IMG/VR virus record: IMGVR_UViG_3300025909_000005
Length of the DNA: 64,000 bases
From: a virus
Lineage: Duplodnaviria > Caudoviricetes
Direction: 5' to 3' (one strand)
Part shown: piece by piece, positions 1 through 64,000 of the stretch
Layout of the letters: each line of letters begins with the position of its first letter
Numbering within the stretch: the first letter of the stretch is position 1
Position numbers and translations under genes: made by a program
The notes under the pieces: generated by a model
Told to the model about the DNA's origin: nothing
What the model saw: only the letters and a program-made list of their open reading frames with translations
Database searches by the model: none

Positions 1-49
1 GACATGCCGTACTCGGGAGTCACCGTGAAGTTCTTCTATAGGACGTGAC

Positions 50-412
50 ATGAGCGCCATCGAGAACATGAAGAAGGTCAAGCTGTCCGATGCGGACATC
101 AAGACGATCCTCCGCAACGCGGAGCTCAAGGCCGCCGAGGCCACGCGCAACTACATCCAGCAGTACGGCGAACACCCGTTCAACTGCGGCTTCGCGTGGG
201 TCAAGATTCGCCCCGCTCGTGGTCAGTTCATCAAGGTGATGAAGGAGATCAAGATGGGCAAGACCGACGACTTCGAAGGCGGCTACACGATCTGGAACCC
301 CTCGGGCCATCCCACGCAGGACATGAGCGCGAAAGAAGCTGGCGCCAAGGTCTTCGCAGAAATTCTCCGCTCGTACGGCCTGAAGGTTTCTGCCTTCTCT
401 CGACTGGACTGA
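50..412 (+). CDS. hypothetical phage protein
   Basis: 120-aa ORF with RBS-like GGA upstream and genome-typical codon bias. Confidence 0.8.
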   Translation: MSAIENMKKVKLSDADIKTILRNAELKAAEATRNYIQQYGEHPFNCGFAWVKIRPARGQFIKVMKEIKMGKTDDFEGGYTIWNPSGHPTQDMSAKEAGAKVFAEILRSYGLKVSAFSRLD

Positions 413-414
413 TC

Positions 415-795
415 ATGCCAACGTACAAAATCAACCTACTCGGTGGCCGCGACCTGAACGCCGCAGTCATGCTCGCAATGGGTCTCAAGGTCGTGCGGCG
501 CGAGGACGGACTCCGTGTCATGGTCACCGACACCGAGGACGACATGGCGTTCGAGTGCTCGATCGTTCCTGACCCGTACTGCACGAACTGGGAATGGGCG
601 GGGCCCGTCCTCCATCGAGAACGCATCTCGCTCAACTACTCGGACCCCGAGGAAGAAGACCAGCTGTACGCTTGGGCGATCTGCGGCAACCACGAGTTCG
701 ATGACGCGAGTCCGCTCGTCGCTGGCATGCGCGCCTTCGTGGCACGTAAGGTCGGTCGAATCGAGAACTACGAATACGTGGTAGATCTTCCGTGA
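415..795 (+). CDS. NinX/DUF2591-like phage protein
   Basis: ATG at 415 just after the upstream stop; motifs YCTNWEWAGPVLHRERI and SPLVAGMRAFVARKVG resemble the family. Confidence 0.65.
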   Translation: MPTYKINLLGGRDLNAAVMLAMGLKVVRREDGLRVMVTDTEDDMAFECSIVPDPYCTNWEWAGPVLHRERISLNYSDPEEEDQLYAWAICGNHEFDDASPLVAGMRAFVARKVGRIENYEYVVDLP

Positions 796-848
796 AGTGG
801 GTGGTGATTGGCCTCACCATCGCAACTATTTTGTGGGTCTTTTGGGCC

Positions 849-872
849 TAAATACAGGTTCTGTGGTATAAT
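849..872 (+). promoter_or_regulatory. TAAATA late-type box plus CAGGTT and TATAAT -10 box
   Basis: TAAATA 849-854, CAGGTT 855-860, TATAAT 867-872, upstream of an AAGGAG RBS. Confidence 0.6.
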
Positions 873-898
873 GGATTCATACAACCAAGGAGCCTGTG

Positions 899-1024
899 AT
901 GAAGGACAACCGCAAGCGCTACGTCGACAAGTGGTACGAGGACTGCGGTGGCAAGCCGTACCGCTACAGCGGCCGTCGCAAGCTCCGCCACTTCGAACGC
1001 GATCTCCGCAAGCTGGGGGTCTGA
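899..1024 (+). CDS. small basic hypothetical protein (41 aa)
   Basis: MKDNRKRYVDKW... after AAGGAG RBS and promoter. Confidence 0.6.
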   Translation: MKDNRKRYVDKWYEDCGGKPYRYSGRRKLRHFERDLRKLGV

Positions 1025-1099
1025 CATGGCGAAGAAGCAAGAACAACCGATGTGGCCCTGGCCCCCGAAGAACTGGAAGCCGAAGAAAAAGGGAAAGTG

Positions 1100-2359
1100 A
1101 TGGAATTTTTCGAAGAGTTTTTGGAGCGCGTCAAGTGGACGCCGCGCTGGCAGGTGATGGTGAACACCGTCGAGGCCTCGCCGTGGCACCGTGAGGCCAA
1201 CGTGGCCGTTCACACGGAGATGACGATCGCCCACTACAACAAGACGTTCGCCCACGCCCGTACGGCGCGTCAGAACACGTTCACGCGAATGTGCCTGCTG
1301 TTCCACGACTTCGGCAAGCCGGAGGCGGAGGAAACGCTGGAGAAGAAGGAAGAGCCGGGCGTGTTCTACCGTCGTTACGCCGGCCATGAGCCGATCTCGG
1401 CGAACGAGTTCATGTCGTTCATGTGCGATCACCACTCGCTGCGTGAGCTGTTCTTCAAGGAAGGCTTCTCGTGGGTTGACCTGCGCGCCATCAAGGTGGC
1501 GATCGAGCACCACCTGCCGTACGGCCTGAAGAAGGAAGACAAGCGCATCGCGCTGCGCTCCCACATCGCTCACTCGCTGGGCGAGTTCGACGACTGCTAC
1601 TTCGACATGCTGCGTTCCGACGCGGCAGGTCGCATCTCTGACGACATGCCGACGAAGCTGCAGAACGTCGAGGACTGGATCGCGGAGTTCGCCCCGCTGC
1701 CGGTTCTGCCGATCAATCCGCGCGAGCGCTTCGACAAGCTGCGCCACGTGAAGGGTTCGCTGAAGGCGATCAAGAAGCCGGGCGAGGAAGTGCAGCTGAT
1801 CCTGAATGGTCACGAGCGACGTCAGCCGGTGCTGGTGGTTCCGGTCGGTATCACGGGCGCTGGCAAGTCCACGTGGATCAAGAAGCTGATGAACGATCAG
1901 CCGAACCGCTTCGTCGTGTACGAGGAAGACGTGCTGCGCGTGGTGTACGCCATGGAGAACTTCAACGAGGTCGACTGGCAGGCGTGGGAGAACATGTCCA
2001 TCAAGGAGCGGTACGACGTTGCTTGGAAGTTCTGCCACCTGGACCCGCGCTCGAAGTTCGACGCGTACGCGAAGGCCGATTTCATCGCCGCGCTGGGGTC
2101 GGGCAAGGATGTCATCGTTGACAAGATGAATCAGGGTCGCAAGGCTCGGACGAAGCTGATCAACGAGGCGAAGCAGCGCGGCTTCATGGTGACGTCGGTC
2201 GAGTTCTTCATCTCCGAGAGCGAGGCCAAGCGGCGTCAGCGGTCGCGTGGTGACAAGGCGGTTCCTGACTACCGAGTTCACCAGATCGCGATGCAGCTGG
2301 AGACGCCGTGGGTCGGCTCTGAGGTGGACGAGTTCGAGATCATTCCGCTGGACAAGTGA
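1100..2359 (+). CDS. HD phosphoesterase / P-loop polynucleotide kinase fusion (HD-Pnk-like)
   Basis: HTEM...LLFHDFGKP HD motif; C-terminal GITGAGKST P-loop and IVDKMN; ATG 1100 overlaps the upstream TGA. Confidence 0.8.
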   Translation: MEFFEEFLERVKWTPRWQVMVNTVEASPWHREANVAVHTEMTIAHYNKTFAHARTARQNTFTRMCLLFHDFGKPEAEETLEKKEEPGVFYRRYAGHEPISANEFMSFMCDHHSLRELFFKEGFSWVDLRAIKVAIEHHLPYGLKKEDKRIALRSHIAHSLGEFDDCYFDMLRSDAAGRISDDMPTKLQNVEDWIAEFAPLPVLPINPRERFDKLRHVKGSLKAIKKPGEEVQLILNGHERRQPVLVVPVGITGAGKSTWIKKLMNDQPNRFVVYEEDVLRVVYAMENFNEVDWQAWENMSIKERYDVAWKFCHLDPRSKFDAYAKADFIAALGSGKDVIVDKMNQGRKARTKLINEAKQRGFMVTSVEFFISESEAKRRQRSRGDKAVPDYRVHQIAMQLETPWVGSEVDEFEIIPLDK

Positions 2360-2366
2360 GGACAAG

Positions 2367-2618
2367 ATGACAACCTTCGCAGAAGCAATGGTGATGACGG
2401 ACGAACAGCTGAACAAGCTGGGGGACCGTCACCTCCTCGCCCTGTTCCGCCAGTCCCGCTCGTTTGACTACGACCGTGATTGGAAGGACGGGGAAATTGT
2501 CGAGTCCGACTATGACAAGTTCAACAGGCGAGTCAAGGCAATCCTCGCCACGCGGCCGCACGTCGAGAAGAAACCGAAGGCGCCAGTACGCCGCGAAAAG
2601 AAGAAGCTCAAGTACTAA
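2367..2618 (+). CDS. hypothetical protein
   Basis: ATG 2367 after GAGG RBS; followed by a terminator. Confidence 0.7.
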   Translation: MTTFAEAMVMTDEQLNKLGDRHLLALFRQSRSFDYDRDWKDGEIVESDYDKFNRRVKAILATRPHVEKKPKAPVRREKKKLKY

Positions 2619-2637
2619 TCCTCCTTCGACATTCTTC

Positions 2638-2658
2638 AAGGGCCTTCGGGCCCTTTTT
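2638..2658 (+). terminator. rho-independent terminator
   Basis: AAGGGCC-TTCG-GGCCCTT followed by a T-run. Confidence 0.85.
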
Positions 2659-2784
2659 CTTGCCTGGTCCTGCCGAAACTAGATGCTTGACCTTAAGTCA
2701 GGTCGAGTTCTAGTGGCTCAATGTTACAATCATTATTCCGGTTAAGTACACTTAACTGCGTAGGTTGCAAGCACGGGGAAACCC

Positions 2785-2792
2785 TATAAATA
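2785..2792 (+). promoter_or_regulatory. T4-type late promoter TATAAATA
   Basis: exact T4 late consensus upstream of the SSB gene. Confidence 0.65.
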
Positions 2793-2853
2793 CCACGCTG
2801 CCAAAAGAGAGCAGCGCTTTGCAATCATTTGTAACTTTGAAAGGTTTTAGACC

Positions 2854-3774
2854 ATGGCCAAGAAAAATCTCGCTGACATCGCAGCAGCATTCGCATCGAA
2901 GACCTCCGGTGAATCGAGCGGCAACCAAACGTGGAAGCTGTTCTTCAACTTCTGGAAGGCGCCTGTGGATAGCGTTTCCGTTATCCGCTTTCTCCCTGAC
3001 GCAGACGAGGACAACTCACTGGGCTTCCTGGTGGAAAACCTGGCGCACGAGCTCACCATCAACGGTAAGCGCGAGAAGGTCCCTTGCCTGAAGATGTACG
3101 GCGAAGACTGCCCAATCTGCGCACTGTCCCAGAAGTACTACGACGAGAAGTCGCCAGACCACAATCAGGCTCTGGGCAAGAAGTACTACCGCAAGAAGAG
3201 CTACATCGGCCAAGCGCTGGTGATCGACACCCCGATCGAGCACGATCAAGAGCAGCTCGTGAAGCTGATCGAGTTCGGCCCGAAGATCTTCCAACAGATC
3301 AACTCGGCCTTCGGTTCGGGTGACCTCGAGGAAGCTCCGTTCGAGCTCAAGGGCGGTTACAACTTCCGCATCAAGAAGACCAAGTCGGGCGAGTACGCCG
3401 ACTACGGCACCTCGAGCTTCGCACCGAAGCAGACCGACGTCGCTGATGACGTCATCGAGGCCCTCAACCTGTACGACCTCAAGCAGTACCGTACGCCACG
3501 CGTCTCGCGTGAGGTCCTGGAAGCGATGCTTCTTGCTGACCAGACGGGCGCTGCTTACACGGACGCCAAGGAAGGTGAAGACAAGCCGGCACCAGCGCCA
3601 GCTCCTGTCTCGGCTCCGAAGGCCAAGGTCGCAGGTGATGAAGCTCCTGCACCAGCTCCGGCTCCTGCTGAAGCCACTGGCGAGAAGAAGCTCTCCGTCG
3701 TTGAACAGCTCCGCGCACGCGCTGCTGCCCAGAAGGCTGCTGAAGCCGCTGGTGAAGACGAGAAGCAGTACTGA
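2854..3774 (+). CDS. gp32: single-stranded DNA-binding protein, T4 gp32-like
   Basis: VIRFLP, H...C...CPIC Zn motif, KKYYRKKSY, GYNFRIK, YGTSSF; adjacent to uvsX. Confidence 0.9.
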   Translation: MAKKNLADIAAAFASKTSGESSGNQTWKLFFNFWKAPVDSVSVIRFLPDADEDNSLGFLVENLAHELTINGKREKVPCLKMYGEDCPICALSQKYYDEKSPDHNQALGKKYYRKKSYIGQALVIDTPIEHDQEQLVKLIEFGPKIFQQINSAFGSGDLEEAPFELKGGYNFRIKKTKSGEYADYGTSSFAPKQTDVADDVIEALNLYDLKQYRTPRVSREVLEAMLLADQTGAAYTDAKEGEDKPAPAPAPVSAPKAKVAGDEAPAPAPAPAEATGEKKLSVVEQLRARAAAQKAAEAAGEDEKQY

Positions 3775-3777
3775 TCG

Positions 3778-3800
3778 AAAGGGCCTTGTGCCCTTTCTCT
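3778..3800 (+). terminator. rho-independent terminator
   Basis: AAAGGGC-CTTGT-GCCCTTT. Confidence 0.7.
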
Positions 3801-3811
3801 AAGGAGCAACA

Positions 3812-3958
3812 ATGAAATTTTCCAAAGTGTATGGCAAGAATGCCCGCGGCAAGACGTATCCTGAGCAATCAACACGTCAAGCGCTGCGTGGTTCGCGCCG
3901 CGCTCAGGGCGGCCCCGGTATTACCGAAGGCCAGAACCCTGTAGCAAAGGAGGTTTGA
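3812..3958 (+). CDS. small hypothetical protein (48 aa)
   Basis: AAGGAG RBS; stop overlaps the uvsX ATG. Confidence 0.6.
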   Translation: MKFSKVYGKNARGKTYPEQSTRQALRGSRRAQGGPGITEGQNPVAKEV

Positions 3959-5040
3959 TGGCACTCAAGTTCCTCAAAGACTTCAAGAAGGCTGTTGCTA
4001 AGCTCGACTCAGTCGGCGTTGGCATCAAGACCGTCGAAGAGTGGCTGAGCACGGGCAACTACGCCCTGAACCGCGCACTCTCCGGCGACTACCTCAAGGG
4101 CGTTCCCCTCGGTCGCATCACGCTCTTCGCTGGTCCATCTGGATCAGGCAAGTCGTTCATCGCCTCGAACATCGCGCTTCAAGCACAGAAGCAGGGTTAC
4201 CACATCCTGTTCCTGGACTCTGAGCACGCCATCGACGTTGACTACCTGCAGAAGATCGGTGTTGACGTGTCCGAAGAAGCTCTCACGTACCTCTCGGTCG
4301 CCACGATCGAAGACGTGAACGGCATCCTGTCCGAGTACTTCACTGGCTACCAGAAGGAGTACGGCAAGGACAACATGGACGCTCAGAAGACGCTCATCGT
4401 CATCGACTCGCTCGCCATGCTCTCGTCCTCCACCGAAATGGAGAACTACGACAAGGGCGTCATCAAGGGTGACCAAGGTCAGCTCGCAAAGCGCCGCAAG
4501 GCCATGCTGCGACTGGCAGTGGGCAAGCTCGGTCGTCTGCCGATCAAGCTCCTCATCACCGACCACGTGTATCCTCAGGACATCATGATGGGCGACGGTG
4601 CATGGGCCATCACGAACTCCACCAAGTTCTCCTCCTCGATCATCGGCATCATCACGAAGCTGAAGCTCAAGGAAGAAGGCGAGGTCACTGGTGTTCGCAT
4701 GCGCTTCGAGACTTACAAGTCTCGCTTCGCAAAGCTTGGCACGAAGGTCGAGCTCGAGGTTCCGTACAATCGAGGCATGTCCTCGACGTCGGGTCTGCTC
4801 GAGTTGCTGGAAGCCGATGGCGTCATCAAGAAGGGCACACAGCCTGGTGAGAAGCTGATGTGGGTCGCTGAAGTGAATGGCGAACACATCAAGTTCAAGG
4901 AGAAGGACTTCAACGATGAGATCGCGTTGAAGCTGCTGAAGCATCCTGCCTGCAAGCCAATGCTCGCGCGTGGCGAACCCGAAGTCGATCTTGAAGCACT
5001 CGACGATGTTGTCGACCAAGACGAAAAGGAAATGGCATGA
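3958..5040 (+). CDS. uvsX: RecA-like recombinase UvsX
   Basis: STGNYALNRALSG, Walker A GPSGSGKS, FLDSEHA, Walker B IVIDSLA. Confidence 0.92.
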   Translation: MALKFLKDFKKAVAKLDSVGVGIKTVEEWLSTGNYALNRALSGDYLKGVPLGRITLFAGPSGSGKSFIASNIALQAQKQGYHILFLDSEHAIDVDYLQKIGVDVSEEALTYLSVATIEDVNGILSEYFTGYQKEYGKDNMDAQKTLIVIDSLAMLSSSTEMENYDKGVIKGDQGQLAKRRKAMLRLAVGKLGRLPIKLLITDHVYPQDIMMGDGAWAITNSTKFSSSIIGIITKLKLKEEGEVTGVRMRFETYKSRFAKLGTKVELEVPYNRGMSSTSGLLELLEADGVIKKGTQPGEKLMWVAEVNGEHIKFKEKDFNDEIALKLLKHPACKPMLARGEPEVDLEALDDVVDQDEKEMA

Positions 5041-5258
5041 CCGAATCCAAAATCACCATCCAGCTGGTACACGGCGGCTTCGTGCTGACGACGCCTGACG
5101 ACGGTGGCCTCAGCAAGTTTGGCGTTGAACCGACAGCCAAGGCAGGGCTGAAGACGGAAGTCTTCACCTCTCAAGGCAAGCTGATGAAGGCACTGCGTCA
5201 AGCGATTGACGAAAACAGCCTGCTCGTGAAGAGCAAGGCAGCCGACTCGGAAGAGTAA
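5037..5258 (+). CDS. hypothetical protein
   Basis: ATGA overlap with uvsX; followed by a hairpin. Confidence 0.7.
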   Translation: MTESKITIQLVHGGFVLTTPDDGGLSKFGVEPTAKAGLKTEVFTSQGKLMKALRQAIDENSLLVKSKAADSEE

Positions 5259-5262
5259 TCCA

Positions 5263-5287
5263 AGAGGGGCCTCGCGCCCCTCTCTTT
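5263..5287 (+). terminator. probable terminator
   Basis: AGAGGGGC-CTCGC-GCCCCTCT then CTTT. Confidence 0.6.
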
Positions 5288-5289
5288 CC

Positions 5290-5556
5290 ATGAACATCAC
5301 TCTATCTGCTAGGTCCAAGATCCTTACGCTCTTGGATGATGGCAAGGCATTTCGCATCCAGGCTTCTGGCAGCGGATCCGCTGGCGCACACGTGGACCTG
5401 ATTCCTAACGAGAGTGTAACAGCTCAAGATAGTACAATATCAACTGTGCCGCTGGTTATTGCCGACATCACGACAGTCACTCTTCTAGCTGGTCAGTCTG
5501 TAGACTTTGACTACCTCACTGGAGAGTTCATCATTTCAAATCGAGGACAAGAATAA
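5290..5556 (+). CDS. IscA/HesB-like protein lacking the Fe-S cysteines
   Basis: aligns by eye with A-type carriers (ITLSA, FRI..SGSGSAG, VIAD...LLAG..VDF, EFIISN); contains no Cys. Confidence 0.55.
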   Translation: MNITLSARSKILTLLDDGKAFRIQASGSGSAGAHVDLIPNESVTAQDSTISTVPLVIADITTVTLLAGQSVDFDYLTGEFIISNRGQE

Positions 5557-5759
5557 TGGCAAAGCCAACGTTCGCAATTTCTCTCACCTTCGTCACCAAG
5601 GCGAAGGACTACGACGCAGCGCATGAGCTGGCCGAGCGCATCGGCAGCTATGTGGTTGCCGACAAGATGGCATCCGAGTTCAGCACGATTGACGTCGAAC
5701 TCATCGATGAAGATGAGGACTCAATCGAGGAACTCAACTTCGACGGAGATGACGAGTGA
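5556..5759 (+). CDS. acidic hypothetical protein
   Basis: 67-aa ORF coupled to both neighbours. Confidence 0.7.
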   Translation: MAKPTFAISLTFVTKAKDYDAAHELAERIGSYVVADKMASEFSTIDVELIDEDEDSIEELNFDGDDE

Positions 5760-6217
5760 GCTTTCTCCTCACGCTTGAAGAGGACAAGCTGGGAGACCAA
5801 CTCCCGGCTATCTTCGAGAACTATGAACGGCACGTCAAGAATGCCGAGCCTCTCTTCGAGCTGGAAGGAATGCACCTCGAGGTTGTCATGCGCAACCTCC
5901 CCTACCACCAGCGCGAGTACTCGCTGCGTGCTGCTGAGATGAAGCAAGTTGTCAAGTGGCTTGAGAACTACAAGAACAAGATCGAGTCGCGTCTGACAAA
6001 GAACTACGCGCAAGGACAGCGAGCCCTTCCTGCTCGAGAGGCCACCACCTACATCAACGGTGAGAAGGACATGGTCGAACTCAATCAACTGATCATTGAG
6101 GCGACCCTCATTTACCAAAACCTAGACGACATTGTCGAGTGCTTCAAGCAGATGGGCTGGATGTGCGGCAACATCACGAAGCTTCGAGTCGCCGAACTAC
6201 AGGACGTAGAACTATGA
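5756..6217 (+). CDS. uvsY: recombination mediator UvsY-like
   Basis: helical 153 aa ending FKQMGWMCGNITKLRVAEL; located between uvsX and uvsW. Confidence 0.75.
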   Translation: MSFLLTLEEDKLGDQLPAIFENYERHVKNAEPLFELEGMHLEVVMRNLPYHQREYSLRAAEMKQVVKWLENYKNKIESRLTKNYAQGQRALPAREATTYINGEKDMVELNQLIIEATLIYQNLDDIVECFKQMGWMCGNITKLRVAELQDVEL

Positions 6218-7011
6218 CAGACCAAGACATCATCAACCTCATCGACTCCAAGGTTCAAAAGATGGAGACCGAATTCAGTCAAGGCATTGACCAGCTCGTC
6301 AATGACATTGACACGTGCTTGACCGAGCATCTTACCAATGTGGTCCACAGCGTAGATGGCAAGACAGGTCACATCTCACTGGGGTCGGACTACCTCTCGC
6401 TGTCAGGTGGCACGATGACTGGAAACCTCAACGTGGCTGGTGACGTCAACGTCAGCGGCGGCGTCACCCTCTTCGCGCCCGTTATCTCACAAGCAAGCGG
6501 CACAGTTTGGCCGCAGAACTCTTCAACAGCTGGACAAACGAATGGGCCTACCGCTGGCCCGACAACTGGTCCGCTGCCAGGCAACTCGATCCCTCCGATT
6601 CATGGTGGATACCCAGCGGTGGGCACCGTCGTCTCAGGTGGCAGCATCGGCATCGGCTCAGTGAACACTACTGTTGCAGCAGCCGCCGCCGGTGCCATGT
6701 ACCCGCCAGCCGGCTACTCCAACACCATGACGGTGACGAGTTCAATCTACGTGGGTGACGATGAGCTCATGGAGGAAGACGTGGCCTACTCCATGGACCC
6801 AGAGCTTCCACCTCTCGTCATCGACTCCATGACCGAAGACGGTACCCGCATCGACCTCGTCCTGACTCCGGACTACAGCGCTCCTGCCATGGATCTTTTC
6901 AAGATCATGGTCGCAGTTGCCAGCTACGCGGACCAGTCGTCGTTCAACTTCTACCTGTACGTCAAGAAGCACAACCTTGAGCGTCACTTCAAGTTCGAAG
7001 AGGTGCTGTGA
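6214..7011 (+). CDS. hypothetical protein with a tail-fibre-like LSLSGGTMTGNL motif
   Basis: ATG 6214 overlaps the uvsY stop; central G/T/P-rich low-complexity segment. Confidence 0.7.
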   Translation: MTDQDIINLIDSKVQKMETEFSQGIDQLVNDIDTCLTEHLTNVVHSVDGKTGHISLGSDYLSLSGGTMTGNLNVAGDVNVSGGVTLFAPVISQASGTVWPQNSSTAGQTNGPTAGPTTGPLPGNSIPPIHGGYPAVGTVVSGGSIGIGSVNTTVAAAAAGAMYPPAGYSNTMTVTSSIYVGDDELMEEDVAYSMDPELPPLVIDSMTEDGTRIDLVLTPDYSAPAMDLFKIMVAVASYADQSSFNFYLYVKKHNLERHFKFEEVL

Positions 7012-8426
7012 GCAAGGTCTGCAACATCACCGTTCGCGACGAGGTCTTCTGTAACGTCTTGGGGCTCACGCCCCCTGACGCCCAGTTCCTGAGCAACAAG
7101 TTCGCCTTGATGGTGGAGGGGGCGTTCTTCATGCCCCTCTACAAGCTCGGCCGCTGGGATGGGAAGGTGCGCTTCTTCGAGGAGAAGACAGGCAAGATCT
7201 ACCACCGCCTGCTCGATGATGTTGTGCCGTACTTGGAATCCTGGGGCTACGACATCAACCTCGTGGACACCCGAGCCCCAGTGAAGCAGATCACGGAGCG
7301 AATGGACAAGGACTGGTTCATCCGCAAACAACCTGAGATGGCGCTGCGAGTTGAGCTTCGCGACTACCAGGTAGAGGCAGTGAACTGCTGCCTGAACGCG
7401 CAGTCCGGCTTCGTGCTTGCTGCCACGGGTTCAGGCAAGACCTGGATGGTCGCGGCCCTGTGCGACATCATGAACCGCGCCGACATCAAGACCCTCGTGA
7501 TCGTTCCGTCTGATGACCTCGTGGTCCAGACTGCTGCGACCCTTCGCCTTGGTCTGCTCGACGTTGGCATCTACTCAGGTTCGACGAAGGACATCTACCA
7601 CGAGACGGTCATCGCCACGTGGCAGGCGCTGCAGAACAACCCATCGCTGATGAACGAGTTCAAGTGCGTCATCGTCGATGAGGCCCACGGTGCCAAGGCC
7701 AAGGTTGTTGGTGACCTCATCAACGTCCACGGCAAGGCCATCGCCTACCGCTTCGGCTTCACTGGCACCATGCCGAAGCCGGAAATCGACAAGATGACGT
7801 TGAAAGGATCCATCGGTGAAACACTCTTCTCGATCACAGCAGCCGAGCTCATGGAACGCGGGTACCTCGCGCAACTTGAGATTGAACCAGTGGAGATTGA
7901 AGACGACGTCGACGAAGAGTTCCCTGATTACTCGTCTGAGAAGGCCTTCCTCAACCGCTCCCCAGACCGCCTTGACTTCCTCGCTGACCTCATCATCGCG
8001 AAGGCAGCCCAGTACGGAAATACTCTGGTCCTGGTCAACTCGGTCAAGCAAGGCAAGGAGCTCCAGAAGCTCATCAAGGACTCCGTCTTCCTTTACGGCG
8101 CGGATGACACGGATGTTCGGGCTGAATGGTACTCCATGTTTGAGAAGCGTGATGACCTCATTGTTATCGCTACCTTCGGCATTGCTTCAACAGGTATCTC
8201 GATCGATCGAATCTTCTGTGAAATCATGATCGATGCCGGCAAGGCGTTTATCCGCTGCATCCAGTCGATCGGTCGCGGCCTGCGTAAGGGCCATGACAAG
8301 GAACGCGTGCACCTCGTCGACGTGCACTCCAAGCTCAAGTGGAGCAAGAAGCACTTCCGCGAGCGCAACAAGTACTACAAGGAGGCAAAGTACCCAGTGT
8401 CAAAGCTGGTGAAGTACAAGCTATGA
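7008..8426 (+). CDS. uvsW: SF2 DNA helicase UvsW
   Basis: LRDYQVEAV, ATGSGKT, IVDEAH, GFTGT, QSIGRGLR. Confidence 0.93.
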   Translation: MSKVCNITVRDEVFCNVLGLTPPDAQFLSNKFALMVEGAFFMPLYKLGRWDGKVRFFEEKTGKIYHRLLDDVVPYLESWGYDINLVDTRAPVKQITERMDKDWFIRKQPEMALRVELRDYQVEAVNCCLNAQSGFVLAATGSGKTWMVAALCDIMNRADIKTLVIVPSDDLVVQTAATLRLGLLDVGIYSGSTKDIYHETVIATWQALQNNPSLMNEFKCVIVDEAHGAKAKVVGDLINVHGKAIAYRFGFTGTMPKPEIDKMTLKGSIGETLFSITAAELMERGYLAQLEIEPVEIEDDVDEEFPDYSSEKAFLNRSPDRLDFLADLIIAKAAQYGNTLVLVNSVKQGKELQKLIKDSVFLYGADDTDVRAEWYSMFEKRDDLIVIATFGIASTGISIDRIFCEIMIDAGKAFIRCIQSIGRGLRKGHDKERVHLVDVHSKLKWSKKHFRERNKYYKEAKYPVSKLVKYKL

Positions 8427-8605
8427 AGACACAACAAGAATACCTGACTGAAGACACCGAGTTCCTTGAGTCAATTGCTCGTCAGCTCAGCTACGACGCA
8501 AGCCGAGAAGAAGGCATTCGCAAGCACCGTCTCTACGAGATCGCCATGCGCATGCGCTCCAACTTCTACACGCCGGTCTACCGCCACCTGAGGAAGACAC
8601 CATGA
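8423..8605 (+). CDS. hypothetical protein
   Basis: ATGA-coupled small ORF MKTQQEYL... Confidence 0.55.
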   Translation: MKTQQEYLTEDTEFLESIARQLSYDASREEGIRKHRLYEIAMRMRSNFYTPVYRHLRKTP

Positions 8606-8865
8606 CCCCAGAAGAAATCGCGGTTGAGCTAGAGCGCCGCACCCTCGACAACTGGGGCAACATCATGGGTCTTGAGATCCTCCTGACGGCCCTCTTCATC
8701 AGTCATCCTGAGAAGGAGAAGCTCCAAGGAGTTCTGGCCGAGCTTGAGAAGGCGGCAGACCAGCTGATCAACCGAGAGGTCCTCATGATGGACAACGTCT
8801 CGCCCTACGCCGCGAAGGCCTTCGACGCGATGCACGGCGTCCTGTCTAAGTTCAAGAAGCTGTAA
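8602..8865 (+). CDS. hypothetical protein
   Basis: 87-aa ORF with typical codon bias. Confidence 0.65.
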   Translation: MTPEEIAVELERRTLDNWGNIMGLEILLTALFISHPEKEKLQGVLAELEKAADQLINREVLMMDNVSPYAAKAFDAMHGVLSKFKKL

Positions 8866-8886
8866 CAATCTTTGTTACAATCTACT

Positions 8887-9414
8887 ATGACTCATCCCAT
8901 CATCTACAACGTGGTAGACAAGGAGCTGACAGATTACTTCTGGAAGTTCGCACAGTCGGTAGAAGCACAAGACGAGGCTCTTGAGATCTTCCAAAACACT
9001 GCAACGGGCGGCCGCCGAACAGAAGAGGATCATCTCGTTGATTGCATCTACGGTGTAGTAGGAGAACTTGCCGCGTTTAAGCGTCTCTCGACGGCAGGTT
9101 GGAAGTGTGAACGTTCCGCTGCCTGGTCACCAGCAACTGCTCATATTGATGGGCATTTGTTGTCGCGACCGGTAGACATCAAACTAAAGTATCGGGGCGG
9201 TGACCGTTTCGAACAAACCCTCAATGAGAAGAGGTTGTGCGAGGAGCACGACGACAACATTCTTTACATCTGCATCGAGATGGTCAATGAGGAGTTGATG
9301 TTCAGGGGTGAGCGTTATTTCAAAGATCTTCGCGAGTCATCGATAGGCAAAGGCGACTACGCATATCGAGACGAGCTACAACAACTACTTGGACCAAATG
9401 CAACTACTCTCTGA
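8887..9414 (+). CDS. putative PD-(D/E)xK nuclease
   Basis: GVVGELA, HIDG and VDIKLK in restriction-fold order; less biased codon use than neighbours. Confidence 0.45.
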   Translation: MTHPIIYNVVDKELTDYFWKFAQSVEAQDEALEIFQNTATGGRRTEEDHLVDCIYGVVGELAAFKRLSTAGWKCERSAAWSPATAHIDGHLLSRPVDIKLKYRGGDRFEQTLNEKRLCEEHDDNILYICIEMVNEELMFRGERYFKDLRESSIGKGDYAYRDELQQLLGPNATTL

Positions 9415-9907
9415 GGTCTCACGGCCATACATCGTCGACTCCATCACTTCACCGATGGGTGTCACCCACTTCTGGACCTTCTCAGGTCACATGATGGACT
9501 TCAAGCTCGAGGCACTCGAGTACCTTGAGGAAACCATCGGACCGACCATGAAGATCCGAGTGCAGAACCTCGAGATCGAAATGCCGACCTCGTGGTCCCT
9601 CGTCGCTGTTGACAAGGAGACGTACACGATCGACACGATCCCCGTCACCGCCTGCGCCACCTTCGAACACGACATCCTGCTCTTTTCACCAGATGATAGC
9701 AAGCTCGTCACGACGAAGCTGAACGTCGTCGACTTCAAGGAGAAGGCGTCGTGCATTCACCCGATGATTCCAAAGGGCTCTGCAATGATCCACCCCACAG
9801 GTCCAGAGCGCTCACACGGCCGTGACATTTTCTATGGGATTGTGTGCGGCCCCCATGATCTTGTGAGATTCATTGGCGGTAGGACTGTGGGCGATATTTT
9901 GGGTTAA
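9398..9907 (+). CDS. hypothetical phage protein
   Basis: 169-aa ORF with typical codon bias. Confidence 0.75.
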   Translation: MQLLSEVSRPYIVDSITSPMGVTHFWTFSGHMMDFKLEALEYLEETIGPTMKIRVQNLEIEMPTSWSLVAVDKETYTIDTIPVTACATFEHDILLFSPDDSKLVTTKLNVVDFKEKASCIHPMIPKGSAMIHPTGPERSHGRDIFYGIVCGPHDLVRFIGGRTVGDILG

Positions 9908-9915
9908 GAGCTCAG

Positions 9916-9921
9916 TAAATA
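9916..9921 (+). promoter_or_regulatory. TAAATA late-type promoter with a ~100-nt structured leader
   Basis: intergenic TAAATA; TCCTTGT 9981-9987 can pair with ACAAGGA 10008-10014, covering the RBS. Confidence 0.45.
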
Positions 9922-10020
9922 TGGCAGGCCAATTCTGTACACATTGACCTGGCCGACTTAGCTCTGGGCTTGGAACCCCATCCTTGTTAGGCAGCCTTAA
10001 CCTGTACACAAGGAGGATTC

Positions 10021-10305
10021 ATGCAATCCTATCAAGTAGTCGCTACTGGAAAAGCGTGGGCGCATAATGGTGCCTATCGCTACATCACTTCTGTCCGTCT
10101 TCATCCAGGCGGTTACATTTTCCCAAAAGAGTTTGCTGCAGAGCAAATTGAAAAGGGAGAGTGGTCGCTCTTTACCTCAGATATCTGGGGCAACAAGACG
10201 CCGGTGCTTGCTCGCCATTTGCGAAATGGTCATCCCTTCTTGATCACGGAGGCTGACAAGTCTGTGATTAACAACTTGCTGAGCTTGCCAGATATCTTGA
10301 CCTAA
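10021..10305 (+). CDS. DUF3892 family protein
   Basis: ITSV...EQIEKG...FLITEADKSVINNLLSLP pattern; strong AGGAGG RBS. Confidence 0.65.
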   Translation: MQSYQVVATGKAWAHNGAYRYITSVRLHPGGYIFPKEFAAEQIEKGEWSLFTSDIWGNKTPVLARHLRNGHPFLITEADKSVINNLLSLPDILT

Positions 10306-10949
10306 GGCCGCTCAACCTTGAAGAGCTTCTTTAGCTTCCAAGGATCGACGCCAAGAGCAATCGCGGCGTCTTTTCCAGAAGGATAGAGAACTCCATCAAT
10401 GATGCACGGCTTAGCCGCCGGGTTTCCACCGCCCTGACGTTGCTTAGAAGGTTTCTCGGCAATGCCAGGGCGGCTCTGTTTAATTCGCTCCATCTGTTCA
10501 GGAGTTCGTTTCTTCCCTGTCTGTGCAGCGCTCTTCTTCGCTTTCACGTCAGGTCGATTCTGCGCAATCTTCAAGGAAGCTGATTGATGAGCACGCCACT
10601 CATCTGTTCGAATCACATCGCGCGATCCAGCTCCACCACTTGTCTTGTTTGTGAGCTGACCTGTTCCAAGATCGAGCCGACCAAATTTTGCGATGTACTC
10701 GCGCTCTTTGTCTGACGCCTCTTGCTTGCTCATACCATCATGTAGAATGCGCTCACGAACAGCGAGACCTTCAACCTGAATTTCCTTGATGAGCTGGCTT
10801 TTGACGTCGTTGGCCTTAATGACACCACCGTTCGCAACGTGCTTGGCGTGAAATGAAACCCTACCCGGCCGACCCATTCCGACATAGAAAACCTCATGCG
10901 TGAGCGGGTGCTCTAGGAAGTACACTTGATAGTCTCGGTGAGCATGCAT
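10302..10949 (-). mobile_element. free-standing GIY-YIG homing endonuclease with a NUMOD3-like tail
   Basis: YQVYFLEH...FYVGMG..GR, LTNKTSGGAG, basic SAAQTGKKRTPEQ tail; reverse strand. Confidence 0.8.
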
Positions 10950-10961
10950 ATATCTTATCCA

Positions 10962-10983
10962 TAAATAGTCTCCTCAGTATTTA
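10962..10983. promoter_or_regulatory. face-to-face TAAATA late promoters
   Basis: TAAATA 10962-10967 (+, endolysin) and TATTTA 10978-10983 (-, GIY-YIG). Confidence 0.55.
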
Positions 10984-11002
10984 CAAACGTGACGGAGCCT
11001 TC

Positions 11003-11584
11003 ATGACCTACAGCATCGCATTTCAAAAAGCAATCAACAACGTCATGAAGTATGAGGTTGGTGGATTCTGGAATGTGAATGATCCAGCTGTTCCGCAGGG
11101 GCTGATCGATACGTACGCCCATCGCCGCGCGGTGGGTTACACGAACGACCCCAATGACAACGGCGGTGAGACGAAGTTCGGTGTCGCAAAGTCAGGCAAC
11201 CCTGACCTTGACATTACGGACCTGACGTGGGCTCAAGCTCAGTCCGTCTACTTCATCCGCTACTGGCTTGCCGCGCAGTGCGACAAGCTTCATGACCGCG
11301 TTGCTGCCCTTCATTTCGACGGTGCAGTCAATCACGGCATTCGGCGCGAGAACATGTTCCTTCAACGTGCAGTTGGCGTGACACCTGATGGTGTCGTAGG
11401 TCCTGTCACTCTCGCCAAGACGAATGGCATGAACGACATCACGGTCTGCAATCGCATCTGCGACCAACGTGAACAGTTCTACCGCAACATCGTCGTCAAC
11501 AATCCTTCCCAAGCTAGGTACCTTGCCGGCTGGCTGCGTCGTGTAGCCGAGGTTCGTGCCTGGACGACGGGTCCAGGCTTCTAA
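11003..11584 (+). CDS. endolysin, glycoside hydrolase family 108 with C-terminal peptidoglycan-binding domain
   Basis: GYTNDPNDNGGETKFGV, YFIRYW, HFDGAVNHG, LQRAVGVTPDGVVGPVTL, GWLRRV. Confidence 0.88.
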   Translation: MTYSIAFQKAINNVMKYEVGGFWNVNDPAVPQGLIDTYAHRRAVGYTNDPNDNGGETKFGVAKSGNPDLDITDLTWAQAQSVYFIRYWLAAQCDKLHDRVAALHFDGAVNHGIRRENMFLQRAVGVTPDGVVGPVTLAKTNGMNDITVCNRICDQREQFYRNIVVNNPSQARYLAGWLRRVAEVRAWTTGPGF

Positions 11585-11706
11585 GAACTCAATCGCAAAA
11601 CGGGTGCTGCGGCACCTGTTGTTGCTTCCGTGTCTTGACGCCGCTAAGTTACAATATTCTTATTGGTTGTCAAGCACTGCTATGTACAACCAACTGAATT
11701 TTCTCA

Positions 11707-14064
11707 ATGGAACAAACAAAAACAGTCGTCAAGCGTGACGGCAGCAGGGTCGACTTCGATCTTGCAAAGTGGCAAGCTCAAATTGCCAAGGTCTGCGAAG
11801 GAGTGGCAGACGTTTCGCCATCGATGATCGAGATGGCAGCTCAAGCACAGTTTCACGAGGGCATGACGACTCGTAAGCTGGACGAGATTGCACTGCGCTC
11901 GATGGTCGACCTGATCGATGAGACAGAGCACCCTGACGTGGGCAACGTCAACTACCAGTTCGCCGCTGGTAAGCAGCGAATCACGATGCTCCGCAAGGAC
12001 GTCTACGGTCAGTACCAGCCACCGCGCCTGTACGAGATCGTCAAGAAGAACGTGGAGAAGAAGCTCTACACACCTGACCTTCTCGTGTGGTACACGGAAG
12101 AGGAGTGGGATCACCTCGAGCGCCACATCGACCACGAGAAGGATGAGCTCATGCCCTACGCGGCAGTTGACCAGCTCATCGAGAAGTACCTCGTCCAGAA
12201 CCGCGTGACAGGTGAGGTCGTTGAATCTCCACAGGTCCGCTACATGGTGGCCGCTGCAACTGCCTTCCACGCCGAGAAGAAGGATCGCCTCAAGTGGGTC
12301 AAGGAGTTCTACGCGTCTGCGTCGGACGGTCTGTTCACACTCGCAACTCCAGTCCTCGCTGGTCTTGGCACCAAGACGAAGCAGTTCAGCTCGTGCGTGC
12401 TCATCAAGTCTGACGACACGCTGAAGTCGATCTTCGCCTCTGGTCAGGTGCTCGCCGACTACGCCTCGAAGAAGGCCGGCATCGGTCTTGACGTCAGCCG
12501 TCTTCGTCCGCTGGGTGCACCAATTCGCCAAGGCGAGATCAAGCACACCGGTTACATTCCCTTCCTGAAGAAGTGGTTTGCTGACCTGCGTTCATGCTCG
12601 GCGGGTGGCATCCGCAACGCCGCTGCAACTGTCACGTACCCAATCTGGCACTACCAGTTCGATGACCTCATCGTCCTCAAGAACAACCAAGGCACCGAAG
12701 AGAACCGCGTCCGCCACATGGACTACTCGGTCGTGCTCAATGCCTTCTTCTGGCGTCGCCTGAAGCAGCAGGGCATCATCACGTTCTTCGACCCGAACGA
12801 AGTGCCTGAGATGTACGAGACCTTCTACCGTGACACGGCTGAGTTCGAGAAGCTGTACGAGTACAACGAGAAGAACGCCGCCAAGCTTGGTCTCCGCACC
12901 AAGTCGATGCCAGCTGAGACGGTCTTCAAGGACATGCTCGTCAAGGAGCGTGGTGAAACTGGCCGCATCTACCTGCTGAACATCGACAACGTGATGAACC
13001 AGGGTCCGTTCGATGCGTCGATCCACCCGATCTACCAGTCGAACCTCTGCCAAGAGATCATGCTGCCGACCCGCGCCTTCCAAACGGTTGACGACATGAA
13101 CGGTCGCATCGCGCTCTGCACCTTGGGCTCGATGAACTGGGGAGCCTTCCGTCACCCAGAAGAGATGCGCCGTCCACTGCGTCAGCTGCAGCGCATGCTG
13201 CACAACCTGCTGCAGTACCAAGACTTCCTGACCATCCAGTCTGAGCTCCACAACAAGGAGTTCGAGCCGCTCGGTATCGGCATCACGAACCTCGCCTACT
13301 GGCATGCCAAGCGCAAGCTCAAGTACGGTGAGACGGAAGCCCTTGCTGAAGTCAAGAAGTGGATGGAGCACATGTCGTTCTACGCGACTGAAGGCACCGT
13401 CGACCTGGCACAGGAGAAGGGAAAGTGCCTGGAATCTGACAATACCTGGTACGGTCGTGGCGTGTTCACTCACGAACGTCGTGCAAAGGGTGTCAACGAG
13501 CTGACCGACTTCACGCCGTCTCCTGACCTGGCATGGGAGCAGCTTCGTGAACGCATGAAGGTCTACGGCGTCCGCAACGCCACGACCATCGCGCTGCCAC
13601 CAGTTGAGTCCTCGTCTGTCGCCATCTCTGGTGTCGGCTCCACGAACGGCATCTCCTTTGTCAAGAACCTGATCACGATCAAGTCCTCGAAGGCAGGTGA
13701 CTTCGCTCAAGTCGTTCCCGAGTACAAGAAGCTCAAGAACTACTACCAGCTTCTGTGGGACCAGCCAGACTGCATCGAGTACCTGAAGACGGTTGCTGTG
13801 CTGCAGGCCTACACCGACCAGGGCATCTCGTGCGACACGTTCTACTCGCCGAAGTTCTTCCCTGAAGGCAAGATTCCTGTCACACTCGTGATCAAGAACC
13901 TCATGCTGTTCCACTACTGGGGCGGCAAGTCCAACTACTACCACCTCGTCGACAAGCAGGCGCTCATTGACAGCCTGTCTGCCGAGAAGACGGACAGCCA
14001 CGTGGAGTTTGAACCGCTTCCCGAGATTGAAGAAGACGAATACTGCGAGGCGTGTGTTCTGTGA
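11707..14064 (+). CDS. nrdA: class Ia ribonucleotide reductase alpha subunit
   Basis: ATP cone VVKRDGS, FSSC, SNLCQEI, ALCTLG, NYY, C-terminal CEAC. Confidence 0.96.
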   Translation: MEQTKTVVKRDGSRVDFDLAKWQAQIAKVCEGVADVSPSMIEMAAQAQFHEGMTTRKLDEIALRSMVDLIDETEHPDVGNVNYQFAAGKQRITMLRKDVYGQYQPPRLYEIVKKNVEKKLYTPDLLVWYTEEEWDHLERHIDHEKDELMPYAAVDQLIEKYLVQNRVTGEVVESPQVRYMVAAATAFHAEKKDRLKWVKEFYASASDGLFTLATPVLAGLGTKTKQFSSCVLIKSDDTLKSIFASGQVLADYASKKAGIGLDVSRLRPLGAPIRQGEIKHTGYIPFLKKWFADLRSCSAGGIRNAAATVTYPIWHYQFDDLIVLKNNQGTEENRVRHMDYSVVLNAFFWRRLKQQGIITFFDPNEVPEMYETFYRDTAEFEKLYEYNEKNAAKLGLRTKSMPAETVFKDMLVKERGETGRIYLLNIDNVMNQGPFDASIHPIYQSNLCQEIMLPTRAFQTVDDMNGRIALCTLGSMNWGAFRHPEEMRRPLRQLQRMLHNLLQYQDFLTIQSELHNKEFEPLGIGITNLAYWHAKRKLKYGETEALAEVKKWMEHMSFYATEGTVDLAQEKGKCLESDNTWYGRGVFTHERRAKGVNELTDFTPSPDLAWEQLRERMKVYGVRNATTIALPPVESSSVAISGVGSTNGISFVKNLITIKSSKAGDFAQVVPEYKKLKNYYQLLWDQPDCIEYLKTVAVLQAYTDQGISCDTFYSPKFFPEGKIPVTLVIKNLMLFHYWGGKSNYYHLVDKQALIDSLSAEKTDSHVEFEPLPEIEEDEYCEACVL

Positions 14065-14264
14065 CAAGAGAAGAGTTTGACATCGAACTCCGTAAAGTGT
14101 GCGACGCGACAAAGGGTTGCGTCGTCTTCACGGGTTCACCAACACGAAGCGACGCCTTCCTCGGCGAATTTTCGTTCGACGCCGCATGGCGGTTGTGGCT
14201 GAGAGATGGTTACACCGGCATGCGCGTGACGACCGAAGAAGAGAGCAACGACGAAATTTTCTAA
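14061..14264 (+). CDS. hypothetical protein between nrdA and nrdB
   Basis: overlaps both neighbouring start/stop codons. Confidence 0.5.
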   Translation: MTREEFDIELRKVCDATKGCVVFTGSPTRSDAFLGEFSFDAAWRLWLRDGYTGMRVTTEEESNDEIF

Positions 14265-15397
14265 TGAGCCAACTAGACTACACCAAGATTCCCGACTACG
14301 CCCACCGCCAGATGTTCCTGGACCCGGCAGGCCCAGTCACCATTCAGCGCTACGAAGAGTATGCGTTCCCAAAGCTGGCACAGTTCCTTGCGACACAGAA
14401 GGGCGCATTTTGGTCGCCAAATGAAGTGACGTTGATGAAGGATCAGATTGACTTCAAGGAAGCATCGAAGTCGACCCGCCACATCTACACGTCGAACCTT
14501 CTGCGTCAGACGATGCTCGACTCCATTCAGGGTCGTTCGCCTGTTCAGATCTTCACGCCTGTCTCGTCCGTGCCTGAGATGGAGGGCCTCGCCCTCTGGT
14601 GGTCGGCCTTCGAGCAGATCCACAGCGAGTCGTACTCGCACATCATCAAGAACATCTACCAGGTCCCAGTCGAGCAGTTCAACGCCATTCACGGCATCTC
14701 TGAGATCACCGAGATGGCCTCAGGCATCGACCTCCACTACAACCACTTGCACGAGCTGAACTCCAAGATCGTCGCCTACCAGAAGGCCAAGCGAGAAGGT
14801 GCTCCTGCAATCGTGCTGAAGTGGCTCGAGGTCACCGAGCATGACCACGTCAAGGCAATCTGGATGGCGCTCATCGCGTCCTACGGCCTTGAAGCGATTC
14901 GCTTCATGGTCTCGTTCGCGACGTCCCTCGGCATGGTCGAGAACAAGATCTTCATCGGTTCAGGCAACCTCATCTCCCTGATTCTGCAGGACGAAACGCT
15001 TCACACGAAGTGGACCGCCTACATCATCAACCAACTGGTGAAGGTTGACCCACGTTTCCGTGAAGTCGCCAACGAACTGCGCAAGGAAACCCTGGACGCC
15101 CTCATCTCAGTCATCGATGAAGAGAAGAACTGGGCACGCTACCTCTTCAAGGAAGGCCCAATGATCGGCCTAAACGAGAAGATCATGGTGGACTTCGTCG
15201 ATCACACAGCTCCACTGAAGCTTGCTGAGATCGGTGTCAAGATTCCGACGCGTGTCAAGTCGACCCCGCTGCCGTGGTACAACAAGCACTTCAACACAAA
15301 CAAGAAGCAGACTGCGCTCCAGGAAAACGAGAGCGTCAGCTACGTCCTTGGTGCCATGACAAGCACCATCAACTACGAAGAACTTCCTTCCCTCTAA
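14264..15397 (+). CDS. nrdB: class Ia ribonucleotide reductase beta subunit
   Basis: LDSIQGR, FEQIHSESY (radical Tyr), LEAIRF, QDETLH diiron motifs. Confidence 0.95.
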   Translation: MSQLDYTKIPDYAHRQMFLDPAGPVTIQRYEEYAFPKLAQFLATQKGAFWSPNEVTLMKDQIDFKEASKSTRHIYTSNLLRQTMLDSIQGRSPVQIFTPVSSVPEMEGLALWWSAFEQIHSESYSHIIKNIYQVPVEQFNAIHGISEITEMASGIDLHYNHLHELNSKIVAYQKAKREGAPAIVLKWLEVTEHDHVKAIWMALIASYGLEAIRFMVSFATSLGMVENKIFIGSGNLISLILQDETLHTKWTAYIINQLVKVDPRFREVANELRKETLDALISVIDEEKNWARYLFKEGPMIGLNEKIMVDFVDHTAPLKLAEIGVKIPTRVKSTPLPWYNKHFNTNKKQTALQENESVSYVLGAMTSTINYEELPSL

Positions 15398-15405
15398 GGA
15401 GCAAC

Positions 15406-15624
15406 ATGTACACCGTTTTCACGAAAGACAACTGCACGTTCTGCGACCAAGCCAAGGCTCTCCTCACTACGAAGGGCATCCCCTTCTCCGTGAAGAAGCT
15501 GGGTGAGGACATCACCCGTGACGAGCTTCTCGCTCTCATTCCTACCGCCCGCACCATGCCCCAGATCCTGAAGGATGGTCAACCTATCGGTGGCTTCACG
15601 GAGCTTCGCGCACAACTTCAGTGA
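15406..15624 (+). CDS. glutaredoxin
   Basis: CTFC active site, RTMPQI; follows nrdB. Confidence 0.9.
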   Translation: MYTVFTKDNCTFCDQAKALLTTKGIPFSVKKLGEDITRDELLALIPTARTMPQILKDGQPIGGFTELRAQLQ

Positions 15625-15653
15625 TGTACTTTCGGGTGGTTGCAGATTATAAT
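15624..15653 (+). promoter_or_regulatory. early-type promoter
   Basis: ATGTAC-N18-TATAAT. Confidence 0.6.
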
Positions 15654-15659
15654 GGACCT

Positions 15660-15956
15660 ATGACCACCCAACTCAACATTCCCGCGTCGGCCTTGGCAGC
15701 AGAAAAGTGCGCCAAGGCCGACGGTGTTTCGGACATCGTCAAGTGGATGGACGAGCAGCTGAAGGCGCAGACCAAGGCTGTCGAGTCTGCCCGCAAGGAC
15801 CGTGCTTCGTTCGGCATGTACGAGGACTGCGGTGAGTTCTACGTGACCCGCGTTTACGAGGAGGAAGCCCGACTCGCGACGATGCTCTCGTGGAAGATCA
15901 GCACGGAGAAGTACATGAAGAAGCTCCGTCACGAAGCACGAGAGGCCCTCGAATGA
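15660..15956 (+). CDS. hypothetical protein
   Basis: ATG immediately after the promoter. Confidence 0.7.
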   Translation: MTTQLNIPASALAAEKCAKADGVSDIVKWMDEQLKAQTKAVESARKDRASFGMYEDCGEFYVTRVYEEEARLATMLSWKISTEKYMKKLRHEAREALE

Positions 15957-16108
15957 AACCAATCTACGCCATCATCGCAGGTGTCGCTCTTGCCCTGATC
16001 GGCACCTACTTCTACGCGGTGGTCCGAATGGACCCCGCAATCTTCCTCAGCGCTCTCGGTGGGGCCATCACGGCTGACGGCATTCGCCGCTATCGGGAGG
16101 CGCGATGA
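15953..16108 (+). CDS. small membrane protein
   Basis: hydrophobic 51 aa, ATGA-coupled. Confidence 0.55.
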   Translation: MKPIYAIIAGVALALIGTYFYAVVRMDPAIFLSALGGAITADGIRRYREAR

Positions 16109-16389
16109 AGCGCAAGAAGATGCTCTACACGCCCGAGCCCGCCCTGAAGCGGCTCGTGGAGCTGGCCAAGAAGGAGCTCAAGCAGCAGATCGAGGCAGGT
16201 GTACCGCCCATGAACAAGCAGCGGTGCCGAAACCAAGCGATCGTGAACTACTCCGAGGGTTGCGTGAACCTCGAGGGCTGCCACCACCACTTCATGAACA
16301 TGTGCGGTGACTATGGCCTGACCGGCGAGGAAGCTGCGCTGCTCAACACTATCACGGCGAAGTACGCCGACTACTACGACAGGAAGTAG
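16105..16389 (+). CDS. hypothetical protein
   Basis: 94-aa ORF, coupled. Confidence 0.65.
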   Translation: MKRKKMLYTPEPALKRLVELAKKELKQQIEAGVPPMNKQRCRNQAIVNYSEGCVNLEGCHHHFMNMCGDYGLTGEEAALLNTITAKYADYYDRK

Positions 16390-16391
16390 CC

Positions 16392-16592
16392 ATGACGGTC
16401 CTCTTTGTCTTCACTTTCGGGATCGTGTTCATCGTCGCTGCGACGTTGGCGTACCTCGCCTCCTTGGACCGCCGCTCATACGTGCAGACGCGAGCCAAAC
16501 AGCCGGCCCGGGTCTACACCTACACCTGCAAGGGCTGTGGATCAGGAACCGAGACCGGAGCCGCCTGCTCGTACTGCCGTCTCCCTCGCTAA
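16392..16592 (+). CDS. membrane protein with C-terminal CxxC..CxxC zinc ribbon
   Basis: N-terminal TM; CKGC and CSYC. Confidence 0.6.
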   Translation: MTVLFVFTFGIVFIVAATLAYLASLDRRSYVQTRAKQPARVYTYTCKGCGSGTETGAACSYCRLPR

Positions 16593-16593
16593 G

Positions 16594-16625
16594 CGCGCGG
16601 GTAATAGCATTAGTGGCTAGATAGC
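16594..16625. repeat. 32-bp exact repeat, copy 1
   Basis: CGCGCGGGTAATAGCATTAGTGGCTAGATAGC, identical to 49531-49562. Confidence 0.9.
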
Positions 16626-16648
16626 GCCCGCTTTACGCGGGCTTTTTG
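16626..16648 (+). terminator. rho-independent terminator
   Basis: GCCCGC-TTTAC-GCGGGC followed by a T-run. Confidence 0.75.
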
Positions 16649-16652
16649 TTGC

Positions 16653-16686
16653 CTGCTCCTAAATATCGGATCAACTATAGGAGCAG
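16653..16686 (+). promoter_or_regulatory. late promoter inside an RBS-sequestering hairpin
   Basis: TAAATA 16660-16665; CTGCTCCTA 16653-16661 is complementary to TAGGAGCAG 16678-16686. Confidence 0.7.
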
Positions 16687-16689
16687 ATC

Positions 16690-17256
16690 TTGGCAGTAAC
16701 CCTCGACCAAGTCACACAGGCGGCTCAAGCCGCCGCACAGGCAGCTTCCACGGCTGCAAACGTCGCCGCCACTCTCAACACCAGCGTCGTCACAGTCTTT
16801 GGCTATCACCTGAACATCGCCAGTTTGGCGCTGGTTCTTGGCATCCTCGCCATTGTCTACTTCATCTACAGAACTCAGAGGTCTGAGAAGCTTGACTTTG
16901 CTGACATGCTCACCGCAGATGGTAGAAAGGTGTCAACATCAAAGATTCTCCAGCTGCTCGGTGGTCTGACGTCGACATGGTTCGTTCTGAAGACGGGCCT
17001 TGCAGGCACCCTCTCTCCTGAAATCTTCGGCATCTACCTCGTGTACGTTGGCGGTGTAGAAGGCTTCTCGAAGTTCATGATGGCGAAGTACAACTACTCT
17101 GAGACCTCGGTCAAGGACGCAGCTGCGGTACCACCGCCTGGTCCGAACGACGGCGGCAAGGATGTTGGACCGATCAAGGAAACGACGAAGACCACGCTCG
17201 ATTCTGATGGTAACGTTCTTAGCGTAGACAAGACGACTGAGAAGGGCACCAGCTAA
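16690..17256 (+). CDS. late membrane protein, holin candidate
   Basis: TTG start with AGGAG RBS; about three hydrophobic segments; charged C-terminus. Confidence 0.55.
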   Translation: MAVTLDQVTQAAQAAAQAASTAANVAATLNTSVVTVFGYHLNIASLALVLGILAIVYFIYRTQRSEKLDFADMLTADGRKVSTSKILQLLGGLTSTWFVLKTGLAGTLSPEIFGIYLVYVGGVEGFSKFMMAKYNYSETSVKDAAAVPPPGPNDGGKDVGPIKETTKTTLDSDGNVLSVDKTTEKGTS

Positions 17257-17293
17257 CCTGGTCCTAAATAGAAGGTTCAAACCAGGAACCTTC
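17257..17293 (+). promoter_or_regulatory. late promoter with RBS-occluding hairpins
   Basis: TAAATA 17265-17270; CCTGGT/ACCAGG and GAAGGTTC/GAACCTTC inverted repeats. Confidence 0.6.
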
Positions 17294-17296
17294 ATA

Positions 17297-20200
17297 ATGA
17301 GAATCAACTTCCGTCAGGGTCTAATCTCCTACACCAAGGACGGTACCGGTGCACCGCAGTTCCTGCTCGCATCGCAGACCCCGGGCTTCATCTCTCTGAT
17401 CGTTAGCCCAACCCCTGTCACGGCAACGTTTGCTCATGGTGGCTCAGACTACCTGCAGACGTTTGACGTGACGGTTCCAACCGCATGGGGTCCAGTACAA
17501 GGTTCCACACCGACGTACCTCTACTGGGACATCGACCTGCTGTCAGCAGCTGTCTCGTACGGTACCACCGTTCTTGAGCCGACCTTCGGCGCCACTCCTC
17601 CTCCAGCAGTCGAGGACCAGCACTGGTTTGACACGACCACGAACAAGATGCGGGTCTGGTCGGCCGCTGCCAACAAGTGGGTTGAGCGCGTCAGGTTGTT
17701 CGCAGGTTCAGTCATCGGCAGCCAGATCATTCCTCAGGAAGCTGGCTCACAGGTTGGACTGAACGTTCCCTCGAACGCGGGCTACATCATGCTCGACTCG
17801 CTGCTGCGCCCGTTCCGCACGTCAGCAGATGAGCTCCTGACTACCGACACGCCAGTTCGAATCAAGACAACGAGCGGCACGTCCGGCGTTCTCTCGACTC
17901 CACCAAGCGCCATCACCGCCGTTCGTGCGGCTCAGAACATTCCAGCCATGACGCTCGTCTACTTCGTAGGCGAGAACCTGGTTGCCGCTGCCTCGAGCGA
18001 CCCTGGCCTGGTTCAGCGCCAGATCCCAGTCGGTATCATCCAGCAGCCGCTCGCTGCAAACGAGATTGGCAACCTCTCACTACACGGCGCCATCACCTAC
18101 GACCAGTGGGACTGGAGCGACTCCCTTGGAAAGCCGGTCTACTGCAACTCGTACGGTCGCCTGACGACGTCACGTCCTCAAGGCGTGCTTGCGTACCGCA
18201 TCGGTACGATCCAGAACCACAACACGATCCTTCTTAACATCGATGCTGAGACGTTCCCGCAGGTCTACTCTCAGACCGCGAACGAGGTCATCATCGCAGG
18301 CACCGCGCCTGTCACGACCGTTGAGACGACGAACGACCTTGGTGAACGCGTTGTCACCATCTCGGTCGCGCCTTCAGACCCAAGCCAGCCGAGCTTGCTC
18401 ACGCCTGAGCAGGCGGCAGAGATTGCAAGCATCCAGCCTGGCTTCGACCACCTTCAGTCTGAGATTGACGCCACAAACCAGAGCGTTACTGACCTGCAGA
18501 GCGAGCTTGATGCCGACCTCATCGACATTCAGAACAAGCTTGACCAGAAGTTCGACGCTGACTACACGCCGTTCGACGCACGCTACGCACTGATCGACCA
18601 CAACCACGATGGTCGCTACGCGCCGCTCGTCCACACGCACGAGATCGTGGACGTGCTTGGTCTGCAAGATGCCCTCAACGCGAAGGCCGATCGCACCCAC
18701 CTCACCCAGCTTGATGAGGTCTACACGTCCGTCGATCGCACGGGCCTCACTGACGTTGGCACCGCACCGACACTGCCAGACATTCTCGACGGCCTCCAGA
18801 CCCAGCTCGACAACATTCCACCTGGTTACACCGACGCGCAGACAGATGCCCGCATTGCCTTGACTCCGCTCAGCGGCATCAAGGACGTCAAGTACACTGG
18901 CGTTCGCGCAGGCGGCGACGTACTGTCATTCGACCTTGGCACTGGCAACTGGACAAATCGCACGCTTCCTCAGTACATCGTCTCAGTCAATGGCAAGACA
19001 GGTACCGACATCGTCCTCACAACTGACGACATCGAGGAAGGCACCGTTCACCTCTTCTTCAATGAAGCGAACTTCCTGGTGCTCTTCAACTCGGCCATCT
19101 CGACTACCTCCATCAACGCCCTCGTTGACGTTCAGACGGAGTACACTGACGAGCATGGCCAGCACGTGTCTCCACAAGATGGTCAGGTTCTGACTTGGTC
19201 GGATCCTATCTCGCAGTGGATCCCGTCAACGATGCAGGTCAACGTCACCTCGGTGAACTCGAAGCTAGGCGATGTCGTTCTGACGACGACTGATGTGCTT
19301 GAGCCCGAAGGCGACAACCCACCGAACAAGTACTTCACGATTGGTCGCACCATTCAGGTGATGAACGATCAGCCACTCAAGACTCTCTCAGACATCGACA
19401 AGGCGATCTCGCCGCTGCCCTTTGACGTGCTTGCCTGGGACGGCGCCAAGTGGACGAACCTGGCACTGCCTGTCGCGCCTGTCCGCATGGTCTGCGGTTA
19501 CATTTCGGATGACTTCCCAAGCGGCAACATCGCGCTAACGACAGCGGACATCACTGAGGATCCAAGCAACCTCTACTGGACGCAGCGTCGCTTTGACGAT
19601 GCGTACCGTGAAAAGAAGATCGTCGGCCTGAAGGACTTCGCTGGAACGCCGCACAACGGCCAGTTCCTCGCGTTCTCTCAACCGCTCGACGAAGACGGCA
19701 ACCCAACTGGCGATGGCTACTGGGTTCCTACGCCGGCGCCTGGCGCGCCGGTCACGAGCGTAAACAACAAGACAGGGGCCGTTGTTCTGACGGCTGCTGA
19801 CTTCGGTATCTCTTCCTTCTACACAACGGCAGACTTCACGACTGACCTGAACGACCAGTTCCCGCACAAGATCAACAACACCTCGATCACGTCTCTCAAG
19901 AACGTGGCTGCAGGTGCACTTGACGGTGAGTTCCTCCAGTACGATGCCGCAAGCGACACGTGGCACGGTGGAGTTCCACCAACTGCGGTTGTTACGTCTG
20001 TTGCAACCAAGACTGGTGACATCACCCTCGTTCCTGGTGACATCGTCGAGCCAACAACCGTTGGAAATGCCACGCTGATCTTCTTCAGCGCGCAGCGCTT
20101 CAAGAACAACTTCCAGGCCTCTTCAATTGCTGACTTGGCTGACTTGAGCATCTCGAACCCACAGTCGAACGACACGCTGATCTTCAATGGAACCAAGTGG

Positions 20201-21262
20201 GCAAACGCTCCAGTTCCATCTGCTCCTGTCTTGACGGTTGCTGGTCGTACTGGCAACATCAGCCTGACGACAGACGACGTCGGTGAGGGCTCCAATCTCT
20301 ACTGGACCCAAACGCGCTTCACGAACGCGTTCACCTCGGCCTATCAGTCAAAGACCCTGAGTTCCCTCAAGGACATCAACGGCTACAGTGTCGCGAACGC
20401 TGGTCAGTACCTCAAGGCCTACGACAACGGCGATGGTACCCTGCACTGGGGTCCAGGTGATGCGCCTGGCGCACCCGTTACATCCGTCGCCGGTCGCACC
20501 GGTGCGATCACGCTGACAACGTCTGACGTCGCAGAAGGCAGCAACCAGTACTTCACGACTTCGCGCCTCTCTGCTGCGCTCGCCACCCTTTCGATCGACG
20601 GCTTCAATGACGTGACAACGACGTCTCCTGTTACAGGACAGGTTCTCAAGTGGAATGGTGTGCAGTGGGTCAATGACGTTGTCAACATTTCCAGCTCTGC
20701 TGTCATCTCGGCCCTTGGCTACACTCCAGCAAACGTGGGTGGTGATTCGTTCACTGGCCCGATCGGCTCGAACAACACCGTCACGGGTACGCGCTTTATC
20801 TCGACAACTGCAACAGGCACCGCTCCGCTGACCGTTGCAAGCACAACGCTCGTCACTAACCTGAATGCACAGCTCTTCAACTCGCAGTCTTCGACGTACT
20901 ACACTGACACGTACATGACGTTTGCGATCTCGGACGAGTCAACGACTCCAACCGTTGGCTCTGCCAAGATCACGTTCCGTGCCCCGTACGCCATCACGCT
21001 GACGCAGATTCCACGCCTGTCGCTGACCGCATCTGGTTCTTCTGGCCTGACAACGGTCGACATCAAGCTTGCAGGTACAACCATTCTTGGTTCAGCAAAG
21101 CTCTCGATCGACGCCACTGAAAAGACCTCTGTCACGGCAGCAACACCTACAACGCTGGCTGTTACATCAATCCCTGATGACGGTGAAATCACGGTCGACC
21201 TCAACGCCATCGGTACTGGCGCAACAGGTCTCAAGGTCACTCTCTATTTCCGCAAGACGTAA
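17297..21262 (+). CDS. large virion structural protein, tail-fibre-like
   Basis: 1321 aa; about seven VTSVxGKTGxxxLT repeats alternating with GQVLxW..W repeats; C-terminal beta-rich SDE...ITFRAPY domain. Confidence 0.8.
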   Translation: MRINFRQGLISYTKDGTGAPQFLLASQTPGFISLIVSPTPVTATFAHGGSDYLQTFDVTVPTAWGPVQGSTPTYLYWDIDLLSAAVSYGTTVLEPTFGATPPPAVEDQHWFDTTTNKMRVWSAAANKWVERVRLFAGSVIGSQIIPQEAGSQVGLNVPSNAGYIMLDSLLRPFRTSADELLTTDTPVRIKTTSGTSGVLSTPPSAITAVRAAQNIPAMTLVYFVGENLVAAASSDPGLVQRQIPVGIIQQPLAANEIGNLSLHGAITYDQWDWSDSLGKPVYCNSYGRLTTSRPQGVLAYRIGTIQNHNTILLNIDAETFPQVYSQTANEVIIAGTAPVTTVETTNDLGERVVTISVAPSDPSQPSLLTPEQAAEIASIQPGFDHLQSEIDATNQSVTDLQSELDADLIDIQNKLDQKFDADYTPFDARYALIDHNHDGRYAPLVHTHEIVDVLGLQDALNAKADRTHLTQLDEVYTSVDRTGLTDVGTAPTLPDILDGLQTQLDNIPPGYTDAQTDARIALTPLSGIKDVKYTGVRAGGDVLSFDLGTGNWTNRTLPQYIVSVNGKTGTDIVLTTDDIEEGTVHLFFNEANFLVLFNSAISTTSINALVDVQTEYTDEHGQHVSPQDGQVLTWSDPISQWIPSTMQVNVTSVNSKLGDVVLTTTDVLEPEGDNPPNKYFTIGRTIQVMNDQPLKTLSDIDKAISPLPFDVLAWDGAKWTNLALPVAPVRMVCGYISDDFPSGNIALTTADITEDPSNLYWTQRRFDDAYREKKIVGLKDFAGTPHNGQFLAFSQPLDEDGNPTGDGYWVPTPAPGAPVTSVNNKTGAVVLTAADFGISSFYTTADFTTDLNDQFPHKINNTSITSLKNVAAGALDGEFLQYDAASDTWHGGVPPTAVVTSVATKTGDITLVPGDIVEPTTVGNATLIFFSAQRFKNNFQASSIADLADLSISNPQSNDTLIFNGTKWANAPVPSAPVLTVAGRTGNISLTTDDVGEGSNLYWTQTRFTNAFTSAYQSKTLSSLKDINGYSVANAGQYLKAYDNGDGTLHWGPGDAPGAPVTSVAGRTGAITLTTSDVAEGSNQYFTTSRLSAALATLSIDGFNDVTTTSPVTGQVLKWNGVQWVNDVVNISSSAVISALGYTPANVGGDSFTGPIGSNNTVTGTRFISTTATGTAPLTVASTTLVTNLNAQLFNSQSSTYYTDTYMTFAISDESTTPTVGSAKITFRAPYAITLTQIPRLSLTASGSSGLTTVDIKLAGTTILGSAKLSIDATEKTSVTAATPTTLAVTSIPDDGEITVDLNAIGTGATGLKVTLYFRKT

Positions 21263-21972
21263 TGCCCTTTCTTCTGAACCCTTACGCCCTGGCGCCGACG
21301 ATCGTTGTCCCTCATGACCCGCTTTTCGCGAACGTAACACTCCTCACAAACGTCGTGGGTGGTTCGATCGTCGATCAGTCCCAGTATGGCAACACACTCA
21401 CGCCGACAGGCGTCACGGTAGACACAGTCAACGTGGCCATCGCTGGTACGTCGTCAATGAAGTTCACGAGCACGAGCTTCATCTCTGTCACGCCGTACAC
21501 AGCGGCAAAGTTCGATCTGTCCTCTACCAACAAAATCTGGACAGTCGAGGCGTACGTTTACCTCGATGGCAACCAGTCATCGATTCCATCCCTGCGTCTC
21601 GACATCGCTGGCAATCAAGGCGCAAGCACTGGCTGGGAATGTGACATCTCTTCCAGCGCCATTGGCATGACCTTCCCAGGCTTTGGTGGACCTGCACTCG
21701 GCGCCCATGCCGTTGGCAACCAGGGCTGGCACCACATCGTCTGGCAGCGGAACAACTCGTCCTACACAGCGGGCGAGGACGGCAACATGTACTCAGCCGT
21801 CACGTACACGGGTGGTGGTGGAGCGAACAACTTCATGAAGATCGGTGGCAACTTGAACAACTCGACCACCATTGCCTACCACATCCAGAACCTGCGCATG
21901 ACCGTCGGTGTGAACCGCTACGCCATGTCGACTGGAGGTTACACAGTTCCTACAACGTTCCCTACGTCGTAG
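21262..21972 (+). CDS. LamG/concanavalin-A-like tail-associated protein
   Basis: DPLFANVTLL, WTVEAYVY, WHHIV, IQNLRMTVGVNRY pattern. Confidence 0.7.
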   Translation: MPFLLNPYALAPTIVVPHDPLFANVTLLTNVVGGSIVDQSQYGNTLTPTGVTVDTVNVAIAGTSSMKFTSTSFISVTPYTAAKFDLSSTNKIWTVEAYVYLDGNQSSIPSLRLDIAGNQGASTGWECDISSSAIGMTFPGFGGPALGAHAVGNQGWHHIVWQRNNSSYTAGEDGNMYSAVTYTGGGGANNFMKIGGNLNNSTTIAYHIQNLRMTVGVNRYAMSTGGYTVPTTFPTS

Positions 21973-22001
21973 TGTACAATGGGCGCTAGCTGGACTATAA
22001 T
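21972..22001 (+). promoter_or_regulatory. early-type promoter
   Basis: GTGTAC-N18-TATAAT. Confidence 0.65.
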
Positions 22002-22006
22002 CAGCT

Positions 22007-22288
22007 ATGCTCTTCCTAATCGCAGCCGTTACGATCGCCGCAAGCGCACCTCAAGCGCATACGCAGACGTTCACGCAACGATCTGTCTGCTCGGGAGAGC
22101 GCTGCACGGTCTCGATTCAAACTGACGCGCCCATCATCATCTCGAAGGTCCAAAAGGGCCGTTCGCCGTACACGTTCGTGTTGGCTGCTGGTGGGTTCTT
22201 CACGACCGACTATGAGGCAAGTGCCCCTCCTGAAATCGTTGTGGTTGCCAACAAGGTTGCCACGACCCTCACCTTGGCACACGAATGA
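22007..22288 (+). CDS. hypothetical exported protein
   Basis: signal-peptide-like N-terminus. Confidence 0.6.
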   Translation: MLFLIAAVTIAASAPQAHTQTFTQRSVCSGERCTVSIQTDAPIIISKVQKGRSPYTFVLAAGGFFTTDYEASAPPEIVVVANKVATTLTLAHE

Positions 22289-22536
22289 GCGAACGACACC
22301 GAAGACAAGTCCAGAACTGGCAGTCGGCCCACTACAACCCGCCCACTGAGTGGAGCAACGGCCACACGGTCCGTGACCGTGACGGCAAGGAGTCATACGC
22401 GTTCTTTGCCCGTTACGAGTACGACTACAGCATGAACCGATGGGGCGTCTGGTACCAGATGGACGCGCCAAAGCTGGGCAACATCGGTCTCCAGATTTGG
22501 CCTCACGAGTGGTTGAACGGGATGATTGTCGTCTGA
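22285..22536 (+). CDS. hypothetical protein
   Basis: 83-aa ORF, coupled. Confidence 0.6.
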   Translation: MSERHRRQVQNWQSAHYNPPTEWSNGHTVRDRDGKESYAFFARYEYDYSMNRWGVWYQMDAPKLGNIGLQIWPHEWLNGMIVV

Positions 22537-22579
22537 GTTACACTTTCTCAGTGTACACATCTCGCAGGTTGGATATAAT
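22537..22579 (+). promoter_or_regulatory. composite early promoter
   Basis: GTTACACTT, GTGTAC-N17-TATAAT, CAGGTT in the spacer. Confidence 0.75.
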
Positions 22580-22612
22580 GAATCCATACCAACCCACTTA
22601 GGAAGTTTCGAA

Positions 22613-23293
22613 ATGGCAAAGCTCAATCTCTTCAAGGCTGCAACCGAAGTTTCGGCGAAGCCCACGGCCGCCAAGAAGCGTGCGAAGCTCGAAGTTCCGA
22701 TGAATGACATCGCGAACCTCGCCAAGATCAAGGCGATGATGGATTCCCTCGAGGCGGCCAAGGCCACGCTCGAGCAGTCGATCAAGTCGGCCGGCTTCGA
22801 GAAGTTCCTCGAAATCTCCGGCTCGGTCCGTCCCGAATCGTTCAAGGGCATCGACGGCGTCGGTTCCGCCTCCGTCGAAATGCGCAAGCGCGGTACGAAC
22901 TCCGCCCTCAACGCCGACGAAGTCGCGGCTCTCGAAGCCATGGGTCTGAAGCCCTTCGAACAGGTCATCACGACCGAGATGTACGGCATCAACCCGAAGT
23001 ACGCCGCGGACGAAACGCTGATGGAGAAGGTCTCCGAAGCCATCGGCAGCTTCGTTCCGGAAGACTTCATCGTCCTCCAAGCCGGCGTCAAGAAGAACGT
23101 CGTCGATGACGGTCTCGTGAACTCGGTCTTCGCGATGTCGGCCAACGATCCGAACCGCCGTTCGGCCATCAAGCTGGTCACGACGATGGCCCTCAAGCCG
23201 AAGCTCTCCGCTGACTACGACTTCACGCAGCTCGCTGCTGATGTGCAAGCTCTGATCAAGCCGGTGCAGGACGACGAAGCCGAAGAAGCCTGA
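22613..23293 (+). CDS. hypothetical protein, probably highly expressed early
   Basis: ATG 22613 after TAGGAAG; extreme C/G third-position bias. Confidence 0.8.
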   Translation: MAKLNLFKAATEVSAKPTAAKKRAKLEVPMNDIANLAKIKAMMDSLEAAKATLEQSIKSAGFEKFLEISGSVRPESFKGIDGVGSASVEMRKRGTNSALNADEVAALEAMGLKPFEQVITTEMYGINPKYAADETLMEKVSEAIGSFVPEDFIVLQAGVKKNVVDDGLVNSVFAMSANDPNRRSAIKLVTTMALKPKLSADYDFTQLAADVQALIKPVQDDEAEEA

Positions 23294-23382
23294 AATGCTT
23301 CTGATCCTCTGCCTCGTTTCCCTGATCGTCGGCCAGCCCGGGCTGGCCCTTCTCTTCGCAATCCTCTGGGTGATCTTCTGAC

Positions 23383-23589
23383 ATGGACAACAACTTCCAC
23401 AGACTCGCGGAGCAGTTCGCGGACGAGAACCCCGATATCGTCGACCACGTCCGCCTGATCGAGGACTGGTACAACGACGAGGGCATCGACATGCGCATCC
23501 GCCAGTTCGTCGCACACCAGGGGATCGACCCCGCCTGGGAAGACGAACTCGTCGAGGTCATCACCGAACATCTCGAGGAAGTGGCCTGA
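23383..23589 (+). CDS. hypothetical protein
   Basis: 68-aa acidic ORF. Confidence 0.65.
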   Translation: MDNNFHRLAEQFADENPDIVDHVRLIEDWYNDEGIDMRIRQFVAHQGIDPAWEDELVEVITEHLEEVA

Positions 23590-23747
23590 TGGTTTCCTTC
23601 TTCATCGTTCTTGGCGTCGGACTCGTGATCGGGTCCTACGTCGGCGCCTACTTCGGTGGGTTCATCAACGCACTTGTCGCGTGTGGGCTTCTGCTCCTCT
23701 CGCTACTCGTGATCTGTTTCCTCATCCTCGCCTTCGCAGCCATCTGA
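23589..23747 (+). CDS. small membrane protein
   Basis: 52 aa, two hydrophobic stretches, coupled. Confidence 0.55.
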   Translation: MVSFFIVLGVGLVIGSYVGAYFGGFINALVACGLLLLSLLVICFLILAFAAI

Positions 23748-23757
23748 AAGACACACC

Positions 23758-24048
23758 ATGAGCATTCGTGACGAAGCCCTCGAGTCCGCTGACATGTTCA
23801 TCGAGGACGTGAAGGAGGCTGCCGGCCTCGACTACACCAAGCACCGCGAGGCCATCGCTGACCTCTACGAGCACGGCCACTGGAACGGCAGCAACGACGT
23901 CTACCTCCGCACGGGCGATGCGTCGCTGCCGAACCTGCGCTTCATCCAGGAAGACGAGTACGACCAGTCCATGGACGAGGACGAAGACCGTCCCGAGTGG
24001 GACGAGATGATCTGCTCGACTGACAACGGCTACGTCTGGTACGCATGA
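23758..24048 (+). CDS. hypothetical protein
   Basis: 96-aa acidic ORF. Confidence 0.7.
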   Translation: MSIRDEALESADMFIEDVKEAAGLDYTKHREAIADLYEHGHWNGSNDVYLRTGDASLPNLRFIQEDEYDQSMDEDEDRPEWDEMICSTDNGYVWYA

Positions 24049-24206
24049 CCCACTTCCAGTTCCTGCTCAACGTGATCTTCTTCGGCTTCATCGGCTGCGC
24101 GATCACGGAGGGACTGCTGCACAGGCCGGTGCTCACAGAGTGGTGGCTGCGCATCTGCTTCTTCGCTGCCTTCATGGACCTCTTTCTCTGGATTTTCCCA
24201 TGGTGA
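24045..24206 (+). CDS. small membrane protein
   Basis: 53 aa hydrophobic, ATGA-coupled. Confidence 0.5.
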   Translation: MTHFQFLLNVIFFGFIGCAITEGLLHRPVLTEWWLRICFFAAFMDLFLWIFPW

Positions 24207-24209
24207 CCT

Positions 24210-24734
24210 ATGCTCGTTAACATCCTCCTCTACAACGGCCCGAAAGACCCGACCATGGAGGCCATCTTGGCCATCCTCGGGCAGGGCGGCAAGGTCGAAC
24301 GCATCGACACCGGCGTCTACGACTGTCCGCACTTCAACTTCAGCAACGAAGTCGGCATTCACGAGTACGACGACAAGTATCCTCATCTGACGAGGATCAC
24401 GAGTGAAGAAGACATCGCTGTGGCGCTGGCTAACGATCGTCCGGTCTACGAGAGCTTCGGCTGCTATGGCGTCTGCGACAACTACAAGCAGGTCATCGAG
24501 CAGTGCAAGGAGCTGCAGCCCAGCGATCCCGGCCTGTACATCATGTCGGTCACGCGTGTTTCCCGTGACGAGCAACCGGCCGAGGGCGGCTGGCGCTGGC
24601 ACAAGTGGGGCGAGTACATCGGCGCACAGAACCCGCAGCACGAGTACCTCTACGACGAGAAGGACATCGACGAGGTCTTCTGCTACCACGTTCTTCATGT
24701 GCCCGAGAACATGGCCGTTGAGCTGCCAGTGTAA
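24210..24734 (+). CDS. hypothetical phage protein
   Basis: 174 aa with GWRWHKWGEYIG motif. Confidence 0.75.
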   Translation: MLVNILLYNGPKDPTMEAILAILGQGGKVERIDTGVYDCPHFNFSNEVGIHEYDDKYPHLTRITSEEDIAVALANDRPVYESFGCYGVCDNYKQVIEQCKELQPSDPGLYIMSVTRVSRDEQPAEGGWRWHKWGEYIGAQNPQHEYLYDEKDIDEVFCYHVLHVPENMAVELPV

Positions 24735-24740
24735 GAAGTG

Positions 24741-24769
24741 GTGTACTTCTCGGGCTGACTGGTTATAAT
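24741..24769 (+). promoter_or_regulatory. early-type promoter
   Basis: GTGTAC-N17-TATAAT. Confidence 0.75.
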
Positions 24770-24795
24770 GAACCTATCAACCCAAGGAGCTCTTC

Positions 24796-24972
24796 ATGTT
24801 CTACGCTCTCCAAAATCTCGACGACGCCGACACCGTGACCGAACACACGTACGATGACGTGGACGAGGCGTTCCGCAACGCCGAGCTGTTCACGCAGCTC
24901 GGTTACGAAGTCTCGGTGCCGAAGTCGATCGATGGCATCTCGTACACCTTCACTGTGGAGACGGTGCAGTGA
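24796..24972 (+). CDS. hypothetical protein (58 aa)
   Basis: AAGGAG RBS, directly after the promoter. Confidence 0.65.
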   Translation: MFYALQNLDDADTVTEHTYDDVDEAFRNAELFTQLGYEVSVPKSIDGISYTFTVETVQ

Positions 24973-25214
24973 TCACCGCTCAAGAGGCCGCTGCCCTGTC
25001 AGCGAAGAGCTGGCTCGAGAAAAGAATCGAGGATGCAGCCAAGAAGGGCCACTGGCAGGTCACGTTCAACTCCACGAATCTCCAGCTGATTCGCGAAGCC
25101 CGCCAAGAAGCGCTCGCCGCTGGCTTCAAGGTGAGTCACATTCTGACGCTCGTCGAGCGTGACGGCGACGACCACATCATCCACATCAACTGGCTCGCCT
25201 TCAAGAAGGATTGA
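24969..25214 (+). CDS. hypothetical protein
   Basis: GTGA-coupled ORF. Confidence 0.6.
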   Translation: MITAQEAAALSAKSWLEKRIEDAAKKGHWQVTFNSTNLQLIREARQEALAAGFKVSHILTLVERDGDDHIIHINWLAFKKD

Positions 25215-25215
25215 C

Positions 25216-25434
25216 ATGAGCAGCATGCGCTACATCATCGTCTACCGCGAGCGGCGCACCGGCCTCGTGGTCGTAGGTGCCGGTGAGAGCGACCGCATCG
25301 ACTACGACATCGCGTCCTCACGCGTCTTCCCCTACACCGATGAAGGTGAGGCCGAAGGCGAGGAGTACGCAGAAGAGCTCGCGCAGAAGAACGGCCTGAA
25401 CTTTCACGGTTCCCGCCGCCGCTACCTCGACTAA
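25216..25434 (+). CDS. hypothetical protein
   Basis: ATG after AAGGA. Confidence 0.6.
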   Translation: MSSMRYIIVYRERRTGLVVVGAGESDRIDYDIASSRVFPYTDEGEAEGEEYAEELAQKNGLNFHGSRRRYLD

Positions 25435-25467
25435 CACGCAGGTTAGCACCTGTGTTAGAATGGACCT

Positions 25468-25788
25468 ATGAGAGACAACGAAGCGAACCTCGCGTGGCTT
25501 TGCGGTGGCAACTTCAAGGTTGACATCGAAGGCAGGCGTGTTACGCACATCAAGCCTCAACCTGATGGCACGATCCAGTTTTACCTCATTCGTCCACCTG
25601 AGACGGAGATGGAGAAGGCGATCTGGTCCTCGGGTGTCGGCATGTCCTACATCGCTGAGAATCAGCAGGTTTTTCTCGAACCCGAGAAGGGCTACACGTA
25701 CATCGAGTGCAAGCTGAACGGCGAGGACGCCAAGTTCTACCACTTCCAATTCTGGGCCGAGGTGCCCCTCACTCTGGAGCACATGTGA
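25468..25788 (+). CDS. hypothetical protein
   Basis: 106 aa after a TAGAAT box. Confidence 0.65.
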   Translation: MRDNEANLAWLCGGNFKVDIEGRRVTHIKPQPDGTIQFYLIRPPETEMEKAIWSSGVGMSYIAENQQVFLEPEKGYTYIECKLNGEDAKFYHFQFWAEVPLTLEHM

Positions 25789-25864
25789 ACAACGAAACCC
25801 GCGACTTCATGGGGTCAGCAATCGCGCTGATCCTCGTCCTCTTCGCCATTGCGGTGGTGTTCGG

Positions 25865-26071
25865 ATGAATCGTCAGCAGCAAGCTGACGCCGTGGTCAGG
25901 GAGTTCGCGCCACGTGATGGCTCGGGTGCTCTCGGCAGGCGGTGTCGTGTCGAACTGAATGCGCTCTACGCCAAGTGGGATGCAGAAGACCTCAACGCAC
26001 GTGTGCCTGAGCTGAACCGCCTGGCAGACCAACGAAACCAAATGTGGAGATTCCTTGTCAGCCGCCGATGA
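25865..26071 (+). CDS. hypothetical protein
   Basis: 68-aa ORF in a coupled run. Confidence 0.5.
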   Translation: MNRQQQADAVVREFAPRDGSGALGRRCRVELNALYAKWDAEDLNARVPELNRLADQRNQMWRFLVSRR

Positions 26072-26273
26072 AATCCGTGCTCAAGCCTTCAAGCTCCAGC
26101 TGAAGGTGCAGGCCCTCGACCTGCTGAAGGACGCCATGCCCGACGTCAAGCATGGTCATGACTTCAGCAAGTGCGAGTACGACAACGGCGACTACTACGG
26201 GCCGTGCACATGCGGGCACTCTGACCGCCTGCGTCTCTACCGATTCATTGAAGAAGCGATCGCCAAAGCATGA
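26055..26273 (+). CDS. hypothetical protein
   Basis: 72 aa with H..C...C.C motif. Confidence 0.55.
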   Translation: MSAADEIRAQAFKLQLKVQALDLLKDAMPDVKHGHDFSKCEYDNGDYYGPCTCGHSDRLRLYRFIEEAIAKA

Positions 26274-26485
26274 ACGCAAGCCGACTCCTCAAGATCATGA
26301 AGGTTCTGCAGGACGCAGGGCAGGGTGACGCCACCATCGAGGCAGTGAAGGATGGGTTGATCGTCTTCGTCGAGATGCTCGTCATCACAGCACAACATCG
26401 AAAGGTGTACGACGAGCTGAACGAAGAGCTCGAGGAGCTCGGCGGGACGCAGATCGAGGGCGACGTCTGGAAGTTCTTCCTATGA
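26270..26485 (+). CDS. hypothetical protein
   Basis: 71 aa, coupled. Confidence 0.6.
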   Translation: MNASRLLKIMKVLQDAGQGDATIEAVKDGLIVFVEMLVITAQHRKVYDELNEELEELGGTQIEGDVWKFFL

Positions 26486-27414
26486 GCGACCTCTGGGCAA
26501 TCACCACCTACTTCAACCCCTGCCGCTACAAGACCCGCCGGGTCAACTACGAGCGGTTCATGGAGGGGCTGGCGCGTCAAGGTGTGCCGTGCTTCACCGT
26601 CGAGTGCGTGTTCGACGGTGAGGAGTTCGAGCTCCCACCTGGTCCGAACCTCCTGCAGATTCGGAGTGAGTCGCTGCTCTGGCAGAAGGAGCGGCTGCTG
26701 AACCTCGCTGCGCAGAAGCTGCCACCTGAGGCGAGGTACGTGGCGTGGTTGGACGCAGACATCCTCTTTGAGAACGATCGGTGGCCACTGCAGGCGAAGC
26801 ACCTCATGGACACCCATCCAGTCGTGCAACTCTTCACCTCTGCGGACCGCCTGGACGAACAGGACAACAGCGTGGGTGACGTCGTCTACTCCTTCGGAGC
26901 CGTGACGGGCAGTGACCCTGAGCTGCTTGAAGCCCAGCGCTACGACGTTCACGGCCACACAGGCTACGCCTGGGCGATGACGCGAGAGCTCTTCGACAAG
27001 GTCGGTCTCTACGAACACTCGGTCGTGGGGTCGTCAGACCACTTCATGGCTCATGCCATCCACAACGACTACGGCTTCTGCATCGCCAACGCCCTCAAGC
27101 ACGACGCGCTGCAGATCGAGCACTTCAAGGCGTGGGGTCAGAAGTTTCACGCCATTGTGCAGGGTCGGTTCGCAGTCGTTCCCGGCAAGATCAATCACCT
27201 CTGGCACGGCGACCTGAAGAACCGTCGATACTTCATGCGCATGCACGACGTCACCGATCTAGGCTTCAACCCGAACACCGACGTTGAGGCGCCGGAAGGT
27301 CGGCCTCTCCGCTGGACGACCACCGCACGTGCCAAACCTGAACTCATCGCCTACTTCTACAACTACTTCGCCGCTCGTCAAGAAGACGGCGAGCAACTCG
27401 AAAGAGCAGCATGA
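26482..27414 (+). CDS. GT-A fold glycosyltransferase-like protein
   Basis: LLWQKERLLN, YVAWLDADILF (DxD), GYAWA, HLWHG. Confidence 0.65.
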   Translation: MSDLWAITTYFNPCRYKTRRVNYERFMEGLARQGVPCFTVECVFDGEEFELPPGPNLLQIRSESLLWQKERLLNLAAQKLPPEARYVAWLDADILFENDRWPLQAKHLMDTHPVVQLFTSADRLDEQDNSVGDVVYSFGAVTGSDPELLEAQRYDVHGHTGYAWAMTRELFDKVGLYEHSVVGSSDHFMAHAIHNDYGFCIANALKHDALQIEHFKAWGQKFHAIVQGRFAVVPGKINHLWHGDLKNRRYFMRMHDVTDLGFNPNTDVEAPEGRPLRWTTTARAKPELIAYFYNYFAARQEDGEQLERAA

Positions 27415-28175
27415 CCATCGCTGAAGACATCTCCAAGCTCCAACAAGAAATTGCCTCCGCAGTCGAGGAACGTGACAAGGCCGTTCACGACTACGTCAAG
27501 GAGACGTTTGCCGGCTTCGACAACACCACGATGGAGGTGCTCAAGCTGGAAGGCCTGTGGAGCTCCAAGATGGTCACGCTGTTCGCGCAGGCGCAGAGGC
27601 ACATTCCCCCGAAGGGCGTATGGTCCTGGTTCGTCGAGCACTCGAAGGCCGATAAGGCTGCACTGCAAGACTTGAAGGAACGCGCGATCGAGGTGCTCAA
27701 GCAGGACGCCCAGCCCAAGCAGCAGTTCAACGAGCTGAACGTCAGAATCATCAACGCCCGCGAGAAGCTGAAGAACCTCGGCAAGGCAGTGCCAGCCCCA
27801 AAGCCCGCACCAAAGCCGGCAAACCTGCCACAACCGAAAGTCGGGCGCCCCGGCTGGTCGGCTCCATCGCACACCGCAACGACCACGCCAACTCCTCCGA
27901 CCCCGCAGTGGAGGCCACACGTTGGTCGCTCGGTCTACTCGGACGGCAGCACATACATCGACGACACGACGTACGATGACGGCTCCAATGCGATGATGAT
28001 GGGCATGCTCGTTGGCACGATGATGAATCAGCCGCCCCCACAGCCTGACGTCGTCTACGTGCCAGTCCCGGACAACTCCGACACGGGTGGCGTGGCGTGG
28101 GTTCCTGATCAAGCTGCCTCTGCACCTGACTACTCGGCCTCCCAGCCGGACGTGGGTCAATCCAGCTGGTCGTGA
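27411..28175 (+). CDS. hypothetical coiled-coil, proline-rich protein
   Basis: 254-aa ORF, coupled. Confidence 0.7.
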   Translation: MTIAEDISKLQQEIASAVEERDKAVHDYVKETFAGFDNTTMEVLKLEGLWSSKMVTLFAQAQRHIPPKGVWSWFVEHSKADKAALQDLKERAIEVLKQDAQPKQQFNELNVRIINAREKLKNLGKAVPAPKPAPKPANLPQPKVGRPGWSAPSHTATTTPTPPTPQWRPHVGRSVYSDGSTYIDDTTYDDGSNAMMMGMLVGTMMNQPPPQPDVVYVPVPDNSDTGGVAWVPDQAASAPDYSASQPDVGQSSWS

Positions 28176-28179
28176 GTTC

Positions 28180-28389
28180 ATGGCACTCATCCACCTGCTG
28201 ACGAAGAAGACGGCCAAGAAGGTGGTTGAGTACTGCTGCGTCGCCTTCTTTCAGGCGATGATTCTCGTGCTGATCTTTCCGGAGTTTCGCAGCCCGTTTG
28301 CCGCACTCGTGGTCACGGTGTCGCTTGTCACAGGGTTGGTAGTGGCCTTCGAGTTCTTCTGGAAGCCGCCTGAAGAGAGCGACGAGTAG
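28180..28389 (+). CDS. small membrane protein
   Basis: two hydrophobic segments. Confidence 0.55.
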   Translation: MALIHLLTKKTAKKVVEYCCVAFFQAMILVLIFPEFRSPFAALVVTVSLVTGLVVAFEFFWKPPEESDE

Positions 28390-28417
28390 TGTACTTGGTG
28401 GGGCCATGGGTTATAAT
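28389..28417 (+). promoter_or_regulatory. early-type promoter
   Basis: GTGTAC-N17-TATAAT. Confidence 0.75.
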
Positions 28418-28423
28418 CAACCC

Positions 28424-29044
28424 ATGGACTACACCGAATACTCGTACCTCTGGCCTCCGCGGCCCGAGACGAAGATCGCGCGGCCGATGCTCGGCTTCTA
28501 CCAGAACAAGGGCTTCTTCGCGCAGAAGAAAAAGAACGGCACGTGCACGGTCATCTTCGCTCGTGGCAAGCAGGTCATCTTCAAGACCCGCCACGGTGAC
28601 GAGAACAACGGCGACCACAAGCTCTGGACGCCGAACGCCGAGCACAAGAAGTTCTTCTCGGGTTCCGAAGGCTGGAACGTCTTCGTCGCTGAGCTGCTGC
28701 ACAGCAAGGTCTCCGGCGGCCCGAAGGATCACCTCTACATCTTCGATCAACTCGTCGACAACGGCGTGTCGCTCGTCGGCAAGACCTTCAATGATCGCTA
28801 CCAAGGGCTGAAGGCCCGCTTCGGTGGCGAATCTCAAGACGATCACTTCCTTCTCCATGAGCACGTCTCATTGGCGAAGTGTTTTAAGGGCGGCTTCGAG
28901 AAGCTGTTCGCGAACCTCAAGAAGGAAGACGAAGGCCTCGTTCTCAAGGACCCCAACTCCGTGCTGCAGCCTTGTCTCCGCCCCGATTCCAACTGGGGTT
29001 GGCAGGTCAAGTGCAGGATTCCTCAAGCCAACTACTCATTCTGA
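28424..29044 (+). CDS. minimal ATP-dependent ligase-like nucleotidyltransferase (adenylation domain only)
   Basis: motif I QKKKNGT, III VFVAELL, IIIa YIFD, IV EGLVLKD, V WQVKCR; no OB domain. Confidence 0.65.
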   Translation: MDYTEYSYLWPPRPETKIARPMLGFYQNKGFFAQKKKNGTCTVIFARGKQVIFKTRHGDENNGDHKLWTPNAEHKKFFSGSEGWNVFVAELLHSKVSGGPKDHLYIFDQLVDNGVSLVGKTFNDRYQGLKARFGGESQDDHFLLHEHVSLAKCFKGGFEKLFANLKKEDEGLVLKDPNSVLQPCLRPDSNWGWQVKCRIPQANYSF

Positions 29045-29046
29045 TC

Positions 29047-29253
29047 ATGATGCAAATCCCCAAAGGCTGGACTGGTGTCGAGGCGCAACTTGCCAGCGAC
29101 GTGAAGCGCTCGAACGGCGCCATCCTTCGTGCGAAGCAGGAGGTGGAACGGCTGGAGGCAGCGAGCGCGCTGCTCAAGATGCGCTGCAACCATCGCCACA
29201 CCAAGGTCGAAGGTCTCGACACGGTGTGCGCGATCTGCGGCTACAAGCTGTGA
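29047..29253 (+). CDS. hypothetical protein with C-terminal Zn-ribbon-like motif
   Basis: CNH...CAICG. Confidence 0.55.
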   Translation: MMQIPKGWTGVEAQLASDVKRSNGAILRAKQEVERLEAASALLKMRCNHRHTKVEGLDTVCAICGYKL

Positions 29254-29459
29254 TCAAGTTCCAGTTCACTGACGACTTCGGTGACCTTGTCCAGGTGCAA
29301 CCGCTGGAGAAGGACGCGAACACGTGGCACTCTGTGGTGGATAACTACGGTGCGTTCCTCTCAGTGCTCGAGCTGAACTGGCCGAACAAGCGCTACTTCA
29401 CGCGCATTGTGGAGCAACTCTACCCGCTTCCAAAGAAGCCCAAGAAGATCAGTCCTTGA
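29250..29459 (+). CDS. hypothetical protein
   Basis: GTGA-coupled MIKFQF... Confidence 0.5.
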   Translation: MIKFQFTDDFGDLVQVQPLEKDANTWHSVVDNYGAFLSVLELNWPNKRYFTRIVEQLYPLPKKPKKISP

Positions 29460-29817
29460 GGACTTTCGCGTTGCTCATGTCGTTCACGAGATCATCATAG
29501 TTGATCTCGAAATACTGTCGCGCGGGCTTTTTGTACATGATCTTCGCGTCCTTCAAAATGCCTCCTTGGACGTCGCGATCTGAGATGAGCTCAATCGTAT
29601 CTTGCACGTCGATCTCATCGTCGTTGATGAGCTTTACAAGGTCGTGCGCCTTGTCTGCAGGGCAATTGATCCACACGGTTGTTGTGGCGTGTGAATCATT
29701 GAGTGTCGCGTGCCACCACGTATACGTACACTTTGCAAGCACGCCGACAATCGGTTGTTTGTCCACCATAGCTGCCATCTTAGAGAGGCTGCTCTTCTTG
29801 ATCTCGTTGAGCTTCAC
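29449..29817 (-). CDS. hypothetical late protein (MKLNEI N-terminus)
   Basis: GTG start overlapping the clpS stop. Confidence 0.7.
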   Translation of the reverse strand: MKLNEIKKSSLSKMAAMVDKQPIVGVLAKCTYTWWHATLNDSHATTTVWINCPADKAHDLVKLINDDEIDVQDTIELISDRDVQGGILKDAKIMYKKPARQYFEINYDDLVNDMSNAKVLKD

Positions 29818-30191
29818 TCGCCAGCCTTCATGACCTCGGTGTCAAGCGGCCATGGGCCATTGTGCTTGACGAAGGGGCGGTAGTGATCGTACGACTTGTT
29901 GTTGCGAGCGTGTTGTTCGATCTTGGTGGCGACCGACTCGGCGACGTCCTTCGAACCGTAGGCAGCGACAGCCACCCAACCATTCTTGTGCGCCTTCATC
30001 ATCCGCTTGTAGGCTTCGCCCGGACTGATCTTCACGGCTGCCACGATGGCTTCCACGACTACCTCTGCAGGAGTCACGGGGTTGTTCAGGATCATGACGT
30101 TCCAGCCGGTAGGGTCGTTCAGCGGCACCTCCTTGGCGGTGGTGGCCGTGCCGGTCTTGTCGACAACGTCTGCTACTTCATCCAACCTCAT
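29814..30191 (-). CDS. clpS: ClpS-like N-degron adaptor
   Basis: WNVMILNNPVTPAEVVVE, MMKAHKNG, DVAES, HARNN, PL align with the ClpS core; AAGGA RBS. Confidence 0.8.
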   Translation of the reverse strand: MRLDEVADVVDKTGTATTAKEVPLNDPTGWNVMILNNPVTPAEVVVEAIVAAVKISPGEAYKRMMKAHKNGWVAVAAYGSKDVAESVATKIEQHARNNKSYDHYRPFVKHNGPWPLDTEVMKAGE

Positions 30192-30203
30192 TCTGAATCC
30201 TTT

Positions 30204-30232
30204 TTGTACGAGTGCGGTATTTATGGTAGAAT
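30204..30232. promoter_or_regulatory. overlapping divergent promoters
   Basis: TTGTAC-N17-TAGAAT (+) overlapping TATTTA 30218-30223 (TAAATA on -). Confidence 0.6.
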
Positions 30233-30238
30233 TATAAC

Positions 30239-31129
30239 ATGATGGAAACCCCCATTCCCCCACAAAAGCCGATTCTCACCATCAACGAGGATCGTCTGCC
30301 TGCAGATGAAGCCTACATGCAGATCGCAGAGATCACCGCCCGACGTTCGAAGGCACGTCGCCTCCAGGTCGGCGCGATCATTGTGCGCGGCACCCAGCTC
30401 ATGTCCGACGGCTACAACGGCATGCCAGCCGGCTGCAAGGGCGAAGACGAAATCTGCGAGTACATCGAGACAATCGAGACACCTCCGAACCAAGGTGATC
30501 CATACGGTGACACGCGGTACGAGGTTCGCACGAAGCCAGAGGTGCTTCACGCCGAGGCGAACGCGATCCTCAAGTGCGCGCTGAACGGTAGGGAAACAGA
30601 GGGTGCCACCCTCTACACCACGTACTCACCGTGCCCCGAGTGCGCGAAGCTGATCAAGCAGGCGGGCATCAAGCGCGTCGTGTTCCGCAACCACTACCGC
30701 AGGCCAGAAGGCGTTGGCCTTCTCACAAAGTGGGGCATCAAGTGCGAGCAGCTCGACAACTTCCCTGACACCGTTCCAGCTGCGGCGTTCGACGTTCCAG
30801 TGCAGGAAGAGACGGCTGGTCCGATGGATCAATATCGGCTGCCCGAGGGCAAGCTCATCATTCCAACTCTCGATGACGTCCTTGAGCTGCCGAAGGAGTT
30901 CGACCTCATGCTGACCTACGATGGCGTGGTTCACAAGCTCTACCCTGATGGCATGTTCGGCCTCGCGATGGACCCGCTGAGCGGGGGCGAGAATGGGTCT
31001 GCATACCTGCTCAATGAGTTCACTGCTGTCGACGAGGATCAAGGGCGCTGGCAAGATTGGCCCGCAAACACGAGAATCTTCGCAAGAGTAACGACGTCAC
31101 ATGCCGTGAAACACGCGCGCAAGCTGTGA
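30239..31129 (+). CDS. dCMP deaminase with C-terminal extension
   Basis: RLQVGAII, GYNG, HAEANAI, PCPECAKLI. Confidence 0.88.
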   Translation: MMETPIPPQKPILTINEDRLPADEAYMQIAEITARRSKARRLQVGAIIVRGTQLMSDGYNGMPAGCKGEDEICEYIETIETPPNQGDPYGDTRYEVRTKPEVLHAEANAILKCALNGRETEGATLYTTYSPCPECAKLIKQAGIKRVVFRNHYRRPEGVGLLTKWGIKCEQLDNFPDTVPAAAFDVPVQEETAGPMDQYRLPEGKLIIPTLDDVLELPKEFDLMLTYDGVVHKLYPDGMFGLAMDPLSGGENGSAYLLNEFTAVDEDQGRWQDWPANTRIFARVTTSHAVKHARKL

Positions 31130-31164
31130 TATAATGGACCTATCAACTAACTAGGACCTACATT

Positions 31165-31425
31165 ATGCCTTCGTTCACCGACGCGTCGACCCAAGACTTC
31201 ATGTCCCGTTCCACGAACCTGCGCCGTCACGGCCTCGCTCGTGCGATCTTCGACCCGACGAACCCTGCGCACCAGGCCTCGCTGAAGAAGTTCATCGAGA
31301 CCGGCAACTGGGGCGGCGTCCAGTTCTACCCCGAGTTCCCCTTCACTGACGTGCCGATGACGGTGCTGATGAAGATGGCGGCCCACACCCTCAAGGCGCA
31401 GTCGCGCATCGTCGAACACGAATGA
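31165..31425 (+). CDS. hypothetical protein
   Basis: after TATAAT 31130-31135 and TAGGA RBS. Confidence 0.75.
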   Translation: MPSFTDASTQDFMSRSTNLRRHGLARAIFDPTNPAHQASLKKFIETGNWGGVQFYPEFPFTDVPMTVLMKMAAHTLKAQSRIVEHE

Positions 31426-31769
31426 CCCAACACCTGAAGCTCGTTGAAGTTACCGTCGAAGGAAAGACGGGATTCCTGGTCTCTCCGCACCCCAGTTGCT
31501 GGGACCCGGCGCCGATCACGGATGACCCGACCAAAGCCTGCAACTTCAACGAGACGTGGCAGCCGTACGTGAACGGCGGGCTTAAGGTGAAGCACGACCT
31601 CCAGCAGACTCTCGACTCGCTCGTACACCCGCAAGACGAGATGTTCGCGAAGTCGGGGCTGCGCATCGATGACCTACCACACGTCGTCGAACTCGAGGTC
31701 AGCGTGAGCTGGATCGAAACCGATCGCAGGCTCGGACGAGGACCACACCGTGCGCCAGCTCAAGGTTGA
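31422..31769 (+). CDS. hypothetical protein
   Basis: coupled 115-aa ORF. Confidence 0.55.
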   Translation: MTQHLKLVEVTVEGKTGFLVSPHPSCWDPAPITDDPTKACNFNETWQPYVNGGLKVKHDLQQTLDSLVHPQDEMFAKSGLRIDDLPHVVELEVSVSWIETDRRLGRGPHRAPAQG

Positions 31770-32292
31770 GCTCGCAGATCGGACGCTTCGCTTCGACGGA
31801 GTTTCAGAGGTTGCACCTGAGGAGCTGGCAAAGTTCCTGCTTCTAGGTGCCAAGCCCGAGGAGCTCCGTGTTGTGGGGTCTGAAGAGGACATCGCGCAGT
31901 TCAATGCAGCTGCTGGAGATGTTCTGAAGCTCGCCAGTGATGAGCCCATCTCACTGAACATGGGCTACATCCTCCCTGAGAACTACGCGAAGCTGGACCT
32001 CGATGTCTACTTCCAGATGAAGTACGACGAGGCCTGCCTCAACAAGAACGTCAACGAGCAGATCAAGATGCTTGACCGCATCGTCGCAGAACTCGAGGAG
32101 GTTCACCGCCGTGGCATGGACCAGTTCATGCGCACGATCATCTACATCCTCGATACCTTCCGCCAGAACAACGTCGTGTGGGGAGTAGGTCGTGGTTCGT
32201 CTTGCGCGTGCTACCTCCTGTTCTTGGTCGGCCTCCATGCCGTCGATTGTGTTAAGATGGAAGTTCCAATGACAGAGTTCTTCCATGAATAA
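31750..32292 (+). CDS. dnaE: DNA polymerase III alpha-like, N-terminal piece of a split catalytic core
   Basis: WGVGRGSSCACYLLFLVGLHAVD matches the PolIII-alpha GPGRGS..GSLVAY.LGIT.VDP segment. Confidence 0.75.
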   Translation: MRQLKVELADRTLRFDGVSEVAPEELAKFLLLGAKPEELRVVGSEEDIAQFNAAAGDVLKLASDEPISLNMGYILPENYAKLDLDVYFQMKYDEACLNKNVNEQIKMLDRIVAELEEVHRRGMDQFMRTIIYILDTFRQNNVVWGVGRGSSCACYLLFLVGLHAVDCVKMEVPMTEFFHE

Positions 32293-32893
32293 CCCCTACC
32301 CAAGCCCCTGGTCTGGCCGCAACAGCGAACCAGGCGAACCGACTGCCTTCACTCTGTGGTACTCCGTGGAGTTTCGTGCAGCGCTTCGGTTTGAGGAAGG
32401 TCTCGAACAGCTCGAATCTGACCGCCGAAACTTGGACATCTACGAACGGCAAACTGGCTCCACGATACACGTCATGCGTATTCGGCAGGAGCTGGACGAA
32501 ATCGAGAAGAGGTTTAAGCGGTACATCCAGCAGCGTGATGGGGCTGAGGACGAAGAGGAGAAGCCGTCGCGAGTTCCTGAGAACTTCCAGAAGGGCTACG
32601 CCATTCGTCTGGCTGACCTGCCGCCCGGCGGACAGGTTCTGTTCGATGGGAAGTACTCGAAGGACAAGGACACCATCCTCGCCCTGATCAAGCTGCGGTA
32701 CGACGTCGACATGTTCGACTCCGATTTTGTGGACGAGTTCGATGTCTCGATGATGACCCGTGAGGAGGCCTACTCCCTCCGTCTGATCGACCTGGATGGC
32801 TGGATAGACATGAAGTTTGAACCACAACCATGGGTGAAGAACACTGAGCTGAACGCGGACAAGACCAAGTGGAGGACCAGGAAGCTTCCGTAG
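32285..32893 (+). CDS. hypothetical protein
   Basis: 202-aa ORF. Confidence 0.7.
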   Translation: MNNPYPSPWSGRNSEPGEPTAFTLWYSVEFRAALRFEEGLEQLESDRRNLDIYERQTGSTIHVMRIRQELDEIEKRFKRYIQQRDGAEDEEEKPSRVPENFQKGYAIRLADLPPGGQVLFDGKYSKDKDTILALIKLRYDVDMFDSDFVDEFDVSMMTREEAYSLRLIDLDGWIDMKFEPQPWVKNTELNADKTKWRTRKLP

Positions 32894-32906
32894 TCTTGGG
32901 GCGGTG

Positions 32907-32938
32907 GCCTATAAATAGGCTAGTGCGATAAATATCGC
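32907..32938 (+). promoter_or_regulatory. tandem late promoters, each in a palindrome
   Basis: GCCTAT-AA-ATAGGC and GCGATA-AA-TATCGC, both containing TAAATA. Confidence 0.6.
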
Positions 32939-32961
32939 CTTTTCACCGGAGAACCAAGACA

Positions 32962-33192
32962 ATGGGACAACTAGTACGTAGCGCCCGTGGCGAGCTGATC
33001 GACTTCGAACTGCTGGCCATCAAGCAACAACTCGCGTCAGCCCCTGTTCCCAAGGCCGTCGAGCAGCGCAAGAAGGCAATCGACTTGAAGGACGGCGTAA
33101 AGTCGGACGTCAAGCCAGATGTGGACTTCTTGAAGCCTTCCCTCGAGGCAGCTGCGGCTTCAGGACAAGCGAAGCAAATCAAAAGGAAGTAA
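32962..33192 (+). CDS. hypothetical late protein
   Basis: 76 aa downstream of the TAAATA boxes. Confidence 0.7.
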   Translation: MGQLVRSARGELIDFELLAIKQQLASAPVPKAVEQRKKAIDLKDGVKSDVKPDVDFLKPSLEAAAASGQAKQIKRK

Positions 33193-33193
33193 G

Positions 33194-33391
33194 ATGTCAG
33201 CATGCGCCTGCATGGGCCCGCCAGGAAACTGCTACTGCATGAGGCAGGCCCGAGGAGAGAAGATCGCGATCACTGAGACGCAAATCTCCGCAGATCTGTT
33301 TGACCTTCTCCCTGATGAGGACAAGAACACCATCAACGACCTGAAGGTCAAGGCGCTGGGTCTATACCTCGTCGCGAAGAATAAGAAATAA
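33194..33391 (+). CDS. hypothetical protein
   Basis: CACMGPPGNCYC N-terminus. Confidence 0.55.
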   Translation: MSACACMGPPGNCYCMRQARGEKIAITETQISADLFDLLPDEDKNTINDLKVKALGLYLVAKNKK

Positions 33392-33400
33392 GGAATCACC

Positions 33401-33724
33401 ATGCAAGTTGAGCCACTGCGCGACAACATCATGTTCCGCTTTCTCGATGAGACGAGCGGTTCAAAGGGCAAGTTCACCGATCGCCAGACCGCTTCTGGCA
33501 TCATCATCCCAACCCTCGACTCCTCGCAGAAGAATCCGCGCTGGGGTCAGGTGCTCGCAGTCGGTCCTGACTCGCAGGTAAACGTAGGCGACTACATCTT
33601 CATCGAGGCCCTTCAGTGGACCTTCGGCACGGAGATCGATGGCCAGAAGATGTGGAAGACCGAAGACAGCCGAGTTCTCTTCGCCACGGAAGATGAGACC
33701 CTCGTCTACAAGATGGAGGTCTGA
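33401..33724 (+). CDS. groES: GroES-like co-chaperonin
   Basis: EPLRDNI, TASGIIIP, GQVLAVGPD, VGDYI. Confidence 0.88.
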   Translation: MQVEPLRDNIMFRFLDETSGSKGKFTDRQTASGIIIPTLDSSQKNPRWGQVLAVGPDSQVNVGDYIFIEALQWTFGTEIDGQKMWKTEDSRVLFATEDETLVYKMEV

Positions 33725-34182
33725 TGTTCAAGAAGAGCGAATACATTGCATATTCCCCTGAGGGTCTCCTTGATGCGGTTGTTCAAAAGATTCAGGCTCA
33801 GGGCAACTACAGGATCGGTGCACAGCTGCGAGGTCCTGTCGACCAAGTTTGGGACGGCAAGCTCGTTCAGCCGAAGGTGGACCTTCCTGTCGTCTCCCTT
33901 GACAAGCCTATCCCGCACGTTGATGTTCCATCAGTCATGGTGAACGTGACTCGTGTAAAGTTGAACCTTCGCCAACTTGACTGCATCATTCTGCCTGACG
34001 TGAAGAAGTGGCTTTACCCATGGGCTGCTGCTATTCCTCATGCAGAATGGCTGAAGGCTCGATCTCCGGGCGAACTAGTTCATGCAATGGACGATCAGTT
34101 CGACACGACACCATACACCCTAACCGAACAAGACTTTCTTGACCACGAGTACCTGATCTTCTCGTACGCCACGACCGACTAA
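33724..34182 (+). CDS. hypothetical protein
   Basis: 152 aa, coupled. Confidence 0.65.
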   Translation: MFKKSEYIAYSPEGLLDAVVQKIQAQGNYRIGAQLRGPVDQVWDGKLVQPKVDLPVVSLDKPIPHVDVPSVMVNVTRVKLNLRQLDCIILPDVKKWLYPWAAAIPHAEWLKARSPGELVHAMDDQFDTTPYTLTEQDFLDHEYLIFSYATTD

Positions 34183-34184
34183 CC

Positions 34185-35474
34185 ATGTTTTTCATCTTTC
34201 TAACGTTTGCGGCCGCGATCTTCATCGAGGCTCTCGGCAGCCTAGTCTCCGTCATCGGTATCTCTGCCCTGTTTGGCGCGAACCCGATCATCATCGCCTT
34301 GGCCATTGCACTGGACGTTGGAAAGATCGTTACGGTCTCCCTCCTGTACACCTACTGGAAGCAGCTCTCGAAGCTCATGAAGGGCTACGCCCTCATCGCG
34401 GCTGGTGTCACCATGATCATCACCAGTTCTGGTGCAGCAGGCTACCTGTCAGCCCAGTTCCAGACGGCCATTCAGGGCACGAAGGAAGGTGAGCTCAAGG
34501 TGTCCGTACTGAAGGACCAACAGGCCAAGTACGAGGCGCGGAAGAAGCAGATCGACGACCAGATCGCGAACCTCCCAACGAAGACGACCGTCACACAGCG
34601 ACTGCGTCTCATGAAGGGATTCAAGGACGAGCAGGCGGCACTCGACAAGAAGATCACTGACCTCGACAAGCAGCTTCCTGACGCGCAGATCGCGCAGATC
34701 GGCACTGAGGCTCACGCTGGTCCAATCCTGTACATCGCGAAGGCGTTCAACGTGACTGTTGAGCAGGCCGTGAAGTACGTGATCGGCATGATCATCACCG
34801 TGTTCGACCCACTGGCCGTGTTCCTGATCATCGCTGGCAACTTCCTTGTTGCTCAACGTAAGAAGAAGTTGGAGACAGGTGAGTTGGTTCACCGCACTTC
34901 ACCACTCCCTGTATGGGACGAGGTTAAGAAGGCCGCTGAGGAAACGCAACGATACACAGGACCAGAGGTCGACTTCGGTCCACCAGTTGGCAAGGAGTTC
35001 CCGAACGAGGAGCCCGCTCCGATGGTCGGTGACGAGCTCGAGCGGTTCAATCGTGCCCAGGAAGAAGGACAAACTGGCGGGTGGCGACGCGATGACGGCA
35101 CCGTAATCTATCCACAGATGCCTGACTTCGTGCTTGACCCGCTGCCACAACCGGCACTACACGCTGAGCCAGCGAAGGTGAACATCGACGTGCCGATGGT
35201 GGATGATGAGGAGCTCGAAGCCCGTCGTTTGAAGGCGCAGGCTGAGCGTGACGCAGAGCTCGAAGAACAAGCGCGCAGGGAAGCAGAGCAGGCAACTGCA
35301 GCAGCCAAGCGCATGCAACCAGGCATGGACTTCCTGCCGACCCCTCGACAAGAGATCACAAAGTCGACCCTTGGATTGGTCCAGCCTGACGCGAGCACGA
35401 TCGTTGATGCACCTCAGGTGCACGGCTTCAAGCGCTCGCAGTTGATGACCACTCCAACCAAGAAGAAGTCATGA
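34185..35474 (+). CDS. multi-TM coiled-coil membrane protein
   Basis: three N-terminal TMs, coiled coil, TM with FDPLAV, low-complexity tail. Confidence 0.8.
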   Translation: MFFIFLTFAAAIFIEALGSLVSVIGISALFGANPIIIALAIALDVGKIVTVSLLYTYWKQLSKLMKGYALIAAGVTMIITSSGAAGYLSAQFQTAIQGTKEGELKVSVLKDQQAKYEARKKQIDDQIANLPTKTTVTQRLRLMKGFKDEQAALDKKITDLDKQLPDAQIAQIGTEAHAGPILYIAKAFNVTVEQAVKYVIGMIITVFDPLAVFLIIAGNFLVAQRKKKLETGELVHRTSPLPVWDEVKKAAEETQRYTGPEVDFGPPVGKEFPNEEPAPMVGDELERFNRAQEEGQTGGWRRDDGTVIYPQMPDFVLDPLPQPALHAEPAKVNIDVPMVDDEELEARRLKAQAERDAELEEQARREAEQATAAAKRMQPGMDFLPTPRQEITKSTLGLVQPDASTIVDAPQVHGFKRSQLMTTPTKKKS

Positions 35475-35905
35475 CCCACGAGTACATCACCGAGGCACGA
35501 TACAGGGAGCTGCTCAAGCGAGCAGAGGGAAATGAGCAGATGCAGCTCGGAATGCGTGTTCGCTTCCGCGACTTCGTCTTCACGGACCCAATGTACGACT
35601 CGTATGCGGACTATGAGGGTCAGGTGTACATCGTCTCGAAGTTTCGCTGGGACGATGAGTACGCAGAGAACGACTACGATCACGTCTTCCTGAAGAACCT
35701 TGACGGCACTCCAGCCTGCGGTGGGTGCATGGTGCACTCCGGCGATCTCGAATCAGCCGACAAAGCTACCGGTGTTGCTCCTCTGGATTTGTACCCACCG
35801 ACGCACCATTTTGAGCAGACCGTGCAGCCAGTGAGTGAAAACCACCTACTGGGTGCTGACTCTTGGACACGGTGGCTGACCGACACTTTCCTCGGTTCCC
35901 ACTAA
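35471..35905 (+). CDS. hypothetical protein
   Basis: 144 aa, coupled. Confidence 0.6.
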   Translation: MTHEYITEARYRELLKRAEGNEQMQLGMRVRFRDFVFTDPMYDSYADYEGQVYIVSKFRWDDEYAENDYDHVFLKNLDGTPACGGCMVHSGDLESADKATGVAPLDLYPPTHHFEQTVQPVSENHLLGADSWTRWLTDTFLGSH

Positions 35906-36039
35906 GTAGAGGGTGGACCTCCGCTGCCGCTTTGGTCTGCATGAGTGGACACCATGGTCCAGACCATTTCAAAAGAGAATGAACTCGTTCTGGTTCAGCC
36001 GGCGCTTTTGCCCGCACTGCCAGAAGATAGAGGAGAAAG

Positions 36040-36267
36040 ATGTTTCAGTTTCCATGGCCAAAAGGGACCGTTCATTCCTATGAGCTTCCCGCCGACTTCC
36101 TTGATGCTCTAAACGAGTTTTACGTGAGCTCGGAGGGATACGTCAGTGACGAGCTACCCATTCACCACACTGCCACCGAGGGTCCTTACATCGGCTTTGC
36201 GGGGTACAAGGTGCGAGTTACAATAGAAGAAACGTCACCAACAACGTATCTCGTAAGGCTCGCATGA
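36040..36267 (+). CDS. hypothetical protein
   Basis: AGGAG RBS. Confidence 0.6.
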   Translation: MFQFPWPKGTVHSYELPADFLDALNEFYVSSEGYVSDELPIHHTATEGPYIGFAGYKVRVTIEETSPTTYLVRLA

Positions 36268-36503
36268 CCACCCTCGCCGTTCTACTGTTCCTCTTCATGC
36301 TCTTCTGGTTCACGCTTCGCGTGCTAGGGATCATCCTCGCCATTCTGCTTGTCATCATCTTCGCTGCGATCTTCGGCGGCCTGTCGTGATCACTGTGATC
36401 AAGATGGACAAACCGAATCGAATGCTTCGGTTTGGTGGTGGCTTGAACAATGGAAGGTGGTTCGTGCGGTTGGATCTTTGGGCAATTGGAATCAGGTGGT
36501 CGC

Positions 36504-37004
36504 ATGGCGTTTGATCTGTTTGAAAGTCTTGCGAAGCTGTCGAACGGTGACCTGCAGTGGTACGACAACCTCTCAGAGGAAGACAAGAAAACGGCCTCAC
36601 CTCTCGTGCTCGCACGTTGGATGACAGGCACGAGCGACCTTGCCCAACTCGTCCGGATAAATACGTTCGTCAATCCCTACGGGTTCTCTCTCGGTCAAGA
36701 GAAGAGTCTCCTCTTCAAGCTGCTCGCTGCGGCAGCTACGGGGAAAACCCGGCGATACAGTTGGCTCAAGGCACCAGGCACGAAGGTGCAGGTGAAGCAA
36801 CGGGTCGAGGTCATCAAGCAGTACTACGGCGTCTCAACACGCGAAGCCACTCTTTACGCGCAGACAATCTCAGGTGAGGACCTCCTCGAGATGGCTGAAG
36901 AATGTGGTCTGGACAAGGACGAGCTCGCAAAGCTCAAGAAGGAAGTAGCTGATGGATCGGGAAGCACTGAAGGGACTGGCAAAGGGAAGGCGAAACTCAA
37001 GTGA
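36504..37004 (+). CDS. clamp loader small subunit, T4 gp62-like
   Basis: SPLVLARWMT...INTFVN...LLFKLL...KTRRYSWLK pattern. Confidence 0.6.
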   Translation: MAFDLFESLAKLSNGDLQWYDNLSEEDKKTASPLVLARWMTGTSDLAQLVRINTFVNPYGFSLGQEKSLLFKLLAAAATGKTRRYSWLKAPGTKVQVKQRVEVIKQYYGVSTREATLYAQTISGEDLLEMAEECGLDKDELAKLKKEVADGSGSTEGTGKGKAKLK

Positions 37005-37704
37005 GCCTGCTGTCACCCCACGTAAGGTGACCTGGACCTGTGAGTACTGCCAGCACCCGTTCGTAAGCGAGCGGGTCTTCATGAACCACCGCTGCAAGGA
37101 GAAGGGGCGCCTTGAGGAGCTGCGTGGTTTGGTTGGTCAGTCGGCCTACGCGTACTACAGCGAGTGGATGAAGCAGTCGAAGCGCAGCGTCCCACCCCTG
37201 GAAACGTTCGCACACTCGAGCTTCTACTCGACGTTCATCAAGTTTGCGAACCATGTTCGGCGCGTGAACATGCCGAATCCGATGGGCTTCATCAAGATCA
37301 TGGTCAGCAGCAACATTCAGCCATCGCTGTGGTGCCGTGACAACGTCTACGCACTCTACCTCCAAAGCTACGACACGGCTGTTCCTCCCACCACGCAGTT
37401 CATTGACTCGCTCGATTTCGCGCTGTGGATGGCGGGAGAGCACGAGGTACAGCCAGCCGAGGTGTTCTCGGCCATGGGCCTTGAGAAGGTGCTCTTGAGC
37501 GTGCAGAAGCGAAAGCTCTCGCCGTGGTTCCTTGTTGCCTCGAAGAAGTTCCGTGAGTGGATGGCGGCCCAGAACGAGTGGGACAAGTCTCGTCTCGAGG
37601 GTGCAGTCCAGGTTGGTGCCATGATCATGCGCATACAGCAGACTGAGAAGCACATCAAGCTCTTCAAGGAGTTCTCGAAGGCGACTGAGGAAGCAGGCCT
37701 GTGA
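36952..37704 (+). CDS. hypothetical protein with a C2H2-like zinc finger
   Basis: WTCEYCQHPFVSERVFMNHRC. Confidence 0.7.
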   Translation: MDREALKGLAKGRRNSSEPAVTPRKVTWTCEYCQHPFVSERVFMNHRCKEKGRLEELRGLVGQSAYAYYSEWMKQSKRSVPPLETFAHSSFYSTFIKFANHVRRVNMPNPMGFIKIMVSSNIQPSLWCRDNVYALYLQSYDTAVPPTTQFIDSLDFALWMAGEHEVQPAEVFSAMGLEKVLLSVQKRKLSPWFLVASKKFREWMAAQNEWDKSRLEGAVQVGAMIMRIQQTEKHIKLFKEFSKATEEAGL

Positions 37705-37916
37705 CGCGCAAGCTCTTCGATTCGATGGATGAGGACTCCGCCCGCTTCTACCAGCGAATCTTCAACACGGCCCTCCTGAACATGCACGCAGTTCGGCGCG
37801 GCTGGTTCGACACGTTCATCTGCGAGACCGAGGACCCTACGATCTTGATTCGTTGGCGTGAGGCGGTGCCCCAAGTTATAATGCTGCTTAGCGCGGCACG
37901 AGACCGCAATGAGTAA
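37701..37916 (+). CDS. hypothetical protein
   Basis: GTGA-coupled. Confidence 0.55.
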   Translation: MTRKLFDSMDEDSARFYQRIFNTALLNMHAVRRGWFDTFICETEDPTILIRWREAVPQVIMLLSAARDRNE

Positions 37917-37919
37917 AGC

Positions 37920-38492
37920 ATGGACGTAGACATCGACATTGACCCAAACTTCAAGCCGCTTGAGCTGTTCAAGGACTGGCGACGGGCGTCGCTTGTCAAG
38001 GACGGAAAGCTGTCAGCCCACAACGTCGGCGTCTACCCTCAGAAGATCGCGAAGGACCCGATCACGGGCTTCGCGGCAATCCCGTACGAGGAAGCTGAGG
38101 ATCTCGGCTACCTGAAGGTTGACTTCCTTCCGCTTCACGTCTACAAGAACTTCAAGACGCGCGCTGAGATCGACGCGCTCCTCCAGAAGGAGCCAGACTG
38201 GACCCTCCTGCAGGTGCCATCTGTTCAGCCGAAGATCTTCCAGCTTGCCAAGCACGGCGACCTTCTCAGTGACCTGAAGGTAAAGGACGTTCAGGAACTC
38301 GCTGACGTGATGGCTCTCATCCGCCCAGGCAAGAAGGCCCTCGTCGGGCTCTACAAGAAGGAGCGGAAGGCAGCTCGTGCCATGCTCTACGCGAAGGACG
38401 AGACCGGCTACTCCTTCAAGAAGTCACACGCGCTGGCCTACGCCTACGTCGTCTGGCTACAGCTCCACTTGATTGAGCAAGGGCACCTTTGA
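37920..38492 (+). CDS. dnaE: DNA polymerase III alpha-like, catalytic piece of a split core
   Basis: MDVDIDID, HNVGVY, LGYLKVDFL, IFQL, LADVMALIRPG, FKKSHALAYA. Confidence 0.8.
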   Translation: MDVDIDIDPNFKPLELFKDWRRASLVKDGKLSAHNVGVYPQKIAKDPITGFAAIPYEEAEDLGYLKVDFLPLHVYKNFKTRAEIDALLQKEPDWTLLQVPSVQPKIFQLAKHGDLLSDLKVKDVQELADVMALIRPGKKALVGLYKKERKAARAMLYAKDETGYSFKKSHALAYAYVVWLQLHLIEQGHL

Positions 38493-38494
38493 CT

Positions 38495-38537
38495 GTGTAC
38501 TTCTTGTTTGACTTGAGCTACAATAAATACAAGTCAA
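38495..38537 (+). promoter_or_regulatory. dual early/late promoter with a hairpin abutting the RBS
   Basis: GTGTAC-N18-TACAAT, TAAATA 38524-38529, TTGACTTG 38508-38515 / CAAGTCAA 38530-38537. Confidence 0.65.
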
Positions 38538-38547
38538 GGAGCACACC

Positions 38548-38724
38548 ATGAAGCTGCACGAACTCACCAACGATCACCACGCCGAGAACAACAAGCCCGA
38601 AGCCGATGAAACGGACGAGGCCGCTTGGGATGCTTGGGACAAGCAGATCGAAGCTGACCTGAAGTCGGGCAAGCTGCAGCCGGTCATCGAGGAAGCTCTC
38701 AACCAGGAAGGCGAACCTCTTTGA
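38548..38724 (+). CDS. putative antitoxin (58 aa, acidic)
   Basis: AAGGAG RBS; WDKQIEADLKSGKL motif; stop overlaps the toxin start. Confidence 0.65.
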   Translation: MKLHELTNDHHAENNKPEADETDEAAWDAWDKQIEADLKSGKLQPVIEEALNQEGEPL

Positions 38725-39041
38725 TCAAGCACCGTCGCTCAATCGAATTCAAGAAGATGTTTGCGGCTCTGCCGCCGAATATCCAGAAGGAAGCCACTGC
38801 GCACTTTAAGCTGCTGCAGGAAGACCCGTCCAATCCGATCCTCCACTTCAAGGAGTTCCGATCGTCGGGCGGTGGCATCCACAATGACGGCACCTTCTCC
38901 GTGCGCGTCACATCCAACTACCGTGCTCTCGGCACGAAGGTGAACAGCAACCCACAGACCATCGTTTGGTTCTTCATTGGCGACCACAGCGCCTACATGA
39001 AGGTGGCGTCTGCGAAAAAGACCTACTCTCCGAAAAAGTAG
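38721..39041 (+). CDS. ParE/RelE-like toxin
   Basis: FKKMFAALP, LQEDPSNPILHFK, SVRVTSNYRALG, IVWFFIGDHSAY. Confidence 0.75.
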   Translation: MIKHRRSIEFKKMFAALPPNIQKEATAHFKLLQEDPSNPILHFKEFRSSGGGIHNDGTFSVRVTSNYRALGTKVNSNPQTIVWFFIGDHSAYMKVASAKKTYSPKK

Positions 39042-39076
39042 GACACGCGTCCGCTCCCGTGTTGTATAATGGGAGC

Positions 39077-39568
39077 ATGACTCAAATCATCTACATCGTG
39101 CGCGGCAGCTGCGGCTCCTACGAGGACTATTCCGAGTGGGACGTGAAGGGCTTCTTCGACCCGGAGAAGGCCAAGCACCGCATGTGGCAAGAGCAGGAGA
39201 ACCTCAAGGAACTCGTGCGACTGACCGAGCTTGGCCGCAACATTTACCAGGAATGGTGCAAGACGCACCCGCGTCCGGTCTGCGCCGACCTGGTAAAGAT
39301 TCCGAACATCCCGCAGGGTGTCAAGAAGAAGGACTGGCCGAAGGACTTCGTGGAACGCCAGAACGCGGCGCGAGAAGAGAACCGAAAGATCGGTGAAGCC
39401 TACACGAAGGAAATGGGAGAGTGGTGGGAAGCTGGCAAGGTCGACGTTCTCGCTGAACTGCGAAAGCACTGCGAGGACGAGGAACTCCTCGCTCGCCTGA
39501 ATCTGCCGCACTGCGGCTATGCCGATCCGGAGACCACCTACGAGATCGTTGAACTGGAAGTAGAATGA
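39077..39568 (+). CDS. hypothetical protein
   Basis: ATG after TATAAT 39065-39070 and GGGAG. Confidence 0.75.
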   Translation: MTQIIYIVRGSCGSYEDYSEWDVKGFFDPEKAKHRMWQEQENLKELVRLTELGRNIYQEWCKTHPRPVCADLVKIPNIPQGVKKKDWPKDFVERQNAAREENRKIGEAYTKEMGEWWEAGKVDVLAELRKHCEDEELLARLNLPHCGYADPETTYEIVELEVE

Positions 39569-40755
39569 AAGAATTCCTGAAGATCACCTACGGCTCGAAG
39601 CTGTACGGAACGAACACGCCCACGTCGGACACCGACGAGAAGGTGGTGTACATTCCTGAGCTCAACGAGTTGCTCCTGTGCAGGACGCCAGGCATCTTCA
39701 AGAGGCGCTTCGATGCTGAAGGGCGACAGCTGAACGACAACGAAAAGATGGCCGACAACGGCGTCGAGACCGAGTACATCCCGCTGCAGCGCTTCGTTCG
39801 CGACTTCGTCGCTGGTCAGACTTACGCGCTGGAGATCGCGCACGGCTACATGTCGAACGTCGACAAGATGACGGTCACCGATGCTGAAAATATGACCCAA
39901 GCGGAGTATGACGAGTTCATCTCCAAAGTGGAGTTCGTCGACGACCTCATCACACTCTTCTCGAACTCCGAGGTCTACTCGATGGTTGGCTTCGCGGCCA
40001 AGCAGACGTTCGACTACGTGAAACGCGGTGAACGACTCAACGAGGCGCGCAAGGTGATGGCTGTTCTGTCAGCAATCCGGCTGGACGTGAGCTTGGAGCT
40101 CGCTGCTCCTACGTCTGTTCAGGTTCCTCCTGAAGGTTCGTGGCAGCTTGAAAGTTCGAAGTTCAAGGTGAGCGACATCGAGACATCGAACCCGAATCCT
40201 GCTCAAGGTCCGAACAAGCGACTTGAGATTCGTCTCGACACGCCGTACCTTGGTGCAGCTGTGCTGGACGCAATCGCGCTGCAGACCGGTCTACCAATTG
40301 GTGAAGCTGTTTCGAACGGCAACCGAAAGCTGCGGACGCTCGAGCTGAACGGTCGGCAGTACCTCGAGACGACCACGATCGATCATGTCACGAGCCAAGT
40401 GGCGAAGTTGATCCAGCAGTATGGTGATCGGTCGACGGATGCGGCAGAAAAGGACGTCGACTACAAGTCGCTGTCTCACGCTGTACGCGTCTACGAACAG
40501 GCAATCGAACTGCTCGATACCCGTCGGATCAAGTTCCCCCGGCCGAACGCTGACTTCCTGCTCGATATCAAGCAGGGTTCGATCAGCCTTGAGACCGTGA
40601 AGGAGCTGCTGTCATCTCTCGACGCAGAGGTGAAGGAAGCCATCGCGACTTCAAAGCTGCCTGCGCGAACGCCCGCTCTAGAGGCTGAAGCTGACAAGTG
40701 GATGCTGGAACAGCTCCAGAAGATCTACAAGACGCACCGTCTCAGCGCGGAGTGA
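39565..40755 (+). CDS. Pol-beta superfamily nucleotidyltransferase
   Basis: YGSKLYGTNTPTSDTDEK; C-terminal DYKSLSHAVR...KFPRPNADFLLDIKQG. Confidence 0.8.
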   Translation: MKEFLKITYGSKLYGTNTPTSDTDEKVVYIPELNELLLCRTPGIFKRRFDAEGRQLNDNEKMADNGVETEYIPLQRFVRDFVAGQTYALEIAHGYMSNVDKMTVTDAENMTQAEYDEFISKVEFVDDLITLFSNSEVYSMVGFAAKQTFDYVKRGERLNEARKVMAVLSAIRLDVSLELAAPTSVQVPPEGSWQLESSKFKVSDIETSNPNPAQGPNKRLEIRLDTPYLGAAVLDAIALQTGLPIGEAVSNGNRKLRTLELNGRQYLETTTIDHVTSQVAKLIQQYGDRSTDAAEKDVDYKSLSHAVRVYEQAIELLDTRRIKFPRPNADFLLDIKQGSISLETVKELLSSLDAEVKEAIATSKLPARTPALEAEADKWMLEQLQKIYKTHRLSAE

Positions 40756-41212
40756 AGTGCTCGTCTTCGTGGGGCTGAATCGGTTGAACTGACCGTTTCA
40801 GCTTGATCTCGACGCCAGCTGGAATCTTGTTCACACGGCGGCGTCGCACCTTTGGTGGTGTGTCGAGCTCGTACTTGAAGTTGTTGCCGATCAGTCGTGT
40901 GACGTGAGCTAGCTCGAAGTTCTTGTAGATGCGGTTCGTGTGGTGTGCCATGCCCAGGCGCGAGAACTCGAACGAGAGTGGGTACTTGTAGGAGGCTCGA
41001 TAGAACCAGGTGGTGATGACTGAGATCAGCTGTGCGAGGTTCAATCCCTCCTGCTGGGCAAAGTCGAGGACGTAGGCCGAGATTGCTTCCTCTGTGATGT
41101 TGTCGACGATCACGAGGTAGTTCTCGCGTCGATACTCCAACACCGCAAGGAAGAAGTAGTTGCCTTGATCTGACGCAAATTCAACGTGCAGATCTGGAAT
41201 GCGCTTCTTCAT
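40742..41212 (-). CDS. hypothetical late protein
   Basis: AAGGA RBS; TAAATA on the - strand at 41237-41242. Confidence 0.8.
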   Translation of the reverse strand: MKKRIPDLHVEFASDQGNYFFLAVLEYRRENYLVIVDNITEEAISAYVLDFAQQEGLNLAQLISVITTWFYRASYKYPLSFEFSRLGMAHHTNRIYKNFELAHVTRLIGNNFKYELDTPPKVRRRRVNKIPAGVEIKLKRSVQPIQPHEDEHFTPR

Positions 41213-41255
41213 GGGTTCCTTTAGATTCAGATTGGGTATTTACTGGCTGGAAACT

Positions 41256-41298
41256 GTTACACTTTAGATGTGTACAAGAACCACAGGTTGCTTATAAT
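41256..41298 (+). promoter_or_regulatory. composite early promoter
   Basis: GTTACACTT, GTGTAC-N17-TATAAT, CAGGTT in the spacer. Confidence 0.75.
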
Positions 41299-41361
41299 GA
41301 ATCATCGGTTAAACAAACAGACGTTCAAACCGAATCAACCCAAACTTTGAAGGAATCTGAA

Positions 41362-41682
41362 ATGACCACCACGCAAACCACCCAAGTCGAAGCCACCAGC
41401 ACCGTCGCGACGGTCAAGCCCCTGGCCAAGTACCTCGCCGAGCGTCAAGCCCGCCGCCGCTGCAGCTTCGGCCCGGTCTGGATCCAGTCGGTCCTCGCCG
41501 GCACGGTCACCGACCAGGTCAAGCTCGTCGAACACGCCGTCGAACTGAAGATCGGCGCCCGCAGCGACATGAAGCGCCTGAAGCCGGCCACGCTGCTCGC
41601 CAAGGTGCAGAACGCCCTGGTCCCCGGCTTCGCCACCCTGCACAGCGAACCGGCCCCGACGGCCGAAACCACCGTCGCGTAA
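41362..41682 (+). CDS. hypothetical early protein
   Basis: GAAGGA RBS; extreme codon bias; followed by a terminator. Confidence 0.75.
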   Translation: MTTTQTTQVEATSTVATVKPLAKYLAERQARRRCSFGPVWIQSVLAGTVTDQVKLVEHAVELKIGARSDMKRLKPATLLAKVQNALVPGFATLHSEPAPTAETTVA

Positions 41683-41702
41683 GCGAACCCTTCGCTTCCT
41701 TC

Positions 41703-41723
41703 AAAGCCGCCTTGTGCGGCTTT
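41703..41723 (+). terminator. probable terminator
   Basis: AAAGCCGC-CTTGT-GCGGCTTT, same loop as the hairpin at 3778. Confidence 0.65.
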
Positions 41724-41740
41724 GCCCGTTAGGAGAACCC

Positions 41741-41890
41741 ATGAACTACTTCACCTTCTCGGCCGTCGCCATCGTTGCGATGTTTGCCCTCTTCGGCTTC
41801 CAATCCTACCAGGAAAACCAGCTGAAGATCGCCCAGATCAACGCGCAGGCCAAGTGCCCGAGCACCGCGGCTTCGGGAGTGGCGCGATGA
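41741..41890 (+). CDS. small membrane protein (49 aa)
   Basis: AGGAG RBS; N-terminal TM. Confidence 0.6.
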   Translation: MNYFTFSAVAIVAMFALFGFQSYQENQLKIAQINAQAKCPSTAASGVAR

Positions 41891-42174
41891 TATCACGCTC
41901 CAACACGATCGTCGGCAGCATCGCCATCGTTCTCGCCCTGCTGGTGGGCCTCGCTGTCGCCTACAAGGCCATGTACGGCCCGATCGCGTCGCACAAGTAC
42001 ACCTCGAACGTGAAGGACATTGCGTACTCGAAGGTCTGCATCGACGGTCACCAGTACCTGCACATCACCGACGAGGGTACTGCAGGCAACGACGGCAAAC
42101 CGCCGATTCCGCGCGCAAGCGCGTACGTGGTCAACGTCAACGACGACGGCACACCCGTCAAGTGTGGCCTCTGA
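41887..42174 (+). CDS. membrane-anchored hypothetical protein
   Basis: N-terminal TM; CIDGHQY...C. Confidence 0.65.
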   Translation: MISRSNTIVGSIAIVLALLVGLAVAYKAMYGPIASHKYTSNVKDIAYSKVCIDGHQYLHITDEGTAGNDGKPPIPRASAYVVNVNDDGTPVKCGL

Positions 42175-42347
42175 TGTACTCGGTCTACCTCGACCAGATT
42201 CCAGGAAGCTCGGGCTTTGGTGGCTGGAGCATCATCGATCCAGCTGGTAAGGTCGTGGACGAAGGCTACACGGAAGAGGGTGCCAAGCAGTTGGTCGAAC
42301 GTCTCAACGCACGTGAACATGGAGGACAAGATGCCAGTGTCGAATGA
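42174..42347 (+). CDS. hypothetical protein
   Basis: coupled 57-aa ORF. Confidence 0.55.
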   Translation: MYSVYLDQIPGSSGFGGWSIIDPAGKVVDEGYTEEGAKQLVERLNAREHGGQDASVE

Positions 42348-43080
42348 AGATGCCGAGTTCCTGAAGGTCGATGAGCTTACGTTCGGTACGCTCGTGCAGA
42401 AGGGCGGCTGGTGGATCGGTGTTCACTACTCGCCCAACGAGAAGCGCTACTGCCTCAACCTCCTGCCGTGCCTCACGATCTACTGGGTCATGCCGGGCGG
42501 CTACCTCCCGATCCGCGAGCTCGAGAAGCAGAAGGCGAAGCGCCGTTCGGCCACGATCGAGCCGGACGTTCCATGGTCACATGACCATTCGGAACACGTC
42601 CCGCAGTTCCATGAGGTGCAGTCCGCGCTGCGTGAGTACGAGCTGCTCGCTGGTTCGCCCGCGGCCCTGCAGCTGCTGTCGTACTTCGGCTCGACGCGCA
42701 TTCACGCGATGCATCCCGAAAAGTACCAAGGCCTGATCGATCGCTGTGCTCAAGAGGTGAGTCGAATCCGGATGAAGGGCTGGCACCGCGTTCCAGTGGA
42801 AAATGTGTGGACTGAGGACATCTGCCGCAGCGCGCCAGAAGAGGTTTCGTGGACTCCAAAACCTGGGGTCGCGGTGAAGTACCTTGGCAACCATGCCATG
42901 GACTACGCATGGTCAAATGGCGGTGGTACCAGCTTTAGCGAGTTGGTGCAAATTGGAGGCGCTGACTTCCTGATCGCAGGTCAGGTGCTTGAGGCAGGCA
43001 AGACCTACGAGCGGAAAGATGGAATGAAGTGGACAGAGACCGACGTCGGTGAAATAGGAAGGCGCCTCGGTTTGGGTTGA
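42331..43080 (+). CDS. hypothetical protein
   Basis: GGAGG RBS before ATG 42331. Confidence 0.7.
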   Translation: MPVSNEDAEFLKVDELTFGTLVQKGGWWIGVHYSPNEKRYCLNLLPCLTIYWVMPGGYLPIRELEKQKAKRRSATIEPDVPWSHDHSEHVPQFHEVQSALREYELLAGSPAALQLLSYFGSTRIHAMHPEKYQGLIDRCAQEVSRIRMKGWHRVPVENVWTEDICRSAPEEVSWTPKPGVAVKYLGNHAMDYAWSNGGGTSFSELVQIGGADFLIAGQVLEAGKTYERKDGMKWTETDVGEIGRRLGLG

Positions 43081-43119
43081 GACCGGTGTACGAGCGACGC
43101 GTCGCTCCCACATCTCGCT

Positions 43120-43162
43120 GTTACACTTCTCCTGTGTACATCTAGGGCAGAGTCGCTATAAT
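43120..43162 (+). promoter_or_regulatory. composite early promoter
   Basis: GTTACACTT, GTGTAC-N17-TATAAT. Confidence 0.75.
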
Positions 43163-43201
43163 GAATCTATCGACTAACCAACCTGCTCAAGGAAACTGAT
43201 C

Positions 43202-43597
43202 ATGCTGACCAAGACCCAAATCGCCGCCCTCCGTGTCAAGCTCGACAAGGCCCTCGCCGATTTCGCAGCTGAAAACGGCCTCACCTCCGGCGTCGGTTCC
43301 ATCAAGTACTCGGACACCTCGTTCGAAGCGAAGGTCACCTTCACCGAGAAGGACGCGAACCCGAACGCCGTCAACCCCGAATTCATCGTTCACCTCAAGC
43401 GCCGCGGCTTCTTCCTCGGCCTGACCGAGGCGATGATCGGCACGACCGTGGTCCTCAACGGCCGGCGCGGCCTGATCAAGTACACCTTCCAAGGCATGAA
43501 GAATTCCAAGATCGTCATGAAGGACGGCAACGCGCAGAACTTCCTGTTCAGCGACGAAATCGCCCCGAAGATCGTCGCCGCCTACAAGGCCGCCTGA
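43202..43597 (+). CDS. hypothetical early protein
   Basis: AAGGA RBS; extreme codon bias. Confidence 0.8.
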   Translation: MLTKTQIAALRVKLDKALADFAAENGLTSGVGSIKYSDTSFEAKVTFTEKDANPNAVNPEFIVHLKRRGFFLGLTEAMIGTTVVLNGRRGLIKYTFQGMKNSKIVMKDGNAQNFLFSDEIAPKIVAAYKAA

Positions 43598-43599
43598 TC

Positions 43600-43980
43600 A
43601 TGAACTGGCCGCTCATCGGAGCCGGCCTTTCTCTCACAGTTGGCGCCATCGGTATTGGCGCCATCTTGTGGGATGCGAGGCGAACTCGTAGGACAGCTCG
43701 GGACCTGCGAGTAGCGAGCATCAAGCGCATCCAAGCGGACGTTGACGAGTATGTCAAGTCAATTGCTCTGTTGGACGCTCAGCTCGAGAAGTTTCAGAGG
43801 GTCGTAGACGCCTGCGTTGGTGAACGCCCCATGAAGAAGATCAAGCTTCTCGCTGACCTCGAAGGGATCACGATCGCGATCGACAAGTGTCGCGAGGCCT
43901 ACGAGAGACGAATGTTCGACCTCATCCTTGCAAAGGAAATGCTCGACTTGATCGACAACCCGCCCACCGAGGTCCGATGA
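43600..43980 (+). CDS. membrane-anchored coiled-coil protein
   Basis: N-terminal TM. Confidence 0.6.
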   Translation: MNWPLIGAGLSLTVGAIGIGAILWDARRTRRTARDLRVASIKRIQADVDEYVKSIALLDAQLEKFQRVVDACVGERPMKKIKLLADLEGITIAIDKCREAYERRMFDLILAKEMLDLIDNPPTEVR

Positions 43981-44279
43981 ACGTCATCGAGGTTGGTGCC
44001 ATATGGATTGGGGCGATGGCGATCCTCGGCCCGCTGAGCGACTTGCAGATGCGGCGCAGCAGCAAGCGCTACATCAAGCGAGATTTACGCATCTGGCACC
44101 AAGCTAGGCTTGAAGATGCGAATGCCCGTGGGAAGATCATCTATGCCCTTCAGGAACGAGCTAAAGGCGAGACGAAAATGAAGCGCTTGAAGATCGAACA
44201 CGATTTGCAGGTTCTCTCCCTGAAGCAATCGATCACGATGAGTCAGATCAAATCGCTTAAAAGTGATTTACGCAAGTAG
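43977..44279 (+). CDS. hypothetical protein
   Basis: ATGA-coupled. Confidence 0.55.
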   Translation: MNVIEVGAIWIGAMAILGPLSDLQMRRSSKRYIKRDLRIWHQARLEDANARGKIIYALQERAKGETKMKRLKIEHDLQVLSLKQSITMSQIKSLKSDLRK

Positions 44280-44318
44280 CGCATCGGTGTATAATGGAAC
44301 CATCAACACGGAGTCCCA

Positions 44319-45629
44319 ATGAATTTTGCTGAAGTCATCGCAGCCTGTGAGAACTCCACGGGTGGCGGCTCGAAGGCTGCCATCAAGGAACACCTGGCGA
44401 AGCTGGATGCACCGAGCCGGCGGCTCGCGTGGTACGCCCAGAACCCCTACGTCACCTTCTACGTGAAGAAGTTCGACAAGCCGTTCACGTATGCCGAGCA
44501 GGACCCCGAGTCGCTCGACATGTTCTTCGCACTGCTCGATCGTCTCTCGAAGCGTGAGATCACCGGCAACGCAGCCCGCGAAGCCGTTCGCGATGCGCTC
44601 GGCACGTTCACGCAGAAGACCGCCGAGTTCATCGAGCGCGTCATCGACAAGGACCTCAAGGGTGGCTTCAGCGCCGACACCTACAACAAGGTGTGGCCGA
44701 CCGACCCCGTTCCCAGCTGGGAAGAGCAGCTCGCCGAGAAGTGCGAGGAGGTCGAAGACTTCGAGAAGTACGTCACCTTTCCGTGCTGGGCGGACATCAA
44801 GTACGACGGCACCCGCCAGTTCGCGTTCGTTCGCAAGGGCCAGCCGGTCGAGTACCGCGCTCGTGGTGGCAAACCATCAGACCACCTGAACGGCCTGTTC
44901 GACGAGGACCTCCTCGCTGTTCGAGAGCAGCTCGACTACGACTTCATCGTGGACGGCGAAACGCTGTCGGCCGAGTTCGCCGGCGCGATGAACGCCAAGG
45001 GCAGCAAGAACGTGGATGCGAAGAAGAGCCTGATCTTCCGCGCCTTCTACATCATGCCGATCGCCCACTGGATCGAGCAGTCGACCACCATCACGAACGA
45101 TGAAGCCCGCGAGTTCATCGCACGCATGTTCAAGGACACCAAGACGGTTCGTCCGACGGTCGGCCGCATGGTCTCCGACTACAACGACATGATGGCCTTC
45201 TGCAACCAGGTCATCGACGACGAGACGAAGTCGAAGGCCGAGCGTGAAGGTCTGATCCTCAAGGACGGCTCGGCCGTCTACGAGTGGAAGCGGTCCTACA
45301 CGTGGGTGAAGGTCAAGCGCTTCTACGACGTTGATGCACGCATCGTCGGCTTTTACCCTGGCCGCGCCAAGAGCAGGCTCGAGAACACCGTCGGCGGGGT
45401 CAACTGCGTGGCCTTCCTCGAAGGCGGTGAACGCGTCGAGTTCAACGTCGGCTCCGGCTTCAGCGACGCGCAACGCGCCGACATGAAGGCCAACCCCGAC
45501 AAGTGGCTCAAGGGCACCCATGTCATCTCGTACCAGGAGATCACGAAGGCCAAGGGCAAGGAGCTTCGCTCCCTCCGCTTCTGCACGCTGAAGCAGGCCT
45601 TCCGCGAAGACAAGCTGGTCGAAATCTAA
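44319..45629 (+). CDS. ATP-dependent DNA ligase
   Basis: IKYDGTR, IVDGE, EGLILKD, WVKVK, C-terminal OB domain (VGSGFSD); promoter TTTACG-N17-TATAAT 44267-44295. Confidence 0.92.
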   Translation: MNFAEVIAACENSTGGGSKAAIKEHLAKLDAPSRRLAWYAQNPYVTFYVKKFDKPFTYAEQDPESLDMFFALLDRLSKREITGNAAREAVRDALGTFTQKTAEFIERVIDKDLKGGFSADTYNKVWPTDPVPSWEEQLAEKCEEVEDFEKYVTFPCWADIKYDGTRQFAFVRKGQPVEYRARGGKPSDHLNGLFDEDLLAVREQLDYDFIVDGETLSAEFAGAMNAKGSKNVDAKKSLIFRAFYIMPIAHWIEQSTTITNDEAREFIARMFKDTKTVRPTVGRMVSDYNDMMAFCNQVIDDETKSKAEREGLILKDGSAVYEWKRSYTWVKVKRFYDVDARIVGFYPGRAKSRLENTVGGVNCVAFLEGGERVEFNVGSGFSDAQRADMKANPDKWLKGTHVISYQEITKAKGKELRSLRFCTLKQAFREDKLVEI

Positions 45630-45639
45630 GGAGATTCTG

Positions 45640-45837
45640 ATGGCCCCGTACGTATGGTTCGTGATCTCGATCCTCGTCTTCTACGCCATCCTCCTCCGAT
45701 ACGCCCGTGACGTGAGCAACATTGAGTGCCCTGAGTCGCGGGACGTTCCCTTCCCCCTGATCTTTCACCTCGCGGTGCTGGTCGTCGCAGCGGTCCCCTC
45801 CTCTGTCATCGCGCTCCTCTCCGCCTACATCAACTAA
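45640..45837 (+). CDS. small membrane protein
   Basis: AAGGAG RBS; two TMs. Confidence 0.6.
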   Translation: MAPYVWFVISILVFYAILLRYARDVSNIECPESRDVPFPLIFHLAVLVVAAVPSSVIALLSAYIN

Positions 45838-45839
45838 AA

Positions 45840-46304
45840 ATGACCTTTGCAGAAATCAAAGCCCTGGGCGACAACGGCGTCACAGGCAAGGCGAACGCGT
45901 TCGTGCAGGCACTCATGTCTGCGTGGCTCGATACACAGAACATGGAAGAGCTGCTCGAGTACGCAGATGACTACGAGACCGCAGAAGAGTACCGTGAGGG
46001 TTTCCTCGAGGTCGACAGTTACTGCGACGAGAACTACCTCGAAATGTTCACTGAGCTGGACTGCATCGAGCTCAAGGACGGAACCTTCTACCTGAAGACC
46101 TACGAGTCCCAGGGAGGTGGTGAAGGTGGTGGTGAAGACGTCACCCGCGTGATCGGCGTCTCTGATGACCAGCACGTGGAGCCCTTCGCCTACGTGCGCG
46201 TCACTGGCACCTACTACTCGTACGACGGCACCACGTACAGCGAGAACCAGTACTTCGTCTTCCCGTACGAAGTGCTGGTTACGAAGTTCAAGGACCGGCC
46301 GTGA
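45840..46304 (+). CDS. acidic hypothetical protein
   Basis: 154 aa. Confidence 0.7.
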   Translation: MTFAEIKALGDNGVTGKANAFVQALMSAWLDTQNMEELLEYADDYETAEEYREGFLEVDSYCDENYLEMFTELDCIELKDGTFYLKTYESQGGGEGGGEDVTRVIGVSDDQHVEPFAYVRVTGTYYSYDGTTYSENQYFVFPYEVLVTKFKDRP

Positions 46305-46570
46305 GCCAATTCAAGAAGCAGGACGAAACGTCAAAGCAGGTTGCCTACCGCATCCTGCAGGCGCTGAATCTCTTCAAGAACGAGAAGCCTGAGATTCGTG
46401 AACGAGCTGAGCAGATCGTGATGAGCCGCGTTCAGCGGTTTCGCTCGGGTGAAGGAAACCTTGTCATTGACGGTCGAGACCTCGTTCGGGAAATTCCTGA
46501 ACCTGGGACTGAGCCAGAGATAAATACCAGTGAGGACAAACCCACTGGAGAGGATCCTGAAGCTCTATGA
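46301..46570 (+). CDS. hypothetical protein
   Basis: GTGA-coupled. Confidence 0.55.
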   Translation: MSQFKKQDETSKQVAYRILQALNLFKNEKPEIRERAEQIVMSRVQRFRSGEGNLVIDGRDLVREIPEPGTEPEINTSEDKPTGEDPEAL

Positions 46571-46751
46571 CTTCTCAGCGTACGCCGAAAGGCGAGACGC
46601 CATCCGTAAGGAACGTGCCGCTGCTGAGGCGGTCGTAGAAGCCGTCGCGCATCTCCAGGAACCGGGATCGGTACACGAGCTGAAGCAGCGAGTAAACGGG
46701 TGGTTCTCACTACACAAAGAAGCAATCCAACGCGTGGCGAACCTGTCCTAA
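46530..46751 (+). CDS. hypothetical protein, start uncertain
   Basis: TAAATA at 46521-46526 just upstream. Confidence 0.45.
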   Translation: MRTNPLERILKLYDFSAYAERRDAIRKERAAAEAVVEAVAHLQEPGSVHELKQRVNGWFSLHKEAIQRVANLS

Positions 46752-46780
46752 TGAGTCGTCCCGTATGAGGACGTGATAGA

Positions 46781-47632
46781 ATGGACAATATGAAGCCGCG
46801 TTACATTAGAGTCGTTAGCGACCTCCACCTCGAACAGTACTCGGGCAACCGCCCTGAGTTCAATCTGAAGACGTTTATTCCCGAGGATCCTCGCGATGCC
46901 GAGTCAGTTCTCGTGTTGGCTGGTGACATCGACTCTCACCCGGAAACGCTGTACCCGTTTCTTCAAGTTGCACCTACGCGGTTCATGCATGCGATTTATG
47001 TGCCTGGAAACCATGAGTTCTACGGTCACGACATGGATGAGTGGGCAAAGAACCTTCAAGCGCTGGCCGATGCGTACGCCTTTCCAAAGCTGAGTCTCTC
47101 GACGCTGGGTGTTGGCGAGCTGAAGCTAGAGAACGTCCGCTTCATCTTCACCACGTTGTGGGGAGATGGTGGCAAGTCACAATATGAACAGCTGATGGTC
47201 GGAAAGTACCTGCGTGACTTCTCCGTGATTCGTCGCAGTGGGCGTGGCTTCAAGGTGCCCGACATGATCGAGCTGCACAAGCAGCAGCGCGCAGAAGTAG
47301 AGCGTTTGTTGGGCGAACCGTTCGATGGCGTGAATGTCGTCGTCTCGCACCACATGCCCTCGTACCGCTTGTGTCATCCGCGCTTTGGCACGGATGCCAA
47401 TGGCGGTTTCGCGTCGAACATGGACCTGTTCCTGTCGCATGATACCGCGCCGCACATCTGGATTCATGGCCATACGCATGATTCCATCGACACCCGTCTA
47501 TGGAAGACCCGCGTCGTCTGCAACCCATCGGGTTACTACTTTGAGAACGATGCACGCTACAAGAACTTCAAGCCCAGGTTTCTTGACCTAGAGAACCTTA
47601 ATGAGGATCGTGAGGCGCAAGTCGATGGCTGA
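46781..47632 (+). CDS. calcineurin-like metallophosphoesterase
   Basis: SDLH, LAGD, GNHEFY, SHH, HGHTH. Confidence 0.9.
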   Translation: MDNMKPRYIRVVSDLHLEQYSGNRPEFNLKTFIPEDPRDAESVLVLAGDIDSHPETLYPFLQVAPTRFMHAIYVPGNHEFYGHDMDEWAKNLQALADAYAFPKLSLSTLGVGELKLENVRFIFTTLWGDGGKSQYEQLMVGKYLRDFSVIRRSGRGFKVPDMIELHKQQRAEVERLLGEPFDGVNVVVSHHMPSYRLCHPRFGTDANGGFASNMDLFLSHDTAPHIWIHGHTHDSIDTRLWKTRVVCNPSGYYFENDARYKNFKPRFLDLENLNEDREAQVDG

Positions 47633-48044
47633 CATCCTACAGTTCCCCACTCCCAAGAAGTCGTCCACGCCGCCGTCTATCCAGCAGCTGGCGCTGGACT
47701 GCTCTGAGGAGATCGATGGGAACTGGGAGAAGTTTGCCCGCAACAACCGGCTGAACGACTACTTCGTCCAGTCCGTCCCATCGTGGACACAACCTAGCGT
47801 CGACTATCTGTCAGACCTCAACGCGCTCTCACTGATCGAGAGCAAGATTGGTTTGAACATCGGTCTCTTCGCGCCGCAGACAATCGATGAGTCTCAAATC
47901 GGTTGGCTTGCAAACTTCAAGATCAATGGAATACCCGTCGGTACGCCCTTCATGATGTCTGAAGCGTACGCCCGGTGTTTCAATATCCTGCTTTTCCTGA
48001 AACTCCGCCGAGAGATGACCACCCTCGGCATTGAAATCTTCTGA
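47625..48044 (+). CDS. hypothetical protein
   Basis: MADILQFP start overlapping the upstream gene. Confidence 0.65.
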   Translation: MADILQFPTPKKSSTPPSIQQLALDCSEEIDGNWEKFARNNRLNDYFVQSVPSWTQPSVDYLSDLNALSLIESKIGLNIGLFAPQTIDESQIGWLANFKINGIPVGTPFMMSEAYARCFNILLFLKLRREMTTLGIEIF

Positions 48045-48050
48045 GACACC

Positions 48051-48344
48051 ATGACAACCATTTCCCTGTACGCCATCAGGCGTGATGTTGACGGCCAGTA
48101 CTTTGGCGGCTTTGATCCAACGATGAATCAAGCCCGCCTCGTAAGCTCGGCACTTGAGGCAAAGCTTTTCACCAACAAGTTCGACATCAACCTCCGTCCA
48201 GACGAGAAGATGGTAGAGGTCATCGTGACCCTTTCCGAATCGAATACACAGATCACCGCAGCTTTCAAGCCGCGCCGTCGCTCTGACCGCATCGTGGGTG
48301 CTGAAGGCGTTCCACGCGATGGAGGCCGTCGCAGCACCGACTGA
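48051..48344 (+). CDS. hypothetical protein
   Basis: 97 aa. Confidence 0.65.
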   Translation: MTTISLYAIRRDVDGQYFGGFDPTMNQARLVSSALEAKLFTNKFDINLRPDEKMVEVIVTLSESNTQITAAFKPRRRSDRIVGAEGVPRDGGRRSTD

Positions 48345-48373
48345 TGTACGTGAGCGCAGGTTCGGTGTATAAT
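48344..48373 (+). promoter_or_regulatory. early-type promoter
   Basis: ATGTAC-N18-TATAAT with CGCAGGTT in the spacer. Confidence 0.65.
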
Positions 48374-48378
48374 GAACC

Positions 48379-48582
48379 ATGACCACCGAACTTACTCCTG
48401 AATTCCAAGCCGCTCTCCGCGAGTGGCTCTCGGAAAACCTCCGCGTGCAGGTCGACATCGATCGCGGCAGCTACGGTGCTGACCCGTCGATCATCATCGG
48501 TCTCCGCTTCGGCGACGAGATCGATTCGTTCTACGAGGTGCGCGAAACGCTGCCACCTCCCGAACGCTTCGGACGAGACTGA
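48379..48582 (+). CDS. hypothetical protein
   Basis: directly after the promoter. Confidence 0.65.
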   Translation: MTTELTPEFQAALREWLSENLRVQVDIDRGSYGADPSIIIGLRFGDEIDSFYEVRETLPPPERFGRD

Positions 48583-49184
48583 TGCAAGTCTACCACTCTG
48601 AACTGAGCCTCGAGGAGGGCTTCGATGTCCTGAGCAAGGACAAGGAGTCTCGCCTCGTTCGTGGCAAGCGCGTGAGCGCTTGCTCTGGCATTCGCCTGTT
48701 CGAGTCCCTTCGCGGGCGGCCGATCCGCTGCTGGGAATGTGGGGCGCAAGCCGACCGCTGGATCGCCGAGAAGGGCCAGCGTGACCTCTACGGCGCGCCC
48801 GTCCTGAACCTCTACGGTCTGCGTGACGGCAAACTCGTCATGATCAACCGCGACCACATCATCCCCAAGTCCCTGGGCGGCGTCGACGACATTGCCAACC
48901 TCCGGCCTGCCTGTGAGGTCTGCAACGGCAGTCGTGGCAACGAAGTCACGGGAGTGGACATCCAGTTCCGCCTCGACAACCCGCACCTCATCTCTCCGCA
49001 TCGCCTGCAAGAAGGTCGGAACGGTGCGCGGCGCGCGTGGTACCGGGCTGGCATCCCGGAGTGGGAACGTCAGAAGGCAGTGGCGCCTTTCGTGGCGCTC
49101 GACCCGAACTTCATGAAGTGGATTCGTGAGAACCCACTGGAAGTTCCGACCGACAAGCACAAGCCAAAGAAGGCGGCGGCATGA
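48582..49184 (+). CDS. HNH endonuclease
   Basis: CWEC...NRDHIIPKSLGGVDDIANLRPACEVCNGSRGN. Confidence 0.85.
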   Translation: MQVYHSELSLEEGFDVLSKDKESRLVRGKRVSACSGIRLFESLRGRPIRCWECGAQADRWIAEKGQRDLYGAPVLNLYGLRDGKLVMINRDHIIPKSLGGVDDIANLRPACEVCNGSRGNEVTGVDIQFRLDNPHLISPHRLQEGRNGARRAWYRAGIPEWERQKAVAPFVALDPNFMKWIRENPLEVPTDKHKPKKAAA

Positions 49185-49528
49185 AGCGCAAGATCAATCC
49201 CGATCACGAGATGACGGGCGGTGATGCAATCGGCTGGAACCTCTTCTACAAGAAGGACAAGCCGTACATCACCGTGCGTCTGACGACGCCTGACCTCTTC
49301 CTTGCCGAGGTCAACTGGGGTGACGCCATCTACATGTTCCAGCGATGGACGAAGTTCGTTCGGAAGCCCAACTATTGGAAGGTGTACCGCCTCGGCCGCA
49401 ACGCGGGTCGAGAGGTTCTTTTCGAGGGGCTCAATCCGAATGAGATGCTTCGCCGCATCTGGAACGGTGAGTTTGGTGACTTCGCCCGCATTGATGACAG
49501 CAAGCCAGAAGACGCGACTACCCACTGA
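49181..49528 (+). CDS. hypothetical protein
   Basis: coupled 115 aa. Confidence 0.65.
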   Translation: MKRKINPDHEMTGGDAIGWNLFYKKDKPYITVRLTTPDLFLAEVNWGDAIYMFQRWTKFVRKPNYWKVYRLGRNAGREVLFEGLNPNEMLRRIWNGEFGDFARIDDSKPEDATTH

Positions 49529-49530
49529 AA

Positions 49531-49562
49531 CGCGCGGGTAATAGCATTAGTGGCTAGATAGC
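49531..49562. repeat. 32-bp exact repeat, copy 2
   Basis: identical to 16594-16625; followed by a partial third copy TAGTGGCAAGATAG. Confidence 0.9.
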
Positions 49563-49589
49563 CGCCGCACCCAGTAGTGGCAAGATAGT

Positions 49590-49618
49590 GTGTACATTTC
49601 CCAAGGTGTGGGTATAAT
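49590..49618 (+). promoter_or_regulatory. early-type promoter
   Basis: GTGTAC-N17-TATAAT. Confidence 0.75.
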
Positions 49619-49624
49619 GAACAC

Positions 49625-49918
49625 ATGAACGCAAACCTCCACATCGTCCTGAAGCACATGTCCTACGGCTGGCGCGACGACGAAATCCTGGGTCCCGTCA
49701 ACTGGGTGTCGGTTCACGAGTGCGTGCAGATGCTGATCATGGACCACAGCGGTCCGCATCAGCTCGTGCACTGCATCTACGAGCTGGAAGTCAAGGACGG
49801 CAAGACCTGGGAAGACCAGGTCGCAGGCCTCCTGAAGATCGCCACGAAGGAACGCGTTCCTGCCAAGAACCGCAAGGTCGAAGTCCAGCACCTCGACTGC
49901 GGCCCTCGTTACCGCTAA
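49625..49918 (+). CDS. hypothetical protein
   Basis: directly after the promoter. Confidence 0.7.
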   Translation: MNANLHIVLKHMSYGWRDDEILGPVNWVSVHECVQMLIMDHSGPHQLVHCIYELEVKDGKTWEDQVAGLLKIATKERVPAKNRKVEVQHLDCGPRYR

Positions 49919-49926
49919 GGAACCAC

Positions 49927-50340
49927 ATGCGCTCAGCAGTTTGCGTCCTCATCGAGGGCGAGGAGTCCGGCACCTACATCGCCGTCTCGCGCCGCAACGA
50001 CTACACCAAGTGGGGCCTGCCCGGCGGCAAGGTCGATCCAGGTGAAACGAATCTCGAAGCAGTTCAGCGCGAAACGTTCGAAGAAGTCGGTTTTCTACCG
50101 CACAAAATCTGGCTCGAACCGATCTACTCGGGACTGTGCGAAGGTGGCGAAGGTGGCGAGGACTTCTGGGTCACAACGTATGCATCGCGCTACGTACGCA
50201 TGAACCTCTCGGACCTCGTCCTCGAAGAAGGACTGCAGGTAATGTCGCTGACCCGCTCGAACCTGACCGATCCCTTGATCTGTCCGTTCGCCAAGTACAA
50301 CAGGTTCGTCTTCGCAGCCCTGGAGGCCTATCAGTCGTGA
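49927..50340 (+). CDS. Nudix hydrolase
   Basis: GLPGGKVDPGETNLEAVQRETFEEVG Nudix box. Confidence 0.9.
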   Translation: MRSAVCVLIEGEESGTYIAVSRRNDYTKWGLPGGKVDPGETNLEAVQRETFEEVGFLPHKIWLEPIYSGLCEGGEGGEDFWVTTYASRYVRMNLSDLVLEEGLQVMSLTRSNLTDPLICPFAKYNRFVFAALEAYQS

Positions 50341-50618
50341 GTTCGCAAGGCTCTCGTTGAGATGGTCTTGCCTTGCTCATTCATGATGTAGACGTTGCCC
50401 AAGATCGGGTACGTCTCCTGCGCGTCGCTGTTCTCCCGAATGACGATCATGACTGAGGCGTTGCCGTTGAAGTCGCTTGGATTGTAGGGGTTCGTGTAGA
50501 GCGAACCCCACTCGCCGAACTGAATCCGATCCTTCGGACCAACGGTGATGAGGGAGTAGTTCTTGCCCTCGTAAACGTCAGCCGTATCTTCGGCCGACAT
50601 CATCTTGATGTAAAGCAT
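50331..50618 (-). CDS. hypothetical late protein
   Basis: TAGGA RBS; TAAATA on the - strand at 50660-50665. Confidence 0.7.
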   Translation of the reverse strand: MLYIKMMSAEDTADVYEGKNYSLITVGPKDRIQFGEWGSLYTNPYNPSDFNGNASVMIVIRENSDAQETYPILGNVYIMNEQGKTISTRALRTHD

Positions 50619-50675
50619 GGTGAGTCCTAGTAGTTGTGGTGTTGCCATCTCTGGCTCACTATTTACCAGGCCATC

Positions 50676-50730
50676 AACCTGCGAGGTGTCCTGATCAAAC
50701 CAACACCTCCGGTGACCTTCGAACTATAAT
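50676..50730 (+). promoter_or_regulatory. promoter with upstream AACCTGCG motif
   Basis: AACCTGCG 50676-50683, AGGTGT/ACACCT inverted repeat, TATAAT 50725-50730. Confidence 0.55.
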
Positions 50731-50756
50731 GAATGACCTAACAGAAGGACAGTGAC

Positions 50757-52154
50757 ATGACAGAAGAAATCATCATCGTGGATGACGGCACAGCTGTGGC
50801 CGAGCGCATCAGGGAACTCATCGCTGAAGCAGTGGCAGACGGCCGCAAGCTCGTCACTGTTCGTACCATCGACGCGATCAACGACATCCCCGGTGCCGAC
50901 CTCATCAAGGTCGCACAGATCGAGGGCTGGCAGGTCGTCGTGAAGGCCGGCGAGTTCAACGTCGGAGACCCGTGCGTCTTCTTCGAGGTCGACGCGTTCC
51001 TGCAGCTGAGTGACCCGCGCTTCGCGTTCCTTGAGAAGAACGCCATCACGTGGCACGGTATTCGTGGTGCTCGCCTCAAGACCATTCGCCTGCGCAAGCA
51101 GCTGTCGCAGGGTCTCGCGCTGCCGCTGAAGGACTTCCCAGAGATCATCGCTGAGTGGGACCGTCTCTGCAACGAGCCGGGCGTGAAGGCCGCCAACACG
51201 ACCATTCGTGACGTGAACTTCACTGGCGTCGTTGGCGTCATGAAGTGGGAGAAGATCATGAGCGCCCAGCTGGCTGGTCAGGCTCGTGGCAACTTCCCAT
51301 CCTTCATCCAGAAGTCGGACCAGGAGCGTGCGCAGAACATGGGCGACCGCATCTTCAGCTACGACGAGCAGCTGCGTCCAGTCGACATCAGCGGCATCTC
51401 GATGGAGCAGCTGACCCTCGCCTTCGACGCGAAGCGTATCATCGAGAAGAACGGCCAGTACTTCACGGTCGTGCCGCCGCGTGCCTCACGTGAGACGCGC
51501 TACGACATCACCATCAAGCTCGATGGCAGCTCCATGACGATGTACTGCCGCCTGCCGGACAGCGAAGGTGACATGCTCATCAAGGATGCCGAAGGCAACG
51601 TCATCGGCAACGGCGTGCAGTCAGGCGTCTGCTCTCGCAACCTCGACCTCAAGATCGAGGGCAACGAAGGCAACTCGTTCGTCGACATGGCGCAGAGCGG
51701 CATGCTCGATCAGCTGGTCGAGTACTGCAAGCGGACTGGTCGCAGCCTCGCGCTGCAGGGCGAGCTCATGGGTCCTGGCATTCAGGGCAACCGTGAAGGC
51801 CTGACTGAGAACAAGTTCTTCCTCTACAACATCTTCAACATCAACACGGGCGTCTACCTCGCTCCTGAAGAACGTTACAAGGTGCTGGCAGAGATCAACG
51901 CCCTCGCAGATGAAGGCATCGACCCGCGCTTCAAGTACATCGCGCACGTGCCGGTTCTCTTCCCGACCGAGCGGTTCGGGGATAACGGCATGAGCCTTGC
52001 TGAACTTGGCATCACCGACATGGCATCGCTGCTGAAGTTCGCCGAAGGCAAGTCACTGCACAACGCCGTGCGTGAAGGTCTCGTCTTCAAGGCGTACGAC
52101 GGCACGCACCAGTTCAAGGTGATCAGCAACCTCTACCTCGAACAGGAGAAGTAA
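50757..52154 (+). CDS. RNA ligase, DRB0094/Rnl5-like family
   Basis: N-terminal IPGADLI...GWQVVV...FFEVD; IKLDGSS, QGELMGPGIQGN, EGLVFK, FKVISNLYL. Confidence 0.88.
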   Translation: MTEEIIIVDDGTAVAERIRELIAEAVADGRKLVTVRTIDAINDIPGADLIKVAQIEGWQVVVKAGEFNVGDPCVFFEVDAFLQLSDPRFAFLEKNAITWHGIRGARLKTIRLRKQLSQGLALPLKDFPEIIAEWDRLCNEPGVKAANTTIRDVNFTGVVGVMKWEKIMSAQLAGQARGNFPSFIQKSDQERAQNMGDRIFSYDEQLRPVDISGISMEQLTLAFDAKRIIEKNGQYFTVVPPRASRETRYDITIKLDGSSMTMYCRLPDSEGDMLIKDAEGNVIGNGVQSGVCSRNLDLKIEGNEGNSFVDMAQSGMLDQLVEYCKRTGRSLALQGELMGPGIQGNREGLTENKFFLYNIFNINTGVYLAPEERYKVLAEINALADEGIDPRFKYIAHVPVLFPTERFGDNGMSLAELGITDMASLLKFAEGKSLHNAVREGLVFKAYDGTHQFKVISNLYLEQEK

Positions 52155-52157
52155 GTC

Positions 52158-52211
52158 AACCTGCGTTTTCATCCTGAGGTGTTGTACTGCCTCAGGATGA
52201 CGTGGTAGAAT
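52158..52211 (+). promoter_or_regulatory. promoter with AACCTGCG and a 10-bp inverted repeat
   Basis: AACCTGCG 52158-52165; CATCCTGAGG/CCTCAGGATG; TAGAAT 52206-52211. Confidence 0.55.
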
Positions 52212-52240
52212 TGCTTTATCAGATCAACACAGGAATGAAC

Positions 52241-52906
52241 ATGGGTATTCTCGACACACTCAAAGGCTCCCTCTTCGAGGATGACGGCTCGACGCCGGCA
52301 GCCCCGCAAAAGGTGGCCCCCGCCCCGGTAACGGCGGCTCCACAGGCGGCACGTGCAACGTCCACGTACACGCCGGGCCCCGTGCTCAACCAGGCCATGG
52401 TCGACAAGATCCTCAGCCAGACGATGGCGCGCAACACGGCGCTGACCGCCCTCATCAAGGCGGCAGATGCCCTCAGCGACGTCATTCCCGACCAGACGAT
52501 GCGCCTCAAGGCAGCACAGCGCACCGCTGGTGCTGGCCGCTCGGGCCAGGACATCGCTGCCGCCGTGGACATCCACCTGAACGACGTCGACATGGCGGAA
52601 CGCACGTTCTCGTCGATGGTCCAGAAGGAAGTGGACACGCAGGCCGGCGGTCTGAAGACCCAAGCGCAGGCCGCCGAGGCGACCGTATCGAACAAGCAGG
52701 CCGAGCTCCAGCGCGCACAGGACACGATCGCGCGCCTCACGCAGGAAATCGCCGACGCGCAGCACGCCGCATCTGACCTCGCCGCTCAGGCGTCGCAGAA
52801 GGAATCCGAGCTGCGCCAGTCCGAGACCGAATTCAAGGCCGCCGCACAAGCCGTGCGCGACCAGCTGAACGGTCAGAAGCAAACCATTCTCTCAACTCTC
52901 GGCTAA
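52241..52906 (+). CDS. coiled-coil protein of the envelope/ABC module
   Basis: amphipathic MGILDTLKGSLFED start; long A/Q-rich coiled coil. Confidence 0.8.
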   Translation: MGILDTLKGSLFEDDGSTPAAPQKVAPAPVTAAPQAARATSTYTPGPVLNQAMVDKILSQTMARNTALTALIKAADALSDVIPDQTMRLKAAQRTAGAGRSGQDIAAAVDIHLNDVDMAERTFSSMVQKEVDTQAGGLKTQAQAAEATVSNKQAELQRAQDTIARLTQEIADAQHAASDLAAQASQKESELRQSETEFKAAAQAVRDQLNGQKQTILSTLG

Positions 52907-52925
52907 GCCGAAAAGGAAACCAAAC

Positions 52926-53948
52926 ATGGACGAACTCACCACCAAGCCGAAGTCCTTCTGGGAACGGCCTGAAGGCACCACCGGCATGCTCGTCATCGGC
53001 GGCATCCTGGTCGGCCTCTTCTTCCTCGGCGACACGCTGATGCGGCTGTTCAACACCGCCATCACGCTCGTCGGCCAGGCGATCACCCTCACGATCCTCG
53101 GCTCGATCCTCTTCGCGCTGATCATGATCGTCACGAACAAGAAGTTCCAGACGCTCATCGGCTACATGTTCAAGTCGGCGATGCGGAAGATCACCGGCCT
53201 GTTCGTGGAGATCGACCCGATCGGCATCATGAAGTCGTACATCGAGGACCTGCGGAAGAAGCAGGAAACGATGGACGAGTCGATCGCGAAGCTGAACGGC
53301 CAAGTGAAGATCTGCCAGAAGCAAGTCGACACGAACAAGGCCGAGTACGACCAGCAGATGGCAACGGCAAAGGTCGCGAAGGACAAGAACATGACGTCCG
53401 CACTGACCGTCGCCAGCCGCCAAGCCGGCCGCCTGCAGAAGCTGAACTCCACCTCACTCGAGCCGCTGCTCCTGCAGATGACGATCCACCTGAAGGCACT
53501 GCGCAAGTACCGCGAGGTGACCGACACGGTGATCGCCGACCTGGCCAACGAGGTCAAGGCGCAGGAGATGCAGCGTGACATGATCCGTACATCGTACAAC
53601 GCCATGTCGACCGCCAAGAAGATCCTCATGGGCGGCACCGACGAGAAGGAGCTGTTCGACATGGCCATGGAATCCACGGTCAACGACTACGGCATGAAGA
53701 TGGGCGAAATCGAGAACTTCATCGAGAACTCGAAGGGCTTCGTCGACACGCTCGACCTCCAGAACGGCGTCTACCAGGAAGACGCGCTGAAGAAGCTGCA
53801 AGAGTGGGAGTCCCGTGCGGACAGCATCCTGCTCGGTAACGAGAAGCAGAAGATGCTCGAGCAGACGACGATGTCCTCGCCGGTCGCCACTGGCATCGGC
53901 CTGCCGGCAGCCGCTGACAACGACTTCGCCTCGCTACTGCGCCGCTAA
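52926..53948 (+). CDS. membrane-anchored PspA/IM30-like coiled-coil protein
   Basis: two N-terminal TMs, then IDPIGIMKSYIEDL (cf. PspA EDP..ML...I.DM) and a long helical region. Confidence 0.6.
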   Translation: MDELTTKPKSFWERPEGTTGMLVIGGILVGLFFLGDTLMRLFNTAITLVGQAITLTILGSILFALIMIVTNKKFQTLIGYMFKSAMRKITGLFVEIDPIGIMKSYIEDLRKKQETMDESIAKLNGQVKICQKQVDTNKAEYDQQMATAKVAKDKNMTSALTVASRQAGRLQKLNSTSLEPLLLQMTIHLKALRKYREVTDTVIADLANEVKAQEMQRDMIRTSYNAMSTAKKILMGGTDEKELFDMAMESTVNDYGMKMGEIENFIENSKGFVDTLDLQNGVYQEDALKKLQEWESRADSILLGNEKQKMLEQTTMSSPVATGIGLPAAADNDFASLLRR

Positions 53949-54053
53949 AATAGCTAACACGTTCCAGGTCGGTGAGTTATAATGACTCATCGGCCTTGCG
54001 CTGATAGAGAAGTCTGACAGGACTTAGTTTCATCAACTTTGTAGGAAAATTTC

Positions 54054-55727
54054 ATGGCAAAACTCAAGGCGGCCCCAAAGGCCATTCTGATCGCCGCTGT
54101 GCTGGGCATCGCCGGTTACGGCGTCCACGCAGCGATGAATGCGGGCTACTTCAAGCCGAAGGCAACCATCGCGTCGTCCGTCCCGGACAAGATCGACCTG
54201 CCGACCGCAGGCGCGAACTCCACCACGACCTCCGGCACCGTGATCGCCCCGATCACCGCCAACTCGGCCGACACCGTCAAGGTCGACACCCTCGCGTGGA
54301 ACGCGACGATGGGCATGCACTACGCCAACGGCGGCGTGGACACGGCGAGCGGCTCGCTCATGGACAAGCACGGCCTGAAGGTGCATCTCGTCCGCCAGGA
54401 CGACTACAGCAAGATGGTCGCTGACCTCGCGCTGAACGCCAAGGACCCTTCGCAGGGCGCCAACTTCGTCGTCATCATGGGCGACGGCTACCCGGCCTTC
54501 GTCAAGGGCGCGAACGACGCGCTCAAGCAGTTCAACACCTCCGCCGAAGTCGTCGGCTCGCTCGGCTACAGCCGCGGCGAAGACAAGTGCGTGATCGACG
54601 CGAACGCCTCCCCGAAGGGCGCCCTGATCGCCGGCGTGCTCGGTGACGGCGACATCAACATCTGCATCAAGTACGCCTCCGACAACGGCATCGTCGTCAA
54701 CAGCGACCCGAAGACCTACGACCCGAACGCGATGAACTTCGTCGGCGTGTCGGCCTTCACCGATGCTGACCAGAAGTTCATCGCCGGCGCCAGCGACCGC
54801 GGCCACACGATCAACGGCACCGCCACCTGGACGCCGGGCGACGTGAACGTCTACGACCACCACCCGAACATCAAGGTCCTCGCCTCCACGAAGGAGTACG
54901 CGTGGCAGATGCCGGCCGTCGTGATCGGCAACAAGGCCTGGATGGCCGCTCACCCCGACGTCGTGAAGGCCTTCCTCGCGGCTTCGTTCGAAGGTGGCGA
55001 AGCAGTTCGCTCCGATGACAGCGCCCTGCTGAAGGGTGCCGCAGTCGAAGCCAAGGTCTACGGCGAGCAAGACGCGAACTACTGGGCGACGTACTTCAAG
55101 GGCACCACGAAGGGTGGCATCGCACTGGGCGGCTCGACGACCAGCGGCCTCGCCGACAACGCCTTCCTGTTCGGCCTGAAGGGCAACGACAACCTGTACA
55201 AGAAGGTCTACGACGTCTACGGCAAGATCGCGGTGAAGTACTTCCCTGACAACCTGCCGGCCCTCGTGCCCTACGGTCAAGTCGTGAACACCACCTACGT
55301 GCAGGCCCTGCTCGACTCGGCAACGAACGTCGGTGAAGCAGCGAAGCCGGTCTACGGTGGTCAGAAGTCGGAAGTCGTGGCGAACAAGAGCTACAGCATC
55401 GAGTTCGAAACGGGCAAGGCGACCCTGAAGCCGGCGTCGATCGCGGTCCTCAACGACCTGCTCGACCAGATCGCGGTCTCCAGCCTGAGCGTTCAAGTGA
55501 ACGGCCACACCGACAACGTCGGCGACCCGAACGCGAACCTCGCCCTGTCGAAGGCACGTGCCGAAACGGTGAAGCAGTTCCTGATGGCCAACGCCAGCGG
55601 CAACTTCCCGTCGGAACGCATCACGACCCGCGGTTACGGTGACACCCAGCCGGTCGCCGACAACTCGACCGCTGCCGGCAAGGCGAAGAACCGCCGCGTC
55701 GAAGTCGTGCTCTTCAGCACGAAGTAA
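54054..55727 (+). CDS. ABC substrate-binding domain / OmpA-like peptidoglycan-binding fusion
   Basis: N-terminal TM, periplasmic-binding-type region, C-terminal IEFETGKA...GHTDNVG...NLALSKARAE...GYG...NRRVE. Confidence 0.88.
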   Translation: MAKLKAAPKAILIAAVLGIAGYGVHAAMNAGYFKPKATIASSVPDKIDLPTAGANSTTTSGTVIAPITANSADTVKVDTLAWNATMGMHYANGGVDTASGSLMDKHGLKVHLVRQDDYSKMVADLALNAKDPSQGANFVVIMGDGYPAFVKGANDALKQFNTSAEVVGSLGYSRGEDKCVIDANASPKGALIAGVLGDGDINICIKYASDNGIVVNSDPKTYDPNAMNFVGVSAFTDADQKFIAGASDRGHTINGTATWTPGDVNVYDHHPNIKVLASTKEYAWQMPAVVIGNKAWMAAHPDVVKAFLAASFEGGEAVRSDDSALLKGAAVEAKVYGEQDANYWATYFKGTTKGGIALGGSTTSGLADNAFLFGLKGNDNLYKKVYDVYGKIAVKYFPDNLPALVPYGQVVNTTYVQALLDSATNVGEAAKPVYGGQKSEVVANKSYSIEFETGKATLKPASIAVLNDLLDQIAVSSLSVQVNGHTDNVGDPNANLALSKARAETVKQFLMANASGNFPSERITTRGYGDTQPVADNSTAAGKAKNRRVEVVLFSTK

Positions 55728-55732
55728 GACCT

Positions 55733-55762
55733 GAAGGAGAGAGTCGGGAGACTCTCTCCTCT
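55733..55762 (+). terminator. 13-bp perfect hairpin (terminator or mRNA stabiliser)
   Basis: GAAGGAGAGAGTC-GGGA-GACTCTCTCCTTC. Confidence 0.7.
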
Positions 55763-55804
55763 TCTCGTTGTAGCTGACTACCCGTGTGGGTAATGGAAAA
55801 GACA

Positions 55805-56590
55805 ATGTTCACCACTCTCCTCGTACCGTTTGCGCAAGGCAGGAAGTTCAGCCTCAAGTTTCTTGCAGCGGTTCAACTCGCGATTCTCGCGGCCATCTGG
55901 GTCGTGTTGCCTGCCTCGACTGGCATCCCATCCCCAACAGACATCGGCTCGGCGTGGCAAACGCTGGCCACAACTCAAGGTCTTCTCCTTGAGCTCATGA
56001 AATCCGTGGTGGTGATTTGGGAGGCGCTGATCCTGTCAGCAGCATTTTCCTTCGGTGTCGCCTATCTCACCACTGCGGACATTTTCAAGCCAGCAGGCAC
56101 GATGATCGCTTCGATGCGGTTCCTCGGCTTCGCTGGTCTCACGTTCCTCTTCACGATGTGGACGTCGAGCGGGCAGAACCTCAAGCTTGCGCTGCTGACC
56201 TTCGGCATGACGGTTTTCCTGACCCGCTCCACCATCGATGACGTCAAGAGCATCCCGCTGGAGTCCATCGACTACGCTCGTTCGCTCGGCCTCCGAGGCT
56301 GGCGCATCACCTACGAGATGGCAGTTCGTGGCCGTCTCCATGCGATGCTCGACCTCGTGCGACAGAACGCAGCAGTTGGTTGGACCCTCATCGTGATGGT
56401 CGAAGGCCTGGTTCGCAGCGACGGTGGTATCGGCGCTATGCTCCTGATCCAAGGCAAGTACTTCAACCTCGCGTCAGTGTTCGCCATTCAGCTCACCATT
56501 CTGACGTACGGCATCGTTCAGGACATCCTGCTGAACCTTCTCCGGGCGATCGTGTGCCCATACACTGAACTGAACCGGAGCGACAAGTGA
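55805..56590 (+). CDS. ABC transporter permease, TauC/SsuC-like
   Basis: about six TMs; EAA-like loop SIDYARSLGLRG; EGLVRSDGGIG. Confidence 0.85.
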   Translation: MFTTLLVPFAQGRKFSLKFLAAVQLAILAAIWVVLPASTGIPSPTDIGSAWQTLATTQGLLLELMKSVVVIWEALILSAAFSFGVAYLTTADIFKPAGTMIASMRFLGFAGLTFLFTMWTSSGQNLKLALLTFGMTVFLTRSTIDDVKSIPLESIDYARSLGLRGWRITYEMAVRGRLHAMLDLVRQNAAVGWTLIVMVEGLVRSDGGIGAMLLIQGKYFNLASVFAIQLTILTYGIVQDILLNLLRAIVCPYTELNRSDK

Positions 56591-56754
56591 TCGACGACGA
56601 CGATGATGATGATGAAATCATTGAGCACGAAATCAACATCACGGTGCGGTTTCGTGGTACAATGTCAGAGTACGAGGCAGTTGCCGACTGCGTGTGCGAC
56701 GCTGAGTCCATGATCAGTGAATTCATCTCTCAACTCGGCTGCGAGGAACTCTGA
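56587..56754 (+). CDS. small acidic hypothetical protein
   Basis: GTGA-coupled; poly-Asp start. Confidence 0.45.
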   Translation: MIDDDDDDDEIIEHEINITVRFRGTMSEYEAVADCVCDAESMISEFISQLGCEEL

Positions 56755-57065
56755 TGACTAAGCCTTTTACCCCACGTGATGCAGTCGCCGCTCATGCGGA
56801 AACCATTCCAGACCTCGTGATCGATGTCGTCAACGGCCTTCTGGCGGAGGAAAGCCGTGGCACCAGCCGTCGCATCACCTTCACGTCGAAGGAAGTGTCG
56901 AAGCGTATCAAGGCCCTACTCCCAGACCATGTCAAGTTCGAGGACCGCTGGCTCGACTTCGAGGGCGTCTACCGACGTTACGGCTGGAAGGTGTCCTATG
57001 ACGGACCCGGTTACAACGAGTCGTACGATGGCTTCTACATCTTCGAGAAGAAAGACGAGGACTGA
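56754..57065 (+). CDS. hypothetical protein
   Basis: 103 aa, coupled. Confidence 0.7.
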   Translation: MTKPFTPRDAVAAHAETIPDLVIDVVNGLLAEESRGTSRRITFTSKEVSKRIKALLPDHVKFEDRWLDFEGVYRRYGWKVSYDGPGYNESYDGFYIFEKKDED

Positions 57066-57307
57066 TGGCCTACTCAACCCCTGGCGTCTCCATCTACTGC
57101 ACCATCTACGCGACGATCAACGATCGCGTAGAGGAGTTCAAGAACAAGAAGGGCGAGATCGAGGCGCGCACCATCGAAGGTGAAAAGGTCTGCGAGATGC
57201 TGAACGTCGGCCTGACGCCAGGCGCCTTCCACTCCCTCTACACCCAGTTCAAGCGGCAGCACCCGACAGCTGTCGTCCGCTTTGGCAAGGAATACAAGCC
57301 ATCATGA
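57065..57307 (+). CDS. hypothetical protein
   Basis: 80 aa, coupled. Confidence 0.6.
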   Translation: MAYSTPGVSIYCTIYATINDRVEEFKNKKGEIEARTIEGEKVCEMLNVGLTPGAFHSLYTQFKRQHPTAVVRFGKEYKPS

Positions 57308-58095
57308 GCACCACCCGACAGTACCGCTACGCCGATCGTCTGATGACGATCGAGGGACTCAACCTCTCGTACGGCAGCAAGACGATCCTTCGCGACATCA
57401 ACCTCGTGATCGACGACATCATCCGCCCAGAGATCACGCAGGGCCAATGCGTCGCGCTGCTCGGCCCCTCGGGCATCGGCAAGACGCAACTCTTTCGCTG
57501 CATCGCAGGCCTACAGCGCCCCACGTCTGGCATCGTCCGGATCAATGGTGACAAGGACCACGTGAAGGCTGGTGAGATCGGTGTGGTTCAACAGAGCTAC
57601 CCATTGCTCGCTCACCGCACGATCCTCAGCAACCTTCTGCTCGTGAACAAGGACAAGTCGAAGGTGATAGAGCTCCTCACTCGCTTCGGCCTCGAGGAGC
57701 ACGCGGACAAGTACCCCATTCAGCTGTCAGGTGGTCAGCGTCAACGCGTCGCGATCATCCAGCAGATGGTCTGCTCACGCCACTTCCTGCTGATGGACGA
57801 GCCGTTCTCGGGCCTCGACATCATCGCGAAGGACAAGGTCTGCAGCCTCATCAACGAGGTCAACCACGTCGACGAGCTGAACACGACCATCTTCACGACC
57901 CACGACCTCGAGTCCAGTGTACAGATCGCTGACCACATCTGGGTCCTTGGTCGCGAGAAGGACAAGCCTGGTGCCACCGTCATCAAGACGATCGACCTCA
58001 TCGAGCGAGACCTCGCCTGGTCACCGGACATCACGAAGCACCCCAACTTCCAACCAACGGTGAACGAGCTCAAGGAGCTCTTCAAGACGCTATGA
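57304..58095 (+). CDS. ABC transporter ATPase, TauB/SsuB-like
   Basis: GPSGIGKT, LSGGQRQRV, LLMDEPFSGLD, TTHD. Confidence 0.93.
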   Translation: MSTTRQYRYADRLMTIEGLNLSYGSKTILRDINLVIDDIIRPEITQGQCVALLGPSGIGKTQLFRCIAGLQRPTSGIVRINGDKDHVKAGEIGVVQQSYPLLAHRTILSNLLLVNKDKSKVIELLTRFGLEEHADKYPIQLSGGQRQRVAIIQQMVCSRHFLLMDEPFSGLDIIAKDKVCSLINEVNHVDELNTTIFTTHDLESSVQIADHIWVLGREKDKPGATVIKTIDLIERDLAWSPDITKHPNFQPTVNELKELFKTL

Positions 58096-58433
58096 ACGGC
58101 GACACATACCACTTCAAGGCGCTCAAGCGCCACCTTCGCGTCTCCTCTATCGACGGCATCACACCGCTCCGCTACAGTGAGGAAGGTGGGCCTATCGACG
58201 TCTTCGGCGATGGCGTAGTCGAGCACGTGCCTGAATCAGGGTTTGCAAGCTTCTCCTTCCTGAGCGGTGGGCGGTGGCAAGAAGTCTCGATCAGCTTCGA
58301 CACAGAGACCTATCACCGCCGCGGCATCAAGGCCGAGAGCGTGTGGCCCGCTCTCCGCGCCTTCAAGGCGGACTACGAAGAGCTGGTTCGGCAATTCCAT
58401 GGGTGGTCGCGCCCTCGTCTGGCCATCGACTGA
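58092..58433 (+). CDS. hypothetical protein
   Basis: 113 aa, coupled. Confidence 0.6.
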   Translation: MNGDTYHFKALKRHLRVSSIDGITPLRYSEEGGPIDVFGDGVVEHVPESGFASFSFLSGGRWQEVSISFDTETYHRRGIKAESVWPALRAFKADYEELVRQFHGWSRPRLAID

Positions 58434-58435
58434 TC

Positions 58436-58480
58436 AACCTGCGTTTGTGAGTGTCTAACCTGTCACAGGTTGCTTACAAT
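58436..58480 (+). promoter_or_regulatory. promoter with AACCTGCG and an AACCTGT-C-ACAGGTT palindrome
   Basis: TACAAT 58475-58480; CACAGGTTGCTTAYAAT shared with 41282-41298. Confidence 0.6.
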
Positions 58481-58506
58481 AGCTCATCAACAACCAAAAG
58501 GACATC

Positions 58507-59610
58507 ATGCCGAAGCTCAAGGTTCTCCCGAAGGCGCTCATCGTCGCTGCAGTCGTCGGTGGTGGCGCGTTCGCTGCCTACAAGTTCATGCCGAAGAAGA
58601 CCGAAGTGGCACAAGCCACTGAGACGGTCACGACCCCCGCTCCAGCTCCCGTCACCGTCGCGCAAGCACCGGTTCCCGCTCCCATCGCCCAGCCGCCTGC
58701 CGTCCAGAACGACGCACCTGCTGCAACCGAGGCAGCCACCATTCCCGGCCCGGGCGGCAAGCTCCCTGGTGCAGGCATCGCGTCCGGCCAGAAGACCGGC
58801 ACGAACTGGCCGATGGCCGAGAACATCGTCAAGGTCTGCTCGACGAGCGCCTACCCGCTGCGCAACGTCATCAGCGACGGCTCGATCGACAATCTCAACA
58901 AGATCTACACGGACCCGAACACGCAGTTCGGCATCGCGCAAGAAGATGCGATGGCCTACCAGAAGCAGATCGACCCGAAGATGATGTCGCGCGTTGTCGC
59001 CGTCTTCCCGTTCTTCTCGGTCGAAGTGCACGCGATCGCCGCCAACGGCTCACCGATCCACAACCTGGCCGACCTCGAAGGCAAGCGCGTCATCGAGGGC
59101 CCTGAAGGTTCCGGTACCTGGGTGACCACGCAGATCATCAAGCAGGTCACGGGCATCCACTGGCAGACCGTCGAGGGCAACCTCTCCCAGAAGGACGGCC
59201 TCAAGGCCGTCGAGACCGGCGCCGCAGACGTTGAGTTCATCGTCGCTGGCCAGCCGATCCAAGTCCTCACCGGCGCGAGCGGCATCCAGCTCGTCAACAT
59301 CAAGGATCCGCGTCTCGACAAGTACGGCTACTACACGAAGACGATGCTCCCGACGGGCACGTACCCATGGCAGAGCCAGCCCGTCTCGACCTACAAGGTC
59401 AACAACGTGCTCGCGACGTTCGCGTACAAGTCGCAGTACCAGAAGGAAATCGGCGACCTTGTCGGCTGCATCACGAAGAACATGGACCAGCTGCAGGCAA
59501 CCGGTCACCCGAAGTGGCGCGACGTCGACCCGCTGGACATCGATCGCGTGAAGTGGCCGGTTCACCCCGCCGCCGTGGCCGCCATCAAGCGTGAAGCGAA
59601 GCACAAGTGA
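58507..59610 (+). CDS. TAXI-family (TRAP-associated) solute receptor with N-terminal anchor
   Basis: SGQKTGTNW, SDGSIDNL, FGIAQED, FSVEVHAIA, DLEGKRVIEGPEGSGT. Confidence 0.8.
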   Translation: MPKLKVLPKALIVAAVVGGGAFAAYKFMPKKTEVAQATETVTTPAPAPVTVAQAPVPAPIAQPPAVQNDAPAATEAATIPGPGGKLPGAGIASGQKTGTNWPMAENIVKVCSTSAYPLRNVISDGSIDNLNKIYTDPNTQFGIAQEDAMAYQKQIDPKMMSRVVAVFPFFSVEVHAIAANGSPIHNLADLEGKRVIEGPEGSGTWVTTQIIKQVTGIHWQTVEGNLSQKDGLKAVETGAADVEFIVAGQPIQVLTGASGIQLVNIKDPRLDKYGYYTKTMLPTGTYPWQSQPVSTYKVNNVLATFAYKSQYQKEIGDLVGCITKNMDQLQATGHPKWRDVDPLDIDRVKWPVHPAAVAAIKREAKHK

Positions 59611-59804
59611 GCGAGTTCCGCGCGATCTTCGAAGGTAGAGGGCAGGGCTTGCACAACACAAGCCTGACCCTCGAGCTGGATGGCGAGGACATCTACTACT
59701 TTCGGGCCGACGACATCGGCTACAACGGACTCGACTCGATCGCGATCATGTACCACAACATCGCCGTCAAGCTCGGCCACACCTACGTGGAGCAGGATCG
59801 ATGA
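59607..59804 (+). CDS. hypothetical protein
   Basis: coupled. Confidence 0.55.
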   Translation: MSEFRAIFEGRGQGLHNTSLTLELDGEDIYYFRADDIGYNGLDSIAIMYHNIAVKLGHTYVEQDR

Positions 59805-60022
59805 GCGCCAAGTCTGAGGCTGCAGGAGTCGCCAGCAAGTTCATGGATCGCGCCATCAAGAAGCGTGAGAAGGAATGGAAAGAGGGTGATGCCTCCAACC
59901 CACCTCCACTGGGCTTGCTCATGACTGACGTCGCTGAGCTGATGGCGAGGGAGATCGTTCGGCTGCAGCGGAAGATTCACAAGCTGGAGAATCCTCCAGT
60001 GCCTGAAAGACCGTGGAAATGA
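59801..60022 (+). CDS. hypothetical protein
   Basis: coupled. Confidence 0.55.
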   Translation: MSAKSEAAGVASKFMDRAIKKREKEWKEGDASNPPPLGLLMTDVAELMAREIVRLQRKIHKLENPPVPERPWK

Positions 60023-60531
60023 AGTGGCCCCTCTTCTTTGCCTACATGGTTGCGTCGTACGTGGTTGGAACGTGGATCGGTGACACCTCTGACTCCATCT
60101 GGCTCTACGCGCTCATCACCGCACCAGGCACGTTCTTCCACGAGTCCATGCACTGGCTTACGGCAGCAGCGTTGCATGGCAATCCTGGAAGCATGCACCT
60201 GATTCCATCGGGTGACGCACTCGGGTACGTGGCTGTGGAGCCCAACTGGTACAACGCAGCCACGATCGGTGCAGCTCCACTCGTGCTCGCTCCCTTCGCC
60301 GGGCTCTTCCTTGGCCTTGCAACGAGTGCTGGCTTCTCGTGGAAGGCGCCGCTCTACCTGTACCTCGCCTGCTGCTCATGGGCAGCCTGCATTCCATCAG
60401 GCGCCGACTGGGAAATCGCCCGCTCTTCGGCAATTTCATGGCCAATTGCCCTCGTCATTCTTGGTTCACTCACCGCGCTTATCATCTGGCTGCTGATGCG
60501 CTGCGTGGGAACTCAGGATACAAAGCACTGA
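60013..60531 (+). CDS. membrane-embedded zinc metalloprotease, M50-like
   Basis: PGTFFHESMH (HExxH) within a TM; IGAAP; SGADW. Confidence 0.7.
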   Translation: MEMKWPLFFAYMVASYVVGTWIGDTSDSIWLYALITAPGTFFHESMHWLTAAALHGNPGSMHLIPSGDALGYVAVEPNWYNAATIGAAPLVLAPFAGLFLGLATSAGFSWKAPLYLYLACCSWAACIPSGADWEIARSSAISWPIALVILGSLTALIIWLLMRCVGTQDTKH

Positions 60532-60601
60532 ATCACCCTTTTGTGTTATAATGAACTAAGCGGTCGAACCGCGTCACCTACTTTCGTTTGGAGATTTTGA
60601 A

Positions 60602-61192
60602 ATGGCAAAACAACTTTACGTGTCGTCCGCGGTGCAGGTCGCACTACTCAAGGAAGTCCTCATTCCCGAGATGGCAACGGGCTTCTGGAAGGATCACCGC
60701 CCCGCCGACCACGCAGCGCAGTGGGCTGACGTCGAGATCCTGGTCTCCGATACCGACACCCTCGGCCCAGTCGACTTCAAGATCCCCCGCCTCTACAACT
60801 TCGTCAACCCCGACTTCATCAAGCCGAACGAGGCCAAGCTCGTGGCAGCAGCCCAGTCCGCCAAGGCGTCGAGCAACTTCCGCTCCGTCAAGAAGGAACT
60901 CATCGAGCTCTCGCGCATCGTCGGCGGCCGTCTCACCGACAAGAACGCCAACCCGACCAAGGCCAATCGCGGCAACAACAAGGTCGGCACCATCCAGGAG
61001 AAGTCGAAGGACATCGTCAAGGAAGCCGGCAAGACCGTGAAGAAGGTCAAGAAGGACACCGAAGGCGACGTCACCGTCACGAAGACGGCCAACGGCGGCA
61101 CCGTGATCCGCCGCGCGGTCACCCGTGCTGTCGAGACCACGGCCTTCTCCAGCCCGTTCGCAATGGGCCAGGCAATCGCCGACGGCCAATAA
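60602..61192 (+). CDS. hypothetical protein
   Basis: after TATAAT 60547-60552; strong codon bias. Confidence 0.8.
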   Translation: MAKQLYVSSAVQVALLKEVLIPEMATGFWKDHRPADHAAQWADVEILVSDTDTLGPVDFKIPRLYNFVNPDFIKPNEAKLVAAAQSAKASSNFRSVKKELIELSRIVGGRLTDKNANPTKANRGNNKVGTIQEKSKDIVKEAGKTVKKVKKDTEGDVTVTKTANGGTVIRRAVTRAVETTAFSSPFAMGQAIADGQ

Positions 61193-61202
61193 GGAGACCA
61201 AC

Positions 61203-61481
61203 ATGGGATGCTACATCAACCCGACCAACGGCCAAACCAAGGAGCAGTGGCTCGCTGAGCACAGCGACGGCCCCTCCACGACCGGCAAGGCTGGCATCAT
61301 CGTCAACGACTATTACCCCGTCTGCCTCGTCGACAACGGCGCGTTCACCGCTGCCGCTGTCTGCTACAACGGCAGCGAGCTCGAGACGTTCAAGCGCGAC
61401 GACGGCCGCCGCAAGGCCTGGTTCCAGGTCCACAAGGACGACCTCTACACGGTCTCCGATCTGGCCAGGTACGAGCGCTGA
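61203..61481 (+). CDS. hypothetical protein
   Basis: AAGGAG RBS. Confidence 0.7.
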   Translation: MGCYINPTNGQTKEQWLAEHSDGPSTTGKAGIIVNDYYPVCLVDNGAFTAAAVCYNGSELETFKRDDGRRKAWFQVHKDDLYTVSDLARYER

Positions 61482-61482
61482 C

Positions 61483-61686
61483 ATGATCACCATCACGTGG
61501 CATGACGTCGCCATCGCAATCTTCATCATCGGCCTCCTTGGCCTGATCGGTGGAACGTGGTGGATGGGTCGCCCCGATGACGACGTCGGTTCTGGCACGT
61601 CAGGTGCGCTGGGCGGCACCATCCTTCTCTGGATCATCTTCGTCCCTGTGACGATTGCTGGTCTCATTTCCATGTTCGTGTTCTGA
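61483..61686 (+). CDS. small membrane protein
   Basis: two TMs. Confidence 0.6.
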   Translation: MITITWHDVAIAIFIIGLLGLIGGTWWMGRPDDDVGSGTSGALGGTILLWIIFVPVTIAGLISMFVF

Positions 61687-61693
61687 GGAAACA

Positions 61694-61966
61694 ATGAGCT
61701 CTGGTCAAAAACAATGCGCTGAAGACGAGGACGACTGGGACGCCCTCAAGAAGAGAGCGGGCGTCGAGGATACGAACTGGCAGGTCTACAGCAACGAGGC
61801 GACTGCCGCCCGCCGCATCTTTCAAGCAGAAGGCTCCACAGGGATCATGCTGAAGCTGAAGGTCAAGCACGAGATCGAACGTGCAAACCTTCACCGCAAG
61901 CAGATGGATGAACTGCGCAAGCTCGCCGACGCCCAGGAAACCCTCCGCGAGATGAGCAAACTCTAA
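61694..61966 (+). CDS. hypothetical protein
   Basis: GAGGA RBS. Confidence 0.65.
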   Translation: MSSGQKQCAEDEDDWDALKKRAGVEDTNWQVYSNEATAARRIFQAEGSTGIMLKLKVKHEIERANLHRKQMDELRKLADAQETLREMSKL

Positions 61967-62016
61967 CCTGCGTAAGTTCGGACTTTTTCGCAAGAGTTCG
62001 ACTTACAATGTAAATA
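61965..62016 (+). promoter_or_regulatory. promoter region with AACCTGCG, TACAAT and TAAATA
   Basis: AACCTGCG 61965-61972, TACAAT 62004-62009, TAAATA 62011-62016. Confidence 0.55.
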
Positions 62017-62067
62017 CAGTCAGAGAGAAAGACTCTCTACGTCAACCGCCTATCGAGGAGCTCGAAC

Positions 62068-63192
62068 ATGGCATCGAAAGTTCTGACCGTCTACATCGGT
62101 CGTTTCCAACCACTTCACAACGGACATGTCCACGTTCTGACGAATGCGCTTCGCACGTCGGACCACACGCTGGTGCTCGTCGGCAGCTCGTTCCGTTCCC
62201 GCACGATCAAGAACCCCTTCACGTTCGACGAACGTAAGGAAGTGCTCATGGCCTGGCACGACGACTCGGAGCTCGACAAGAAGAGCCTGACCGTTCTGCC
62301 ACTGCGTGACCAGCCCTACTCAAACTCCAAGTGGATCGAGTCGGTGCAGAAGACGGTCCACAACTTCATGATCGAGAAGCATCTCGACCCCCGCACCACT
62401 GAAGTTCGCCTCACCGGTTCCGACCGTGACGAGTCGACCTGGTACCTGCAGGCCTTCCCGCAGTGGAAGCTGGCGCTCTGCGCTCCAGTTCCTGCCGGCC
62501 GCGACCTCTCAGCCACCAACCTCCGTCATGAGCTGTTCGGCGCCATGCTTGGCACGGCCATCAAGGACGACACCCCTCGCATCACGCAGTTCTTCATCGA
62601 GAAGTTCCGATTCGGCGAGGAGTTCGCGCTCCTCAAGGCCGAGTACGACTTCATCGAGAAGTACAAGAAGGCCTGGAAGGCAGCACCCTACGCACCCTAC
62701 TTCCTGACCGTCGACGGCGTCGTGATCCAATCCGGCCACGTGCTGGTCGTCCGCCGCGGCGCCCTCCCTGGCAAGGGCCTGCTCGCTCTGCCTGGTGGCT
62801 TCCTCGATCAGAACGAGCGCCTCGCCGACGGCGTGGTTCGTGAACTCATCGAGGAAACGGGTCTGCGTCTGGCTGACGGCAAGAACGCCGAACGCATCAC
62901 GAAGTCGATGCTGCAGGGCGCCATCAAGGCGAAGGAAATCTTCGACGATCCGAATCGCTCGCTGCGTGGTCGCACCGTGACGACTGCCTACCTCATCCGC
63001 CTCGATGACACCAAGCCGCTTCCGAAGGTGAAGGGCCAGTACGCACCGCTCCACGAGACCGGCGGCAAGCTCGTCGTCGAAACGGCTGACGCGTTCTGGA
63101 TGCCGATCGCCGACGCGCTGCGCGACAGCTCGGTGTGGTTCGAGGACCACTACTACATTCTCGAGACGATGCTCGGCTTTGCGAAGGACTGA
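62068..63192 (+). CDS. nadM: bifunctional NMN adenylyltransferase / ADP-ribose Nudix hydrolase
   Basis: YIGRFQPLHNGH, KNPFTFDER; Nudix box LPGGFLDQNERLADGVVRELIEETG; FEDHY. Confidence 0.92.
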   Translation: MASKVLTVYIGRFQPLHNGHVHVLTNALRTSDHTLVLVGSSFRSRTIKNPFTFDERKEVLMAWHDDSELDKKSLTVLPLRDQPYSNSKWIESVQKTVHNFMIEKHLDPRTTEVRLTGSDRDESTWYLQAFPQWKLALCAPVPAGRDLSATNLRHELFGAMLGTAIKDDTPRITQFFIEKFRFGEEFALLKAEYDFIEKYKKAWKAAPYAPYFLTVDGVVIQSGHVLVVRRGALPGKGLLALPGGFLDQNERLADGVVRELIEETGLRLADGKNAERITKSMLQGAIKAKEIFDDPNRSLRGRTVTTAYLIRLDDTKPLPKVKGQYAPLHETGGKLVVETADAFWMPIADALRDSSVWFEDHYYILETMLGFAKD

Positions 63193-63345
63193 ATGGCAAG
63201 ATCAAAATGCTGCGCCAAGTGCTTCGGCGTTCTCGAGTATGAAGGCACACCAGTTACAGGCGCTTTTGGCTGTAACTGTTCAAACACCCCATTGTCAGTT
63301 TGGCCTGACGGCAATGGCACCCAAACACAAGGCCACAAGGAGAAA

Positions 63346-64000
63346 ATGATGACCGGATTCCAATTCCCAGGCAGCGACAAGCTGATGAACCGCCTCTTCC
63401 GCCGCGCCGATGGCGTCGTGTGGGACCTCATGACCGGCCGCGTCGGCGTCCAGTCGAAGGAAGGCATCTCGACCCTGACCGGCGAAGGTGATGACGCTGA
63501 AGTCAGCATCAACATGTTCGACCAGTTCGGCATGGAAGTTCCCGCCTTCGCGCAGTCCACGCCCGTCGAGGCCGTCAACATCGGCGACCTGATCTTCTTC
63601 GGCTCGACCGAGAAGCCGGGCTGGGTCGTCGACAAGAAGTACGGCGTCAAGCCGACGGGCTCCACGACTGCCACGAAGCGCAAGACGGCCGCATCTGCTG
63701 CCGTCGCAACGACCGAGGAAGACAAGAAGAACGTGCAGTTCACCCTCATGAAGGTCGACGGCCAGCGCACCACGTGGAAGCCACCGAAGGTTCAACTGCT
63801 CGGCATGGGCGGTGATGGCGTCATGGTCATTCGCTCGCTGCTGACGATGCTGCCTGGCGGACAGAACGCCCTCGGCGGCATGCAGAACAACCTCGTCATG
63901 ATGATGCAGATGTCTGCGATGTCCGGTGACGGTGGTGGCATCGACATGGAATCCCTGATGCCGATCATGCTCATGAGCGCGATGGGCAACGGCGATGGTG
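63346..64000 (+). CDS. hypothetical protein, truncated at the window edge
   Basis: AAGGAG RBS; open frame to the end; Met-rich C-terminal part. Confidence 0.75.
   Translation, partial: MMTGFQFPGSDKLMNRLFRRADGVVWDLMTGRVGVQSKEGISTLTGEGDDAEVSINMFDQFGMEVPAFAQSTPVEAVNIGDLIFFGSTEKPGWVVDKKYGVKPTGSTTATKRKTAASAAVATTEEDKKNVQFTLMKVDGQRTTWKPPKVQLLGMGGDGVMVIRSLLTMLPGGQNALGGMQNNLVMMMQMSAMSGDGGGIDMESLMPIMLMSAMGNGDG

Follow-up and report, generated by a model that had tools for sequence, protein, structure and literature searches.

Two separate genes of an uncultured giant phage from rhizosphere samples (~377 kb, 57.6% GC) almost certainly encode a split minimal DNA polymerase III alpha, of the type that characterises group 2.2 jumbo phages according to Iyer, Anantharaman, Krishnan, Burroughs and Aravind (2021, Viruses 13:63, PMC7824862). 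Group 2.2 comprises T4-related jumbo phages, namely the Rak2-, XacN1-, Atu_ph07- and PA5oct-like phages. Considering the evidence as a whole, an accessory enzyme made of these two subunits is quite probably the best explanation for the gene pair.

Gene layout and replication context

The two genes lie in the window (the whole 64-kb stretch of DNA that was analysed) and are not adjacent, with 5,627 bp and about 12 ORFs between the N-half and the C-half (Table 1). The N-half gene has a GTG start with GAGGA 7 nt upstream, and the C-half gene begins with ATG, 3 nt past the stop codon of the preceding ORF. The neighbourhood of both halves includes SSB, UvsX, a UvsW-type helicase, RNR, dCMP deaminase, a clamp-loader subunit and ligase. 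Neither an ORF of the size of a family B polymerase nor an epsilon-like exonuclease was identified within the window.

Table 1. Features of the split polymerase genes, their replication context and the natural fused form
Feature	Coordinates	Strand	Evidence or equivalent
N-half of split minimal Pol III alpha, 180 aa	31750..32292	+	ORF, PF07733, phrog_11127
N-terminal beta/alpha domain, N-half residues 1-72	31750..31965	+	outside every DnaE superposition; predicted clasp on C-half
G147-R148-G149-S150, Pol-beta-fold 'GS' nucleotide-binding motif	32188..32199	+	E. coli G361-R362-G363-S364
GroES/gp31-like co-chaperonin, intervening, not part of the enzyme	33401..33724	+	PF00166 Cpn10, E 1.3e-7; phrog_3188, phrog_931
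gp62-like clamp-loader small subunit, intervening, replication context	36450..37004	+	phrog_225 'clamp loader of DNA polymerase', E 3.7e-6; phrog_11758, E 1.5e-16
C-half of split minimal Pol III alpha, 190 aa	37920..38492	+	ORF, phrog_11778
D2-V-D4, catalytic aspartates 1 and 2, right behind the initiator Met	37923..37931	+	E. coli D401/D403, Taq D463/D465
K66-V-D68, catalytic aspartate 3 and its lysine	38115..38123	+	E. coli K553/D555, Taq D618
R135-P136-G137, finger motif	38322..38330	+	E. coli R639-P640-G641
F166-K-K-S-H170, finger motif	38415..38429	+	E. coli F756-N-K-S-H760
SSB (gp32-type)	2854-3774		group 2 replication context
UvsX	3955-5040		group 2 replication context
UvsW-type helicase	7008-8426		group 2 replication context
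P0346, natural fused mini Pol III alpha, 375 aa	locus L004, 1066-2193		ENA metagenome scaffold

The first-pass annotation had placed the two plus-strand ORFs at these positions, 5.6 kb apart around the GroES and gp62-like genes, and the ORF list and the Pfam and PHROG searches agree. It had also described an upstream ORF that holds GRGS and stops right before the DxD, a downstream ORF that opens with MDVDIDID and keeps the third aspartate (KVDFL), ALIRPG and FKKSHA, and a pair devoid of PHP, clamp-binding and OB domains and of intein ends. These points hold as well: the upstream ORF ends at the equivalent of DnaE residue 394, the downstream motifs were located and aligned to DnaE, and the absences are borne out by the Pfam search and the superpositions.

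The two halves of the polymerase core

The N-half matches Pfam PF07733 (DNA_pol3_alpha) over profile positions 16-95 of 260 (E 8e-8) and PHROG 11127 (E 1e-28), and its profile alignment with E. coli DnaE covers residues 319-391. The AF2 model has a mean pLDDT of 91.8; its residues 73-180 fit onto E. coli DnaE 277/281-394 (Z 10.2-11.3, rmsd 2.3-2.9 Å), and C-family polymerases were the only matches at Z >= 5 in a structure search of 48,161 chains. GRGS is invariant in the 52 aligned and the 120 retrieved homologs (52/52 and 120/120). The C-terminal end, ...TEFFHE, falls on E. coli residue 394, and the ...EF[FY]H[DE] pattern is kept in all 120 close homologs.

The first 72 residues of the N-half have no DnaE counterpart by superposition and no Pfam match to PF02811 (PHP). 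Invariant residues in this domain include L8, R11, L13, R14, D16, G17, G33 and N52, and an equivalent domain is present in the fused protein P0346. One PHP-like Atlas row was obtained for the N-half; it is single and weak (TM 0.52), a lead only.

The C-half matches PHROG 11778 (E 4e-58) and, weakly, the finger family PF17657. Its AF2 model (mean pLDDT 95.7, pTM 0.86) retrieved Pol III alpha/PolC-type chains as all of the top 17 PDB matches in Foldseek. The model superposes over residues 1-190 on E. coli DnaE 401-782 and Taq 462-840 (Z ~10, 183-188 residues aligned), residue 1 falling on Taq 462, so that the MDVDIDID start lies at the equivalent of E. coli ~400/401. Profile alignments place Taq L-K-M-D618-F-L at K66/D68, E. 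coli 597-642 at R-P-G and E. coli 752-774 at FKKSH. For D2/D4, a weak HMM alignment and the structural superposition disagree by two residues; the register with D401/D403 is favoured because of the pattern of invariance. Indeed, across 65 divergent C-halves (26-76% identity) the only invariant columns are D2, D4, K66, D68, R135 and P136, and D6 and H170 are each at least 90% conserved. The DxD is retained in 221/223 full-length homologs and lies no further than about 10 residues from the start in 119/120 close and 102/103 distant C-halves. Ends as constant as those of the two halves go far beyond what chance would give.

The pair thus shares with bacterial DnaE (E. coli 2HNH, 5FKU; Taq 2HPI, 3E0D) the Pol-beta-like palm, the GS motif, the three catalytic aspartates and the equivalents of K553, R-P-G and F-N-K-S-H, with Z ~10-11 per half. 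Nevertheless, bacterial DnaE is one chain of ~1160 aa, whereas the phage enzyme consists of two chains of 180 and 190 aa, which lack the PHP domain, the thumb, the ~643-751 fingers and the parts beyond ~782, and add the 72-residue N-terminal domain. Of the canonical DnaE/PolC features, palm, GS motif and Asp triad are found, spread over two chains; the N-terminal PHP domain is not found, nor are thumb, full fingers, clamp-binding motif, HhH and OB in a single ~1100-aa chain.

Neither half gave a Pfam match to PHP, OB, HhH or intein/Hint domains at E <= 0.1. Relative to DnaE, the pair has lost PHP, thumb, clamp-binding, HhH, OB and tau-binding parts and most of the fingers. The C-half lacks ~200 residues inside DnaE 401-782, among them the thumb and much of the fingers (about 110 finger residues, E. 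coli ~643-751), and everything past E. coli ~782, as well as the loop 395-399/400, is without counterpart in either half.

Predicted assembly and activity

The halves are predicted to form a heterodimer. The complex model gave an ipSAE of 0.90, against 0.01 for the best control; the ipSAE mark is one reached by 58/80 solved complexes and 2/110 mismatched pairs. At least 98% of the contacts agree between runs, and the partner pLDDT is at least 90. This pass may partly reflect recall of, or likeness to, single-chain DnaE structures. In the model, N-half residues 6-19, 29-38 and 69-75 contact C-half residues 26-31 and 40-55, and the prediction thus has the 72-residue domain lying against the C-half.

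A ~370-aa heterodimeric C-family nucleotidyltransferase had been proposed from the first-pass annotation, and superposition, invariant residues, co-occurrence, the complex model and the fused form all support it. The roles named there, priming, gap filling or terminal addition, are conjectural. Of the checks suggested there, the two-chain model passed its controls, with the halves corresponding to DnaE 277-394 and 401-782 (a model that may echo DnaE structures), and the survey of jumbo phages found strict co-occurrence of the halves (~96 phages, matching genus tallies). Its caveat that DnaE-like fragments might already be known was right, as the split minimal Pol III alpha is published (PMC7824862).

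We propose that the two halves are translated separately, neither of them holding a complete nucleotidyltransferase fold. The N-half would contribute the helical part of the palm and the GRGS triphosphate-binding loop, and the C-half the beta-sheet, the metal-binding D2, D4 and D68, K66 and the finger core (R-P-G, K-S-H). Non-covalent 1:1 association without splicing is predicted to yield a ~370-residue enzyme of palm and finger stub, whose reconstituted site would most likely carry out two-metal-ion, template-directed dNMP addition to a 3'-OH. The most likely role would be an accessory one beside the family B replicase, namely in the filling of gaps, in repair or in a share of lagging-strand synthesis. 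We consider it very probable that the reconstituted enzyme is catalytically active, and we lean, with less assurance, towards an accessory DNA polymerase that copies a template. Lacking PHP, thumb, most of the fingers and the clamp-binding, HhH and OB parts, the enzyme alone should be distributive. The loss of the thumb, of ~110 finger residues and of the DNA- and clamp-binding domains raises the question whether the pair could hold a primer-template at all. We found no published biochemical or genetic test of the split enzyme in the searchable literature.

An active Pol-beta-fold heterodimer could also be something other than a conventional templated polymerase: a terminal transferase, a primer-independent or primase-like synthase, a polymerase for modified or damaged DNA, or a maker of nucleotide signals. 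The loss of ~200 residues within DnaE 401-782 and of the PHP, HhH, OB and clamp-binding parts would fit such an enzyme, as would the family B replicase that this phage group already owns and the phage-specific N-terminal domain that belongs to the enzyme; moreover, the Pol-beta fold is common to many non-polymerase NTases. Nevertheless, the R-P-G and K-S-H finger motifs are strongly conserved and specific to C-family DNA polymerases, and H170 corresponds to E. coli H760, which we take to lie against the sugar of the incoming dNTP and which would suggest dNTP use. Both genes also sit in a replication module, with no adjacent signalling or defence genes. We regard such an activity as unlikely.

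Iyer et al. speculate that the split enzyme models an ancestral pre-cellular Pol III core that later acquired PHP, thumb, fingers and OB (PMC7824862). That the palm and finger-stub pair is not a scaled-down replicase, having either another activity (untemplated, primer-independent, or on modified or damaged DNA that family B cannot copy) or survived as such an ancestral core, has in our estimation a similarly low chance. If this were true, the 72-residue N-terminal domain would be a phage-specific stand-in for the missing DNA-holding parts.

Conservation of the split

The preferred reading, a non-covalent split Pol III alpha, also has to be weighed against two accounts of the break itself. Like the cyanobacterial dnaE-n and dnaE-c, the phage pair draws a C-family catalytic subunit from two distant genes, and split-intein DnaE genes are a textbook case, so that the halves might be joined after translation by a split intein or other splicing. 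Cyanobacterial DnaE pieces carry intein halves, are trans-spliced to full-size DnaE and are broken elsewhere in the protein; the phage halves, in contrast, are without intein residues and break inside the nucleotidyltransferase fold. The match to DnaE runs through residue 180 of the N-half, its last (E. coli 394), and begins at residue 1 of the C-half (Taq 462); the superpositions therefore reach the chain ends and leave no residues for intein fragments. The M-D-V-D start of the C-half also offers no Cys/Ser/Thr +1 nucleophile behind any plausible junction. With no intein/Hint match in Pfam at the threshold given above, there is next to no likelihood of splicing.

Both halves occur together in ~96 sequenced jumbo phages and in hundreds of contigs from metagenomes, with agreeing genus tallies, homolog pairs on common metagenomic contigs and a conserved break point. 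A fused N+C query returned 96 phage records in 188 places, none of them fused (0). The closest isolate is RsoM2USA, with 52% (C-half) and 36% (N-half) identity. The halves of relatives lie 4.2 kb to 182 kb apart: they are near each other in RsoM2USA, XacN1 and CM1, as here (5.6 kb, N before C), 30-44 kb apart with C before N in Rak2-like phages, and 182 kb apart in Atu_ph07. Order and distance thus vary by clade, which argues that the split is ancient and maintained. The related complete genomes that were checked have a family B polymerase (3/3), no PHP domain (3/3), and a single PF07733 match each, confined to the N-half part (3/3).

The sole fused case among 262 exhaustive hits, P0346, is one ORF, in which a 9-residue linker takes the place of the stop and start of the split forms. 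It resembles the split pair in its two modules in the same order, its N-terminal domain, GRGS and D-F-D-I-D, and it matches the N-half profile with an HHalign probability of 99.2% and the C-half at 34% identity. Its contig (2.4 kb, 25% GC) gives no informative context.

Small pieces with unrelated genes between them could suggest that inserted genes broke up a DnaE gene which is now in decay, or that the pieces are inactive structural leftovers, but this is vanishingly improbable given hundreds of homologs per half with identical ends, catalytic residues invariant in sequences down to 26% identity, retention of both halves in ~96 isolates from many host genera, the ancient and maintained split, and high-confidence folds in both AF2 models; a decaying pseudogene is excluded by the conservation pattern.

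Implications

The split minimal Pol III alpha described here is a further example of an arrangement known from sequence since 2021, and not a new one. As in the published system (PMC7824862), the genes are separate, both proteins are free of other Pol III domains and the replication context is T4-like; this uncultured rhizosphere phage differs from that system only in detail, such as the closeness of the halves and their N-before-C order, which it shares with RsoM2USA, XacN1 and CM1. What is added is a residue-level structural map of the break, the fused form, the 72-residue domain and the clade-dependent gene order of the halves.

Bacterial replicases are C-family polymerases, and to our knowledge all C-family polymerases studied are large proteins in which PHP, thumb, fingers and clamp-binding parts share a single chain. 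A core of ~370 residues that is conserved as two chains, with the cut within the nucleotidyltransferase fold, would define the minimum that this fold requires for catalysis, and a first biochemical test could be designed with the help of the residue map, the predicted interface and the fused protein. The split enzyme would also show how a T4-like replisome employs a second, unrelated polymerase.

Two open reading frames cut at the active site

The split minimal Pol III alpha is encoded by two ORFs, here called the N-half and the C-half, which lie exactly where the first-pass annotation had placed them and are separated by 5,627 bp; the GroES and gp62-like genes that it described between them are also present (see table). 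The N-half starts before the preceding ORF has ended. It has a full-length match to PHROG 11127 (E 1e-28), and its match to Pfam DNA_pol3_alpha (E 8e-8) is confined to profile positions 16-95 of 260. For the C-half, we find a match to PHROG 11778 (E 4e-58) and a weak one to the Pol III finger family. PHP, OB, HhH, and intein domains gave no Pfam match at E <= 0.1 in either ORF, in agreement with the earlier claim that PHP, OB, and intein parts are absent. Just upstream of the C-half, we observe a protein of unknown function bearing a zinc-finger-like motif (Cys-x2-Cys ... His-x3-Cys); RsoM2USA, 121Q, and Atu_ph07 have similarly sized genes at the matching position.

Features of the window referred to in the text
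Feature	Coordinates	Strand	Remarks
RNA-repair-type gene	1052-2359		
gp32-type SSB	2854-3774		
UvsX	3955-5040		
UvsW-type helicase	7008-8426		
GH108 + PG_binding_3 endolysin	11003-11584		
Ribonucleotide reductase	11707-15397		
Partial ATP-dependent DNA ligase adenylation domain	28406-29044		212-aa ORF; PF01068, E 6e-8
dCMP deaminase	30239-31129		
N-half	31750-32292	+	180-aa ORF; GTG start, GAGGA 7 nt upstream
GroES/gp31-like gene	33401-33724		Between N-half and C-half
gp62-like clamp-loader small-subunit gene	36450-37004		Between N-half and C-half
Protein with zinc-finger-like motif	36952-37704		250 aa; phrog_11058, E 5e-35
C-half	37920-38492	+	190-aa ORF; ATG start 3 nt past TAA stop of preceding ORF
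RNA-repair-type gene	39565-40755		
ATP-dependent DNA ligase	44319-45629		Full ligase
RNA-repair-type gene	46781-47632		
RNA ligase	50757-52154		RNA-repair-type gene
Bifunctional NMN-adenylyltransferase + NUDIX protein	62068-63192		NAD metabolism

Residues were mapped onto DnaE with family profiles; single-sequence searches of the PDB gave just marginal DnaE matches. Residues 109-181 of the N-half align with E. coli DnaE 319-391, so that G147-R148-G149-S150 corresponds to G361-R362-G363-S364. In the C-half, the counterparts of K66-V-D68, R135-P-G, and F166-K-K-S-H170 are the Taq L-K-M-D618 motif (E. coli K553/D555), E. coli R639-P640-G641, and E. coli F756-N-K-S-H760, respectively.

The AlphaFold2 models (mean pLDDT 91.8 for the N-half and 95.7 for the C-half) point to the same family. 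N-half 73-180 superposes on E. coli DnaE 277/281-394 (Z 10.2-11.3, rmsd 2.3-2.9 Å, 101-107 residues), and C-half 1-190 on E. coli 401-782 and Taq 462-840 (Z ~10, rmsd 3.5-3.7 Å, 183-188 residues). When the N-half was compared with 48,161 chains by a Foldseek-independent search, only DnaE and PolC chains reached Z >= 5, the next best being at Z 4.2, and for the C-half, Foldseek ranks chains of the Pol III alpha/PolC type in each of the first 17 places. The N-half thus superposes up to DnaE 394 and the C-half from 401, which bears out the proposed split right at the active site; by these limits, all that the cut takes out is the 5-6-residue loop ahead of the DxD strand. In the C-half, the catalytic aspartates come right after the initiator Met. 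A weak HMM alignment equates D4 with Taq D463, whereas the superposition places residue 1 on Taq 462 and therefore D2 on D463, a register that we favor because D2 and D4 are both invariant. Since the superpositions run to both chain ends and no intein Pfam match was found, an intein is excluded.

Compared to DnaE, ~200 residues internal to 401-782 are absent from the C-half, and nothing past 782 is present. The absent residues are presumably the thumb (~433-510) and the 'index finger' (~641-756), limits that are said to come from Lamers and coworkers in 2006, in which case the palm and the 'middle finger' would remain. The C-terminal Q-L-H-L-I of the C-half resembles the clamp-binding consensus, but it was rejected as a clamp-binding motif because it lies within the last modelled helix (168-186), which aligns with a DnaE helix, and is unconserved in distant members.

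Conservation and pairing of the halves

A word-index search returned homologs of matching length for both halves, 844 for the C-half and 144 for the N-half. Among the matches listed, the GRGS motif and the ...EF[FY]H[DE] ending are kept in all 120 N-halves, and the C-half homologs open with M-D-[VI]-D-I-D. An exhaustive phmmer search with the C-half against 1.84 billion cluster representatives gave 262 matches, nearly all of ~190 aa and beginning at query residue 1-2. Across 65 C-halves (26-76% identity), no columns other than D2, D4, K66, D68, R135, and P136 are invariant, while D6, H34, G37, Y39, H170, and Y174 are kept at >=90%. Of the full-length C-halves, 119/120 close and 102/103 distant ones retain the N-terminal DxD.

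This is the conservation pattern of an active enzyme. An active nucleotidyltransferase could in principle take another substrate or make another product than a conventional templated DNA polymerase does, which we consider improbable for this heterodimer. A decaying pseudogene is excluded by the conservation of the ends and of the catalytic residues.

By tblastn, 96 phage records have the C-half and 99 the N-half, and the genus tallies agree; the two halves occur together in ~96 records. Homologs of both halves, one of each, are also found on many metagenomic contigs. The N-half comes first, at 4-15 kb from the C-half, in the window, RsoM2USA, XacN1, and CM1, and the C-half comes first, at 30-44 kb, in 121Q, PA5oct, and one Vibrio phage; in Atu_ph07, the halves are 182 kb apart. 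The variation of distance and order by clade indicates that the split is old and that the halves are maintained as independent genes.

A locus search of 185,579 species genomes with an alignment of the family found one locus, on a contig of 51.7 kb assigned to an Acinetobacter MAG (L006, NZ_JAZQPV010000069.1). It carries both halves, 7.6 kb apart, with 73% and 54% identity to those of the window, and its GC content of 47% matches neither the window (57.6%) nor typical Acinetobacter. This contig is probably binned jumbo-phage DNA, not bacterial DNA. One metagenomic N-half homolog, P0200 (278 aa), has a ~95-residue N-terminal extension with Pfam PF26948; this extension could reflect either a fused gene or an error of gene calling.

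One natural fused form was found. P0346 (375 aa) is one intact ORF at 1066-2193 of a 2.4-kb metagenomic contig (L004, 25% GC); the N-half profile aligns with its residues 9-182 (HHalign probability 99.2%), after which come a 9-residue linker, D-F-D-I-D, and the C-half. It is the sole fused case in the 262 phmmer matches. A fused query hit 188 places in 96 phage records, with both parts in one place in none of them. No longer (fused) C-half relatives came out of a word-index search, a weak test, and scanning viral contigs for a P0346 pattern gave none. A tree including the fused form, built by a quick method and with no outgroup, gave a polytomy, which favors neither an ancestral form nor a secondary fusion.

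Predicted complex

Modelling the window's two chains together gave an ipSAE of 0.90, compared to 0.01 for the best control; the mark used is reached by 58/80 solved complexes and 2/110 mismatched pairs. Between runs, at least 98% of contacts are shared, and the partner pLDDT is at least 90. The two chains correspond to parts of a fold that has been solved as one DnaE chain, so this result may reflect likeness to DnaE, and we take the model as support for binding between the halves, short of a demonstration. The modelled interface comprises the expected palm contacts and a further set that brings N-half 6-19, 29-38, and 69-75 next to C-half 26-31 and 40-55.

The latter contacts suggest that N-half 1-72 clasps the C-half. 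This domain, modelled as three short strands, helix, strand, helix, and strand, has invariant residues (L8, R11, L13, R14, D16, G17, G33, N52) and a counterpart in the fused P0346, and no DnaE counterpart in any superposition. Its fold gave no convincing match (best Z 3.2, with the whole N-half as query and the palm part dominating the match lists), and its Atlas rows are generic beta-alpha-beta folds, with one weak PHP row among them.

Genomic context and probable role

The window carries a T4-like replication and nucleotide-metabolism module. Its source contig is apparently ~377 kb. Rhizosphere metagenomes of several studies contain the stretch, and the sequencing runs listed for it include no RNA data set. 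None of 50,697 phage records matched the region by megablast, which makes the phage new at the DNA level; the nearest isolate is Ralstonia phage RsoM2USA (52% identity for the C-half and 36% for the N-half). No family B polymerase lies within the 64-kb window. All three relatives checked have a family B polymerase and lack a PHP domain, and each shows a single PF07733 match, restricted to the N-half part. ORF 6139-7011, syntenic with 121Q gp9, gave no Pfam or PHROG match and no similarity that would indicate an epsilon-like exonuclease.

Other genes of the window include a scattered RNA-repair-type set, with a polynucleotide-kinase/ATPase-like gene (phrog_505), a metallophosphoesterase, an RNA ligase, and an RlaP-type Pol-beta-fold nucleotidyltransferase (PF10127, phrog_388), the last 1 kb downstream of the C-half. 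The partial-ligase ORF, present in addition to the full ligase, may encode another enzyme that is split or truncated. An endolysin and a bifunctional protein of NAD metabolism are also encoded.

The split minimal Pol III alpha of this phage is a further example of an arrangement already published by Iyer et al. (PMC7824862), in which the halves correspond to the NTP-binding and Mg2+/template-binding subdomains, and the split enzyme occurs together with a family B polymerase and may serve one-strand synthesis or repair. The genome papers of Atu_ph07 and RsoM2USA go no further than listing Pol III subunits, and no experimental study of the split enzyme was found in the searchable literature.

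The ORFs, motifs, family matches, and superpositions confirm the initial observation of two ORFs with N-half and C-half features, and homology, superposition, conservation, pairing, and the complex model support its interpretation as a heterodimeric C-family nucleotidyltransferase. Most likely, as the complex model predicts, the two halves associate non-covalently into a heterodimer that rebuilds the C-family active site. We infer that the rebuilt site would most likely add dNMPs in a distributive manner, and that the split enzyme, beside the family B replicase, would have an accessory role.

Follow-up and report, generated by a model that had tools for sequence, protein, structure and literature searches.

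A putative wall-tethered ABC importer module with a PspA-like partner in a giant rhizosphere phage

The 64-kb stretch of DNA analyzed here (the window) belongs to a giant rhizosphere phage and carries a membrane module of five colinear genes, designated C, P, S, M, and A. Most likely, the module pairs a solute importer tethered to the cell wall with a PspA-like protein that stabilizes the membrane. We give a probability of roughly 0.55 to the reading that a huge phage carries here its own copy of a conserved envelope operon of bacteria, of the type that combines PspA/Snf7, a PBP-OmpA protein, and an ABC transporter, and that the module works as proposed below.

Organization and conservation of the gene cluster

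The preliminary description listed six genes, namely the five above and one for a TAXI-family binding protein. Plus-strand open reading frames and domain searches confirm this cluster, including its domains and coordinates (Table 1). The reading frame of M opens with a GTG at 55784, and the alignment with relatives begins at the ATG at 55805, the start also given earlier. The 103-aa protein encoded between M and A is confined to the clade of the window (10 loci), and no relatives of the 80-aa and 113-aa ORFs were found in the fetched loci. The phage context of the module is genuine, with an RNA ligase gene upstream and an NMNAT-Nudix gene downstream, and RNR, helicase, and DNA ligase are encoded elsewhere in the window. 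Module proteins are found on contigs reaching 376 kb.

Table 1. Features of the module and its immediate surroundings (positions in the window)
Feature	Coordinates	Strand	Description
Cassette ahead of C	52156..52211	+	TCAACCTGCGT, inverted repeat, then TAGAAT
C	52241..52906	+	221-aa cytoplasmic coiled-coil protein (predicted)
P	52926..53948	+	340-aa PspA/ESCRT-III-like protein (predicted), N-terminal two-helix membrane hairpin
Sigma-70-like site ahead of S	53954..53983	+	CTAACA-18-TATAAT; a single weak site that does not exceed shuffle expectation
S	54054..55727	+	557-aa receptor: TM anchor, binding domain, OmpA
Terminator-like hairpin	55735..55760	+	11 pairs, directly 3' of S
M	55805..56590	+	Putative ABC permease, 261 aa counted from ATG
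103-aa protein	56754..57065	+	Soluble, no assigned function; between M and A
80-aa ORF	57065..57307	+	
A	57304..58095	+	ABC ATPase, 263 aa
113-aa ORF	58092..58433	+	
Second cassette, ahead of TAXI	58434..58480	+	TCAACCTGCGT, hairpin, TACAAT
TAXI-family binding protein	58507..59610	+	367 aa

The viral set comprises 78 loci; 71 loci from IMG/VR, together with Lak and LR756500, were tallied. M and A were counted where the downstream flank was visible, and they follow S in all 69 such loci. P and C were counted where the upstream flank was visible, and each is present in 66 of 73, with C lying directly 5' of P. All four of these genes surround S in 58 of 66 viral loci. The order P-S-M-A is kept in the Lak-A2 megaphage at 21-31% identity, and LR756500 keeps the order C-P-S-M-A. 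The same five-gene order occurs in bacterial chromosomes (Undibacterium, Albitalea) among ordinary cellular neighbors. In 10-14 loci from Burkholderiales, the operon adjoins genes for a histidine kinase of KdpD-like type and a regulator of the OmpR type, in two different arrangements. Thus, the genes do co-occur elsewhere, being colinear in most of the 78 viral loci and in many bacterial ones, and the earlier suggestion that they form a conserved unit holds. The system is not phage-specific; the bacterial copies lie among cellular genes. In some loci of bacteria and a few of viruses, S-M-A stands without C or P, so the transporter need not be accompanied by the PspA-like pair.

The cassettes ahead of C and TAXI share an anatomy composed of TCAACCTGCG(T), a hairpin, and TAnAAT. 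Cassettes precede C (52158), TAXI (58436), the RNA ligase gene (50676), and the NMNAT-Nudix gene (61965), and the exact 9-mer is observed 4 times versus 0.49 expected. The hairpin ahead of C is the inverted repeat CCTGAGG...CCTCAGG at 52173-52197. A generic sigma-70 scan gave nothing above chance. Hence the view of the cluster as promoter-led is partly borne out, by the recurring cassette before C and TAXI, but not by generic promoter matches.

The TAXI protein scores well above the cut-offs of its families (98.8 bits against 84.35 for TIGR02122; 82.7 bits against 27 for PF16868). Its N-terminal anchor nearly copies that of S and is followed by a Pro/Ala-rich linker. No TRAP membrane component was detected beside it, either by Pfam matches in the ORFs from 49.7 to 64 kb or in loci L003 and L004. 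The gene occurs in only 18 of the 78 viral loci, at three different positions, and has its own cassette in the window, which suggests a separate transcription unit. TAXI is therefore a clade-specific accessory outside the conserved core, rather than the part of the module it was first taken to be.

Predicted architecture of the encoded proteins

The S protein. In the AF2 model, S has a TM helix (6-29), a disordered stretch (35-72), and a binding domain (74-425). An OmpA-like domain follows (441-554), in which Pfam OmpA matches residues 451-547 with an E value of 2.4e-20 (PF00691, 73.1 bits, cut-off 27.2). D487 and R502 show no variation among 30 sequences and lie 15 residues apart, the spacing known for the peptidoglycan-binding pair; we take them to be the peptidoglycan-binding residues known from the established structures 3TD3-5. 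Foldseek places the binding domain in the TauA/SsuA/NrtA fold (6ssy TauA, TM 0.77), with further matches to 3ksx, 2x26, and 2g29. A profile search gave no sequence-level link of this domain to any solved SBP. The Pfam families NMT1 and NMT1_2 match the Lak homolog and some relatives of S, and neither matches the S protein of the window itself. When used alone, the binding domain retrieves 385 cluster representatives, the best 150 of which are nearly all 590-630 aa long, and so it is the fusion of binding domain and OmpA that is conserved. The ligand may be polar or cationic, as the acidic and aromatic residues that do not vary in S tentatively suggest.

The M and A proteins. Together, M and A have the predicted features of a type-I ABC importer. 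M matches BPD_transp_1 (PF00528) with an E value of 1.8e-3, which is under the Pfam cut-off, and its matches to SaoP (5e-6) and TauC (7e-5) are far under their cut-offs; an SsuC match is also weak. An EAA-like loop can be recognized by eye. A matches ABC_tran with an E value of 7.7e-28, is nearest to CysA/PhnT/TauB types, and retains Walker A (GPSGIGKT), LSGGQ, Walker B-Glu (FLLMDE), and the H-loop (TTHD), so that all catalytic motifs of the putative ATPase are intact.

The P protein. P has two hydrophobic helices, near residues 21-39 and 52-70, then long helices and a conserved C-terminal tail motif. Behind the two-helix membrane hairpin, the AF2 model predicts a PspA/Vipp1/ESCRT-III-like fold with a helical hairpin at 98-234 (pLDDT about 90). 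The best Foldseek matches of P are Vipp1/PspA/ESCRT-III proteins, including 7o3w Vipp1 (E 5.5e-4) and the 4whe PspA hairpin (TM 0.82, rmsd 1.3, 119 columns), and its AFDB structure matches carry the names PspA or Snf7; long helical hairpins are easily matched as folds, and the structural similarity should be read with this in mind. P falls below the gathering cut-off of PF04012 (PspA_IM30) (E 0.51, 10.3 bits against 33.9), and a profile search of the PDB returned no match. Searched against a small database, an HMM of the P family matches a Pfam-verified 243-aa PspA with E values of 1e-9 to 3e-7, and hhalign of P against one canonical PspA gives an E value of 4.6e-4 at a probability of only 33%. 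In Acidobacteria-type loci and in loci L006 and L007, the gene before S encodes a Pfam-verified PspA_IM30.

The C protein. The 221-aa product of C is on record as the called gene P0391, identical letter for letter. From the N-terminus, the protein consists of a short amphipathic stub, a linker rich in Pro and Ala, a helical domain that is conserved, and a coiled coil that varies, and it matched no known family.

These results agree with the preliminary description: that S carries an inner-membrane anchor, a binding domain, and a peptidoglycan-binding OmpA domain; that A is an intact ATPase; and that P is a two-TM PspA-like protein, as the fold match and the verified PspA_IM30 proteins in the P position of some relatives suggest.

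Proposed function and alternative explanations

We propose that S captures a small periplasmic solute and hands it to an M2A2 importer. Through its OmpA domain the receptor, and with it the transporter, would be tied to the cell wall. Held at the cytoplasmic face by its hairpin, P might assemble as PspA/Vipp1 do and stabilize or reshape the membrane there, with C, a cytoplasmic coiled-coil protein, as its partner. The benefit to the phage would be a host inner membrane that stays intact, energized, and supplied with the solute over a long infection, and TAXI would be a later, clade-specific second receptor.

A simpler view is that S, M, and A are an ordinary nutrient-uptake set for sulfonate, nitrate, or a vitamin precursor, that P and C are independent neighbors, and that the sole role of OmpA is to retain the receptor in the periplasm. 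The fold of S, nearest to TauA/SsuA/NrtA/ThiY receptors, the kinship of A with CysA/PhnT/TauB types, the loci that carry S-M-A without C and P, and the heavy investment of the phage in nucleotide and NAD metabolism around the module are all consistent with this view. However, the order C-P-S-M-A is kept down to 21-31% identity in phages and bacteria, a PspA-like protein or true PspA precedes S in independent lineages, and standard unfused SBPs are absent among the 385 binding-domain relatives (judged from the best 150, nearly all 590-630 aa). We therefore consider simple uptake unlikely. A device against turgor stress or plasmolysis has a slightly better, although still low, likelihood: S would tie the inner membrane to the wall, and the ATPase and PspA-like protein would answer osmotic or K+ stress, either as sensors or through import of an osmolyte, a device with which the phage would hold the envelope together. 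S is anchored at both ends, and PspA systems answer osmotic and membrane stress (PMC11237479). The KdpD-like kinase and OmpR-type regulator adjoining the operon in Burkholderiales point the same way, but this link is seen in one bacterial clade only, no kinase or regulator is present in the window, and M is predicted to have the membrane domain of a type-I importer rather than of a mechanotransmission type.

The wide retention of an envelope-located module by huge phages, and the acquisition of S's anchor by TAXI in a single sub-clade, suggestive of rapid tinkering, might instead reflect phage-phage or phage-host conflict, such as superinfection exclusion, the timing of lysis, or interception of a signal in the periplasm. 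This is improbable given that bacterial chromosomes harbor the same operon, surrounded by housekeeping genes and next to a two-component system, a setting that argues for a cellular physiological role.

A bolder version of the wall-tethered importer, which we hold to be doubtful, is that C-P-S-M-A, with its membrane-integral PspA-like protein and no AAA+ ATPase, constitutes a self-contained envelope-repair machine. An ESCRT-III-like polymer would be nucleated at a wall-riveted ABC importer. The machine would answer turgor or K+ stress, with a cationic osmolyte or a polyamine as its imported substrate. Huge phages would have repeatedly acquired it from bacteria, or passed it to them, and would use it to preserve the envelope in long infections.

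Relationship to known systems

The proposed wall-tethered importer shares parts with several known machines. Like MotB, TagL, and YiaD-type proteins, S combines an inner-membrane anchor with a C-terminal OmpA-like domain that in those proteins ties a machine to peptidoglycan, but it has a complete solute-binding domain in between. With TauABC, SsuABC, and NrtABCD, the module has in common the receptor fold, one permease and one ATPase gene, and the ATPase motifs. In contrast to those systems, its receptor is membrane-anchored and OmpA-fused, is only 12-16% identical to theirs with no profile-level link, and belongs to an operon coupled to PspA-like genes. P shares with PspA, Vipp1 (IM30), and ESCRT-III a long alpha-helical hairpin followed by more helices, and its N-terminal segment aligns with PspA helices 0-1. 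However, canonical PspA is peripheral and binds via an amphipathic helix, whereas P is predicted to be integral via its two-TM hairpin.

The preliminary description regarded the cluster as a candidate for an undescribed system, a claim that the literature overtakes. Ravi et al. [quoted passage not shown] As in the window, a PspA-like gene directly precedes the signal-anchored PBP+OmpA gene, followed by permease and ABC ATPase. The published arrangement is present in Acidobacteria-type relatives (for example locus L138), and loci of this type carry genes for both the AAA+ ATPase and a 300-aa TM protein. The TM-Snf7 and double AAA+ ATPase of the published operons are absent from the window, as judged with HMMs of the AAA+ protein and the 300-aa TM protein of the relatives, which gave no match. 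The window also differs in that the PspA-like protein has its own two-helix membrane hairpin, a conserved coiled-coil gene precedes P, a TAXI receptor is added, and the carrier is a phage.

According to a preprint by Yuan and Chen (2026; 10.64898/2026.10.24.761521), complete ABC systems lie beside 15 huge-phage PspA genes; the present tally, by comparison, has 71 loci from IMG/VR in addition to Lak and LR756500. As in the window, the published cases place PspA next to SBP, permease, and ATPase genes, and they are read as serving membrane-stress management; the preprint text consulted makes no mention of the OmpA fusion, the C gene, or bacterial chromosomal counterparts. The module is thus a further member of an operon type noted in these two papers.

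Gene layout and conservation of the cluster

The cluster lies in a region with a G+C content of about 58-62%, and the + strand bears nearly all long ORFs of the surrounding stretch. Phage-type genes flank the module (ribonucleotide reductase, helicase, DNA ligase, RNA ligase and NMNAT-Nudix), proteins encoded by the window are on record from contigs of up to 376 kb, and its DNA is found in rhizosphere metagenomes. Thus, the carrier of the module is a huge phage. The genes and domains named in the preliminary description are indeed present in the window. Those of the core code for a coiled-coil protein (C), a two-TM PspA/ESCRT-III-like protein (P), a receptor with a TM anchor, a TauA/SsuA-fold binding domain and an OmpA domain (S), an ABC permease (M) and an ABC ATPase (A).

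Features of the module and its surroundings in the window
Feature	Position	Strand	Remarks
Cassette copy	50676	+	5' of RNA ligase
RNA ligase	50757-52154		PHA02142 OB domain
Cassette copy	52158	+	5' of C
C	52241-52906	+	221 aa; start backed by identical called protein P0391
P	52926-53948	+	340 aa
S	54054-55727	+	557 aa
M	55805-56590	+	ATG start
Two small ORFs	M-A interval		103 aa and 80 aa
A	57304-58095	+	
ORF	3' of A		113 aa
Cassette copy	58436	+	5' of TAXI
TAXI	58507-59610	+	
Cassette copy	61965	+	5' of NMNAT-Nudix gene
NMNAT-Nudix gene	62068-63192		

Protein searches revealed large families of both S and P on long viral contigs; a DNA-level search for the cluster in a phage collection gave no match. 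Loci were scored with iterated HMMs, one per window protein, in a viral set of 71 IMG/VR loci (contigs of up to 578 kb) plus LR756500, Lak-A2 and several assemblies. M and A accompany S at every viral locus with a visible downstream flank (69/69), P and C are each present at 66 of 73 with a visible upstream flank, and all four occur at 58 of the 66 where both flanks can be seen. The C-P-S-M-A order is almost invariant in this set. Lak-A2 keeps P-S-M-A at 21-31% identity, C is detected by profile in both Lak-A2 and LR756500, and some loci carry S-M-A alone. The genes had been proposed to form one system, and colinear C-P-S-M-A copies do co-occur elsewhere, in viral and Burkholderiales loci.

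The TAXI-family binding protein, which had been counted as part of the machine, does not belong to this core. It passes the curated TIGR02122 cut-off and occurs at only 18 of 78 viral loci (any flank), at changing positions: 3' of A in the window's clade, between P and S in L071, and 5' of C in L109 and L113. In the window it is also preceded by its own regulatory cassette. Given this variable site and separate cassette, TAXI is best described as a recurrent accessory. Exclusively in the window's sub-clade, TAXI has an N-terminal anchor that nearly matches the S anchor (MAKLKxxPKAxIxAAVxG; window 58507-58600 versus 54054-54150). TAXI proteins of other sub-clades have an ordinary signal peptide, and in L003 and L014 the anchor and linker form a separate small ORF just 5' of TAXI; the anchor comparison covered the window and L008, L010, L014 and L079.

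The cassette consists of TCAACCTGCG(T), an inverted repeat that differs each time, and TAnAAT about 35-45 nt further downstream. The exact 9-mer AACCTGCGT is observed 4 times versus 0.49 expected, and the cassette is probably a phage-specific terminator/promoter unit. A generic scan for sigma-70 promoters and terminators gave counts no higher than in shuffled sequences. In one rhizosphere metatranscriptome library (X15), short contigs match at 97-99% identity; most of the matches fall on S, and others in C/P and at the TAXI end. Such RNA-library contigs neither prove transcription nor rank the genes. They nearly tile S (53937-55606). With a sigma-70-like site (53954-53983) on one side of this gene and a hairpin (55735-55760) on the other, the pattern hints weakly at separate expression of S.

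Downstream of the module, the window also encodes a 172-aa membrane protein (60013-60531, + strand) that combines an HExxH-like motif (FHESMHW) with two or more hydrophobic helices and for which there is no Pfam match and no relative among the fetched loci. In relatives, the downstream region (17491-21547 in L004, 17923-21728 in L003) carries NAD salvage genes (NMNAT-Nudix, the one also seen in the window, NAMPT and a PnuC-like NMN transporter) and adenylosuccinate synthetase.

Domain structure of the core proteins

P begins with two hydrophobic helices followed by long helices, and its model includes a confident helical hairpin (98-234). The top PDB matches are Vipp1, PspA and ESCRT-III (7o3w, E 5.5e-4), and PspA 1-144 compares with P at a TM score of 0.82 and an rmsd of 1.3. 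In AlphaFold-DB, the top clusters comprise uncharacterised full-length proteins (23-33% identity), a 'Snf7 family' entry and several entries named PspA. P itself misses the Pfam PspA_IM30 threshold (E 0.51), and its sequence profile found nothing useful among solved structures. The P-family HMM picks up Pfam-verified PspA proteins (E 1e-9 to 3e-7), and hhalign places the PspA N-terminus on P residues 84-139 (E 4.6e-4, low probability). A relationship between P and the 300-aa TM-Snf7 protein of Acidobacteria-type operons was rejected, as comparison shows no relation.

C consists of a short N-terminus that is amphipathic, a linker rich in Pro/Ala, a helical domain with strong conservation, and a coiled coil that varies. 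It matches no known family, an Atlas look-up returned unnamed clusters only, and its sequence profile gave coiled-coil noise against solved structures. A reading of C as a paralogue of P was rejected, since hhalign detects no relation. Complex prediction for C with the cytoplasmic part of P scored 0.00, which is no verdict either way.

The AF2 model of S (pLDDT 81) consists of a TM helix (6-29), a disordered linker, a two-lobed binding domain (74-425) and an OmpA domain (441-554). The OmpA domain is significant (E 2.4e-20) and matches many solved peptidoglycan-binding domains. Residues D487 and R502 are invariant among 30 relatives and lie 15 residues apart; in established structures, the Asp and Arg that contact the peptidoglycan stem peptide are separated by the same distance. 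Foldseek neighbours of the middle domain are TauA (6ssy, TM 0.77), SsuA, NrtA, CmpA and ThiY at 12-16% identity; a sequence profile of this domain found nothing useful among solved structures. When used alone to search 1.84 billion representatives, the binding domain found 385 proteins and no ordinary 300-aa receptors. Almost all of the best 150 are 590-630 aa long with the match at about 80-480, and thus the fused architecture itself is conserved. The many Asp/Glu and Trp/Tyr residues among the invariant positions of the deep S family hint at a polar or cationic ligand. M is matched weakly by BPD_transp_1 and TauC/SsuC/SaoP, and A has every catalytic motif, with CysA/PhnT/TauB-type ATPases nearest.

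Bacterial copies and possible function

The module is not confined to phages, because bacterial chromosomes carry the same order among cellular neighbours. A scan of species-representative bacterial genomes gave 282 loci. With these, the Lak megaphages and at least 71 IMG/VR contigs (the longest 578 kb), the type is widespread. Burkholderiales loci keep the C-P-S-M-A order. The gene is on 1-1.8 Mb contigs in the isolates Undibacterium TS12, Undibacterium TJN19 and Albitalea terrae; further carriers are Caballeronia zhejiangensis (OP-1), Massilia glaciei, Collimonas, Scleromatobacter and Serratia microhaemolytica. The module of Undibacterium TJN19 has cellular genes on its flanks (chemoreceptor, POT transporter, DUF4331, HupE and thiolase).

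In Acidobacteriota, Myxococcota and Armatimonadota loci, a 243-aa protein before S passes Pfam PspA_IM30 (E 3e-15), and a 300-aa membrane protein and an AAA ATPase are encoded 3' of A. A true PspA_IM30 protein also precedes S in L006 and L007. Near the module, these viral-like contigs carry genes for ribosomal protein S16, a KH-domain protein, thymidylate synthase, EPSP synthase and tRNA m1G methyltransferase.

In an unrooted FastTree of S, the window's clade (15 viral and 2 MAG-binned rows) is sister to the Burkholderiales chromosomal clade with 100% local support, which fits a betaproteobacterial host. Viral and bacterial clades interleave, and because the tree is unrooted we claim no direction of transfer between phages and bacteria. 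Two MAG-binned contigs, L079 (Acinetobacter sp.) and L080 (Pseudobdellovibrionaceae), carry near-copies of the phage module (S identity 73% and 59%). Because both fall inside the viral clade, they probably belong to phages and were wrongly assigned to MAGs.

The cluster combines its domain make-up with intact ATPase motifs, an intact peptidoglycan-binding motif, a PspA-like fold and a conserved gene order. In the mechanism we propose, S, held to the wall by its tether, would bind a periplasmic solute and dock on M2A2, and P would assemble at the cytoplasmic face, with C as its partner, to stabilise or reshape the membrane. The phage would then employ the module to maintain a functional host membrane.

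Alternatively, S, M and A might make up a plain nutrient importer, or the module could be a conflict device. It might also be a turgor/plasmolysis device tied to a KdpD-like system. In 10-14 Burkholderiales loci the module has a KdpD-like histidine kinase and an OmpR-type regulator as neighbours, which lie upstream in divergent orientation, as immediately beside C in Undibacterium TJN19, or directly downstream. The kinase has KdpD N-domain, DUF4118, GAF and HisKA domains, and the pair is found at L111 (3949-6954) and also at L082-L084, L087-L089, L092, L096-L098, L107, L108 and L112. No kdpFABC genes were seen within the fetched flanks of these loci.

Relation to a described operon type

The proposed trans-envelope mechanism has a published precedent. 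Ravi et al. propose that OmpA engages peptidoglycan and the PBP a trafficked solute (PMC11237479). The preliminary description's claim of an undescribed system therefore fails, because both the operon type and its central inference, a system spanning inner membrane to cell wall, are already in print. Its interpretation stands in part: the conserved unit holds, and TAXI as a core component and the novelty do not. A literature search found no experimental work on any member of the operon type. Culturable carriers (Caballeronia zhejiangensis OP-1, Massilia glaciei, Collimonas and Undibacterium) and a candidate regulator, the KdpD-like two-component system, open what has been a computational hint in print to direct tests. 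ESCRT-III-like membrane proteins, ABC importers and peptidoglycan tethers are usually studied apart; the operon type unites one of each.

Yuan & Chen (preprint 10.64898/2026.10.24.761521) counted 189 pspA genes across 184 huge phages; 15 of these genes have a complete ABC transporter system next to them. The module is far commoner in huge phages than these 15 cases. The repertoire of huge phages gains with it a strongly conserved envelope module.

The operon type to which the cluster belongs is known and has been described computationally; the cluster departs from it in some features. The OGG56892.1 operon (Table S3 of PMC11237479) has the order PspA, SIG+PBPB+OmpA, TM(s), ABC-ATPase, SIG+TM+Snf7 and AAA+AAA, and the same arrangement is found here in L138-type loci. 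The phage/Burkholderiales form lacks separate genes for TM-Snf7 and AAA+. In contrast to the OGG56892.1-type operon, P of this form bears its own membrane hairpin, and there is a fifth conserved gene, C, 5' of P.
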